Position numbers and translations under genes: made by a program. Positions 1-64,000 of a stretch of DNA of 64,000 nt are shown here, in pieces. Under the pieces are notes generated by a model. The model saw only the letters and a list, made by a program, of their open reading frames with translations. It made no database searches and was not told the DNA's origin. This DNA is from Macrostomum lignano (Eukaryota). Where the stretch lies: contig NIVC01000913.1 of the NCBI GenBank assembly GCA_002269645.1, positions 118,276 through 182,275 of the forward strand, in the 5' to 3' direction. Position 1 is the stretch's first letter; the number at the start of each line of letters is the position of its first letter.

Positions 1-984
1 TTCATGACACCCAAGAAGGCCATGGCGTTGGCTTCAGGCCTCAAATCAAGACTCTTTCACAGTTCCACATGTTGCGCAAAAGCCAGCGAAGCAAACCTTC
101 GTGGGTGGTGGCTGCTCGGCAAGTGTTACTATATCCTGGAAGAAGAAGGAGGAGACCACCCCCCTTTCTGGATGGGCACTAAGAGTTGCTACAGGCGGGC
201 CTCTAATTTTTATCGTCTCCTCTCTTTAGCCGCCATCAATAGTAATTTCCCAATATTTTATTGATTCCGTGTGCTAACTAACAGCCTCAGCCTAGGGTTG
301 CTTTTGCGTTTGCTTGGGCTATGCCAGGATGCAGGGCAGCCGGTTCAGCTAGACTGGATATTAGCGCTGACTCACCTTGGATCATAGATTCTCCATCCAT
401 CCCCCACAGATCCCTACACTATATGCTATATAGCCGTTGGGAAAATACCAACGCGCCAAAAAAAAATTTTTTTTCAAGCGATTCACCTCTCCCTACCCCC
501 TCAGCGGCCCGGGCGATCTACCATGGCGTAACCGGCATCATCATCGAAGGCCCGCCCCCAGCCTCCGTAGCAGCCTCTACGCGTCTGTCTCGCTACCACT
601 CGCTGGGGGGGGGGGGCTACAGCTGGGGTTCGCAGGCAGCGGGCAAGGATTATATGCGTTTTTTCTCCGGCCTCCTCCCCAGCAGCTTCATCCCTCTTCG
701 CCTCCACCTGCACCATTTTACAGCTTCAGAAGTCAGCCACGGCTCCAGACAGTCAGTCTGTTATCTGCGAGCCCGCCGCTGGCCCGACCTCCCCCCCAAG
801 AGTTCCCCCTGAGGCGGCATCTGACCAGCCTCGCTACGCAAAGTCGACGTCGTTAGGGTTTTACAATAAGCCATGCTAATCCCGCAGGGCCTTTGCCTGG
901 GCCTTTCTAAGTCAGAATGAAACTCTTGAATTAGTGCCAGACTGAGGGGCCAGGGCTACCCTCACGGGCTGCCGCAGACTCCTC

Positions 985-3124
985 TAACTCCACTCACTCT
1001 CCTCTCACTCTCCCCTCACTCTCCCCTCACTCTACCCTCACTCTCCCCTCACTCTCCCTCACTCTACCCTCACTCTACCTCACTCTCCCCTTACTCTACC
1101 CTCACTCTACCCTCACTCTCCCCTCACTCTCCCCTCACTCTCCCCTCACTCTCCCCTCACTCTACCCTCACTCTCCCTCACTCTACTCTCACTCTACCCT
1201 CACTCTACCCTCACTCTCCCCTCACTCTCCCCTCACTCTCCCCTCACTCTCCCCTCACTCTCCCTCACTCTCCCCTCACTCTCCCCTCACTCTCCCTCAC
1301 TCTCCCCTCACTCTCCCCTTACTCTCCCCTCACTCTCCCCTCACTCTCCCCTCACTCTCCCCTCACTCTCCCCTCACTCTCCCTCACTCTCCCCTCACTC
1401 TCCCTTACTCTCCCTTACTCTCCCCTCACTCTCCCCTTACTCTACCATCACTCTACCCTCACTCTCCCCTCACTCTCCCCTCACTCTCCCCTCACTCTCC
1501 CCTCACTCTCCCCTCACTCTCCCTCACTCTCCCCTCACTCTCCCCTCACTCTCCCTCACTCTCCCCTCACTCTCCCCTCACTCTCCCCTCACTCTCCCCT
1601 CACTCTCCCCTCACTCTCCCCTCACTCTCCCTCACTCTCCCCTCACTCTCCCCTCACTCTCCCCTTACTCTCCCCTTACTCTCCCCTCACTCTCCCCTTA
1701 CTCTACCATCACTCTACCCTCACTCTCCCCTTACTCTACCCTCACTCTACCCTCACTCTACCCTCACTCTCCCCTCACTCTCCCCTCACTCTCCCCTCAC
1801 TCTCCCCTCACTCTCCCCTCACTCTCCCCTCACTCTCCCCTCACTCTCCCCTCACTCTCCCCTCACTCTCCCCTCACTCTCCCCTCACTCTCCCCTCACT
1901 CTCCCCTCACTCTCCCCTCACTCTCCCCTCACTCTCCCCTTACTCTCCCCTTACTCTCCCCTCACTCTCCCCTTACTCTACCATCACTCTACCCTCACTC
2001 TCCCCTTACTCTACCCTCACTCTACCCTCACTCTACCCTCACTCTCCCCTCACTCTCCCCTCACTCTACTCTCACTCTCCTCTCACTCTCCTCTCACTCT
2101 CCCCTCACTCTCCCCTCACTCTCCCCTCACTCTCCCCTCACTCTCCCCTCACTCTCCCCTTACTCTACCATCACTCTCCCCTTACTCTCCCCTCACTCTC
2201 CCCTTACTCTACCATCACTCTACCCTCACTCTCCCCTTACTCTACCCTCACTCTACCCTCACTCTACCTCACTTTCCCCTTACTCTACCCTCACTCTCCC
2301 CTTACTCTACCCTTACTCTACCCTCACTCTACCCTCACTCTCCCCTTACTCTACCCTCACTCTACCCTCACTCTACCCTTACTCTACCCTTACTCTCCCG
2401 TCACTCTACCCTCACTCTCCCCTCACTCTCCCCTCACTCTACCCTCACTCTACCCTCACTCTCCCCTCACTCTACCCTCACTCTACCCTCACTCTACCCT
2501 TACTCTCCCGTCACTCTACCCTCACTCTCCCCTCACTCTCCCCTCACTCTACCCTCACTCTCCCCTCACTCACCCCTCACTCTCCCCTCACTCTACAGGG
2601 GGGCCGTAGCCCAGCGGTAGCGCAGCTGCTCTGGTGTGCCAGCGACCCAGGCTCGATTCCAAGTGCAGTCACATTAATTTGGGGCTGAATTGGAATCTCG
2701 GCTTGGCTCTGCTCGTGCAATTAACGGCCTTGAGAGCCAACCCCCCAAGGCGCAGTGAAGTTTACATGCCTAACGATAAAATAAAGTTAGGGCTGCTGTA
2801 CACTCCTGTGTGAGTGTGTGCCTGCGTACGTATTTGCGCGCTTGTGTGCCTGCTCAGGGGAGTCGGCGGAATGGGCAGTAATGCCTCTCGCCGGTTGTGT
2901 GCCTATGTCGCTTAAAGTGCGCCAGGGTGCACACAACCCCCCTGCCTCTAATAAAAAAAAAATCCTCACTCTACCCTCACTCTACCCTCACTCTACCCTC
3001 ACTCTACCCTCACTCTACCCTCACTCTACCCTCACTCTACCCTCACTCTACCCTCACTCTACCCTCACTCTACCCTCACTCTACCCTCACTCTACCCTCA
3101 CTCTACCCTCACTCTACCCTCACT
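985..3124. repeat. 11-bp tandem array (CTCACTCTCCC/CTCACTCTACC), interrupted by a SINE at 2598-2962
   Basis: Direct reading; 11-aa periodicity in overlapping ORFs. Confidence 0.95.
2598..2962 (+). mobile_element. tRNA-derived SINE, full length
   Basis: GGGGGCCG start, A box TAGCCCAGCGG (2607-2617), B box GGCTCGATTCC (2650-2660), AATAAA/poly-A tail (2950-2962). A second copy lies at 50345-50642. Inserted inside an 11-bp tandem array. Confidence 0.85.
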
Positions 3125-4231
3125 AGCTCTCCCTTACTCGCCCTCATTCCTTCTTCAAACTCTCTTCAATATCCACAAATGATAAATTTTATAGTCCTAA
3201 GAAATTTATAGACGCAAAAATAGCTCACCTTGAGAATGACGAAGTCCATTTTGCTGCAGCAAATCAAATACTTATTTCAATATCCAATTATTTATTTTCA
3301 AGATTTGCTATGCGTACGAATGTTTATTCCGTAGTGAAATATTTCATTGTCAAAAATTCACTTAATGTCGATTAAAAGCACTTCAACAGGCGCAATTTCG
3401 CTGCGGTTCTTTCAATGTGGCAGCCAATGCCTGACGCGCTTCACTGGGCCGGTTTTAAATGCAGACTGCTAACCCACAAAACTGGCCGTCCAATAGCGGG
3501 CAGCCTATTAAACCATAGCCAATATGCATACGCTGAGCGTCTACTGTCAGTAGCCAATTAGCGAATATTAAATGCGCAATTTTAAAATTCTTTAATTTAT
3601 AACGGGAAATTGGCTTTGAAAATTTCAGAATAAATTGTGCGTGGCGGAGAATAATTGCCGAATATGCTCCGCCCCCCGCGGCCCCCCCGCTGAGACCACT
3701 TGCGTGAGCGGTATTGACATTTCCATTGATAGAGATTGAGCTCAGCTGGGTCTCTGGGCGAGATAATGGACTGCGGCAAAGTCTGGCGCCCATTATAGCC
3801 AGGCAACTGTCTTATCTGACAAATCAAGACTTTCAGGCATTTATCAGCCAGTTCCAATCTACGCCAGTGTCCCGCCTTGCTGAGCTGCTGACAGGGCAGC
3901 AATGCAAAAGCAGCCTTGCAGCGCCAAGCCTCAATTCCAATCTCTGCATTATTTGTCATTTAAATAGTCATTTCTTGGGACTTGGCTTTGCTTCGGCTGT
4001 CAGCGATCATAAATATATTTTTTAATTGAAGTTTCTCAGCCCCGCAGTTTTTCTGTCCACAAATCCGGTGTGCAATGAATTCAATGGCCAGGGTTTATGG
4101 GATTGTCACCAGCTCTGGGCCCGCCTGCTTCCGCCTGCTTCAGTTCCCGTCTTAGTCCACAGGTTCAGCTGGGCCTGAATTTGCTGCCTCTCTGCACACT
4201 CCGCTGCAATGGGGGACTGCTTCCCGTCCGA

Positions 4232-5345
4232 CTCTCTTTTCTCTCCCCTTTGACTCTCCCCTTTGACTCTCCCCTTTGACTCTCCCCCTCTGACTCTCCC
4301 CTTTGACTCTCCCCTTTGACTCTCCCCCTCTGACTCTCCACTTTGACTCTCCCCTTTGACTCTCCCCTTTGACTCTCCCCCTTTGACTCTCCCCCTCTGA
4401 CTCTCCCCCCTCTGACTCTCCCCTCTGACTCTCCCCTTTGACTCTCCCCCTCTGACTCTCCCTTCTGACTCCCCTCCGACTCTCCCCTTTGACTCTCCCC
4501 TTTGACTCTCCCCTTTGACTCTCCCCTTTGATTCTCCCCTTTGACTCTCCCCTTTGACTCTCCCCTTTGACTCTCCCCTTTGACTCTCCCCTCTGACTCT
4601 CCCCTTTGACTCTCCCCTTTGACTCTTCCCTTTGACTCTCCCCTTTGACTCTCCCCTCTGACTCTCCCCCTCTGACTCTCCCCCTCTGACTGTCCCCGCT
4701 CTGATTCTCCCCTTTGACTCTCCCCCTCTGACTCTCCCCCCTCTGACTCTCCCCCTCTGACTCTCCCCTCTGACTTTCCCCTCTGACTCTCTCTGACTCT
4801 CCTCCTCTAACTTTACCCTCTGACTCTCCCCGCTCTGACTCTCCCCCCTGACTCTCACCCCTGACTCACACCCCTGACTCTCATCCCTGACTCTCCCTTT
4901 GACTCTCCCCTTTTATTCTCCCCTCTGACTCCCCACTATGACTCTCTCCTCTGACTCTCCCCTCTGACTTTACCCTCTGCTGACTCTCCACTTTAACTCT
5001 CCCTTCTGACTCTCCCCGCTCTGACTCTCCACTCTGACTCCCAGCTCTGACTCACTCCGCTCTGACTCTCCCCTCTGACTCTCCCTTCTGACTCCCCTCT
5101 GACTCTCCCCTCTGACTCTCCCCTCTGACTCTCCCCCCTCTAACTTTACCCTCTGACTCTCCCCCATCTAACTTTACCCTCTGACTCTCCCCCATCTAAC
5201 TTTACCCTCTGACTCTCCCCGCTCTGACTCTCACCCTTGACTCTCTCCTCTGACTCTCCCCTCTGCTGACTCTCCACTTTAACTTCCCCTTCTGACTCTC
5301 CCCGCTCTGACTCTCCCCGCTCTGACTCTCCACTCTGACTTCCCT
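4232..5345. repeat. 12-14-bp tandem array (TGACTCTCCCCTT)
   Basis: Direct reading. Confidence 0.95.
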
Positions 5346-5889
5346 TATAACTCTCTCCTTACCTACCCCCCTACCTGCTCAGGTTCATACTTAACAGAAA
5401 ATATCTGGAACGAGTGTATATAGCATTGTTATGAACTATTTACAGCTCTACTGAAGAAAAAAACAAATTAGAATACTGGCATTGGACTCCGGTCTGATTT
5501 TCCTCTCTGACTCTCTGACTCTGACTCAAGTTATTGATCATAATTGCTGCTGTTTGGTACAATAAAAGCCTTGCTATATGAACCATCAGTTTATAGGTAC
5601 CGGTATGTTAGATTTCGAAACAAGTTCGACCAAAGTTCGAATAAAAAAACCAGCTCATACGGTAGTTATGGACCACGCGCTATTCGAGTTTTATAACCCA
5701 AATCATGGCCCATATGCTCCCCCATATGCCCCTCCATAAACTGGTGAGGAAGGCTTGCTTCTTGGTTTTTGTGCGCCTAAACTGTGTTGGATGAACCTGA
5801 GTGAGCATCTCTGACTGCAACTTTGTTTCCGGCTAGGATTAGCTGAGTTGAATAAAATCTAGAATATGGGATAGCAATTATTAACAGAA

Positions 5890-6432
5890 GGGTGAAAGAG
5901 GAGGGTGAAAGGAGAGAAGGGAAAGAGTGAATGGAGAGAGTGAACGGAGAGAGTGAACGGAGAGAGTGAAGGGAGAGAGTGAAGGGAGACAGTGAAGGGA
6001 AAGAGTGAAGGGAGAGAGTGAAGCGAGAGAGTGAAGGGAGAGAGTGAAGCGAGAGAGTGAAGGGAAAGAGTGAAGGGAGAGAGTGAAGGGAGAGAGTGAA
6101 GCGAGAGAGTGTAGGGAGAGAGTGAAGCGAGAGAGTGAAGGGAGAGAGTGAAGCGAGAGAGTGAAGGGAGAGAATGAAGCGAGAGAGTGAAGGGAAAGAG
6201 TGAAGGGAGAGAGTGAAGGGAGAGAGTGAAGCGAGAGAGTGAAGGGAGAGAGTGAAGCGAGAGAGTGAAGGGAGAGAGTGAAGGGAGAGAGTGAAGCGAG
6301 AGAGTGAAGGGAAAGAGTGAAGGGAGAGAGTGAAGCGAGAGAGTGAAGGGAGAGTGTGAAGGGAGAGAGTGAAGGGAGAGAGTGAAGGGTGAGAGTGAAG
6401 GGTGAGAGTGAAGGGTGAGAGTAAAGGGTGAG
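5890..6432. repeat. 13-bp tandem array (GAGAGTGAAGGGA)
   Basis: Direct reading; 13-aa ORF periodicity. Confidence 0.95.
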
Positions 6433-6989
6433 AGCAGACTTATCTTTCGCTCCGTATGTGGGCGGCTAGGAAACTGGGGTACAAAGGACAGATAAAGCAC
6501 AGCGCCTCAACACTGCAAGGCCAGCAGCCAGCATTCCGATTGTGAAATGCGATTTAATTTCGCAGTTTTTTTCGGCACAGAAACCAGCAGCAGCATCTGG
6601 CGGCCGTGTGCGCACTGGGAGGTGTCGGGGGGTCGGGGGGGGAGGAGCTGGGTTGTCCAAACACGTCAGGGGGGGTTCTGACTGTGCTCGGCGCTTGTCC
6701 TCAGTAATTCTGTCTCGATTTGGAGGGCCGTTTCTTTGGCGGCAGGATCAAAGAGAATTAGGGGGGGTGGGTAGGGAGAGATCGTGGCAGACCCGCAGCG
6801 TCTGGCGCATAAGAATTCTGGGTTTTGCTGTTTTCGGACGAAATTGATGGCATCTTGGAGAGGAGGCAGCAGTGCGGGCCATTGCTTCAGATCTCCAATT
6901 GGCTTTTCTTTTGCAGAGAGTCGAATTTACTCCAATAATGCAGAATTCGAAGGAAATTTACAACTTTGAAATGCCTGAGACAAAGTTGA

Positions 6990-7254
6990 GATGCGAGTGA
7001 GAGTGAAGGCTGAGAGTGAAGGCTGAGAATGAAGGCTGAGAGTGAAGGCTGAGAGTGAAGGCTGAGAGTGAAGGCTGAGAATGAAGGCTGAGAGTGAAGG
7101 CTGAGAGTGAAGGCTGAGAGTGAAGGCTGAGAGTGAAGGCTGAGAGTGAAGGCTGAGAGTGAAGGCTGAGAGTGAAGGCTGAGAGTGAAGGCTGAGAGTG
7201 AAGGCTGAGAGTGAAGGCTGAGAGTGAAGGCTGAGAGTGAAGGCTGAGAGTGAG
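6990..7254. repeat. 13-bp tandem array (GAGAGTGAAGGCT)
   Basis: Direct reading. Confidence 0.95.
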
Positions 7255-7919
7255 TGCCGCTACATTTTCTATAAACAGAGTTAGCATTCCCCAGTCTTCA
7301 GCTGAACATTAGGATGTGTTTACTCCATTTCCAAGGATCTGTCCCAATTCCATTCTTCGCAAGGAATAATTATTTTTGCCGTAGAATACAGAGCGCACTG
7401 GCAATGTAGCAAGAGTTTCAAACAAGCAAGACAAAGACCATTTCTTTCAGTTACCAGATGGAAAAACAAAGACTTCCAAGCCTGCCTCGCCCTGCACAAT
7501 GGGGCCATATACTGGTTGTTATTGCCCGATGTTATTGCTGCTAACTGCCCACACGCGGTGACCTCGTTTGAGGAGACAGGATGAGACACCAAAAGCGGCC
7601 CCTCGTGAACTGTCACAACACAGCTACAGTCTGCACCGCCTTGTTGGGCCTCCCCACTCCTATTCGGGCAATTAAAATTGGAAGTTGCATAATAAAAATA
7701 TATTTATTTCTGATCGTAAAAAAGCCGAGCCGAAGAAAAACCTGCCGTCTCAACCCCCCTGCCGGATTCAGATTGCGACCTAATCGCCTTCCGTCACGGT
7801 GGCGGCTAAGAACAAAGACTAAAATAATGAGGCACCCTGACTTCGGGTAGCGCCAAGTCCTTATTGTCCATTGTAAAGCATTTTGTGCCGCTCTGAGCAG
7901 CGCGACTCTCTTGCACCTC

Positions 7920-8590
<671 letters not shown>

Positions 8591-9099
8591 GTTTCTCTCT
8601 TTGCCTGTGTTTCTTCTCTCCATTTTCATTCCATTCTTCTCTCCTCACATTTTTTCTCTTTTTCCCCATCCGACGATGAGCCGATGGCGGCAGTAAACAG
8701 ACAGCCGCCCCGGACAAAGCAATGGCGACCTCTGCGACTCCAACAGGCAAACAAACAAACAATGGCTCGGGTTGGCAACCCCCCAACTCTCCGTGAATTT
8801 CATAGCCGGCGGTTCCGACGTGATCCGAGGAATGGCGCTTCCCAGCATCCGCGAGGGTCGAAATGCTGGGGTTAATGATTAAACTAACGCATTCAAATCT
8901 GCGTCTTTTGTGTGCCAAAGCAACCGGCCTGACCCAACGGCTGTTGCGGCAACAAAGAGGGGAATTTGGGTGGAGTAAATAGCGGCAGTGTTGCTTCTTT
9001 AATCAAATTTTCCTGACCTTGGCTGTTTGGCCAACTGGACGGAATCGCCCTGGTAACTATCATCCGTCAGTGTGAGTCAGCTGGCACAATGGGAAAGAC

Positions 9100-9365
9100 A
9101 GGCTGAGAGTGAAGGGTGAGAGTGGAGACTGTGCAGGCTGAGAGTGAAGGCTGTGAAGCCTGAGATTGGAGGCTGTGAAGCCTGAGAATGAAGGCTGTGA
9201 AGCCTGAGAGTAAAAACTATGAAAGCTGAGAGTGGAGACTGTGAAGGCTGAGAGTGGAGGCTGTGAAGGCTGAGAGTGGAGGCTGTGAAGGCTGAGAGTG
9301 GAGGCTGTGAAGGCTGAGAGTGGAGACTGTGAAGGCTGAGAGTGGGAGACTGTGAAGGCTGAGAG
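9100..9365. repeat. 22-bp tandem array (GGCTGAGAGTGGAGGCTGTGAA)
   Basis: Direct reading. Confidence 0.9.
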
Positions 9366-9599
9366 AAACTTCATGGCCCCATCAAAAGCCCGAACTCACG
9401 CATAAAAGTCCATCTCCGGGCATCAGTCCGGCCAAGTAAGCTGGCGAGTCCCTGGTAACCGTGGCAACGAGTACAGTAGTTGACGCTCCGGCCTTTGAAA
9501 AAAATGAGGTTTACTAATTTTACACTTTTTCAAGTACATTTTTATTTACTTCAAGGAAAACCCCTTTCCAAAACATAATCTCACCCTCTCCTCGCCCTT

Positions 9600-10115
9600 C
9601 AACTCTCCCTTGCCTCTCCCTCATTTCTCCCTCACCTCTCCCTCATCCCTCCCTATCTCCCTCATCTCTCTCATCCCTCCCTTATCTCCCTTATCTCTCT
9701 CTCATCCCTCCCTTATCTCCCTCATCTCTCTCTCATCCCTCCCTTATCTCCCTCATCTCTCTCTCATCCCTCTCTTATCTCCCTTATCTCTCTCATCTCT
9801 CCCTTATCTCTCTCATCCCTCCCTTATGTTTCTCATCTCTCTCATCCCTCCCTTATCTCCCTTATCTCTCTCATCCCTCCCTTATCTCCCTTATCTCTCT
9901 CATCTCTCCCTTATCTCTCTCATCCCTCCCTTATCTCTCTCATCCCTCCCTTATCTCCCTCATCTCTCTCTCATCCCTCCCTTATCTCCCTCATCTCTCT
10001 CATCCCTCCCTTATCTCCCTTATCTCTCTCATCCCGCCCTTATCTCCGTCATCTCTCTCATCCCTCCCTTATCTCTCCCTCATCTCTCCCTTATCTTCCT
10101 TATCTCCCTCATATC
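9600..10115. repeat. CT-rich composite minisatellite
   Basis: Direct reading. Confidence 0.9.
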
Positions 10116-10611
10116 TTTCTGGTCTCTTCCAAAAATGGCTAGTGTGATTTCCTTTGCAGCAATTCAAAATTCTGTTAAATGTCCTCGCGGTCCGAGTCTC
10201 CAGCTGCGTTAATCTCCTATCGAAAATTCGAAGCATTTTCAAGCGGTCACGATTTCCAATCAGCTGGGACACGAACTCAAAACCCGATCCCCCAGGGGTC
10301 CGAAAACAACCAATATCTGCCCACAGGGTCAGGCTGGGGAGAAAAACCGAGGGAAGAACTGGGATTATCTTGTAGCAAGTCATAAAAAATTCTCAGTTTG
10401 CTGCTTTTTCGTAATTTACCGCGAAATTTATCGGAACATGTTTGAACAAACTTTTTATTGACTTGGAAAAACTTTAAAAAGAACACAAATTCCACAGTTT
10501 CCTTTAGATGCTAAATAGTTCTAGAGCAGAGAATTTCCCTCAATAAATAAATTGTTTCATTTTTGCGAGAAAACTAGCACCGCAAAATAACGAGATAAAA
10601 GTAAAAATTGC

Positions 10612-12180
10612 ATGCGCTAAAATCTATTCTCTGGCGCTAAAATCTATTCTGTGGTGGCACTAAAATCTAATCTGTGACGCTAAAATCTATTGTAATTTCT
10701 GGCGCTAATATCTAATCTGTGACGCTAAAATCTAATTTCTGGCGCTAAAATCTAATCTGTGACGCTAAAATCTAATTTCTGGCGCTAAAATCTAATCTGT
10801 GACGCTAAAATCTAATTTCTGCCGCTAAAATCTAATCTGTGACGCTAAAATATAATCTTTGGCGCTAAAATCTATTCTGTAGCGCTAAATCTAATCTGTG
10901 ACGCTAAAATCTAATCTCTGCGCTAAGATCTAATCTCTGGCGCTAAAAATCTCTGGCGCTAAAATCTAGTCTGTGGCGCTAAAATCTAATCTCTGGCGCT
11001 AAAATGTAATCTGTGACGCAAAAATGTAATCTGTGACGCCAAAATCTAATCTCTGGCGCTAAAAATCTCTGGCGCTAAAATCTAGTCTGTGGTGCTAAAA
11101 TCTAATCTGTGACGCTAAAATCTAGTCTGTGGCGCTAAAATCTAATCTATAACGCTAAAATCTAATCTGTGACGCTAAAATCTAGTCTGTGGCGCTAAAA
11201 TCTAATCTATAACGCTAAAATCTAATCTGTGACACTAAAGTCTAGTCTTTGGCGCTCGAATCTGATCTCTGGCGCTTAAATCTAATTGTGACCCTAAAAT
11301 CTAATCTTTGACGCTAAAATCTAATCTGTGACGCTAAAATCTAATTTCTGCCGCTAAAATCTAATCTGTGACGCTAAAATATAATCTTTGGCGCTAAAAT
11401 CTATTCTGTAGTGCTAAATCTAATCTGTGACGCTAAAATCTAATCTCTGCGCTAAGATCTAATCTCTGGCGCTAAAAATCTCTGGCGCTAAAATCTAGTC
11501 TGTGGCGCTAAAATCTAATCTCTGGCGCTAAAATGTAATCTGTGACGCAAAAATGTAATCTGTGACGCCAAAATCTAATCTCTGGCGCTAAAAATCTCTG
11601 GCGCTAAAATCTAGTCTGTGGTGCTAAAATCTAATCTGTGACGCTAAAATCTAGTCTGTGGCGCTAAAATCTAATCTATAACGCTAAAATCTAATCTGTG
11701 ACACTAAAGTCTAGTCTTTGACGCTCGAATCTGATCTCTGGCGCTTAAATCTAATTGTGACCCTAAAATCTAATCTCTGGCGCTGAAATCTAATTGTGAC
11801 CCTAAAATCTAATCTCTGGCGCTGAAATCTAATTGTGACCCTAAAATCTAATCTCTGGCGCTTAAATCTAATTGTGACCCTAAAATCTAATCTCTGGCGC
11901 TTAAATCTAATTGTGACCCTAAAATCTAATCTCTGGCGCTTAAATTTAATTGTGACCCTAAAATCTAATCTCTGGCGCTGAAATCTAATTGTGACCCTAA
12001 AATCTAATCTCTGGCGCTTAAATCTAATTGTGACCCTAAAATCTAATCTCTGGCGCTTAAATCTAATTGTGACCCTAAAATCTAATCTCTGGCGCTTAAA
12101 TCTAATTGTGACCCTAAAATCTAATCTCTGGCGCTGAAATCTAATTGTGACCCTAAAATCTAATCTGTGACGCCAAAATG
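10612..12180. repeat. ~20-bp tandem array (GCGCTAAAATCTAATCTCTG) with a 39-bp dimer form in its 3' part
   Basis: Direct reading; 13-aa ORF periodicity. Confidence 0.95.
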
Positions 12181-12283
12181 TAATCTGTGCTTCAATCTGC
12201 TTAGACGAGGAGCTGTCAATCCAGATGATCGTTCCAAAGCCTCCTTGGATCAGCCGAAGGGATCGAATCCTGATTTGAGTGTG

Positions 12284-12326
<43 letters not shown>

Positions 12327-12734
12327 GTGTGTTTGAGCTCGCGTGTCCAAGCACGAGAACGGAGCGCGGACGCAAAATGGCGCCAACGATTTCCGATGGC
12401 AGTTCCAGCTCGATATGTCGTGACGGAATGCAATTTTTTTGTTTTGCTCCGAAGTTCCGAAATTATTTTTGGGGGTTGTTGGAAACTACTAAATGAGGCT
12501 TTGCAGCAGCTCCACATATTTGCGTGAGTTCAAGCGATTGTCAGGATAAATTCGAACTTTTTTTGTAGTTTAAAGTTATTTTTTTCCTTTTCTATTGCAA
12601 CTAATTGCGGGACTTTTCAAACCACCCGCCTGGTTCTGCTTTTTCAAAAATATCTCATGGGTTGCTTCACCAGGGACAATTTTTAATAGAATGCCGCTTT
12701 CTTGTCTGGCTTTGTCCTCTCAGACTCCCCACAA

Positions 12735-13080
12735 TGGTTGTTCCGCGCTCTCTCCCTCCCTGGCTCCCTCTCCTTCTTTCTCCCTCTCTCCCTCACCCTC
12801 TCACTCTCCCTCTCACCCTCTCCCTCTCCTTCTCACCCTCTCTATCTGTCTCCTTCTCACCCTTTCACTCTCCCTCTCACTCTCCTCCTCACCCTCTCCC
12901 TCTCCTTCTGTCCCTCTCCCTCTCCCTCTCACGCTCTCCCTCCTTATCTTTTTCACCCTCTTCTCTCACCCTCTCCCTCTCCCTTTCACCCTCTCCCTCA
13001 ACCTCTCCCGCTCACCCTCTCTGCCTCCCTTTGTTTCCCTCTCCGTCTCTCTCCATCTCCTGCTCACCCACTCTCCCTTT
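12735..13080. repeat. CT-rich low-complexity tract
   Basis: Direct reading. Confidence 0.85.
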
Positions 13081-13604
13081 CTCCCAGCAGAGGCAAGTGG
13101 CAGCCTGCAGTTCAAGCATCTCAGCTGCCACTTGCCTCCGCTGCATTGTCGCCATCAGCATTCAAGTTGTGAGGAGAGTTTTCAGGCTACAACACGGCGG
13201 GAGCCGGTAGCCGCAGAGATGGGACAGAGAGTTGAAGAATCAGGCGGCCCAGAGCATGCTGCGAGAATGCTGAGCTGCAGATGATGGCTATGGCTGTTAG
13301 CTAAGCTGAATCCGCTTACACACACACGCGCGCACAGACCTTCATCACATGCCCTCCCTCCTTATAGTCCCCAAGTTGGCGATGACTCAGCCTAAACCCT
13401 CGCGGATCCCAAGGCAAACAGGTCTGGGAATAATCCATAGACTCCCTTTCTCCTCTCTCTCTCTCTCTCCATCTCCTTTAGCCACTTTTTTCTCCCACAG
13501 AACACTGGAGATGCCTGCATGCGCGCGTGCGAAATATCCTATTCAGGGATTTTAAATTGGACTGCAGCAGCAGCAGGGCTACGACGCCATGGGCAACTAA
13601 TGTT

Positions 13605-13780
13605 CCCCTTGTCCCCTCTACTGTCCCTCTTGTCCCCTCTACTACCCCCCTTGTCCCCTCTACTACCCCCCTTGTCCCCTCTACTGCCCCCTTGTCCTCT
13701 CTAATGCCCCCTTGTCCCCTCTACTGCCCCCTTGTCCTCTCTACTGTTCCCGCTGTCCCCTCTACTATCCCCTCTACTGT
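13605..13780. repeat. ~20-bp tandem array (CCCTTGTCCCCTCTACTGCC)
   Basis: Direct reading. Confidence 0.85.
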
Positions 13781-14409
13781 CCTGAACAAAGCCGCTGTCT
13801 CACCTGCAGCTGAGCGTTGGGATTCCCTGAGATCAGACTGAATCCCCAGGATGCGCCGGGACAGCCGCGTCTGAGAATCAGCGATTTCCAGGTGTAGCCG
13901 CCACCGCGGCCGCCTTCACCGCCGCTGGGACAGCAGGCATCGCGACGATTAATGATCTGAAAAAATGTTTAATTATGCCAATGAATGAATCATATCGCTT
14001 TGCAATCTTTAAAAACCGATAGCTCCTGCGTAGATTATGGAAGGACCATTTTTCTCAGCAGGTGGTTGATTAATTAACTCGAAACTGCTTCCCTCCCTCA
14101 CCGCCCGCCTGGGAGCCGAGTCCCCATATTTTTAATTGAAGACTGACACCTCAGCAATTGCCTCGAAGTTGGTCCGCTGGGCCTGCGGTCGGGCGATGGA
14201 GAAGCTCGCTACGAGCTAGATGCTCTTTCTAGGAAAGCCCAGTGGGTCCCCAGCGGGGGGCAACTATCCCGCGTTGTTATGGGAACCAAACTGCGACACG
14301 CAATGCAGACTTGACTGCCCGCATCTGCCGAAATCCTGACTAATAGTGTGTGTCAGATTCGCTCTGCAGGGAGTTCTGGTATTAATTATCTCTTTGTTTT
14401 GTAACATGC

Positions 14410-14410
14410 C

Positions 14411-14500
<90 letters not shown>

Positions 14501-14502
14501 CC

Positions 14503-14544
<42 letters not shown>

Positions 14545-14546
14545 AC

Positions 14547-14608
<62 letters not shown>
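14410..14608. repeat. (TCTG)n microsatellite
   Basis: Direct reading. Confidence 0.97.
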
Positions 14609-14610
<2 letters not shown>

Positions 14611-15284
14611 CTCTACTGCGTCCCGTGCCCCCCCCCAATTAGTGAGCCAAGAGTTGGCCAGCATTAATCAGTCATTCAGACAGACCCAAATTCGTGACAA
14701 AATCTCTAAGCCCAAATTTCTTCAAGAAAAACTTCGAGTCTAGATTGAACCCAAGAGAATTTCTACATTGATATTAGTTAATTTTTTCTGTTGACTATCT
14801 GACTGAACTGGTGCAGCTGCACTTGATTGCGGCAGCCCACGTGTTTCAGACGCAGCTCAAAATTTACTCAATTCATTGCCAAAATACCTCCGGCAATTCA
14901 CTTTGCGGTGGCGCAACGGGCCAGCTGGATCGGCGCATGACGCAACTCAACACGAATGTCTGTTGCCATGCAGAGCTCAGATATGATTAGATTTTATATT
15001 CTGCCCTTGCTGCCTCCCTCCACCTTTCACTGCTTGAGTCCGCAACGCTCGGGCGGGTCTTTGTTTTGCGCTGAGAGCTTTATCCGGTCGATAATTGAGT
15101 TACTGGGTGGCGTTGCCGAGCCGGATTAGCGAGAGAGTGATTAGAACAGCTGGAGGGGGTGCAGCCCGCAGACCCCGGCTATCGGATATCACTTATGAAA
15201 ATTTGGTCCCTGGCGCGTAATCATATTTTAATTCTGTCGGGCCACAAATTCTAGCGAGTTCTATATTCTAATCACTCCTTATCT

Positions 15285-16110
15285 ATCTCTCTTCCTCTCC
15301 TCCCTCTCCTCCCTCTCCTTCCTCTCCTTCCTCTCCTCCCTCTCTTCCATCTCCCTCTCCTCCTTCTCTTCCATCTCCCTCTCCTCCTTCTCTTCCATCT
15401 CCCTCTCCTCCCTCTCTTCCATCTCCCTCTCCTCCTTCTCTTCCATCTCCCTCTCCTCCCTCTCTTCCATCTCCTCCCTCTCTTCCATCTCCCTCTCCTC
15501 CCTCTCCTCCCTCTCCTCCCTCTCCTCCTCCCTCTCCTCCCTCTCCTCCTCCCTCTCCTCCCTCTCCTCCCTCTCCTCCCTCTCCTCCCTCTCCTCCTCC
15601 CTCTCCTCCCTCTCCTCCCTCTCCTCCCTCTCCTCTCCTCTCTTCTCCTCTCCTCTCCTCTCCTCTCCTCCCTCTCCTCTCCTCCTCCTCTCCTCCTCCC
15701 TCCTCCCTCTCCTCCCTCTCCTCCCTCTCCTCCCTCTCCTCCCTCTCCTCCCTCTCCTCCTCCCTCTCCTCTCCTCTCCTCTCCTCTCCTCTCCTCTCCT
15801 CTCTCTCCCTCTCCTCTCCTCCTCCCTCTCCTCCTCCCTCTCCTCCCTCTCCTCCCTCTCCTCCCTCTCCTCCCTCTCCTCCCTCTCCTCCCTCTCCTCC
15901 CTCTCCTCCCTCTCCTCCCTCTCCTCCCTCTCCTCCCTCTCCTCCCTCTCCTCCTCCCTCTCCTCCCTCTCCTCTCCTCTCCTCTCATCCTCCCTCTCCT
16001 CCCTCTCCTCCCTCTCCTCCCTCTCCTCCCTCTCCTCTCCTCTCCTCTCCTCCTCCCTCTCCTCCCTCTCCTCTCCTCTCCTTCTCCACCCTCTTCTCCC
16101 TCTCTTCTCT
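15285..16110. repeat. Polypyrimidine (CTCTCCTCC)n-type tract
   Basis: Direct reading. Confidence 0.95.
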
Positions 16111-16611
16111 ATAAAATTCCAAACCCCCTTTAGCAACCTATTTCTCATATCTATCGCAGCTATTTCTCATACAGTTTATTATCTATCGCAGTAACAATGC
16201 CTCATAATTTAATCAAGTTGGAACTCACAGAATCCTTGCAGACTCCGATTGCGCCATTCGAGGCCGAACCGTTGCTAACCAGTCTGAGTTGCTCAAACAG
16301 CATAATCGCGCATGATTATAAGCTCGTTTTATTCTTAAACCCTAATCACCAAACAGTTGGTTGGACCGAATTTCTTAGAAAATTTCTGAAATCGAATGTT
16401 TGACAGATATACTCGTAGATATTGAAGGCTGTTGGTTCTTCAATTCTGGTTCCTTTTAACCTTTGTAAATAAGGCTCGTTTGTGGAAATATCCTGTCAGC
16501 CAATGGCAGCCAAGCAGCCAGTCATTGACCAATGAGAATGCTGCAATGGCTGGGCCAGGCTGCTAACCTCATGGGACTAAACTGTGCGTTATTCGCTACT
16601 AATGCATAAGT

Positions 16612-18157
16612 AGCATTGTGATTATCATTAGGGACAGTGTGATTATCATAAGTGACAGTGTGATTATCATTAGCGACAGTGTGATTAACATAAGTGACAG
16701 TGTGATTATCATTAGCGACAGTGTGATTATCATTAGTGTCAGTGTGATTATCATTAGTGACATTGTGATTCTCATTAGTGACATTGTGATTCTCATTAGT
16801 GACATTGAGATTCTCATTAGTGGCAGTGTGATTATCATTAGTGACATTGTGATTATCATTAGTGACATTGTGATTCTCATTAGTGGCAGTGTGATTTTCA
16901 TTAGTCAAATCGTGATTATCATTAGTGACAGTGTGATTATCATTAGCGACAGTGTGATTAACATAGTGACAGTGTGATTATCATTAGCGACAGTGTGATT
17001 ATCATTAGTCAAATCGTGATTATCATTAGTGACAGTGTGATTATCATTAGTCAAATCGTGATTATCATTAGCGACATTGTGATTATCATTAGGGACAATG
17101 TGATTATCATTAGCGACAGTGTGATTATCATTAGGGACATTGTGATTATCATTAGGGACAGTGTGATTATCATTAGTGACATTGTGATTCTCATTAGTGA
17201 CATTGTGATTCTCATTAGTGGCAGTGTGATTATCATTAGTGACAGTGTGATTATCATTAGTGACATTGTGATTCTCATTAGTGGCAGTGTGATTTTCATT
17301 AGTCAAATCGTGATTATCATTAGTGACATTGTGATTATCATTAGTGACATTGTGATTCTCATTAGTGGCAGTGTGATTTTCATTAGTCAAATCGTGATTA
17401 TCATTAGTGACATTGTGATTATCATTAGTGACATTGTGATTGTCATTAGTGGCAGTGTGATTTTCATTAGTCAAATCGTGATTATCATTAGTGACATTGT
17501 GATTCTCATTAGTGGCAGTGAGATTATCATTAGTGACAGTGTGATTATCATTAGTGACATTGTGATTCTCATTAGTGGCAGTGTGATTTTCATTAGTGAA
17601 ATCGTGATTATCATTAGTGACATTGTGATTATCATTAGTGACATTGTGATTATCATTAGTGACAGTGTGATTATCATTAGCGACAGTGTGATTAACATAA
17701 GTGACAGTGTGATTATCATTAGCGACAGTGTGATTATCATTAGTGTCAGTGTGATTATCATTAGTGACATTGTGATTCTCATTAGTGACATTGTGATTCT
17801 CATTAGTGGCAGTGTGATTCTCATTAGTGGCAGTGTGATTTTCATTAGCGACAGTGTGATTATCATTAGTCAAATCGTGATTATCATTAGTGACAGTGTG
17901 ATTATCATTAGTCAAATCGTGATTATCATTAGCGACATTGTGATTATCATTAGTGACATTGTGATTCTCATTAGTGGCAGTGTGATTTTCATTAGTCAAA
18001 TCGTGATTATCATTAGTGACAGTGTGATTATCATTAGTGACATTGTGATTCTCATTAGTGGCAGTGTGATTTTCATTAGTCAAATCGTGATTATCATTAG
18101 TGACATTGTGATTATCATTAGTGACATTGTGATTATCATTAGTGACATTGTGATTCT
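16612..18157. repeat. 21-bp tandem array (ATTATCATTAGTGACATTGTG)
   Basis: Direct reading; 7-aa ORF periodicity. Confidence 0.96.
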
Positions 18158-18667
18158 CCTGAGAATTTCATTGCTGTGAATAATTTATCAAGGGAATTCT
18201 CACCAATCCCAGGAATTGCTTCCGTGTCCAAGCAGTGTGAGAGCTCCGTACCTGACTCACTCAATCGGCAATATCTCCGAATTCACTAATCCCGGCCTGT
18301 CAGTCAAAGTTGTCTGCCAGACCGCTGCTAAACGTCTTTGTTTGCTTGCCAAAGTCAAGCTGGCGATATCAATCAAGACTTGAGTCAGAATTTTGGGCCT
18401 TATCTGTGCATCCGACTGAGTGCCTCACCGTGACCCTTCACCGGCTGCCACCAAGCAGGCATTCGACCCGCTACCCGCCCTGACTCGCTCAGAGTTCCCA
18501 GATTAATCTGGCGACTATTCGACGGTCTTTGTTCCTGAACTCGAAATGAATTATTTACTTTTATAGACTTCGATTTTCAGATGTGGCTAGGCCTGAGGTC
18601 TTTCTAAGAAAATATGCGCCGGATTTAAAGTACATTTGCTACTTCTGCTCTCTGCCACCGTTGTCAG

Positions 18668-18669
<2 letters not shown>

Positions 18670-18722
<53 letters not shown>

Positions 18723-18942
18723 TCTCTCTCTCCCTCTCTCTCTCCTCTCTCTCTCTCTCTCTCCCTCTCTCTCTCCTCTCTCTCTCTCCTCCCTCTCTCT
18801 CCCTCTCTCTCTCTCTCTCTCTCCCTCTCTCTCTCTCCCTCTCTCTCTCTCTCTCTCCTCCCTCTCTCTCCTCTCTCTCTCTCTCTCCCTCCCTCTCTCT
18901 CCCTCTCTCTCCCTCTCTCTCTCTCTCTCACTCTCTCTCTCA

Positions 18943-18975
<33 letters not shown>

Positions 18976-19250
18976 CCTATCTCTAATCATGTCTAAAAAA
19001 TGTCTAATCATATCCTTGGGTGTAACACGGCAGTGTTACTTTCATTTCAACCTTGCTATACATCGGAGAGTGCCCTCCTCTCTCCTCTCCTTCTCCCCCA
19101 CTCTCCCTCTCTCACTCTCTCCCTCTCCCCATCTCCCTCTTCCTCTCTCCCTCTCCCCATCGCCCCTCTTTCTCTCTCCCTCTTCTCATTCTCTCCTTCT
19201 CTCCTTCTCCTTTTCCTTCTCTCCTCTCTCCTTCTTTCAATTCTCCCCCA
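18670..19250. repeat. (CT)n and CT-rich tracts (18670-18970, 19070-19250)
   Basis: Direct reading. Confidence 0.9.
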
Positions 19251-19644
19251 TCTGCGTTGTATTTTCCCATGCAGAGTGAAAATGAAAATAAAAGATGGAA
19301 ATCGCAGAGGATGTAATGCTTTGTTGACTGAAAAGTGTATTTGCATAAACTCCAACTTTCCCAACCCAGCTTCTGTTTGCTAGAATTTCGAATCAAAGTG
19401 GCCGTTGATCAATTGTTTATAGAAACAATTATCAAGTTCAGATCTGAATTAAATATAAGTTTGGTATGCAAGGACATTCAAATGTGCATGTAATCCATGA
19501 ACTTCTCAAACAACTTAAAAATCTAAATATAAGCACATGTTGTTGCAAAAAGTGTCTGTCCAGCGCATCATGCAAAATCCAATGCAAAATTTGTTTCCAT
19601 GCTGCTCGATAGCGGCAATCCGGTTGTCAACACTAATCCGAAAA

Positions 19645-20275
19645 CTAATCTCAACAAAAAGTCTGACGCTAATCCTAACCTTATTCCAGACACTAACTCT
19701 CATCCGGTCATTAACCCTACTCTGGACACTAACCGTAATTCGGAAACTAACGCTAATCCGGACACTAACCCTAATCCGGACACTAACCCTAATCCGGACA
19801 CTAATCCTAATCCGGACACTAGCCATGATCCAGACACTGACGTTAATCCGGACACTAACCCTAATCCGGACAAAAACCCTAATCCAGACACAAACTCTCA
19901 TACGGTCATTAACCCTACTCCGGACACTAACCCTAATTCGGACACTAACCCTAATCCGGAATCTAACCCTAATCCTGACACTAGCCCTAATCCTGACACT
20001 AGCCCTTATCCGGACACTAGCCTTAATCCGGACACTAACCCTAATCCGGACAAAAACCCTAATCCAGACACAAACTCTCATACGGTCATTAACCCTACTC
20101 CGGACACTAACCCTAATTCGGACACTAACCCTAATCCGGACACTAACCCTAATCCAGACACTAATCCTAATCCGGACACTAGCCATAATCCAGACACTGA
20201 CCCTAATCCGGACACTAACCCTAATCCAGACACTAACGCTAATCCAGACAATAACCCTAATCCGGAAAACTAACC
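19645..20275. repeat. 18-bp tandem array (CCGGACACTAACCCTAAT)
   Basis: Direct reading; 6-aa ORF periodicity. Confidence 0.95.
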
Positions 20276-20412
20276 CAACTGTCATTCATCCACTGCCTCA
20301 ACCCGAATCCAGAATGTCCAAATTTCTCTAACAAGCTGAGAGCTCTGTCAGTATGTGTCAGACTTGTGACAGTGTCAGTCAGCAACTGTCACAGGCTGGC
20401 ACTTCAGCATCT

Positions 20413-23400
20413 TCAGTTAAAGAAGCCCCACATGAACAGCCCGATTGCCACGGCCGCAGCGGACAGAATGTCCACTAGAGTCTGCCACTTGGGATTCACT
20501 CGGGAAGCTGTGGCCGTCATCCTGAGCTCGATGGCCTCTCTGACGGACTCGTCAAGTTGATCCTCGACTTCGGTGGCCCCGCAGAACACGTGGATCAGGG
20601 TGGTTTTCCAGTCCCGGCCTCCCGAACCCTCTTTCTGCTCGCTCTCCTTGGCCAAGGCCTGCATGTCGGGGACTTCGGTCTCGTCAAGGATGCGCTGGAT
20701 CTCCTCGTTGCTGCGCAGGGTCCAAATTGTGGTGCCGACCAGCTGAAGGCGGGCAGGTGGGTAGGCAGGCCTGACCATGATGTGTCAGATCTTATCCACG
20801 ATCCTGACCATAATGTGTCAGATCTTATTGACTCTCCTGACCATAATGTGTCAGATCATATTGACTTTCCTGACCATAATGTGTCAGAACTTATTGACTC
20901 TCCTGATCATAATGTGTCAGATCTTATTGACTCTCCTGACCATAATGTGTCAGAACTTATTGACTCTCCTGACCATAATGTGTCAGAACTTATTGACTCT
21001 CCTGACCATAATGTGTCAGAACTTATTGACTCTCCTGACCATAATGTGTCAGATCTTATTGACTCTCCTGACCATAATGTGTCAGAACTTATTGACTCTC
21101 CTGACCATAATGTGTCAGAACTTATTGACTCTCCTGACCATAATGTGTCAGATCTTATCGACTATCCTGACCATAATGTGTCAGATCTATCAACTATCCT
21201 GACTAGAATGAAGTCAGATCTATCAAGTATCTTGACTAGAATGTGTCAGATCCATCAACTATCCCGACTAGAATGAGTCAGATCTATTGAGTATCCTGAC
21301 TAGAATGAGTCAGATCTATTAAGTATCCTGACTAGAATGAGTCAGATCTGTTAAGTATCCTGACTAGAATGAAGTCAGATCTGTCAACTATCCTGACTAG
21401 AATGTGTCAAATCCATCAACTATCCTGACTAGAATGAGTCAGATCCATCAACTATCCTGACTAGAATGTGTCAGATCCATCAACTATCCTGACTAGAATG
21501 AGTCAGATCCATCAACTATCCCGACTAGAATGAGTCAGATCCATCAACTATCCTGACTAGAATGAGTCAGATCTATTGAGTATCCTGACTAGAATGAGTC
21601 AGATCTATTAAGTATCCCGACTAGAATGTGTCAGGTCCATCAACTATCCTGACTAGAATGAGTCAGGTCTATCAAGTATCCCGACTAGAATGAGTCAGAT
21701 CTATCAAGTATCCTGACTAGAATGAGTCAGATCTATCAACTATCCTGACTAGAATGAGTCAGATCTATTGAGTATCCTGACTAGAATGAGTCAGATCTGT
21801 CAACTATCCTGACTAGAATGAGTCAGATCTATTGAGTATCCTGACTAGAATGAGTCAGATCTGTCAACTATCCTGACTAGAATGAGTCAGGTCTATTAAG
21901 TATCCCGACTAGAATGAGTCAGATCTATTAAGTATCCCGACTAGAATGAGTCAGATCTATCAACTATCCTGACTAGAATGAGTCAGCTATATCGAATCGA
22001 AGCTCCTCAGACTCCCAACGCGGTCAGCGCTCACCCTCTCCTTGGGCAGCGGCCGCGTCACCAGGCTGACCACAAAGCTGATGATGGCGCTCAACGAGAA
22101 CAGGAAGATGGCAAAGTGCAGGTAGTGGAAATTCCTCAGCAGCTCATGCCTGGTGTCCTCCTCACCGCAGCCTGGCGGCGACTCGATGAAGCTCCAGATC
22201 ATCCTGGCCACGCCCACCACCAGCCCGACGGCAAGGCCCCAGAAGGCGCCCTCCTCGTTCATCCGGGTCCACATCACGGCCATGAGGAAGCAGGCGAACA
22301 GCGGCGGCGCCAGGAAGCTGTTGATCTGCTGCAGGTAGTGAAAGATCTGCCCGCCTTCGGCCAAGTCAACGGTCGGCAGCCAGGCGATGCCGATCAGCAG
22401 GAAGCCGAGGGTGAACACCCTGCTCACCAGCATCTGCTCCTTGTTGTTGGCGTGCGGCCGGAACTTCAGCCAGATGTCCACCGTGAAGAGGGTGGCCGCG
22501 CTGTTGAAAATCGACGTCAAGGAGGACATCAGGGCTGCCAGCAGGGCTGACACCATCAGGCCCTTCACTATGGTGGGCATCACCTGCGGGATTGATGGCG
22601 AAGGCAATGACCTTTGGCCTTTTCCAAAATCTGCCTCTCTCCGCTCCCTCAGTGCCAGAATCTGCCTCTCCGCTCCCTCAGTGCCAGAATCTGCCTCTCC
22701 GCTCCCTCAGTGCCAGAATCTGCCTCTCCGCTCCCTCAGTGCCAGAATCTGCCTCTCCGCTCCCTCAGTGCCAGAATCTGCCTCTCTCCGCTCCCTCAGT
22801 GCCAGAATCTGCCTCTCTCCGCTCCCTCAGTGCCAGAATCTGCCTCTCTCCGCTCCCTCAGTGCTTGAATCTGCCTCTCCGCTCCCTCAGTGCTTGAATC
22901 TGCCTCTCTCCGCTCCCTCAGTGCTTGAATCTGCCTCTCCCTCAGTGCCAGAATCTGCCTCTCTCCGCTCCCTCAGTGCTTGAATCTGCCTCTCCCTCAG
23001 TGCTTGAATCTGCCTCTCCCTCAGTGCTTGAATCTGCCTCTCTCCACTTCCTCAGTGCTTGAATCTGCCTCTCCCTCAGTGCTTGAATCTGCCTCTCTCC
23101 ACTTCCTCAGTGCTTGAATCTGCCTCTCTCCACTTCCTCAGTGCTTGAATCTGCCTCTCTCCGCTCCCTCAATGCTTGAATCTGCCTCTCTCCCCTCCCT
23201 CAGTGCTTGAATCTGCCTCTCTCCGCTCCCTCAGTGCGTGACTCACCCGCAGCACCAGGTAAAAGTAGGCGGCATTGCTGCAGCCACCGGGACTGCCGCA
23301 CTCCTTATTGCAGGAATCGGCGCTGCCGCAGGCGACCACATCCGGGAAGAGAATTCTCGCCACCATGCCGGGCCAGATCATGATGAACAGAGGCAGGATC

Positions 23401-26400
23401 TTCAGGATGGCGGCCATGGCTGTGCCAGCCTTGGCGTGAGTGAGGTCCTTGGCGGCCAGGATGCGCTGCACCAGCACCTGGTCGGTGCAGAAGTACCAGC
23501 CGGACAGAATGAAGGCGCCCAAGCTGATGCCGAGCCAGGGGTACTCCGGGTCAGTGATGGGGCGCATCATCTTGAATGCGTCCGGGTCCGCCAGGCCGCA
23601 GGTCGAGTTGCCAAGGAGGGTCTCGTTGGCGATGGACCTGAAGTATAAATTCTCCATGTTCTCGTAGGATCCCACTGCGTTCAGGCCTGCGTGGGTGGGA
23701 GAGTTTTGCGGTTTTGAATTGGAGTCAAATATCACTGAATTTGAGTCTGTTTTTCTGACCTCCAATCTCCCCTCAGCTGTCCTCCAATCTCCCCTCAGCT
23801 GTCCTCCAATCTCCCCTCAGCTGTCCTCTAATCTCCCTTAGCTGTCCTCCAATCTTCCCTTAGCTGCCCTCCAATCTCCCCATCTCTAATCTCCCTCAGC
23901 TGACCTCCAATCTCCCCTCAGCTGTCCTCCAATCTTCCCTTAGCTGTCCTCCAATCTTCCCTTAGCTGCCCTCCAATCTCCCCATCTCTAATCTCCCCTC
24001 AGCTGTCCTCCAATCTCCCCTCAGCTGTCCTCCAATCTCCCCTCAGCTGTCCTCCAATCTCCCTCAGCTGACCTCCAATCTCCCCTCAGCTGACCTCCAA
24101 TCTCCCCTCAGCTGTCCTCCAATCTCCCCTCAGCTGTCCTCCAATCTCCCCTCAGCTGACCTCCAATCTCCCCTCAGCTGACCTCCAATCTCCCCTCAGC
24201 TGTCCTCCAATCTCCCTCAGCTGTCCTCCAATCTCCCCTCAGCTGTCCTCCAATCTTCCCTTAGCTGTCCTCCAATCTTCCCTTAGCTGCCCTCCAATCT
24301 CCCCTCAGCTGACCTCCAATCTCCCCTCAGCTGTCCTCCAATCTCCCCTCAGCTGTCCTCCAATCTTCCCTTAGCTGTCCTCCAATCTTCCCTTAGCTGC
24401 CCTCCAATCTCCCCTCAGCTGACCTCCAATCTCCCCTCAGCTGTCCTCCAATCTCCCCTCAGCTGTCCTCCAATCTTCCCTTAGCTGTCCTCCAATCTTC
24501 CCTTAGCTGCCCTCCAATCTCCCCAATCTCCAATCTCCCCACCACCTCCTTTCTCCCCCACCTCCAATCTCCTCCATCTCCAATCTCCCCATCTCCAATC
24601 TGCTCCATCTCCAATCTCCCCATCTCCAATCCCCAACTCCAATCTCCCCAAACTCCAATCTCCCCCAACCCCAATCTCCCCCAACTCCGATCTCCCCCAC
24701 CTCTAATCTCCCCCCAAGCCGCCTACTAAAACCTCCCCCACCTCTAACCTCCCCATCCCCAACCTCGCCCACCACCGGCATCCCCGGAGACTCACTGAAG
24801 CCGGTCAGAATGAAGGCGCCGATGACCACAATGACACCTTGAAGCGCATCTGTGTAGATCACTGCCGAGAGTCCGCCTAGTTTTAAAAACATTTTCCATC
24901 GTTATTATCTTGAAAAATTGATGCTTAATAATATCTTTGGATGAAGTCATAAAATATTACGATTATAAAGCAATTCTCTTATCAGAAAAGTCATTTTTTG
25001 TGATCTTGTTGATACAACGGTATCTCCTAGTGGTCCTTTTGAGTACATTTAGCGTGCATACAATGTACATTTAGCGTACATCTTATGTACATTTAGCGTA
25101 CATCCAATGTAAATTTAGCGTACATCCAATATAGAGTTGGTGTACATCCAATGTACATTTAGCGTACATCCAATGTAAATTTAGCGTACATCCAATGTAC
25201 AGTTGGTGTACATCCAATGTACATTTAGCGTACATCCAATGTACAGTTGGTGTACATCCAATGTACAGTTAGCGTATATCCAATGTAAATTTAGCGTACA
25301 TCCAATAGTGAAACATCCTCACCAAGAATGGTGTACAGCGTGGTGACAGCCAGCAGCCCGAGCAGCGCCAGGTACTTGTTGTCAATCAGCAGGGCCTGCT
25401 GGAGGATGAGAACTCCGCCGTAGAGTTCGCCCTTGTGAATGAATTAAAAAGAAAAAAGTTTTTTTTAAATAAAAATAGTTCTAAAACCCCCTTTCGCCTA
25501 CTGACAGTGAATAGTTTGTAAGTAGTTTAAATAATAATGAATAAAGATTGAAGCCCTACCGACAGTTTGGTGAAGACAAACAGAATGAGGTTCTGCACTG
25601 CCAGGTACATCTGCAGCCGGCTGCCGCCGAAGCGCCTCCGCAGATATTCGGGCATGGTGAAGGCGCCCGAGCTCACGTACACCGGGATGAAGGCGTACCC
25701 CAGCAGGATGATGCCGAACAGACCCTGGATGGTGGATATTTCAAGATTCTTCGGTGTCGGTTGATGGCTCGATTTCAGATTCGTTTCGTTAGCCACACTG
25801 ACACCTGATCTAGCAATATGCTGACTTACCGATACAATGCACCCCTGACACCCATTGTGGCACTCTTGACATCCAAATTGAGTGTCTCCTGACACACTGG
25901 TTAATGCTCTCTGACAGGTGAATTCGTCATCCCCTGACACCCCTATTTGTCACCCCCTGACACCCCTATTTGTCATCCCCCTGACATCCCTTTTCTCACC
26001 CCTGACACCCCTATTTGTCACCCCCCTGACACCCCTGTTTTTCATTTCCCTGACATCCCTTTTTTCATCCCCTGATACCCCTATTTGCCATCCCCTGACA
26101 CCCCTGTTTGTCATCCCCTGACACCCATATTTGTCATCCTCCTGACATCCCTTTTTCTCACCCCCTGACACCCCTATTTGTCACCCCTGACACCCATTTG
26201 ACACCCCTGACACCCCTATTTGTCGCCTTCCACATCTTTTTTGTCACCCCCCTGACACCCCTTTTTGTCATCACCCCTGACACCTTTTTTGTCACACCCT
26301 GACACCCCTTTTTGTCACCCCTGCACCCCTATCTGTCACCCCTGACACCCCTATCTGTCACCCCCTGACAGCCCTATTCGTTAAACCCTGACATCCTATT

Positions 26401-28179
26401 TAGCTGTCCCTGACACCCAGTTCGCCGCGCCACCTGAAACCTAATTTATCGCCACCTGGCAACCATTTCGGCCGAGGCCAGGCAGAGTTCGAACTCACGC
26501 AGAATTCGTAGCAAAGCACGGCGACGCCTTTGGCAGCGGCTGAGCCGGCCACGCCCATGAAGCTGCTGCTGCCGATGTTGCTCATGTACAGCGACAGGCC
26601 CACCAGCGGCCAGGTCATGTCCCGGCCGGCCAGAAAGTAGCTTTCAGCCGAAGTCTTTGTACTTCTCAGGGACGACTAGAATTTGAAGGCGGCAGGGGGG
26701 AGCTTTGAATCGAGCTTGCAGACATCAGTAGTATGTGAGTCAGTAGTAAGTTTCCAGTCAAAGTCGTATTTGCCATCCGATAACATTTTCACTCCACTAA
26801 GTGTCAGTCCGAACAGTTTCACTCCATAAAAAGTTACTCTGGTATTTTCACTCTTTGAATTGTCACTCCGCGTATTTTCGCTGTATCTATTGTCACTCCG
26901 GGTACTTTCACTCTGTGAATTGTCACTCCGGTTATTTTCACTCTGAAAATCGTCACTTCGGGTACTTTCCCTGTATCTATTGTCACTCAGGGTATTTTCA
27001 CTATATAAATATTGTCACTGGGTATTTTCACAATATAAATATTGTCACTCTGGGTATTTTCACTATATAAATTGTCACTCTGGGTATTTTAACTATATAA
27101 ATTGTCACTCTGGGTATTTTAACTATATAAATTGTCACTCAGGGTATTTTCACTATATAAATATTGTCACTGGGTATTTTCACAATATAAATATTGTCAC
27201 TCTGGGTATTTTAACTATATAAATTGTCACTCTGGGTATTTTAACTATATAAATTGTCACTCTGGGTATTTTCACTATATAAATATTGTCACTCTGGGTA
27301 TTTTCACTATATAAATATTGTCACTCTGGGTATTTTCACTATATAAATATTGTCACTCTGGGTATTTTCACTATATAAATTGTCACTCTGGGTATTTTCA
27401 CTATATAAATTGTCACTCTGGGTATTTTCACTATATCTATTGTCACCCTGGGTATTTTCACTATATAAATATTGTCACTCTGGGTATTTTCACTAAATAA
27501 ATTGTCACTCTGGGTATTTTCACTATATAAATTGTCACTTTGGGTATTTTCACTATATAAATTGTCACTCTGGGTATTTTCACTATATCTATTGTCACCC
27601 TGGGTATTTTCACTATATAAATAGTCACTCTGGGTATTTTCACTAAATAAATTGTCACTCTGGGTATTTTCACTATATAAATATTGTCACTCTGGGTATT
27701 TTCACTATATAAATATTGTCACTCTGGGTATTTTCACTATATAAATATTGTCACTCTGGGTATTTTCACTATATAAATTGTCACTCTGGGTATTTTCACT
27801 ATATAAATTGTCACTCTGGGTATTTTCACTATATCTATTGTCACCCTGGGTATTTTCACTATATAAATATTGTCACCCTGGGTATTTTCACTAAATAAAT
27901 TGTCACTCTGGGTATTTTCACTATATAAATATTGTCACTCTGAGTATTTTCACTATATCTATTGTCACCCTGGGTATCTTTACTGAATCTATTGTAACTC
28001 CGGGTATTTCCACTCGATTCAATTTCACTCAGAAATCGGTACTCTGTCAAATTTCACACTGTCACACTATCCAATGTCACTCCTGCAGAAATGTCACTCA
28101 CCCATAGTCCGAGTGCTACGGTGATGCTGAAGTGCGCACCGACAACCAGGTAGTCGCCCAGAGCGAGCGGGTCGTCCAT
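20413..28179 (-). CDS. SLC5 family sodium/solute symporter (SGLT/SMIT-like), 8 exons, ~642 aa
   Basis: Exons joined by GT-AG sites with consistent phase: 28102-28179 (MDDPLALGDYLVVGAHF), 26499-26675 (SYFLAGRDMTWPLVGLSLYMSNIGS), 25560-25724 (FTMPEYLRRRFGGSRLQMYL), 25323-25431, 24796-24876 (GGLSAVIYTDALQ), 23247-23686 (WYFCTDQVLVQRILAAKDLTHAK), 22035-22583 (AALMSSLTSIFNSAATLFTVDIW), 20413-20742 (ends MWGFFN*). Total 1929 nt. These motifs are SLC5/SSF hallmarks. Confidence 0.95.
20770..21985. repeat. 33-bp array grading into a 31-32-bp array (last SLC5 intron)
   Basis: Direct reading. Confidence 0.95.
22628..23236. repeat. 29-31-bp tandem array (SLC5 intron)
   Basis: Unit CTGCCTCTCCGCTCCCTCAGTGCCAGAAT. 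Confidence 0.95.
23758..24720. repeat. 22-bp tandem array (SLC5 intron)
   Basis: Unit CCAATCTCCCCTCAGCTGTCCT. Confidence 0.95.
25045..25306. repeat. 22-bp tandem array (SLC5 intron)
   Basis: Unit GTACATCCAATGTACATTTAGC. Confidence 0.9.
25790..26400. repeat. ~22-bp tandem array (SLC5 intron)
   Basis: Unit CCCCTGACACCCCTATTTGTCA, degenerate at the edges. Confidence 0.9.
26830..28010. repeat. 30-32-bp tandem array (SLC5 intron 1)
   Basis: Unit TGTCACTCTGGGTATTTTCACTATATAAAT(AT). Confidence 0.95.
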
Positions 28180-28751
28180 ATTTTCGATGACTGAGACAGC
28201 TAAGAAATTTCCAGAACAAATCAATTCTCTTCAACACTTTTAGCCAGCCGGTCCTTTAATTTTAATTTTAATTTCGTCTTCAATTTTAAAAGCAAACAAA
28301 AAACGCCAGAGATCAGTGAATATTGAAGGCGAGTTGGTTGCGTGGCAACGGACAAAATAACCCTGGCGCAAAGCAGTGCAGAGCTGCTGATAGGGGAGGG
28401 GCAGGTTGGAGGTGAGCAACAACTTAGACCACTCAGATAAGTCAGCAGTGCCAAAACTGACCAGATCTCCAAGCTGGTCTTATCGGTGCCTTGCTTGAAT
28501 TTTTTATTGAAAAGGCTCAAAACCAGCCCGTGTGAGTCTCGCTAAAAAATTAAAATTTCCAAACAAAATTATCATAAATTTTTGCCTTGAAGAGAGACGC
28601 GATAAGGTCGATTCCAATTGTGACAGCTGTGAATTTATTCACAGAGAAGAATCTGCTGAATAAGATTGAGAGTTGAAATGTGCTTTTGATTTAGCAGTCA
28701 GAAAGTTGGTCACTCTGATTATATGTCCTTTCTTTGACCCCCTGCAGCACC

Positions 28752-29532
28752 TTCTACCACTCCCTCTACCACTCCCTCTACCCCTCCCTCTACCTCTCCC
28801 TCTACCCCTCCCTCTACCACTCCCTCTACCCCTCCCTCTACCACTCCCTCTACCCCTCCCTCTACCCCTCCCTCTACCTCTCCCTCTACCCCTCCCTCTA
28901 CCACTCCCTCTACCCCTCCCTCTACCACTCCCTCTACCCCTCCCTCTACCACTCCCTCTACCCCTCCCTCTACCACTCCCTCTACCACTCCCTCTACCAC
29001 TCCCTCTACCACTCCCTCTACCACTCCCTCTACCCCTCCCTCTACCCCTCCCTCTACCACTCCCTCTACCCCTCCCTCTACCCCTCCTTCTAACCCTCCC
29101 TCTACCACTCCCTCTACCCCTCCCTCTACCACTCCCTCTACCCCTCCCTCTACCACTCCCTCTACCCCTCCCTCTACCACTCCCTCTACCACTCCCTCTA
29201 CCCCTCCCTCTACCACTCCCTCTACCCCTCCCTCTACCACTCCCTCTACCACTCCCTCTACCCCTCCCTCTACCCCTCCTTCTAACCCTCCCTCTACCAC
29301 TCCCTCTACCCCTCCCTCTACCACTCCCTCTACCCCTCCCTCTACCACTCCCTCTACCCCTCCCTCTACCACTCCCTCTACCACTCCCTCTACCCCTCCC
29401 TCTACCCCTCCCTCTACCACTCCCTCTACCCTCCCTCTACCCCTCCTTCTAACCCTCCCTCTACCACTCCCTCTACCCCTCCCTCTACCACTCCCTCTAC
29501 CCCTCCCTCTACCACTCCCTCTACCCTCCCTC
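28752..29532. repeat. 12-bp tandem array (CCCTCTACCACT/CCCTCTACCCCT)
   Basis: Direct reading; the same family recurs at 33318-34128. Confidence 0.95.
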
Positions 29533-30494
29533 TTTCAAGCCCTTAATCTTTTTGAAATAGTGTCAGACTGAGTGAAGCACAGTTCTTATCAAGCAGCTAA
29601 AGACACAAAAAGCTCTACAGCTCAAGTGGCTCTATTTTGTCTTATTTTTATTTTCCAACCTAATTTTCATCAAGTTTGGAGGGCCATCCACCTGGCTGTT
29701 GGAGGGTCCTTTAATTGTAAAGTTAGTTTTAAATATGAAAAGGCACAGGCCAGAGAAATATGCTCTGCGCCCCGAACTCGAAACTCGCCAGCATTTTTTC
29801 GACCCAACTCTCCACCCAGGTCCATAAATTAGCGCGCAAGTTTGCGTGTACAGTCCCTCTCAAGCAAACAAGAGCAGGCTCAGAAATTTGAACAGAAATA
29901 GGTGAGAAAATAAGCGGCGAGAGGCGAATGCAGTGGTGGGGGCGGGGGTTATTCTCGACTGCAAAGACAAAAGACTGCGAACCCCTGCCGATGAACATTG
30001 AGAGCTTAACACAGAGCGCGAGCAGCAGGAGCAGCAAGGGGCCTGGCAACTCGGTCTCTCATTGTGCGTTGTTCACCCCCCCCTCCATCATGCCCCCAGT
30101 GGCTGGCCCGGTCGTGGAGCTTTCAAACACAAATTCGCTGCTGGTTTGTCTCTGCACTGTACACCCGGGTGTCCAGTCCAGACACTCTAGTCTAGCAGTC
30201 CATGGCGCAGACAGCCATCCACCCATCGTAGCACTACTTCTGCCGTCTATCTATCTATTCGCAGACGGACAGAAAATCACAAAAAAACGGAAAATACAGA
30301 AACACCTCCGTCTCTTAGGTGGGACTTTCGAGCTGTCCGAAAATTTCTTCATCAGATTGTTGAACCGCGATGGGCAACGTCGCCGCCCCCTGCTGGGCTG
30401 CTGCGGAGTTCGCCGGGACGACAGCTGCAGCTCCGGCAAGCCGCGGCTCGGCGGCGAGGATGCGGCGGAGGCGGCCTACAGGCAGCGGGCCACC

Positions 30495-32024
30495 ATGGAG
30501 GACGCGGAGCTGGCGCTGCGCTACGAGCACGCCAGGTGCCTGCCGCCTGACCAGGAGGCCGAGCGCCTACTCGCTCTGGTCGACGAGCTGCAGGACTCGG
30601 CTGAGACCTTCCTGGACGACTGCCCGACATCGTCACGTCCGAGAAAGAGCGGCGGCCATGGCAAGTCCAGAGGCATTGGAGGCGGCGGCAAAGTCGTCCA
30701 CGCCAATGGCGTCGGGAACGGCGGGTTGTCGACGCAGCGGAGGCCGCCGGCGAAGCCGCCCGAGTCAGCGGCCGCAGACGCAGCAGTGACGGCAGCTTTG
30801 GTGGCCGCGGCAACGGGCGCCGGAACCAATAAGTCAGCGACGAAATCTTCAGCGGGCGGTCGGCGACATCGACGACGAAAAGCGGAGCCGCCGACGGTGG
30901 ATGAACCTGCGGCAGCTGCAGCCACCGCTGCCGCAGCGACATCGGAGACGGTCTTGGCGGCGCAGATGTTTGTCGCCAAGAACCAGGCGGAGGTGGACGC
31001 CCTTCAGCAGCACAGCATCAAGGTTGACTCGCGAGCGCTCGGCGACATGGAGCGCCTGCGGGACGCCGGCTTCACCGATGAGATGCTGGCGGCGCAGGCG
31101 CTGCGGGACGAGCAGAGGGCCGGAGAGGAGGAGCGGGCGAGGCAGCAACGCGAAGCGGCCGAAGAGACTCGCCGAATCGCTGAGGCGGATGCGGTGGTGG
31201 CAGCGGCGGGGGCTGCAGCGGCTTCGGCGGCGGTGGCGGCGGAGGCGGCGGCGGAGGCAACGGAGGCGGCTGCTGAAGATCATCAGGAGAGGCAGGAGGA
31301 GCCGCTGGAGTCCGAGAATGAGAGCATCAGCGATGGCAGCGAGTGAGTGTTTTTGCTCTCACCTTGTTTTTGGGTGAGAGTGACAGAGAGATTGAGAGTG
31401 ACAGAGAGATTGAGAGTGACAGAGAGATTAAGAGTGACAGAGAGATTGAGAGTGACAGTGAGATTGAGAGTGTCAGTGAGATTGAGAGTGACAGTGAGAT
31501 TGAGAGTGTCAGTGAGATTGAGAGTGACAGAGAAATTGAGAGTGACAGAGAGATTGAGAGTGACAGAGAGATTGAGAGTGACAGTGAGATTGAGAGTGAC
31601 AGTGAGATTGAGAGTGACAGTGAGATTGAGAGTGTCAGTGAGATTGAGAGTGACAGTGAGATTGAGAGTGACAGTGAGATTGAGAGTGACAGTGAGATTG
31701 AGAGTGTCAGTGAGATTGAGAGTGACAGAGAAATTGAGAGTGACAGAGAGATTGAGAGTGACAGAGAGATTAAGAGTGACAGAGAGATTGAGAGTGACAG
31801 TGAGATTGAGAGTGACAATGAGATTGAGAGTGACAGTGAGATTGAGAGTGTCAGTGAGATTGAGAGTGACAGAGAAATTGAGAGTGACAGTGAGATCGAG
31901 AGTGACAGTGAGATTGAGAGTGTCAGTGAGATTGAGAGTGACAGAGAAATCGAGAGTGACAGAGAAATTGAGAGTGACAGAAATTGAGAGTGATGGTGAC
32001 TCAGAGTGAGAGGGAGAGTGCGGT

Positions 32025-32060
<36 letters not shown>

Positions 32061-32204
32061 GGAGAGTGAGAGTAAGAGTGAGAGTGAGAGTGAGGTTAAG
32101 AGTGAGTTTGAGAGTGAGAGTGAGAGTGAGAGTGAGTTTGAGAGTGAGAGTGAGTTTGAGAGTGAGAGTGAGAGTGAGAGGAAGAGTGAGGTTAAGAGTG
32201 AGGT

Positions 32205-32239
<35 letters not shown>

Positions 32240-32420
32240 TTGAGAGTGAGAGTGAGTTTGAGAGTGAGAGTGAGAGGGAGAGTGAGAGTAAGAGTGAGAG
32301 GGAGAGTGAGGTTAAGAGTGAGGTTGAGAGTGAGGTTGAGAGTGAGAATGAGAGTGAGAGTGAGAGTGAGAGGGAGAGTGAGAGTGAGAGTGCGAGTGAG
32401 AGTGAGGTTAAGAGTGAGTT

Positions 32421-32454
<34 letters not shown>

Positions 32455-35400
32455 TTTGAGAGTGAGAGTGAGTTTGAGAGTGAGTTTGAGAGTGAGAGTG
32501 AGTTTGAGAGTGAGTTTGAGAGTGAGTTTGAGAGTGAGAGTGAGTTTGAGAGTGAGAGTGAGAGTGAGGTTGAGAGTGAGAGTGAGTTTGAGAGTGAGTT
32601 TGAGAGTGAGTTTGAGAGTGGGAGTGAGTTTGAGAGTGAGAGTGAGAGTGAGGTTGAGAGTGAGAGTGAGTTTGAGAGTGAGTTTGAGAGTGAGTTTGAG
32701 AGTGGGAGTGAGAGTGAGAGTGAGGTTGAGAGTGAGAGTGAGTTTGAGAGTGAGTTTGAGAGTGAGTTTGAGAGTGAGTTTGAGAGTGAGAGTGAGTTTG
32801 AGAGTGAGTTTGAGAGTGAGTTTGAAAGTGAGTTTGAGAGTGAGTTTGAGAGTGAGTTTGAAAGTGAGTTTGAGAGAGTTTGAGAGTGAGAGTGACGTTG
32901 AGAGTGAGGTTGAGAGTGAGAGAGAGGTTGGGAGTGAGAGTGAGGTTGGGAGTGAGAGTGAGATTAAGAGTGAAAGTGCAAGTGAGATTGAGAATGGGAT
33001 TGAGACTGACAGTGAGAGTGACCGACAGCAGGATTTGGGGGACTAAACTAGTGGATATTTGGCACAGCATTGTAAGACAAGTCAGCACTGCAAACTTTAT
33101 TTTTGGCCTCTCTCGTGTCCGTGGCGGTGGTGGTTGGAGAGGCGGTAATGTTTTGCAGACGCCAGGGGTCGGACTTCGACTTCTAAAATTGGTTTGCCTG
33201 ATTTTCACTCTTGATCGCTGGGTGATGATCAAATTTCGTGTCTTCTAGTCATTTTTTTCTTTTGCATGTAGAATGCTTTTGGCGCTGGCAGCTTTGGAAA
33301 CACAGTCACTTGCTTCACCCCCTCCCTCTACCACTCCCTCTACCTCTCCCTCTAACCCTTTCTCTACCTCTCCCTCTACCCCTTTCTCTACTACTCCCTC
33401 TACCCCTCCCTCTACTACTCCCTCTACCCCTCCCTCTACTACTCCCTCTACCCCTCCCTCTACTACTCCCTCTACCCCTCCCTCTACTACTCCCTCTACC
33501 TCTCCCTCTACTCCTTTCTCTACTACTCCCTCTACCCCTCCCTCTACTACTCCCTCTACCCCTCCCTCTACCGCTCCCTCTACCCCTCCTTCTACCCCTC
33601 CCTCTACCCCTCCTTCTAACCCTCCCTCTACCCTCCCTCTAACCCTCCCTCTACCCCTCCCTCTAACCCTCCCTCTACCGCTCCCTCTACCTCTCCCTCT
33701 ACCCCTTTCTCTACCTCTCCCTCTACCCCTTTCTCTACTACTCCCTCTACCTCTCCCTCTACCCCTTTCTCTACTACTCCCTCTACCCCTCCCTCTACTA
33801 CTCCCTCTACCCCTCCCTCTACTACTCCCTCTACCCCTCCCTCTACCTCTCCCTTTACCCCTCCCTCTAACCCTACCTCTACCCCTCGCTCTAACCCTCC
33901 TTCTACCCCTCCCTCTAACCCTCCCTCTACCTCTCCCTCTACCCCTTTCTCTACTACTCCCTCTACCCCTCCCTCTACCCCTCCCTCTACCCCTCCCTCT
34001 AACCCTCCCTCTACCCCTCGCTCTACCCCTCCCTCTACCCCTCCCTTTAACCCTCACTCTACCCCTCCCTCTAACCCTCCCTCTACCCCTCTCTCTAACC
34101 CTCCCTCTACCCCTCCCTCTACCCCTCTTTCTCCGAATTTCTGTTACTCGAACCGTTCCCAATTCCTCTAAAGCTTCTGTCTGTCAATATCTATCGCCAC
34201 TGGCATCTTAAAGCTGCATTGACCACTTTTTAATCCTTTGCCCCTCATTCGACTGTAGCTTTACAACAAATTCAAGTCCCACAAAATTCATTCGAATCCC
34301 CCAATGCTCCATCCCAACCCCCCCCACTCCGCATTCGCATTCGTGCGGGAATGCCACTTCTGGCACGGGGTTCTCTCCATCGCCCATGTGGTCGCCATTT
34401 CAACTTGTCCAGCCATCTCCCCCCGCATTCGCAATAAATGAAGGTCGCAGCCGGGACTGAATTGTCAGAGAGTTGCCCCCCTGTAGCTGAATTTGAAAAC
34501 CGAAGACATTGCAAAGTTTGTTGCAAATGACTGCTGCGGCAAAGAAGTGCCTTGCCTGTTCCTTGCGACCGCCTGGCTAGCGTTGGGCAATTTAGTGGAT
34601 TAAATGGGGAAATGTTTTTAGTAGTCCAGCTATAGACTTTATTTTGAATTTCGAAGAGGTCCAGCTGTTAGACTTTGCACTTTGAAGAGGTCCAGTTGAT
34701 AGACAGTGCACTTTGAAGAGGTCCAGCTATTAGACAGTGCACTTTGAAGAGGTCCAGCTGTTAGACAGTGCACTTTGAAGAGGTCCAGCTGTTAGACAGT
34801 GCACTTTGAAGAGGTCCAGCTGTTAGACAGTGCACTTTGAAGAGGTCCAGTTGATAGACAGTGCACTTTGAAGAGGTCCAGTTGATAGACAGTGCACTTT
34901 GAAGAGGTCCAGCTGTTAGACTTTGCACTTTGAAGAGGTCCAGCTGTTAGACTTTGCACTTTGAAGAGGTCCAGCTGTTAGACTTTGCACTTTGAAGAGG
35001 TCCAGCTGTTACACTTTGCACTTTGAAGAGGTCCAGCTGTTAGACAGTGCACTTTGAAGAGGTCCAGCTGTTAGACTTTGCACTTTGAAGAGGTCCAGCT
35101 GTTAGACAGTGCACTTCGAAGAGGTCCAGCTGTTAGACTTTGCACTTTGAAGAGGTCCAGCTGTTAGACAGTGCACTTTGAAGAGGTCCAGCTGTTAGAC
35201 AGTGCACTTTGAAGAGGTCCAGCTGTTAGACAGTGCACTTTGAAGAGGTCCAGCTATTAGACAGTGCACTTTGAAGAGGTCCAGCTGTTAGACTTTGTAC
35301 TTTGAAGAGGTCCAACTGTTAGACAGTGCACTTTGAAGAGGTCCAGTTGTTAGACAGTGCACTTTGAAGAGGTCCAGCTGTTAGACAATGCACTTTGAAG

Positions 35401-36370
35401 AGGTCCAGCTGATAGACAATGCACTTTGAAGAGGTCCAGCTGATAGACAATGCACTTTGAAGAGGTCCAGCTATTAGACAGTGCACTTTGAAGAGGTCCA
35501 GCTGTTAGACTTTGTACTTTGAAGAGGTCCAACTGTTAGACAGTGCACTTTGAAGAGGTCCAGCTGATAGACAATGCACTTTGAAGAGGTCCAGCTGTTA
35601 GACAATGCACTTTGAAGAGGTCCAGCTGTTAGACAGTGCACTTTGAAGAGGTCCAGTTGATAGACAGTGCACTTTGAAGAGGTCCAGTTTTTACGCATTT
35701 CGTAACTTTTCGAACTCGCAGACCGGAGGATGCCGCAGCCGCAGCGGCCGCAGCCGAGCTGCAGGAGGCGGAGCGCGAGCAGCTGCTGCTCGAACAGGAG
35801 CGCCTTGAGCGCGAGCAGCAACTCGAACTCGAGCGCCTACGCCTGGAGCGCGAAGAACTCGAAGCTCGAGACGAATTCGAACGAGCAGCCGCAGCTGCCG
35901 GGGCGGCAGACGCGGCCGGAGGCGCTGCTGGAGGCCCGGAGGGCGGGCGAGACGCACTGGAGGAAGCGGCCAGCCGAGGAGACAGCGGAGAGGAGACAGC
36001 GGATGGAGAGACTGGGTCGGAACTGGATGAGGAAGAAGAAGCGGAAGAAGAAGCGGAAGAAGAAGCGGAAGAAGAAGAAGCGGAAGAAGAAGAAGAAGAA
36101 GAAGAAGAGGAAGACGAGAATGAGGAAGAAGATGAAGAATTCGATGACGCTGAAGAAGACTTGGAAGACGAGTATGAAGAGGCCGACGAAGAGCAGGAAG
36201 AGGAAGATGGCGACATGGACGAGGACGAGCCGGAACCGGAACCGGAACCGGAGCCGGAACCGGAACCGGAACCGGAGCCGGAACCGGAACCGGAACCGGA
36301 AGAGGAGCCAGAACCGGAACCCGAACCAGAGGAGCGCGAAGAAGAGCCGGACGACTATCGGGATGATTAG
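30495..36370 (+). CDS. Uncharacterised Ala-rich/acidic protein, 2 exons (~498 aa, possibly ~540 aa with a frameshifted N-terminal extension from 30370)
   Basis: GC-rich coding-like segment starting at a perfect Kozak gccaccATGG (30495). Donor GA|GTGAGT after 31342 and acceptor cgcag| before 35722 join in frame (..DGSE-PEDAAAAAAAELQEAERE..EPEPEP..DDYRDD*, TAG 36368-36370). No family recognised; extra internal exons are not excluded. Confidence 0.7.
31375..33020. repeat. 18-bp array (GAGATTGAGAGTGACAGA) followed by a GAGAGT/GAGTTT hexamer array
   Basis: Direct reading. Confidence 0.95.
33318..34128. repeat. 12-bp tandem array (CCCTCTACCCCT family)
   Basis: Direct reading. Confidence 0.95.
34655..35690. 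repeat. 31-bp tandem array
   Basis: Unit CACTTTGAAGAGGTCCAGCTGTTAGACAGTG. Confidence 0.96.
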
Positions 36371-36676
36371 CCGGACAGAAAATTTGCAGCAAGACTTGAA
36401 TGGCGTCCGTCGCAGCTAGTCCTTCGCCACCTCATTAGCATATGATTAATTATGCCTCGGTTATTATCTCTCATCCAGGTTTCTCTCTTATAGTGCAGAA
36501 ATGAAAAGATATCCAGTTTATCTGTGATTTTAGACCTGTATAAATCTATGTACAAATTTTTGTGCCTCATGCAAAAGAAATACATAATAGTGCGCTTTGC
36601 ACTACTCAAAGAAGATTTCTACTCAGTAGATTATTGGAATTTCGAAATAATTTCGTTTTTTACTCTTTTTCTCTTT

Positions 36677-39600
36677 GCTAGCATCTGACACAGTCTTAGT
36701 CAGGCACTTTGCTAGCATCTGACACAGTCTTAGTCAGGCACTGTGCTAGCATCTGACACAGTCTTAGTCAGACACTGTGCTAGCAACTGACACAGTCTTA
36801 GTCAGACACTGTGCTAGCATCTGACACAGTCTTAGTCAGGCACTGTGCTAGCATCTGACACAGTCTTAGTCAGGCACTTTGCTAGCGTCTGACACAGTCT
36901 TAGTCAGACACTGTGCTAGCATCTGACACAGTCTTAGTCAGACACTGTGCTAGCGTCTGACACAGTCTTAGTCAGGCACTGTGCTAGCATCTGACACAGT
37001 CTTAGTCAGACACTGTGCTAGCAACTGACACAGTCTTAGTCAGACACTGTGCTAGCATCTGACACAGTCTTAGTCAGGCACTGTGCTAGCATCTGACACA
37101 GTCTTAGTCAGGCACTGCTAGCGTCTGACACAGTCTTAGTCAGACACTGCTAGCGTTTGACACAGTCTTAGTCAGACACTGCTAGCGTCTGACACAGTCT
37201 TATTCAGACACTGTGCTAGCATCTGACACAGTCTTAGTCAGACACTGCTAGCGTCTGACACAGTCTTAGTCAGACACTGCTAGCATCTGACACAGTCTTA
37301 GTCAGACACTGTGCTAGCATCTGACACAGTCTTAGTCAGGCACTGCTAGCGTCTGACACAGTCTTAGTCAGACACTGTGCTAGCATCTGACACAGTCTTA
37401 GTCAGAAACTGTGCTAGCATCTGACACAGTCTTAGTCAGACACTGTGCTAGCATCTGACACAGTCTTAGTCAGGCACTTTGCTAGCATCTGACACAGTCT
37501 TAGTCAGAAACTGTGCTAGCATCTGACACAGTCTTAGTCAGAAACTGTGCTAGCATCTGACACAGTCTTAGTCAGACACTGTGCTAGCATCTGACACAGT
37601 CTTAGTCAGGCACTGTGCTAGCATCTGACACAGTCTTAGTCAGACACTGTGCTAGCATCTGACACAGTCTTAGTCAGAAACTGTGCTAGCATCTGACACA
37701 GTCTTAGTCAGACACTGTGCTAGCATCTGACACAGTCTTAGTCAGAAACTGTGCTAGCATCTGACACAGTCTTAGTCAGGCACTGTGCTAGCATCTGACA
37801 CAGTCTTAGTCAGGCACTTTGCTAGCATCTGACACAGTCTTAGTCAGAAACTGTGCTAGCATCTGACACAGTCTTAGTCAGACACTGTGCTAGCATCTGA
37901 CACAGTCTTAGTCAGACACTGTGCTAGCATCTGACACAGTCTTAGTCAGAAACTGTGCTAGCATCTGACACAGTCTTAGTCAGGCACTGTGCTAGCATCT
38001 GACACAGTCTTAGTCAGACACTGTGCTAGCATCTGACACAGTCTTAGTCAGACACTGTGCTAGCATCTGACACAGTCTTAGTCAGACACTGTGCTAGCAT
38101 CTGACACAGTCTTAGTCAGAAACTGTGCTAGCATCTGACACAGTCTTAGTCAGAAACTGTGCTAGCATCTGACACAGTCTTAGTCAGACACTGTGCTAGC
38201 ATCTGACACAGTCTTAGTCAGACACTGTGCTAGCATCTGACACAGTCTTAGTCAGGCACTTTGCTAGCATCTGACACAGTCTTAGTCAGACACTGTGCTA
38301 GCATCTGACACAGTCTTAGTCAGACACTGTGCTAGCATCTGACACAGTCTTAGTCAGGCACTTTGCTAGCATCTGACACAGTCTTAGTCAGAAACTGTGC
38401 TAGCATCTGACACAGTCTTAGTCAGGCACTGTGCTAGCATCTGACACAGTCTTAGTCAGGCACTGTGCTAGCATCTGACACAGTCTTAGTCAGGCACTGC
38501 TAGCGTCTGACACAGTCTTAGTCAGACACTGTGCTAGCATCTGACACAGTCTTAGTCAGGCACTGTGCTAGCATCTGACACAGTCTTAGTCAGGCACTGC
38601 TAGCGTCTGACACAGTCTTAGTCAGACACTGTGCTAGCATCTGACACAGTCTTAGTCAGGCACTGTGCTAGCATCTGACACAGTCTTAGTCAGAAACTGT
38701 GCTAGCATCTGACACAGTCTTAGTCAGGCACTGCTAGCGTCTGACACAGTCTTAGTCAGACACTGTGCTAGCATCTGACACAGTCTTAGTCAGGCACTGT
38801 GCTAGCATCTGACACAGTCTTAGTCAGGCACTGTGCTAGCATCTGACACAGTCTTAGTCAGGCACTGCTAGCGTCTGACACAGTCTTAGTCAGACACTGT
38901 GCTAGCATCTGACACAGTCTTAGTCAGGCACTGTGCTAGCATCTGACACAGTCTTAGTCAGGCACTGCTAGCGTCTGACACAGTCTTAGTCAGACACTGT
39001 GCTAGCAACTGACACAGTCTTAGTCAGAAACTGTGCTAGCATCTGACACAGTCTTAGTCAGACACTGTGCTAGCATCTGACACAGTCTTAGTCAGACACT
39101 GTGCTAGCATCTGACACAGTCTTAGTCAGAAACTGTGCTAGCATCTGACACAGTCTTAGTCAGGCACTGCTAGCGTCTGACACAGTCTTAGTCAGACACT
39201 GTGCTAGCATCTGACACAGTCTTAGTCAGGCACTGTGCTAGCATCTGACACAGTCTTAGTCAGGCACTGTGCTAGCATCTGACACAGTCTTAGTCAGGCA
39301 CTGCTAGCGTCTGACACAGTCTTAGTCAGACACTGTGCTAGCATCTGACACAGTCTTAGTCAGGCACTGTGCTAGCATCTGACACAGTCTTAGTCAGGCA
39401 CTGTGCTAGCATCTGACACAGTCTTAGTCAGGCACTGCTAGCGTCTGACACAGTCTTAGTCAGACACTGTGCTAGCATCTGACACAGTCTTAGTCAGAAA
39501 CTGTGCTAGCATCTGACACAGTCTTAGTCAGGCACTGTGCTAGCATCTGACACAGTCTTAGTCAGACACTGTGCTAGCATCTGACACAGTCTTAGTCAGA

Positions 39601-41174
39601 CACTGTGCTAGCATCTGACACAGTCTTAGTCAGGCACTTTGCTAGCATCTGACACAGTCTTAGTCAGACACTGTGCTAGCATCTGACACAGTCTTAGTCA
39701 GACACTGTGCTAGCATCTGACACAGTCTTAGTCAGACACTGTGCTAGCATCTGACACAGTCTTAGTCAGGCACTGTGCTAGCATCTGACACAGTCTTAGT
39801 CAGGCACTGCTAGCGTCTGACACAGTCTTAGTCAGACACTGTGCTAGCATCTGACACAGTCTTAGTCAGAAACTGTGCTAGCATCTGACACAGTCTTAGT
39901 CAGAAACTGTGCTAGCATCTGACACAGTCTTAGTCAGACACTGTGCTAGCATCTGACACAGTCTTAGTCAGACACTGTGCTAGCATCTGACACAGTCTTA
40001 GTCAGGCACTTTGCTAGCATCTGACACAGTCTTAGTCAGACACTGTGCTTGCATCTGACACAGTCTTAGTCAGACACTGTGCTAGCATCTGACACAGTCT
40101 TAGTCAGACACTGTGCTAGCATCTGACACAGTCTTAGTCAGAAACTGTGCTAGCATCTGACACAGTCTTAGTCAGGCACTTTGCTAGCATCTGACACAGT
40201 CTTAGTCAGACACTGTGCTAGCATCTGACACAGTCTTAGTCAGACACTGTGCTAGCATCTGACACAGTCTTAGTCAGAAACTGTGCTAGCATCTGACACA
40301 GTCTTAGTCAGAAACTGTGCTAGCATCTGACACAGTCTTAGTCAGGCACTGTGCTAGCATCTGACACAGTCTTAGTCAGGCACTTTGCTAGCATCTGACA
40401 CAGTCTTAGTCAGACACTGTGCTAGCATCTGACACAGTCTTAGTCAGGCACTGTGCTAGCATCTGACACAGTCTTAGTCAGAAACTGTGCTAGCATCTGA
40501 CACAGTCTTAGTCAGAAACTGTGCTAGCATCTGACACAGTCTTAGTCAGGCACTGTGCTAGCATCTGACACAGTCTTAGTCAGGCACTTTGCTAGCATCT
40601 GACACAGTCTTAGTCAGACACTGTGCTAGCATCTGACACAGTCTTAGTCAGGCACTGTGCTAGCATCTGACACAGTCTTAGTCAGAAACTGTGCTAGCAT
40701 CTGACACAGTCTTAGTCAGGCACTGTGCTAGCATCTGACACAGTCTTAGTCAGGCACTTTGCTAGCATCTGACACAGTCTTAGTCAGACACTGTGCTAGC
40801 ATCTGACACAGTCTTAGTCAGGCACTGTGCTAGCATCTGACACAGTCTTAGTCAGAAACTGTGCTAGCATCTGACACAGTCTTAGTCAGAAACTGTGCTA
40901 GCATCTGACACAGTCCTAGTCAGACACTGTGCTAGCATCTGACACAGTCTTAGTCAGACACTGTGCTAGCATCTGACACAGTCTTAGTCAGGCACTGTGC
41001 TAGCATCTGACACAGTCTTAGTCAGGCACTTTGCTAGCATCTGACACAGTCTTAGTCAGACACTGTGCTAGCATCTGACACAGTCTTAGTCAGGCACTGT
41101 GCTAGCATCTGACACAGTCTTAGTCAGAAACTGTGCTAGCATCTGACACAGTCTTAGTCAGGCACTGTGCTAGC
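36677..41174. repeat. 34-bp satellite, ~130 copies
   Basis: Unit GCTAGCATCTGACACAGTCTTAGTCAGACACTGT with 32-bp variants; no unique spacers. Confidence 0.98.
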
Positions 41175-41834
41175 AAAGTACGCGAGTAATAATGTTATTC
41201 GAAATTTTATAAGTTTTCAAGCAGTATTCAGCAGAAAAGCTGTAGATACTACTTTTCCATTAGACTGCAAGTAGTGCAGTGCAGTCAGCGCAATGATAGA
41301 ACAGTTACAGCATCAAAAACGGTGCTCAGTTTGTATTTTACACGAGCCTACAAAAAGCAAAAACTCAAAATTAGAACTCAGAGAAAAGCTGTGCGAATCG
41401 AAGTACCACAAACTTTCGCTTTGGTGTGCAGAATTTGAGTAGCAAAAATGAGGCAAACAATTGAAAGTAGGAAGACAGCTCAGATTAGAAGCGTGACAGT
41501 AAAATGATCTGACAGTATGTCTGTGACACTGTGAAATACAGTTTCAGAATGAAATTTTCTGCCGAAAACAAAGCCGTCTTTTGCGCAAAGACAAATTTTT
41601 ATAAAGTGACAAATTGAATATGAAAACTGTAACATCCTGCAGGAAGTCCCCATTCTGGCAGGAGCAAATTCTAAGAAAAGCAGATTCTCGAAAAAGTAAA
41701 TTTTGGAAAAAGTAGATTCTGAAAGAAGCAGATTCCAGAATATCCTGACAGAAGATTCTGACAAAAGCGTGTTCTTGCAGAAGAAGATTCTGGAAAACTT
41801 TTATTCTGGAAGAATCAACTTTAAATAAAGATTC

Positions 41835-43020
41835 TCTAAGAAGTAGATTCTGGAAGAAGCAGATTCTGGAAGAAGCAGATTCTGGAAGAGCAGATTCTGG
41901 AAGAAGCAGATTCTGGAAGAAGCAGATTCTGGAAGAAGCAGATTCTGGAAGAAGCAGATTCTGGAAGAAGCAGATTCTGGAAGAAGCAGATTCTAGAAGC
42001 AGATTCTGGAAGAAGCAGATTCTGGAAGAAGCAGATTCTGGAAGAAGCAGATTCTGGAAGAAGCAGATTCTAGAAGCAGATTCTGGAAGCAGATTCTGGA
42101 AGAAGCAGATTCTAGAAGCAGATTCTGGAAGAAGCAGATTTTAAAAGCAGATTCTTGAAGAAGCAGATTCTGGAAGAAGCAGATTCTGGAAGAAGCAGAT
42201 TCTGGAAGAGGCAGATTCTGGAAGAAGCAGATTCTTGAAGAAGCAGATTCTGGAAGAAGCAGATTCTGGAAGAGCAGATTCTGGAAGAAGCAGATTCTGG
42301 AAGAAGCAGATTCTGGAAGAAGCAGATTCTGGAAGAAGCAGATTCTGGAAGAAGCAGATTCTGGAAGAAGCAGATTCTGGAAGAAGCAGATTCTGGAAGA
42401 AGCAGATTCTGGAAGAAGCAGATTCTGGAAGAAGCAGATTCTGGAAGAAGCAGATTCTGGAAGAAGCAGATTCTGGAAGAAGCAGATTCTGGAAGAAGCA
42501 GATTCTGGAAGAAGCAGATTCTGGAAGAAGCAGATTCTGGAAGAAGCAGATTCTGGAAGAGCAGATTCTGGAAGAAGCAGATTCTCTAAGAAGTAGATTC
42601 TGGAAGAAGCAGATTCTGGAAGAAGCAGATTCTGGAAGAGCAGATTCTGGAAGAAGCAGATTCTGGAAGAAGCAGATTCTGGAAGAAGCAGATTCTGGAA
42701 GAAGCAGATTCTGGAAGAAGCAGATTCTGGAAGAAGCAGATTCTGGAAGAAGCAGATTCTGGAAGAAGCAGATTCTAGAAGCAGATTCTGGAAGCAGATT
42801 CTGGAAGAAGCAGATTCTGGAAGAAGCAGATTCTGGAAGAAGCAGATTCTGGAAGAAGCAGATTCTGGAAGAAGCAGATTCTGGAAGAAGCAGATTCTGG
42901 AAGAAGCAGATTCTGGAAGAAGCAGATTCTGGAAGAAGCAGATTCTGGAAGAAGCAGATTCTAGAAGCAGATTCTATAAGAAGCAGATTCTGGAAGAAGC
43001 AGGTTCTGGAAGCAGATTCT
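41835..43020. repeat. 16-bp tandem array (GCAGATTCTGGAAGAA)
   Basis: Direct reading. Confidence 0.96.
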
Positions 43021-43183
43021 AAAAGTTCCGATCCAATGCCGCTGTCGCACATGAACCCATAATTTTCGAAGACATTTTTAAAAAATACCGCTCAATCAAG
43101 TCAAAAGCGAACTCGATGACACAAAACCGGAGCATTACAAAACAGCTACAAATAAGGCATCAGATGCTGACAGACACTCAGCC

Positions 43184-46100
43184 TCACTGGCAGCCGCATG
43201 CCAGCGCCACCATGTCGTCGTACTGCTTCAGCACCACTCGCTCGTTGTCGTCATAGTACAGCATGTTGAGAACGTCCAGCTTGCTGGGGACGCAGCAGGG
43301 CTTCGGCACGGGGCTGCTGATGATGGGGCCCAGGTGGTTCATGATGCTCTGCACCACCGCGTGGTTGCTGGGGTGGAACTGCTGGCCCAGCGGGAACGGG
43401 CACTGCCCGCTGCAGAAGAAGGCGTTGAAGCCCGACGGCCCGATGATCCACTCGTCCCAGCCGACCGTGGCGAAGTCCACCTGCATGGGGTAGCGCCGGC
43501 AGCTCACGCTGTGCATCGGAGAAGTCGCCGACTCGGAACTGGCGGCGGCGGCGGCAGATTCTGCGGTGCCGACTGAGCGGCGACTTCGCCGATGGCGACT
43601 GGACGGGATAGCGAAGCCGCCGCTGTAGACGCTGGCGTAGCGATTCGGGTCGAAAGAGTCGAATGCTCGGTTGAAGGAGTTGTTCTCTGCGCAGGTGTCG
43701 TTTGAGGTGTGCGGGTTTTATGCAAAATCCCTGACCTAAATTTGACCCAAAACTGAGCCAACCCTGAACGAACTCTAATAAAACTTGACTCAACCCCTGA
43801 CCAAGTATTGACCCAAACTAAATGGGACCGTGACCCAACTCTGACCTAGCCTTGATCCTGACATCCAGACTTAAAATGGAACTTTGACCCAAAACTCATC
43901 CAAACCTGCCCAACCCTGATTCAAGTCTGACCCAAGTCTGACCCAAACGTGACTCAACCTTGACCCAAACCTGATTCAACCTTGACCCAACCCTGACTCA
44001 ACTCTGACCCAAGTCTGACCCAAACGTAACTCAACCTTGACCCAAACCCGATTCAACCTTGATCCAACCCTGACGCAGCCCTAATGAAACCATGACTCAA
44101 CCCTGACCCAACCCTGACCCAACCCTGACCAAACCCTGACACAACCCTGACCCAACCCTGACCCAACTCTGACCCAACCCTGACCCAACCCTGACCCTGA
44201 CCCAGCCTTAATGAAACCTTCACCCAACACTGACCCAACCCTGATCCAATCAAGACCTGGGCTCACCTAGTTCGGGCCGGTTATGCTTTCTCTCGCCATC
44301 GGAAGCGTACACCATCAGTGCCGGCTGCAGGACGTCCCTATTCTCGCCGCGTTGGACGAAGCCGAGCCGGCTGGGCGGGACCGGGTCGCCATTCGCGTAG
44401 TAGGCAAACACGGCGAGACCTACGGGATTCCGGGGTTCGTGGCGTGACACTTTGGCTTATCAGTTAGCCCTGAAACAACACCCCCTTCGCTGCCAGCCAA
44501 TCAGCGTTCGAGTACCGGAGCTTTTCAATCCCCCCTACCTCAGACTGCACCCACCCTTCCGCTGCCAACCAATCAGAGTTCGATTACCGGAGCTTTTCAA
44601 CCCCCCCCCCTACCCCAGACTGCACCAACTCCCTCCGCTGCCAGCCAATCAGAGTTCGAGTACCGGAGCTTTTCAATCCTTCTACCCCAGTCTGCACCAA
44701 CCCCCTCCGCTGCCAGCCAATCAGAGTTCGAGTACCGGAGCTTTTCGATCCCCCTACCCCAGTCTGCACCAACCCCCTCCGCTGCCAGCCAATCAGAGTT
44801 CGAGTACCGGAGCTTTTCAACCCCCCCTACCCCAGACTGCACCAACTCCCTCCGCTGCCAGCCAATCAGAGTTCGAGTACCGCAGCTTTTTAATCCTTCC
44901 ACCCCAGTCTGCACCAACCCCCTCCGCTGCCAGCCAATCAGAGTTCGAGTACCGGAGCTTTTCAATCCCCCTACCCCAGTCTGCACCAACCCCCTCCGCT
45001 GCCAGCCAATCAGAGTTCGAGTACCGGAGCTTTTCAATCCCCCTACCCCAGTCTGCACCAACCCCCTCCGCTGCCAGCCAATCAGAGTTCGAGTACCGGA
45101 GCTTTTCAATCCCCCTACCCCAGTCTGCACCAACCCCCTCCGCTGCCAGCCAATCAGAGTTCTTGAAGGCAGCAAACAGACTCACCGTGATTCGAGCCGC
45201 CCGAGGACTCCAACCAGCTCAATGCGGCCTGGCTGACCTGGAACACAACCCAGCCGCGGTAATCGACGGGCAGCAGCTTCTGCGACAGCAGGATGTTGCC
45301 GTAAGGTGTGCTGCGACGCCTAGGATCTGTTACCTGGTACAGCTTCAACTGGAAACGGTGAGGCATAAATTCACATATTTTACATGGAGATACTGATAAG
45401 AAAAGTTATAGTGTAGATTCCGAGAAAGCCTCCCAGAGCAACAAATTCACATAATCCGTTTTGTTCACAGAACCAGATAGAGCTGAACTGTTACATAAGT
45501 ATAATGAGTCACATTCATACCCAATACACAGCTATCAAAGAAGTGTCTAAGGCTATATCCGAAATTCACACATCACAGATTCCATATCCCCGATTCTCAG
45601 GATCCCAGATCAAAGAATCCTGACTTACAGAATCCCGATTCACAAAAGCCTAATTCACAGAATCTCGATTCACAGAGTTCCAGTTTACAGAATCCAGATT
45701 CACAGAGTCCTGATTCGCAGAATCCCGATTCACAGAATTCGAATTCACAGAATCCTGATTCATAGAACCCTTTTTCACGGAATTTCGATTCACAGAAAGC
45801 TTTTTCACAGAATCCTAATTCACAGAATCCCAATTCACAGAATCCCAATTCACAGAATCCTAATTCACAGAATCCCAATTCACAGAATCCCAATTCACAG
45901 AATCCCAATTCACAGAATCCCAATTCACAGAATCCTCATTCACAGAATCCTAATTCGCAGAATCCTAATTCACAAAATCCTAATTCACAGAATCCCAATT
46001 CACAGAATCCTAATTCACAGAATCCCAATTCACAGAATCCTAATTCACAGAATCCCAATTCACAGAATCCCGATTCAAATAATCCTAATTCACAGAATCC

Positions 46101-48681
46101 TAACTCACAGAATCCCGGTTTGCAAAATCCCAATTCCCAGAATCCCAATTCCCAGAATCCCAATTCACACAATTCTGATTCGCAGAATCCTGATTAACAA
46201 CGCCACAGAAGCTTCACCTTGATAATTCTAGATGGCGGCGGACGCTGCGCGGGCGCCTCACGACGATGCCGCCTGGAACGGACGGAAGGCGCTCTGAACA
46301 GGTGCAAGTCGGCATACCGGATGTCACTCTGGTAAGGCAGTCTGGTGAGGTTGTACGAGTAGAAAGTCTGACTCCCTGGCGCTGCGGGAGATACAAAATT
46401 TTGGGACGTGGCAATTATAAAATCATTGAATCATGGCAATTAAAACGGCTATAGGGGCGCTCACGGAAATCGAACCAATGGACATTAACCGCATAGAGAC
46501 AGCACCCCAATCTCATGTCAGACAGGTGCAATCTCAGAATCACAGGTGCAATCTCACAATCAGACAGGTGCAATCTCAGTCAGACAGGTGCAATCTCAGT
46601 CAGACAGGTGCGATCTCAGAATCACAGGTGCAATCTCACAATCAGACAGGTGCAATCTCACAATCAGACAGGTGCAATCTCACAATCAGACAGGTGCAAT
46701 CTCACAGCCAGACAGGTGCCACTGTGAGATCAGTCAGACAGGTGCAATCTCACAGTCAGACAGGTGCCACAATCTCACAGTCAGACAGGTGCCACAAGCT
46801 CACAGTCAGACAGGTGCCACAAGCTCACAGTCAGACAGGTGCCACAATCTCACAATCAGACAGGTGCAATCTCACAGCCAGACAGGTGCCACTGTGAGAT
46901 CAGTCAGACAGGTGCAATCTCACAGTCAGACAGGTGCCACAATCTCACAGTCAGACAGGTGCCACAATCTCATAGTCAGACAGGTGCCACAAGCTCACAG
47001 TCAGACAGGTGCCACAAGCTCACAGTCAGACAGGTGCCACAAGCTCACAGTCAGACAGGTGCCACAAGCTCACAGTCAGACAGGTGCCACAATCTCATAG
47101 TCAGACAGGTGCCACAATCTCACAGTCAGACAGGTGCCACAAGCTCACAGTCAGACAGGTGCCACAAGCTCACAGTCAGACAGGTGCCACAATCTCACAG
47201 TCAGACAGGTGCCACAAGCTCACAGTCAGACAGGTGCCACAAGCTCACAGTCAGACAGGTGCCACAATCTCACAGTCAGACAGGTGCCACAAGCTCACAG
47301 TCAGACAGGTGCCACAAGCTCACAGTCAGACAGGTGCCACAAGCTCACAGTCAGACAGGTGCCACAATCTCACAGTCAGACAGGTGCCACAAGCTCACAG
47401 TCAGACAGGTGCCACAAGCTCACAGTCAGACAGGTGCCACAAGCTCACAGTCAGACAGGTGCCACAATCTCACAGTCAGACAGGTGCCACAATCTCACAG
47501 TCAGACAGGTGCCACAAGCTCACAGTCAGACAGGTGCCACAAGCTCACAGTCAGACAGGTGCCACAAGCTCACAGTCAGACAGGTGCCACAAGCTCACAG
47601 TCAGACAGGTGCCACAAGCTCACAGTCAGACAGGTGCCACAAGCTCACAGTCAGACAGGTGCAATCTCACAGTCAGACAGGTGCCACAAGCTCACAGTCA
47701 GACAGGTGCCACAAGCTCACAGTCAGACAGGTGCCAAAATCTCATAGTCAGACAGGTGCCACAATCTCACAGTCAGACAGGTGCCACAATCTCATAGTCA
47801 GACAGGTGCAATCTCACAGTCAGACAGGTGCCACAAGCTCACAGTCAGACAGGTGCCACAAGCTCACAGTCAGACAGGTGCCACAAGCTCACAGTCAGAC
47901 AGGTGCCACAAGCTCACAGTCAGACAGGTGCCACAATCTCACAGTCAGACAGGTGCCACAAGCTCACAGTCAGACAGGTGCCACAAGCTCACAGTCAGAC
48001 AGGTGCAATCTCACAGTCAGACAGGTGCCACAAGCTCACAGTCAGACAGGTGCCACAAGCTCACAGTCAGACAGGTGCCACAAGCTCACAGTCAGACAGG
48101 TGCCACAAGCTCACAGTCAGACAGGTGCCACAAGCTCACAGTCAGACAGGTGCCACAAGCTCACAGTCAGACAGGTGCCACAAGCTCACAGTCAGACAGG
48201 TGCCACAAGCTCACAGTCAGACAGGTGCCACAATCTCATAGTCAGACAGGTGCCACAAGCTCACAGTCAGACAGGTGCCACAAGCTCACAGTCAGACAGG
48301 TGCCACAAGCTCACAGTCAGACAGGTGCCACAAGCTCACAGTCAGACAGGTGCCACAATCTCATAGTCAGACAGGTGCCACAAGCTTACCCCAGTCAGCG
48401 TAGGCCACCACCGAGTCCGAATGATACGGCACCGCCCGGACGGCCCGGCCGTCCCTCTCCGACACCGAGTCGTACAATCGACGCAGGAACAGCGGCGCTG
48501 CGGTGCTGCTTCGCAGGTGTGCTGGCACCTTCTTGATGCCAAGCAGCTTGGCCAAGCTGTTCAACGGATCGTTCCGAGGCCGCGGGCGCGACGCTGTCGG
48601 TGACGTCAGCACGGACCGAGTGAGGAGAAGAAGACCCAGCAGTGGAATGAGTAGGGAAAGCAGGAGTGGAAGTTTAGCCAT
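43184..48681 (-). CDS. admp: Anti-dorsalizing morphogenetic protein (TGF-beta/BMP family ligand), 5 exons, ~434 aa
   Basis: Exons 48390-48681 (signal peptide MAKLPLLLSLLIPLLGLLLL), 46218-46381 (YNLTRLP..ADLHLFR), 45186-45348, 44267-44449 (acceptor least certain), 43184-43686. Furin site RRSRR followed by a 7-Cys mature domain with ADMP-type motifs CPFPLGQ..PSNHAVVQSI and VVLKQYDDMVA..CGC. Total 1305 nt in phase. Confidence 0.9.
43740..44255. repeat. Degenerate ~11-bp array (CTGACCCAACC; admp intron 4)
   Basis: Direct reading. Confidence 0.85.
44480..45166. repeat. 72-bp tandem array, ~10 copies (admp intron 3)
   Basis: 24-aa ORF periodicity; each unit contains CCAATCAG. Confidence 0.95.
45590..46195. 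repeat. 15-bp tandem array (CAGAATCCCAATTCA; admp intron 2)
   Basis: Direct reading. Confidence 0.95.
46515..48386. repeat. 25-bp tandem array, ~75 copies (admp intron 1)
   Basis: Unit CAGTCAGACAGGTGCCACAAGCTCA. Confidence 0.97.
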
Positions 48682-48979
48682 TGAGCAAACTAAACTGTGG
48701 CAGTTTCTATCGATTCTCTTCAGCGAATATAATTCAGGAGAAATGTGAATCGAGACGAGCAGAAATGTTATTGAGATATAAGCTGCTGTGTCGTCACAGG
48801 ATACGCAAGAGTAGCGAGCGGTTTCTCTATTTTTCTCTGCCTCTCTTTCCGCAGATTTTTCTCTTCCAGTCCCCCTGTCAATTTAGGCAGCTCCGCGTCT
48901 GCCGGGCCATTGTCTCCGTGTATCTGTCTATATCATTGCGGCCGAAGCTCGGGGCGGAGGGGGTTGGCCGGCCCCAGCT

Positions 48980-48995
48980 GGCGCCAGAGTGTCTG
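48980..48995 (+). promoter_or_regulatory. Candidate BMP-responsive (Mad/Medea/Schnurri) element upstream of admp
   Basis: GGCGCC-AGAGT-GTCTG is an exact match to GRCGNC(N5)GTCTG, ~300 bp 5' of the admp ATG. Confidence 0.6.
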
Positions 48996-50055
48996 CCGAG
49001 TCGCCCCAAGTGAGAGAGAGGAATTCCTCTGCCGAGAATAATAATAATAATTCTAGCAGGCTCCGAGGCTCCAGGTGCCGTATATGCTCAATAACAGGAG
49101 CGACGATCGTTAGTCTGCGCGTGCTGATTCTCCGACTAAATGCGGCTAGGGCCAGCATCACGCGCCTCATCGTTTTGAAGAGAAATTCGAGACCACAGCA
49201 TTTAGAGGGTAGGGGGTGGGCAATTCAGGCGGTGAGGCACGTTTTCCAGTTGAGGTGGGACAGGAGAGAGAGAGAGGGCTGAGCTGCGGCCTTATGGCGG
49301 CAACGAAGACAGGGGCTTCCCAGGTTTGCCAACACCGACTAAAACTCTTCATCATCTCTTTATTTCACTTTTTTCTCAAGCAATGGGAGACTTCAAGCCC
49401 TGTTCAGGCCAATCTCTCTCAGGGCCCCCTTCAGCGAGAGGAGCTCCCACGGTGTCGCGCCGGAGACCCAATACGAGAAGGACCAACTAACTTTCACTTT
49501 TAGTCTCTAAATAAGCGATCGAGTTTTCCTATTTTCAAGCGCAGTTTCCTTGGCAACTCAAGTTGCCGTTCTGAAACCGGTTTGCTCTCCATCTGAAGCT
49601 TTACGACCCGTCGTACGAGTCTGTTTTATGTTTATTGCGAGGTGCGAAAATCGTCCAGTTGAAGAAAAAAGCTTTCCTGGTGTGACAAAAAAGTCAGATT
49701 ACCAAACCGCCCTCCAACTAACGTACCGAATTCAAACGCCCAAGCTCTCAAGGTTGAGCCCTATCGCCCGCCCAGTTGCAAGAAAATGCAATTTATGGTT
49801 AGGCAGCTTCAAGCCATAATAAGGCAACCCCTGCAATAGAAAAACAATGGAGAAAGAGAACAAAGAATTAGGCGATAGTAACGAAAACCGCCATCAAGCA
49901 CGCAACGGTGCCAAAATGGAATTCTGTTATTTTATTAGCGCAGGCCTCGGTGCTTATTTGATGGCTTCTGATAATAAATTAGCTTTGTAGTTTCTAAAAA
50001 TTGTTGCTTAGCATGCTACTGTGAGTAGCAAGTCCGACTGTGGTTAATCGCATCG

Positions 50056-53000
50056 CTATGGCTGAAGGCGAGCCGCCTCAGCGGCAGTCTGCTGGCATCG
50101 CTGAATCCGTCGCATCGTCAGTTCGGCCAGCAGAGCCAGAAAGCCCAGGCAGACGCCGAGAATGGGCAGCACAAAGATGCCGCTGATGGAGCTGAGCTTC
50201 AGACCTGCGGTTGAGGTTTTGCCAATCAGAGGTTGGAATCGAACGTGAGGAAATGAGGGCTAATCTTGGCCTAGTCTTTAAAATGTTGCTTGGTGCATGC
50301 AAACGGGAGTCAACGTGTCGCGTCGCGTCGTGTCGTGGTTGCATACCAGCGGCCCAGGCTCGATTCCAAGTGCAGTCACATTAGTATGGGGCTAAATTGG
50401 AATCTCGGCTTGGCTCTGCTCGTGCAATTAACGACCCTGAGGGCCAACCCCAAGGCACAGGGAAGTGTACATGCTTAACGATACATAAAGTTAGGGCCGC
50501 TGTACACTCCTGTGTGGGTGTGTGCTTGTGCGTGTGACTGCGTACGTATGCGCGCTTTTGTGCCTGCTCAGGGGAGTCGGCGAAATGGGCAGTAATGCCT
50601 CTCGCCGGTTGTGGAACAATGTCGCTTAAACTGCGCCAGGGTAGCATCACAGTTGACATGACACTAGATAAGAACTCGACATGATCAATCAGGCCTAGCA
50701 CTTGATTTCCATGCTTACCAATTGACCTGGCATCAGCTGGACAATTGACTTCGCCGACGCTGTTCCACCACTGCATTTTTAGTGTCTCCAGCGTTCGATC
50801 CTGCTGCATCTGGAGGATTCTGAAACGCATTAAGCAAGTTTTAAGAGCGATCAGTTTGAAATGAAAAAGCCAATCTGACTCTTTGCAGGAAGCTTAATTT
50901 ACACTCAGCAACAGTCCTGAGTTCCACCCTCCAAGCGAGATGAAAATTTTCTCAATTATTGCGACAACTTCTCACTCACAATTCGACTCTCAAGTTATGC
51001 AACAAAGCCGCCGCGATGAAGGGAAAGTTGATTGAATCAGTAATAAACGTCTTTTAAACGTATTTGTTATGCAATATGCAGTTGGAATCTCAATGCTTAA
51101 TAACCCGTGTGAGATCCCCTCGCATGCAGAAGTGCGGCGACTCTGCGGGGCATCCCCAGGGGAAGCTGCTGCCAAGCGTTTTCAATGGCATGACGCAGCT
51201 CCGCAACATTCTGTGTTGAATTCTCTTTTCGAATGCTGCATTTTAGGAAGTCCCACACATGCTCGATGGGATTCATGTCTGAGGACCGGGGAGGCCAGCG
51301 CAAAGTGCGCAGCTGTAGCTGTTCTTTCAATTCTCGCGTGCTGTAAGTTGCGTCACTCGCAATAAGTGAGAAAAATTAATCTCGCTTGGAGGGTGAAACT
51401 TTTGACTGTTGCTGAGTAACTGATCCCAGTCCAATGACAGAACATACGCCATGTCGAACTCCTTGGTTAATAGCGAGCCTTTCTGTAGAACTATTCCATA
51501 CGGACGCGAGCTCAGGACCTCGCCAACTGTGCGCAAGCAACAATCGCGACTGGCATAGTATCTGGCCAAGGGAGTGTCCATGAACACGGCCCAGGAGCCG
51601 GTACGGGCCAAGGACACAGCCTCCTGTGTGCTGTTTGCCAGGCCCCACTCCTTCATGCGGCCGAGCATTCTGGTGAAGCGCTCTTCGATCGGGTATTCCC
51701 ACACTGCAGCTCCGTGTGTTAGAGGTGCTCCGTTGCCTGGAGAGGCGTTACTAAAGGCGTTGAGTCAGGGTGGCCACAACCATTTTGCAACAACTATCCA
51801 GCTGAGACAGTTGAATGGAGTTCAAATAGACAGACAATAAAAAAAATACACTATTGTAGTAACACTTGAAGGTTGAGGTCCCTTTTTTGAAGAGAATCAA
51901 CAGTGATAAGAAAGCTCACCATTATCTTCGATTGAACTCCGCCAGATGTTGAAAAATTTCGACTCGATGTCAGCCATGCGCTCAAAGAAGTCGTGTCCTA
52001 TTGTGTTCCTCTGGACCGTGTACTGAGAATACGGGTGAATTGAAGTAAATTTATGATGCTAAGCAAGTAGGGAAATGGTAGGTCAAGAAACAGTGGGAGC
52101 TTAACGCACCTTAATATCAGTTTGAGCTGCTAATCGCCTCAGGGTTGTCACAGATGACGCTGTTAGCTGCGAGGCGGTAAGCAAAGCTGCCAGATTGGCT
52201 GTGTACAGGGCGTGCATGATGCAGCACAGAAGCCAAAACCCGGCAACAATGAGTCTTGCCGAAGGCGCTCGTGGGTCGAAGCTGTCCCCGGCTTGGATCA
52301 ATGCGCCCAAAGAGTACCAGAGACTCTCCCCGATGCTGAATACCTGCAGTTCGGAGTTCCCGCTATTGACCTTTGACTTTCAATCTGCTTCTGTGCTAGT
52401 TATCTGCTTCTGTGTTAGTTATCTGCTTCTGTGTTATCTGCTTCTGTGTTATCTGCTTCTGTGTTATCTGCTTCTGTGTTATCTGCTTCTGTGTTATCTA
52501 TCTGCTTCTGTGTTAGTTATCTGCTTCTGTGTTAGTTGTCTGCTTCTGTGTTAGTTGTCTGCTTCTGTGTTATCTGCTTCTGTGTTAGTTGTCTGCTTCT
52601 GTGTTAGTTGTCTGCTTCTGTGTTAGTTGTCTGCTTCTGTGTTATCTGCTTCTGTGTTAGTTAGCTGCTTCTGTGTTATCTGCTTCTGTGTTAGTTGTCT
52701 GCTTCTGTGTTAGTTGTCTGCTTTTGTGTTAGTTGTCTGCTTCTGTGTTATCTGCTTCTGTGTTAGTTGTCTGCTTCTGTGTTAGTTGTCTGCTTCTGTG
52801 ATAGTTATCTGCTTCTGTGTTAGTTGTCTGCTTCTGTGTTAGTTGTCTGCTTCTGTGTTAGTTGTCTGCTTCTGTGTTAGTTATGTGCTTCTGTGTTAGT
52901 TGTCTGCTTCTGTGTTAGTTATGTGCTTCTGTGTTAGTTGTCTGCTTCTGTGTTAGTTGTCTGCTTCTGTGTTAGTTGTCTGCTTCTGTGTTAGTTATCT

Positions 53001-56000
53001 GCTTCTGTGTTATCTGCTTTTGTGTTAGTTGTCTGCTTCTGTGTTAGTTATCTGCTTCTGCGATAGTTATCTGCTTCTGTGTTATCTGCTTAAGTTAGTT
53101 ATGATTCAATAGACTCCACATAGTACTCCTGTAGGCCGATGCCCGAAGGTCCAGACACGAGTCCGGGTCCGGAGAGGAAGCTAAAAACTCTGCCTCATTC
53201 ACAACACAAAGGCTTCAACAACTCACTTTTCCACCGGATTCTGAGACTTCATTACTCGGTGGCGGGGGGCGATTGCGGAAGCTGCAGGGGCTGAACCGGT
53301 CGAATAGAGTCACCAGAAGCGCCGTGGTCAGCAGGGCTGCGCCCAGGCAGGCCCAGAGCTCCGGCCGCAGAGCCCTGGCAAATAAGAAGCCATCATTGAA
53401 GCTGACAGAGTTGGCACTCGAATCGGGCGCCGCCACCAACAACTGCAGGCCGACAAAATCGTAGCACGGCAGCGTCATGTCCACGGAGCGGCGCCGCTCC
53501 GATGAGATGGAGATCGGCCCGATGCCGATGTCAGCCTCCTTTGAGTGACAGTTTTATGAAGCACAAAATTGCATGACAACCTCCTGACCAGTTTTTTCGT
53601 GCACAATAGCCTCAAATGAATGTGTTTGTGTGGAAATTTATTGTGTGAAGCGTCAGGGGTTCGATTCTCGACCCAGCCGGAACAATTTGTGTCCTTGAGC
53701 AAGACACTAACTCTGCATCGCTTCAGTTCACCCAGCTGTAAAATTGGTGCCAGCATTAGCTGGGGTAATTGAGGGTGTGTGTGGCGACCCTCCCAGTCCT
53801 TGGACTGAACAGCCGTACGCAGCCTTCAGATGCGCCGCGCAATAGCTGCGGCTGAGCTGTCGGTTGCACATCTGGCCAGTGTATGTGATTTTTCCGTGAT
53901 GCACCAACAAGTTTGTCAAGAAAAAAGTTCTAACAAAAGTTTTGGAGAGCGACGACGCTTAACTACAGTTGTGTTTTTTGTAAACGGAGTTCCCGGAGAA
54001 TCGATTTTTGCATAGCACTGAATGGCCTGGGGTTTCGCCACAGGCCAGGGGTTGGCAAACTTTTTCTACCTAAAGGGCCAGATAGAGAACCCAGAGCATG
54101 ATGCGGGCCGGAGGAAGGAAGAGGAGAGGAAATAAAGAAGAAGGAAGGGAGATATGAGAAAGGAGAGGCCAGAGAATACTGGAAAAAAGAGGAGGCCAGA
54201 GGAGAAGATAAACGAATTAGGAGAGAAGAGAAGAGGAGAGGAGAGGAGAGGAGAGAAGAGGAGAGGAGAGGAGAGGAGAGAAGAGGAGAGGAGAGAAGAG
54301 GAGAGGAGAGAAGAGGAGAGAGGGAGAGGAGGAAGGAGGAGAAGAGAGAAGAGAGGAGAAGAGAGAATAGATGAGAGGAATTAGGAGAGGAGAGAAGAGG
54401 AGAGAGGGAGAGGAGGGAGAAGAGAGGAAGGATCGAGAGGAGAGGAAAGGAGAGGAGAGAAGAGAGGAGAGGAGAGGAGAGGAAAGGAGAGGAGAGAGGA
54501 GAGGAGAGGAAAGGAGAGGAGAGAAGAGAGGAGAGGAGAGGAGAGGAGAGAAGAGAGGAGAGGAGAGGAGAGGAGAGGAAAGGAGAGGAGAGAAGAGAGG
54601 AGATGATCGAGAGGAGAGGAGAGGAGAGGAGAGGAGAGGAGAGGAGAGGAGAGGAGAGGAGAGAGAGGAGAGGAGAGGAGAGGAGAGGAAAGGAGAGAAG
54701 AGAGGAGAGGAGAGGAGAGAAGAGAGGAGAGGAGAGGAGAGGAGAGGAGAGAAGAGAGGAGATGATCGAGAGGAGAGGAGAGGTGAGGAGAGGAGAGGTG
54801 AGGAGAGGAGAGGAGAGGAGAGCAGAGGAGAAGAGAAGAGGAGAGAAGAGAGGAGATTAGAGAGAAGAGCTCGAGACTCACACAGACATTGAGCGGGCCG
54901 GATTGCTATTGTGAAGTTTCAAAGGACCGAGGGCCGGACAGAGAGGCTATCGGGCTGCATGTGGTCGCTGACTGGAGTTTGCCGACCCCTGCCATAGACA
55001 AATTCGGTCGCAAAAAGTACAGACTAAGGGCAGCATAGCAACAAAAACTCATCACTGAAATTTGATGTCCGTGCATCTACGCGTCTTATATTGGTGAGGT
55101 GTTAGTACTCTCACCTTTTTGACAATAGCAGCCATCAGTTGCGGCCAACTTGATGTCTCGCTGATGCGGTAGTCAAAGCCCAGTCGTTCAGCCATGCTGT
55201 CTAGAACGGAAACACTGAAGCCCGTAAAAGATCCGTTGCTGAATGTGACGAATGGCGGTTCCTAGAGTGTTCAGAGATCATTGAATTTTATTTTTAAAAG
55301 TTTAACAAATAAAAAAGCATCCAAATTTGTCTGACAATCTTTTGACTCGCTAACAGTAAGCTCCAACTCCTTAATGTAAGCTCCAGCTCTATAGTAAGCT
55401 CCAGCTCCTTACAGTAAGTTCAAACTTCCTACAGTAAGCTCGAACTTCCTACAGCAAGCTAAAACTTCCTACAGTAAGCTCCAACTCTCTACAGTAAGCT
55501 CCAACTCCATAATGTAAGCTCCAACTTCCTACAGTAAGCTCTAACTCCCTACAGTAAGCTCTAACTCCCTACAGTAAGCTCCAACTCCTTAATGTAAGCT
55601 CCAACTGCCTACAGTAAGCTCCAACTCTCTACAGTAAGCTCTAACTCTCTACAGTAAGCTCCAACTCTCTACAGTAAGCTCCAACTTCCTACAGTAAGCT
55701 CCAACTCCCTACAGTAAGCTTCAACTTCCTACAGTAAGCTCCAACTCCCTACAGTAAGCTCCAACTCCCTGCAGTAAGCTCCAACTTCCTACAGTAAGCT
55801 CCAACTCCCTACAGTAAGCTCCAACTCCCTGCAGTAAGCTCCAACTTCCTACAGTAAGCTCCAACTCTCTACAGTAAGCTCTAACTCTCTACAGTAAGCT
55901 CCAACTCTCTACAGTAAGCTCCAACTTCCTACAGTAAGCTCCAACTCCCTACAGTAAGCTTCAACTTCCTACAGTAAGCTCCAACTCCCTACAGTAAGCT

Positions 56001-57346
56001 CCAACTCCCTGCAGTAAGCTCCAACTTCCTACAGTAAGCTCCAACTCCCTACAGTAAGCTCCAACTCCCTGCAGTAAGCTCCAACTTCCTACAGTAAGCT
56101 CCAACTCCCTGCAGTAAGCTCCAACTTCCTACAGTAAGCTCCAACTCCCTACAGTAAGTTTCAACTTCCTACAGTAAGCTCTAACTCCCTACAAGTAAGC
56201 TCCAACTCCCTACAGTAAGCTTCAACTTCATAAAGTACTCACAGTGGGCTGACCTATCAGCAAAAATAAATTTGCACTATCTTTCAAAAAAACATTTATC
56301 TCACCAGAAGTGCTACAACTCGAAATCTCGGTCTCGTTGCGTTTTTAGAACGATTCTGCAAACGTAATTTTGTAATAAAAAGCTATTTAAAGCGATTGAG
56401 TTCAGTGTCAAGACTTTATGATGCATACCCGATCATGGGACACCCTAGCAAGATCGAACAGCGGCTCATCAGCACAATTTCGTCTGACTGTTGGAGAACT
56501 CGCATTGGATCGCCAGGTGGGAAACTTCTGAATGAATATTTAAGGGCTTGATTTAAATATGGCTATCAAATACTTTGTTTGAACGCACGGCTTATTGTTA
56601 AACTCACGTCAGGTTCAATGACTTTGTTTGAACGCACGGTTTATTGTTAAACTCGCGTCAGGTTCAAAGACTTTGTTTGAACGCACGGCTTATTGTTAAA
56701 CTCACGTCAGGTTCAAAGACTTTGTTTAAACGCACGGCTTATTGTTAAACTCACGTCAGGTTCAAAGACTTTGTTTGAACGCACGGCTTATTGTTAAACT
56801 CACGTCAGGTTCAAAGACTTTGTTTAAACGCACGGTTTATTGTTAAACTCACGTCAGGTTCAAAGACTTTGTTTAAACGCACGGTTTATTGTTAAACTCA
56901 CGTCAGGTTCAAAGACTTTGTTTAAACGCACGGTTTATTGTTAAACTCACGTCAGGTTCAAAGACTTTGTTTAAACGCACGGTTTATTGTTAAACTCACG
57001 TCAGGTTCAAAGACTTCATTTAAACGCACGTAGACTGTTAAACTCACATCAGGTTCAAAGACTTCATTTAAACGCACGTAGACTGTTAAACTCACATCAG
57101 GTTCAAAGACTTCATTTAAACGCACGTAGACTGTTAAACTCACATCAGGTTCAAAGACTTCATTTAAACGCACGTAGACTGTTAAACTCACGTCAGGTTC
57201 AAAAAAGTCAACTTGATGGCTATTGCCATTCCCCGCCAGCATCCGACAGACCACCCAGGCTTTGGCTGGCGGCCGGCGTTGCGTAGCAACTAGATGCATC
57301 GGGCGCTGATTATCGTTAAGTGGCGATAAGTGTCCCATTGCTTGAG
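50056..57346 (-). CDS. Ionotropic glutamate receptor superfamily member, IR25a/IR8a-like; 5' end incomplete
   Basis: Phase-consistent exons: 57192-57346 and 56429-56527 (both tentative), 56305-56355 (RFRVVALL), 55115-55261 (EPPFV, S1), 53227-53538 (ADIGIGPISISSERR, M1), 52110-52343 (ESLWYSLGALIQAG pore; LYTANLAALLT M3), 51920-52022 (FFERMADIESKFFNIW), 51448-51736 (AVWEYP..FMDT..RPYGIVLQKGS), 50719-50819 (LETLKMQWW..C), 50056-50204 (M4 ISGIFVLPILG, stop). Confidence 0.9.
50345..50642 (+). mobile_element. tRNA-derived SINE, truncated copy of the 2598-2962 family, in the last intron of the IR gene
   Basis: Aligns by eye with ~2637-2928 (cccaggctcgattccaagtgcagtcacatta ... gtcgcttaaa.tgcgccagggt), with high identity. 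Confidence 0.85.
50902..51418 (-). mobile_element. Internally deleted Tc1/mariner element
   Basis: Imperfect ~62-bp TIRs (50902-50964 and 51357-51418; CACTCAGCAACAGTC..), TA at the left end, and a transposase C-terminal fragment WPPRSSDMNPIEHVW..MPRRVAALLHARGSHTGY (51097-51330). Confidence 0.85.
52382..53095. repeat. 15/19-bp tandem array (TCTGCTTCTGTGTTAGTTG; IR intron)
   Basis: Direct reading. Confidence 0.95.
53650..53890 (+). mobile_element. CORE-type SINE fragment (5'-truncated)
   Basis: B box GGTTCGATTCT (53658-53668), then GTGTCCTTGAGCAAGACACTAAC..CTTCAGTTCACCCAGCTGTAAAATTGG (53689-53748), resembling the MIR/CORE domain. The 3' boundary is uncertain. Confidence 0.65.
54046..54991. 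mobile_element. Non-autonomous hAT (Charlie-like) MITE containing a GA-rich repeat expansion
   Basis: TIRs CAGGGGTTGGCAAAC (54046-54060) and GTTTGCCGACCCCTG (54977-54991). The flanking 8-mers ccacaggc and ccatagac match 6/8, consistent with a decayed 8-bp TSD. Confidence 0.8.
54110..54870. repeat. Polypurine (GAGAG/GAGGA)n tract inside the hAT MITE
   Basis: Direct reading. Confidence 0.93.
55350..56225. repeat. 20-bp tandem array (ACAGTAAGCTCCAACTCCCT; IR intron)
   Basis: Direct reading. Confidence 0.95.
56572..57205. repeat. 48/49-bp tandem array, 13 copies, spanning a putative IR exon-intron junction
   Basis: Unit on the minus strand contains GAACCTGAC|GTGAGTTTAAC. Confidence 0.95.
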
Positions 57347-57826
57347 CTGCAGAGAGTAAAACGTGACAGGCAAGGGCAGTCGAGAGCTGTTTCCCAGTCC
57401 ATTATTAGGTCACAGTTGACTGGCTCTGCTACGAGTACAGTTCCTAACAACTTCTCTGAGAATTTCTGTAGCAAACAAGACTGTGAATGCTCTCTGTGAG
57501 AGTAATTAACTCTGTAGAATGGCTAATATTATTCAGGAGAACCCGAGATTCTACGCCTTCATCAGTGTCACTAACCAAATGATCCTTCATAGTAGATCCA
57601 AGTGGAGACGTTGTTAAACTCCCCGACCAAGTAGTTGTCGGTCCAAGTCGTATTGCTGGACGGAGATGTCCGGCGCCCGTGGTCGGCTCTCCGCAGACAG
57701 GCTGCCATTGCTTTATGATAGCCAGCTAAAGTATATTTGCGAACAGGAATTATAGCAATCCTTACAATGCATTTAGATTTACAAATAAAATAAAAAGAAA
57801 TCCGAAAATCAACATGTGGTTTTTTC

Positions 57827-57858
57827 GACGCGTTTCGCACACCAAGGTGCATCGTCAG
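57827..57858 (-). ncRNA. Minimal type I hammerhead ribozyme core (3' pLTR)
   Basis: Minus strand reads CTGACGA-T-GCAC-cttggt-GTGC-GAAAC-GC-GTC: conserved core, 4-bp stem II, palindromic stem III (ACGCGT), GUC cleavage triplet. Matches the known dimer-forming hammerheads of Penelope-like elements. Stem I is weak. Confidence 0.7.
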
Positions 57859-59596
57859 GTATATTGTTTGAAACGAAAGGTGTGAGTAAGCGAATTTATA
57901 AATTATTTGTCAAGTAGCTGGTGAGTAAGTATTTTGTATGTACAGAGTAGTTGGAGGTTGATAGTCCGTAGGGCGGGGCGAAGACCAATAGGCAGAAAAC
58001 AAAATATAATTGAATGAGTACTGGTTACAACAAGGTCAGTGCTCTCTCACTCAGAATACACGGAGAACATGGCCTGCACCACTGTGTTGGAGTTGCGTAT
58101 TAAGGGTGGGCGACTGGTTTTTTTATGTACAAGGCTTCTAAGATCTTGAGCTCGTGATCAGATGGGCATTGATCAATGATTTTAAAACGTTCTTCAGGTG
58201 TACAATTAGAGCAGCTGTTACATTCCAAAAGGTGGGTTTGGATGGCCGACGGTTTGAGCCAGTGCTCCCTGGTTCTAGTGTGCAGGTGTCTTTTGGTCTT
58301 CACCACGTAGGAGACGCTCTGGTCAACAGAGCAGTTGAAACAGTAGACAACACCTGCACGCAGAGCACGGGGTACACGTGACTTTAACCGACCGACAAAA
58401 CTGCCAACTTTGGAACAGCGGAAAATAACGCGAATTTGGCTGTTGAAAGAGTTGTGAAATAATTTGCAAATCCTGTTTTTGAAGGTGAGAGAAGGATGGC
58501 CAAAGAAAGGGAGAATGAGGGTTGGTTCACTAAGGTCAATGTGGTCAGGTTTGGAAACTTTTTGGTGATTCACTCTTTCAGAAATGAATTTGTGGATGTT
58601 GTGGTGGATGAAGGCAGATGGGTAACCGTTTTGTTGGAGCATTTTGGTCAGGAATCTAATTTCTTGGTCAAAGTTGATCCAGGAGTTGCAGACAGTGTAG
58701 GCTCTGTGAAGCAAGCATCTGATCAGACCAGATTTCCACTGTCTGGGGCACACGGCATAAAAGTTGAGAATGAGATTGGTGAAGGTTTTTTTGCGGAAAA
58801 CTTTGGTGAAAAGGTTCCCACCGCTGAGATCGATGTCAAGGTCAAGGAACGGAAGTTTATGGTCAGTAGCAATCTCATTGGTGAACTTAATATTGTCATG
58901 GGTGGAATTGATAGACTGGAAGAAATGGTCAAGTTTGTTCTTGCTTTCAAAGATGGCAAACGTTTCATCGACATAGCGTCTGTAAAATTTGGGCGCACAG
59001 TCAAGGGACATCCAGTTGTTGGTTTCCCAATGAGTCAAGCAGATTTCAGCCAGAGTAGGGGCCAGCGGACTTCCCATGGCGCAGCCCTCAATTTGCCGGT
59101 AGTATTTACTGTTGAACATGAAGATTCCAGAGGTCGCAAAGCCAAGAAGTTTTTTAAAAGAGTCCTTAGACAAAGAAATGGAGGTAGGATTGCGTTTAAA
59201 CACTTATTCAGTGGCGAGGTCAATAGCAAGTTTCAGGGGATGTTAGTAAAGAGTGAAACAACATCGAAACTGCAGAGAATGTCAGACTTCTTGATGTCAG
59301 AGCACGAATTTTGAAGATCTTTCAGAAAAGCGCTGTTGGATTTCGAGGTGAATTCAGTAGAAATGCAAGGTTTGATGAGCGAGTCCAGGTATTTAGCAAG
59401 CTCGTATTCGGCGGTGTTGACCATGGAAACAATTGGTCTGAGGGGTTTTTCTGGTTTGTGCACCTTGCAGACCCCGTAGAGCTGACCAGGTTGGCTACCG
59501 CAGGGTAAGATGCGCTGGCGCTGGTACGTGCAAGGATCAAATGTGTTGTTTGACATGATCCTTGCACACTCACACCTTTCGTTTCGAACAATATAT

Positions 59597-59628
59597 CTGA
59601 CGATGCACCTTGGTGTGCGAAACGCGTC
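59597..59628 (+). ncRNA. Minimal type I hammerhead ribozyme core (inverted 5' pLTR)
   Basis: Identical 32-nt core CTGACGATGCACCTTGGTGTGCGAAACGCGTC on the plus strand. Confidence 0.7.
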
Positions 59629-59922
59629 GAAAAAACCACATGTTGATTTTGGGATTTCTTCTTATTTTACTTGCCAAGCGAGCCACTTTACCTGATTACA
59701 AACAAAAATTTACTACAATAAGAGATTGTTCAAATTTTGTCACAACACTGGGCAGAGCAGCTCTCGTGCTAATTTGGTGTCAGTTCACGGAATTTCACCT
59801 GAAGCCAGTGGTATTCGTGCCCATGAGGCAGAGAGTGCATGCAAGCCTGACGATGGGAAAGTCTAGGCCGCTGTGTACAACCAGTGTGAGCGGTTCCTGC
59901 GTTCTTATCCGTGTCCTGGGGG

Positions 59923-60062
59923 CACCCTGGCGCAACGCCTTTAGTGACATCGTTCCATTACAAACGCGGAGGCAATGTTGCCCGCTGACTCCCGAGAACA
60001 TACAAGTTTGCCAATACTGTACTCAGGCACCACTCATACACACGCTCACACAGGGTGTACAG
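59923..60062 (-). mobile_element. Diverged SINE-related fragment sharing the central/3' domain of the 2598-2962 family
   Basis: Reverse complement reads ctgtacac-cctgtgtgag ... gggagtc.gcg ... tgcctc ... ggaacgatgtc.ctaaa ... tgcgccagggtg, collinear with the SINE body. Confidence 0.6.
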
Positions 60063-61691
60063 GGTCGTGACGTCACTGGCATGACTACCTCACTGACTCA
60101 GTGGGTCGACTGTGGCCTTGATTTATGGCAGTGACTAAAGTCCCAAACCTCTGCGGACAACAAACACAGCTTTGGCAGATACGAGCTAGATATTCCATAG
60201 GTCGTAGCACTTACTTATACATTCTTTTTTGTCGTCGGCATACGCTAAGTAGAGCGATCCAACAAGGCATGCTGTTACAATCAAAATACTATGCATATTT
60301 TTTCAAAGTCTGCTTCACTGGACGGAAAGGCATAGCTAATCAAAATTTCTTTAGTATAAGAAGCCTCTTAACTGCCTGTAGGGCTTTGACTAAGTCGAGC
60401 AATTCGACATCCAATCAGGGCTGAGCAGAGTTGTAACTTCGTAGTAGAGTAGTCGAGACTACTACTCTGGTGCAGCACTCAGGCGTGGGAAGTATAAAAT
60501 GCTGTAGAATCCCAGTTGTGTGAAGAACATCAATGAAAATATTCATATTAAATATTCATATTAGAATTGTAAAAATCTAATTCTATTGCAAACCTATTGA
60601 CTGACTTTTTTTGTACACTTAAATTAGAATGACAGCAAAATTTCAAGTTTTATGCCATATCATGATATTGATAATTTTTTCTAAATTAATAACATTATTA
60701 TTCTTTGTTCGGCATAAAAATTACAGCAATGTCGTCTGAATGTCATAAAAATGTGAGTAAATTAAACAAAAATATTAAAGAAGCTTCAAAGCGTATTGAA
60801 AGATTTAAGGCATATTTAAGGCATGTCATCATTTAAGCATGAACCATTAATAAAAAAATATGTAAGACTGAAAAAAATGCATGCAAAAAGCTTTAATTAT
60901 ACAAAAAATACTTATTGAACTTAATATATGATTCAAATAAGAACATACAAATTATTCCTTATTATATATAAAATTAAAATAAATAGCTTTTGTTGCATCG
61001 ATTTGAAAGCAAATTTTTTTATTGTAAAATTAATATTTATAAGTATTTTAATAGTCATAGCTAGTTAATGGATAAAAGCTAATATAATTTAATTGTTAGG
61101 TCGCTAAACAAAGTTGTCTTAAGTGTATGATTTGCATCTGATCTTGAAGAAAAAAGACGTAAAAATATTGATATTACAGACAATTCTGTAACGTAAAAGA
61201 TATCGGATTTAACTATAATCTACATTGATTAAATTTCTGCCGAATATAGCTTAATTGTGTATATATACGCTGGGCTGATCTGGTCCGAACGTTCAAAAAA
61301 TTTAAAATGTTACCGTGGTTGAGTTTAATTAAACAAGCATAATAAATCGAACTGATTAATGCTTCAATGGTCGGCTTATTTGTGACAGGAATGTGTAGAA
61401 TTTTCATTATTAATACTCATTCGCATAAAAACGAAGCATTATATTCTGTTTGTGCATGTGGGGTGATCCTGTGACCTTGAAACTAGCTGGTCATTCGAAG
61501 GCGCTATTTTGGTACGCGCAACGCATATAAATTCTCGAAGGAAAGGTCGATAAAATTGTTGCTTTTATATTTAGAATTTTTTCCTAGACAATAGAATTTT
61601 TTAGTTTTAGCTTCATTTTTAGGAAGCAACATCTACGGCCGTAAAGGATCGGATTGTGCATATTTAATAGCACCAGCAGCCCCACTCTGAG

Positions 61692-63122
61692 ATGCTGCAA
61701 AAGTCGTCTCCGAAAATGAAATATTTGGCCGTCGTGATCCTTCTATTAACACTTGGACTGAGTTATGTGAGTTTTAAATGACGAGATTCTCCATGTCTGT
61801 TTAATGCTTTTGTTCAATACATTAAATGCTCTGCGGGTACCAAACATTAAATTAAAATGAATGCCTGTGCTAACATCTTATTCTTTCTAGGCCTCTGCCG
61901 ATTGCATTATGTATGATGAGTGCTCTCGTAGCCCAACGGATAATCCAATCAATTGCCGATACAACGGGCCCGCGAAGCCTCTTAACAACCAAAAGTCTTT
62001 GTCTCTGCTACGATCATTTTGCCCGGAAATCGCTTCTGGAAGTTCAGGGGACGTCGTGACTTGCTGCTCAGAGCGTCAGATTGAAACGTTAAGCATCCAA
62101 ATGGATCGCGCAGGCCTTCTACTTAGGCGCTGTCCAGCGTGTTGGAAAAATTTTCGATCCATGTTCTGCAACATGGCTTGCTCGCCGAACCAAAGCTTGT
62201 ACCTACAGGCGACCAGCTTCGACGAATCCGTAAATACAGTGACAAGCGTGAACTACAACATCAGCAGCAACTTTGCTCACACATTCTTCAACAGCTGCAA
62301 AGGCGTTAGTCACGGCAACGGCAAAGCTATATCAGCAATGTGCGGATCTGTCAGCGTGGAATCGTGCACCGTGAAAGACGTGTTTAAGTTTTTGGGTAGT
62401 CCAGCCGAAAATCCGTATGCTCCGTTCGACATAAAATTCTCCCTTGAGGACCAATGCTTCACTATCGATGGTAAAATGCACTGCCCAATGAATGAAAGCT
62501 CAGTTCAGTGTCATCTTGGCGATCGAGAGCGAGGAGTTGCTGCCTGCTCCTGTAGCGATTGTCAAGCTGTCTGCCCGAAGAAGCCAGAGACTCCAAACGA
62601 TCCGAAACCCTGGCAGGTGCTGGGAATCGACGGCTGGTACATTGTCATGGCTGCCATCTACGTCTCATTCTTAGTCGTCTTCGCCGCCTGGAACATTTAT
62701 TTCTTTGCTCAAACGCACCGTAAGAACTTAAACTCTCGAGTTAGCACATCTTCCAAGGATTCGAATACTGCATACTCAGCAGCGTCCTCCGAAAAGGTTA
62801 CATCCACCGAATTGACGTACGGCCTCACCTCGCCGAGTAGCCAGGCCTTCCTAACTGACGGCAGTCGCTTGTCCGATACCGAAATCGACTGCTCAGATCG
62901 CGTCAGCGGGCAGATTGAAGCTCGAATCGAAGCCGCCTTTACTAGCTGGGGTCTGCTCGTGGCGAAGCACCCGGTGCTCGTCATCATGCTGAGCTTTGTA
63001 GTTTGCATAGCCCTGTCCTGCGGCGTTCTGTTCTTCCAAGTCACTACCGACCCTGTTGAGCTATGGAGCTCCCCGCAGTCTACTGCCCGCCAACAGAAGG
63101 CCTTTTTTGACAAAAACTTTGG
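61692..63122 (+). CDS. NPC1: Niemann-Pick C1 family sterol transporter, first two coding exons (gene continues beyond 63122)
   Basis: Exon 61692-61766 is a signal peptide ending tat|gtgagt. Exon 61891-63122 encodes the Cys-rich N-terminal domain (CIMYDEC, RCPACWKNFRSMFCNMACSPNQS, CSCSDCQAVC), TM1, and TTDPVELWSSPQSTARQQKAFFDKNFG, ending gg|gtaagc. Confidence 0.95.
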
Positions 63123-64000
63123 GTAAGCAAATTGTAACTTTCCTTTGTGAATACTTACAACTTCATCTGTCTTCTTAATTCTGCCTTCTACATTAAGGGT
63201 CAGCCATTACCTTGAGTTGTGCTTAAGCGCTGTTTTCGAAAGCAAATTATTAACAATGCTAGACCGGCTTTGACTAGAATTTTCTCTTTCCCTCTCTCTT
63301 TTCTTCTCTAAGCTGGCAGTCCCAGCCTGTGCGCAGTGTGTCTATAGTAGTTCGTGGCGCGCCGCGTTTCGCTGCATCGGCATGATTCCTTTGCAAGCGA
63401 CGAGGGTACGAGTATAAGAAATTTAGCGCGGCGCGCAAATATCGAATGCATACAGCGCAAGCTAAAGCTTTTTTCAGCTGCAGTTAGTCACCCCACGGTT
63501 CGATCAGTCCCAGGACTTTGGGGAGGGAAGGGCGTAGACTGCAGGACTGCTGTATGAATTCTCTCTTCAGCTATTGAGGGGTTCTGTGGGCAACCCGCTA
63601 TTATGCGTGAAAATTATTTAACGTATTATATATTGTAACTTTAAACACGATATATAAGATTGTAGGGGGGAGTCACTTAAGTGCGTAAAAATTGTAAGGT
63701 AGATTAATATATTGGTAGACGGCTTCTGGTCTGTAATGTTCAGATATGAGACATTTTCAATAGCCTCGCATTACAATGGGTGGGATCTAGCAGTCAAACC
63801 CTGTGTACAGAGAGTTGGGTGAGGAGTCTTACCCACCTGACACTATGAGCGTAGACCCACCCATGACCCATCATTAGACTACCTGTCTCGGCGGGGGCGG
63901 TCATGCCACACGGCCCCCTTCCCACCTCAGCGTGCATCAGAAAAAATTAGGCCATTCTGAGCGGCCGCAATCCATCGTAATGTTTTCTTTGCAGCATTCC

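What the first reader, a model, noticed from the sequence alone, without database searches (positions are those of the whole stretch)
48886..48995. Perfect BMP silencer/BRE motif, plus a one-mismatch partner, just upstream of admp
Seen: TGGCGCC-AGAGT-GTCTG (core 48980-48995) about 300 bp 5' of the ATG, and GGCAGC-TCCGC-GTCTG (48886-48901) with the same 5-nt spacing and one mismatch. Established: GRCGNC(N5)GTCTG recruits Mad/Medea/Schnurri, and Admp is repressed by BMP signalling in the self-regulating dorsoventral circuit. With equal base frequencies, an exact match is expected about 0.005 times in the 1.4-kb upstream interval. Inference: this is a candidate direct cis-link for BMP repression of Admp in a protostome.
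Basis: partly seen in the sequence, partly recalled or inferred. Interest (0 to 1): 0.72.

Follow-up and report, generated by a model that had tools for sequence, protein, structure and literature searches.

The report
Smad-site cluster upstream of flatworm admp
About 300 bp upstream of the admp gene of the flatworm Macrostomum lignano lies a perfect BMP/Smad response motif with two near-copies beside it, far more than chance predicts, so BMP signalling may act directly on this feedback gene as it does in zebrafish; this has not been tested.

Summary
GGCGCCAGAGTGTCTG lies at 48980-48995, and the one-mismatch copy at 48886-48901. I found a third one-mismatch copy at 49102-49117. All three keep an exact GTCTG, the exact 5-nt spacer and the same orientation. 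They lie 220-436 bp upstream of the ATG (48681, minus strand) of a five-exon TGF-beta gene.

The gene is a true ADMP orthologue from Macrostomum lignano. Its best named relatives are Schmidtea Admp-1a/1b and fish, sea-star and acoel ADMPs.

Chance is unlikely. An exact site appears in 0.2% of shuffles of the 1.4-kb intergenic region. Three or more sites appear in 0.04%.

The mechanism is only partly supported:
- The same 16-mer is a silencer in Drosophila, where repression needs Schnurri zinc fingers 6-8.
- It is an activating 'ID-like' element in vertebrate cells, so sequence alone does not give the sign.
- A repressive reading is favoured because BMP inhibits admp in planarians, and because a Smad1-bound GGCGCC in the proximal zebrafish admp enhancer directly represses that gene.
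- The motif is absent from trematode, clam and bird admp loci.
- A GGCGCC-N5-GTCT lies 838 bp upstream of sea-star ADMP1.

Verdict: a credible, testable new instance of a known kind of element, not a demonstrated one.

The parts
48980..48995 (+). Exact Smad composite site GGCGCC-AGAGT-GTCTG. It matches the Drosophila silencer consensus GRCGNC(N5)GTCTG and the vertebrate 'ID-like' BRE GGCGCC-N5-GTCTG. It starts 299 bp upstream of the admp ATG. Read in the gene's direction it is CAGAC-N5-GGCGCC.
   Evidence: It is the only GGCGCC in the intergenic region.
48886..48901 (+). Near-site A, GGCAGC-TCCGC-GTCTG. It has one mismatch in the GC half, an exact GTCTG and an exact 5-nt spacer. It is at -220 from the ATG.
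49102..49117 (+). Near-site C, GACGAT-CGTTA-GTCTG. It has one mismatch in the GC half, an exact GTCTG and an exact 5-nt spacer. It is at -436 from the ATG.
48966..48987 (.). GC-rich context of the exact site: GGCCGGCC (48966-48973, two GGCCG-type 5-bp GC motifs), the CAGCTG E-box (48975-48980) and the 10-bp palindrome CTGGCGCCAG (48978-48987).
   Evidence: Read directly. Palindrome I10.
48682..50055 (-). Intergenic region between the stop codon of the upstream glutamate-receptor gene and the admp ATG. It contains the neighbour's AATAAA (its first base, read on the minus strand, at 49936) and TATA-like hexamers 99 and 50 bp upstream of the admp ATG (48775-48780 and 48726-48731).
   Evidence: No tRNA or Rfam match.
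48390..48681 (-). admp exon 1: ATG, signal peptide and start of the propeptide.
46218..46381 (-). admp exon 2.
   Evidence: AG/GT splice sites, reading frame kept.
45186..45348 (-). admp exon 3.
44267..44419 (-). admp exon 4.
43184..43686 (-). admp exon 5: RHRRSRR furin site, the mature seven-cysteine TGF-beta domain and the stop codon.
   Evidence: PF00019, E = 2.8e-32.

Best explanation
The region 220-436 bp upstream of the Macrostomum lignano admp start codon carries a small cluster of Smad composite sites. One is perfect (GGCGCC-N5-GTCTG). Two have a weakened GC half but an exact GTCTG and the exact 5-nt spacer.

The most likely function is a docking module for the BMP-activated Smad1/5-Smad4 complex. 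One Smad would bind the GC half and another the GTCT half. The 5-nt spacer fixes the geometry that lets a cofactor join.

Through this module BMP signalling would act directly on admp transcription. The most probable sign is repression, which would close the BMP-ADMP negative feedback loop in cis.

Shown here: the sequence, its position, its improbability by chance and the identity of the gene.

Inferred: Smad binding, the sign, and the cofactor (Schnurri-like or other).
For: - Exact consensus at 48980-48995 and two one-mismatch sites with the same grammar and orientation.
- Chance probability 0.002 for the exact site and 0.0004 for three or more sites in the intergenic region. It is 0.0025 for such a cluster anywhere in the window and below 5e-5 with local composition. 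No such pairing occurs in 309 kb of other real DNA.
- The sites are not a duplicated repeat.
- The gene is ADMP. The best named hits in an exhaustive search are Schmidtea Admp-1a and fish, sea-star and acoel ADMPs. It joins a flatworm ADMP clade with 78.5% bootstrap.
- BMP inhibits admp in planarians and represses it in vertebrates and sea-urchin admp1.
- In zebrafish, a Smad1-bound GGCGCC between -633 and -210 of admp is required for BMP-dependent repression. This is the same core motif in the same distance range as here.
- The strict 5-bp spacing, function in either orientation and G at linker position +2/+3 match the functional grammar measured in reporter assays.
- A GGCGCC-N5-GTCT lies 838 bp upstream of sea-star ADMP1, against about 0.009 expected over the four loci tested.
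Against: - There are no binding, expression or perturbation data for M. lignano.
- One locus in one genome. Neither the diverged second copy in the same species (P0002) nor any other Macrostomum species could be examined.
- The motif is absent within 10 kb upstream of admp in a trematode, a clam and a bird, and from three further partial loci.
- The same 16-mer activates transcription in vertebrate cells, and some admp paralogues are BMP-activated.
- Composite motifs explain under 1% of SMAD1-bound regions, and authors in the field warn that repression cannot be inferred from sequence alone.
- The transcription start site is unknown, so 'proximal promoter' is an inference from distance to the ATG.
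Confidence: 0.5

Rival explanations
1. Chance occurrence. The sites have no regulatory role, and BMP control of admp in this animal, if any, is indirect through a BMP-induced repressor or through elements elsewhere.
For: Only one locus was examined. The motif is not found around admp in trematodes, a clam or a bird. A second exact site at 63718 lies by an NPC1-like gene, with no evident link to BMP signalling, so exact sites do arise by chance. One-mismatch sites occur at the expected rate across the window as a whole.
Against: The exact site has P about 0.002 and the three-site cluster P about 0.0004 in the region specified in advance. The cluster is also significant window-wide (P = 0.0025). 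The gene is one for which direct Smad repression through GGCGCC has been shown in zebrafish.
Confidence: 0.25
2. A functional Smad element of the opposite sign. It would be an activating BRE of the ID/Vent2 type, through which BMP or ADMP signalling induces this admp gene, as for admp2 in sea urchins and hemichordates.
For: GGCGCC-N5-GTCTG is the minimal BMP-activated element in human cells and works in both orientations. Vertebrate Schnurri lacks the zinc fingers that make the site a silencer. admp2 is under positive BMP control.
Against: BMP inhibits admp in planarians, the closest studied relatives. The protein groups with Schmidtea Admp-1a. The zebrafish admp GGCGCC site is repressive. All three sites have GTCT rather than the GNCV of the Drosophila activating element, and the activating-element consensus is not matched.
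Confidence: 0.15
3. A promoter element read by other factors, unrelated to BMP. Examples are a bHLH factor at the abutting CAGCTG E-box or a zinc-finger factor at the CTGGCGCCAG palindrome.
For: The E-box overlaps the first G of GGCGCC, and the site sits in a GC-rich patch with GGCCGGCC. Planarian admp is expressed in body-wall muscle, where E-box factors act.
Against: This does not explain the exact GTCTG at exactly 5 nt, nor the two further GTCTG sites with the same spacing to GC-rich half-sites. An E-box input could equally work alongside a Smad input.
Confidence: 0.1

Closest known systems
Zebrafish admp proximal enhancer (-633 to -210 from the ATG) with a Smad1-bound GGCGCC (Yan et al. 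2019, PMC6989304)
   Same: Same gene family, same core hexamer GGCGCC and the same distance range from the start codon (here -304 to -299). In zebrafish the site binds purified Smad1. Changing it to AAAAAA derepresses the reporter and abolishes its response to BMP inhibition.
   Different: Whether the zebrafish site is followed by N5-GTCT could not be checked, because the supplementary figure is not held. Here nothing has been tested experimentally. Here there are also two flanking near-sites. The animal is a protostome.
Drosophila Dpp silencer element, GRCGNC(N5)GTCT(G), bound by pMad/Medea/Schnurri (brk, bam and others)
   Same: Exact match to the consensus, including the 5-nt spacer and the T of GTCT. 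Several sites lie close together upstream of a gene expected to be BMP-repressed, as at brk.
   Different: Silencing depends on Schnurri zinc fingers 6-8. Whether a flatworm has such a protein was not testable here. Two of the three sites break positions the consensus requires.
Vertebrate 'ID-like' heterocomposite BRE, GGCGCC-N5-GTCTG (ID1-4, Xvent2 and others)
   Same: Identical grammar: palindromic GC site, strict 5-bp spacer, GTCTG, and G at linker position +2.
   Different: Those elements activate transcription on BMP stimulation. Repression is expected here from planarian and zebrafish data.
GGCGCC-ACGCA-GTCT, 838 bp upstream of Patiria miniata ADMP1 (L009:9163-9177)
   Same: Same composite, upstream of an admp orthologue. 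It is the only GGCGCC in that 1.5-kb upstream region. Sea-urchin admp1 is BMP-repressed.
   Different: It lacks the final G. It has the opposite orientation relative to the gene, has no flanking near-sites and is untested. It was found after trying several motif variants.

Membership tests
ADMP subfamily of BMP ligands (the gene) | TGF-beta propeptide plus a C-terminal seven-cysteine TGF-beta domain after a furin site | tested here: met
   PF00688 (E = 1.6e-14) and PF00019 (E = 2.8e-32); RHRRSRR site.
ADMP subfamily of BMP ligands (the gene) | Closest relatives are named ADMPs, not BMP2/4 or BMP5-8 | tested here: met
   Exhaustive HMMER search: Schmidtea Admp-1a at E = 9e-62 over the full length; Spinachia ADMP, Patiria ADMP1, Isodiametra ADMP and Hofstenia ADMP among the top hits. 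Fish BMP2b scores lower (153 bits). The NJ tree places it with the flatworm ADMPs (78.5% bootstrap), apart from the BMP2/4 and BMP5-8 clades.
Drosophila-type Dpp silencer element (pMad/Med/Shn) | Sequence GRCGNC(N5)GTCTG with an exact 5-nt spacer | tested here: met
   48980-48995 matches exactly. The two flanking sites each fail at one required position.
Drosophila-type Dpp silencer element (pMad/Med/Shn) | Recruitment of Schnurri through zinc fingers 6-8 | not testable with these tools
   Needs a flatworm Schnurri sequence and binding assays. Vertebrates lack these fingers. The papers found with the terms 'Schnurri' and 'planarian' gave no evidence on this.
Drosophila-type Dpp silencer element (pMad/Med/Shn) | The nearby gene is repressed by BMP signalling | not tested
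   No M. lignano expression data. Published for planarians, vertebrates and sea-urchin admp1.
Drosophila-type Dpp silencer element (pMad/Med/Shn) | Sites conserved in related species | tested here: inconclusive
   Absent from trematode, clam and bird admp loci, and present only at sea-star ADMP1. No close relative or homeologous copy could be fetched.
Vertebrate 'ID-like' BMP response element | GGCGCC-N5-GTCTG, strict 5-bp spacer, either strand | tested here: met
   grammar as defined in PMC11907993.
Vertebrate 'ID-like' BMP response element | BMP-induced activation of the linked gene | not tested
   No functional data. Activation is disfavoured by planarian and zebrafish admp data.
Drosophila activating element GGCGCCA(N4)GNCV | V (not T) at the last position | tested here: not met
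   The site reads GGCGCCA-GAGT-GTCT, with T at the V position. No match in the window.

The most novel reading that the evidence does not exclude
Direct repression of admp by BMP-activated Smads, through a GGCGCC-type composite site in the proximal promoter, is an ancestral bilaterian cis-regulatory link. It would survive in zebrafish (shown experimentally), a sea star and a flatworm. In the flatworm it would use the silencer grammar (5-nt spacer, GTCT) with a Schnurri-like co-repressor, so that grammar would predate arthropods.
Probability: 0.15. Interest if true: 0.75.

Novelty: new member of a known kind. Interest (0 to 1): 0.45.

Why it matters
The BMP-ADMP pair is the core of the self-regulating dorsoventral circuit. 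Opposite transcriptional control of the two ligands lets embryos and regenerating animals buffer BMP levels. A direct Smad site that represses admp has been shown only in zebrafish.

A matching element in a flatworm would have two consequences. It would suggest that the wiring itself, and not only the genes, is ancient. It would also give a short, well-defined sequence to test in M. lignano, which is described as a flatworm amenable to transgenesis (abstract of PMC5173321).

The site could also help settle whether the Drosophila silencer grammar works outside arthropods. If the site proves inert, it becomes a useful warning about inferring regulation from a perfect consensus.

Tried and rejected
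- Fetching other M. lignano copies of the locus by exact protein look-up failed. I tried the UniRef fragment P0001, the exon-5 ORF, the garbled second-copy model P0002 and the exon-1 ORF.
- Word-indexed homologue searches returned mostly unnamed last-exon fragments and no Macrostomum relative.
- The plaice locus L004 held only the last exon, so its promoter could not be examined.
- The trematode models in L001 and L002 are partial, so their start codons are unknown.
- The Gavino and Reddien 2011 paper is not held. The zebrafish supplementary figure with the probe sequences is not held either.
- The idea that the three sites are copies of a repeat unit or transposon was rejected: their flanks do not align.
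- A hidden RNA gene in the intergenic region was rejected: no Rfam or tRNA match.
- The Drosophila activating-element reading was rejected on sequence.
- I considered the 25-bp tandem array in intron 1 (71 copies of CAGAC plus CAGGTG) as a Smad-site array. I set it aside because such arrays are found throughout the window and its GC-like half-site is not at 5-nt spacing.
- PDB comparison alone could not separate ADMP from BMP2 (138.7 bits to BMP2), so I used full-length hits and a tree instead.

Full report
**What is at the coordinates.** The window reads ...CCCCAGCTGGCGCCAGAGTGTCTGCCGAG... The sequence GGCGCCAGAGTGTCTG is at 48980-48995 on the plus strand, and GGCAGCTCCGCGTCTG is at 48886-48901. 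A pattern search finds only two exact matches to GRCGNC(N5)GTCTG in the 64 kb, this one and one at 63718. Shuffles of the window predict 0.18. When the spacer is varied from 0 to 15 nt, the other fifteen lengths give only two hits in total. The exact motif is therefore rare in this sequence.

**The gene.**
- The minus strand carries a clean five-exon gene: 48681-48390, 46381-46218, 45348-45186, 44419-44267 and 43686-43184. All introns are GT-AG and the product is 424 aa.
- The product has a signal peptide, a TGF-beta propeptide, an RHRRSRR furin site and a seven-cysteine TGF-beta domain.
- A UniRef entry from Macrostomum lignano is 100% identical over 253 residues, which identifies the organism as this free-living flatworm.
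- In an exhaustive HMMER search of 1.84 billion representatives, the top hits after the species' own copies are a clam protein and Schmidtea mediterranea Admp-1a (E = 9e-62, aligned over the full length). Every top hit that carries a curated name is an ADMP: Spinachia, Patiria ADMP1, Isodiametra and Hofstenia.
- Named BMP2b, BMP2/4 and BMP7-like proteins rank lower.
- A neighbour-joining tree of the mature domain puts the protein with Schmidtea Admp-1a and trematode sequences (78.5% bootstrap). This group sits inside the ADMP clade, in which human BMP3 also nests, apart from the BMP2/4 and BMP5-8 clades.
- Lapraz et al. 2015 already included an M. lignano sequence in their ADMP subtree.

**The upstream interval.**
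- The next gene upstream on the same strand is an ionotropic glutamate receptor (Lig_chan). Its last exon ends with a stop codon at 50056-50058.
- An AATAAA follows about 120 nt downstream of that stop codon; read on the minus strand its first base is at 49936.
- It holds no tRNA or Rfam match.
- TATA-like hexamers lie 99 and 50 bp upstream of the ATG. The transcription start site is not known.

**Is it more than chance?**
With the region's own composition it is 0.0056 per 1.5 kb.
- It is 0.0020 in 5000 dinucleotide-preserving shuffles of the region and 0.0016 in shuffles of the local 300-bp GC-rich patch.
- The one-mismatch partner is uninformative alone, since the window holds six sites with at most one mismatch and 6.1 are expected.
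All three are on the same strand, and each has an exact GTCTG and an exact 5-nt spacer. The variation is confined to the GC half.
- Three or more such sites in the intergenic region occur in 0.04% of shuffles.
- A cluster of three within 250 bp anywhere in the window occurs in 0.25% of shuffles, and in none of 20,000 shuffles of the local patch.
- In 309 kb of real DNA from nine other admp loci there are 21 such sites, and no two fall within 250 bp.
- The flanks of the three sites do not align, so they are independent sites and not copies of a repeat.

**What the motif is known to do.**
- In Drosophila, GRCGNC(N5)GTCT(G) binds a pMad-Medea trimer and recruits Schnurri through zinc fingers 6-8, which silences the gene. 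Vertebrate Schnurri proteins lack those fingers (PMC10853822).
- In human cells, GGCGCC-N5-GTCTG is the minimal BMP-activated 'ID-like' composite. The 5-bp spacer is obligatory, the element works in both orientations, and G at linker position +2 or +3 is favoured (PMC11907993). The site here has the linker AGAGT.
- At brinker and Xvent2, the same Smad geometry recruits Schnurri, which sets the direction of regulation (PMC11785376).
- The sequence therefore predicts Smad docking well, but it does not predict the sign.
- The site does not fit the Drosophila activating element GGCGCCA(N4)GNCV, because of the T in GTCT.

**What is known about admp.**
- BMP represses admp in Xenopus and zebrafish, and represses admp1 in sea urchins. 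Sea-urchin admp2 is BMP-activated (PMC4600745; PMC11226491).
- The closest precedent is zebrafish. Yan et al. 2019 (PMC6989304) mapped an admp enhancer to -633 to -210 from the start codon. They showed that purified Smad1 binds a GGCGCC there, and that changing it to AAAAAA derepresses the reporter and removes its response to BMP inhibition.
- The M. lignano GGCGCC lies at -304 to -299. It is the only GGCGCC in the interval.
- The direct cis-link is therefore already established in a vertebrate. The flatworm site would be a protostome counterpart.

**Conservation test.**
- No DNA from a second M. lignano copy or from another Macrostomum species could be obtained. A diverged second copy does exist (P0002).
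- I fetched admp loci from Fasciolopsis and Echinostoma (partial models), Calicophoron, the clam Mercenaria, the bird Aegotheles, a plaice (last exon only), an unidentified invertebrate (two contigs) and the sea star Patiria.
- None has the strict motif. Apart from the sea-star locus, none has even GNCGNC-N5-GTCT anywhere.
- The bird, clam and trematode loci have no GGCGCC at all in the 1.5 kb upstream of the ATG.
- The exception is Patiria ADMP1, with GGCGCCACGCAGTCT 838 bp upstream of the ATG. It is again the only GGCGCC in that interval. About 0.009 such sites are expected over the four non-Macrostomum upstream regions.
- This match is suggestive. It came from a relaxed motif, one of several I tried, and it is in a deuterostome, not a spiralian.
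It remains undone for close relatives.

**Weighing the explanations.**
- The likelihood of such a cluster by chance is about 1e-3 or less. The gene is one where direct Smad repression through the same hexamer is documented. I therefore consider a functional Smad-binding module more likely than not.
- Repression is the more probable sign, given the planarian genetics, the zebrafish precedent and the GTCT-type half-sites. Activation cannot be excluded.
- A Schnurri-dependent mechanism is the least secure step.
- My estimates are about 0.5 for direct BMP-dependent repression, 0.15 for an activating Smad element, 0.25 for chance and 0.1 for an unrelated factor site.
- The abutting CAGCTG E-box (48975-48980) may be a separate input. 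Planarian admp is expressed in muscle.

**Verdict.**
- This is a new, statistically solid instance of a known kind of element at a gene where it makes biological sense, in a flatworm described as amenable to transgenesis (abstract of PMC5173321).
- It is a well-founded hypothesis, not a demonstrated mechanism.
- The vertebrate precedent makes it more credible and less novel.

Noticed in passing
window 46631-48386 (admp intron 1): A 25-bp tandem array of 71 copies (unit CAAGCTCACAGTCAGACAGGTGCCA). Each unit carries a CAGAC Smad-binding core and a CAGGTG E-box, and the array begins only four bases downstream of exon 1 (48390). It is probably one of this genome's many satellites, but it puts about 70 Smad-type half-sites inside the gene.
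   Followed up: partly
window 1-64000: The window is extraordinarily rich in tandem repeats: 80 Tandem Repeats Finder rows and dozens of separate arrays with periods of 4 to 217 bp, several longer than 1 kb (for example 36676-41175, 133 copies of a 34-mer).
   Followed up: no
window 63718-63733: The only other exact silencer-consensus match in the window (GACGGCTTCTGGTCTG). It lies about 600 bp downstream of an exon encoding a Niemann-Pick C1 N-terminal domain (61909-63126, plus strand). It has no evident link to BMP signalling and is probably a chance match.
   Followed up: partly
protein P0002 (UniRef, M. lignano): A second M. lignano protein model shares long identical stretches with this ADMP, interrupted by frame-shifted segments. 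This points to a diverged second genomic copy with a faulty gene model. Its upstream DNA would be the best conservation test.
   Followed up: partly
L009:9163-9177 and L009:5035-5049 (Patiria miniata ADMP1 locus): GGCGCCACGCAGTCT lies 838 bp upstream of the ADMP1 start codon. An activating-element-type match (GGCGCCAGTCTGGCG) lies about 5 kb upstream.
   Followed up: partly
L003:2240-2255 (bird Aegotheles ADMP locus): GGCTCC-N5-GTCTG on the minus strand, about 7.8 kb upstream of the ADMP start codon. It uses the same GGCTCC hexamer as the non-palindromic GC site tested in human reporter assays.
   Followed up: no
window 58100-59661 (minus strand): Two adjacent ORFs of a retroelement. There is a weak reverse-transcriptase hit (RVT_1, E = 0.0017, below the curated cut-off). 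A C-terminal part looks to me like a GIY-YIG-type endonuclease, as in Penelope-like elements; this last point is my reading and was not tested.
   Followed up: partly
window 51100-51375 (minus strand): A fragment of a DDE_3 (Tc1/mariner-type) transposase. It appears to lie in an intron of the glutamate-receptor gene upstream of admp.
   Followed up: partly
window 21990-26675 (minus strand): Exons of a sodium:solute symporter (SSF/SLC5-type) gene, interrupted by tandem arrays.
   Followed up: partly
window 48975-48980: A CAGCTG E-box overlaps the first base of the GGCGCC site. Planarian admp is expressed in body-wall muscle, so a muscle bHLH input next to the Smad site is conceivable.
   Followed up: no
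protein P0179 (Clonorchis sinensis, named 'bone morphogenetic protein 5/6/7/8'): In the neighbour-joining tree this trematode protein groups with the flatworm ADMPs and not with the BMP5-8 references, so its database name is probably wrong.
   Followed up: no
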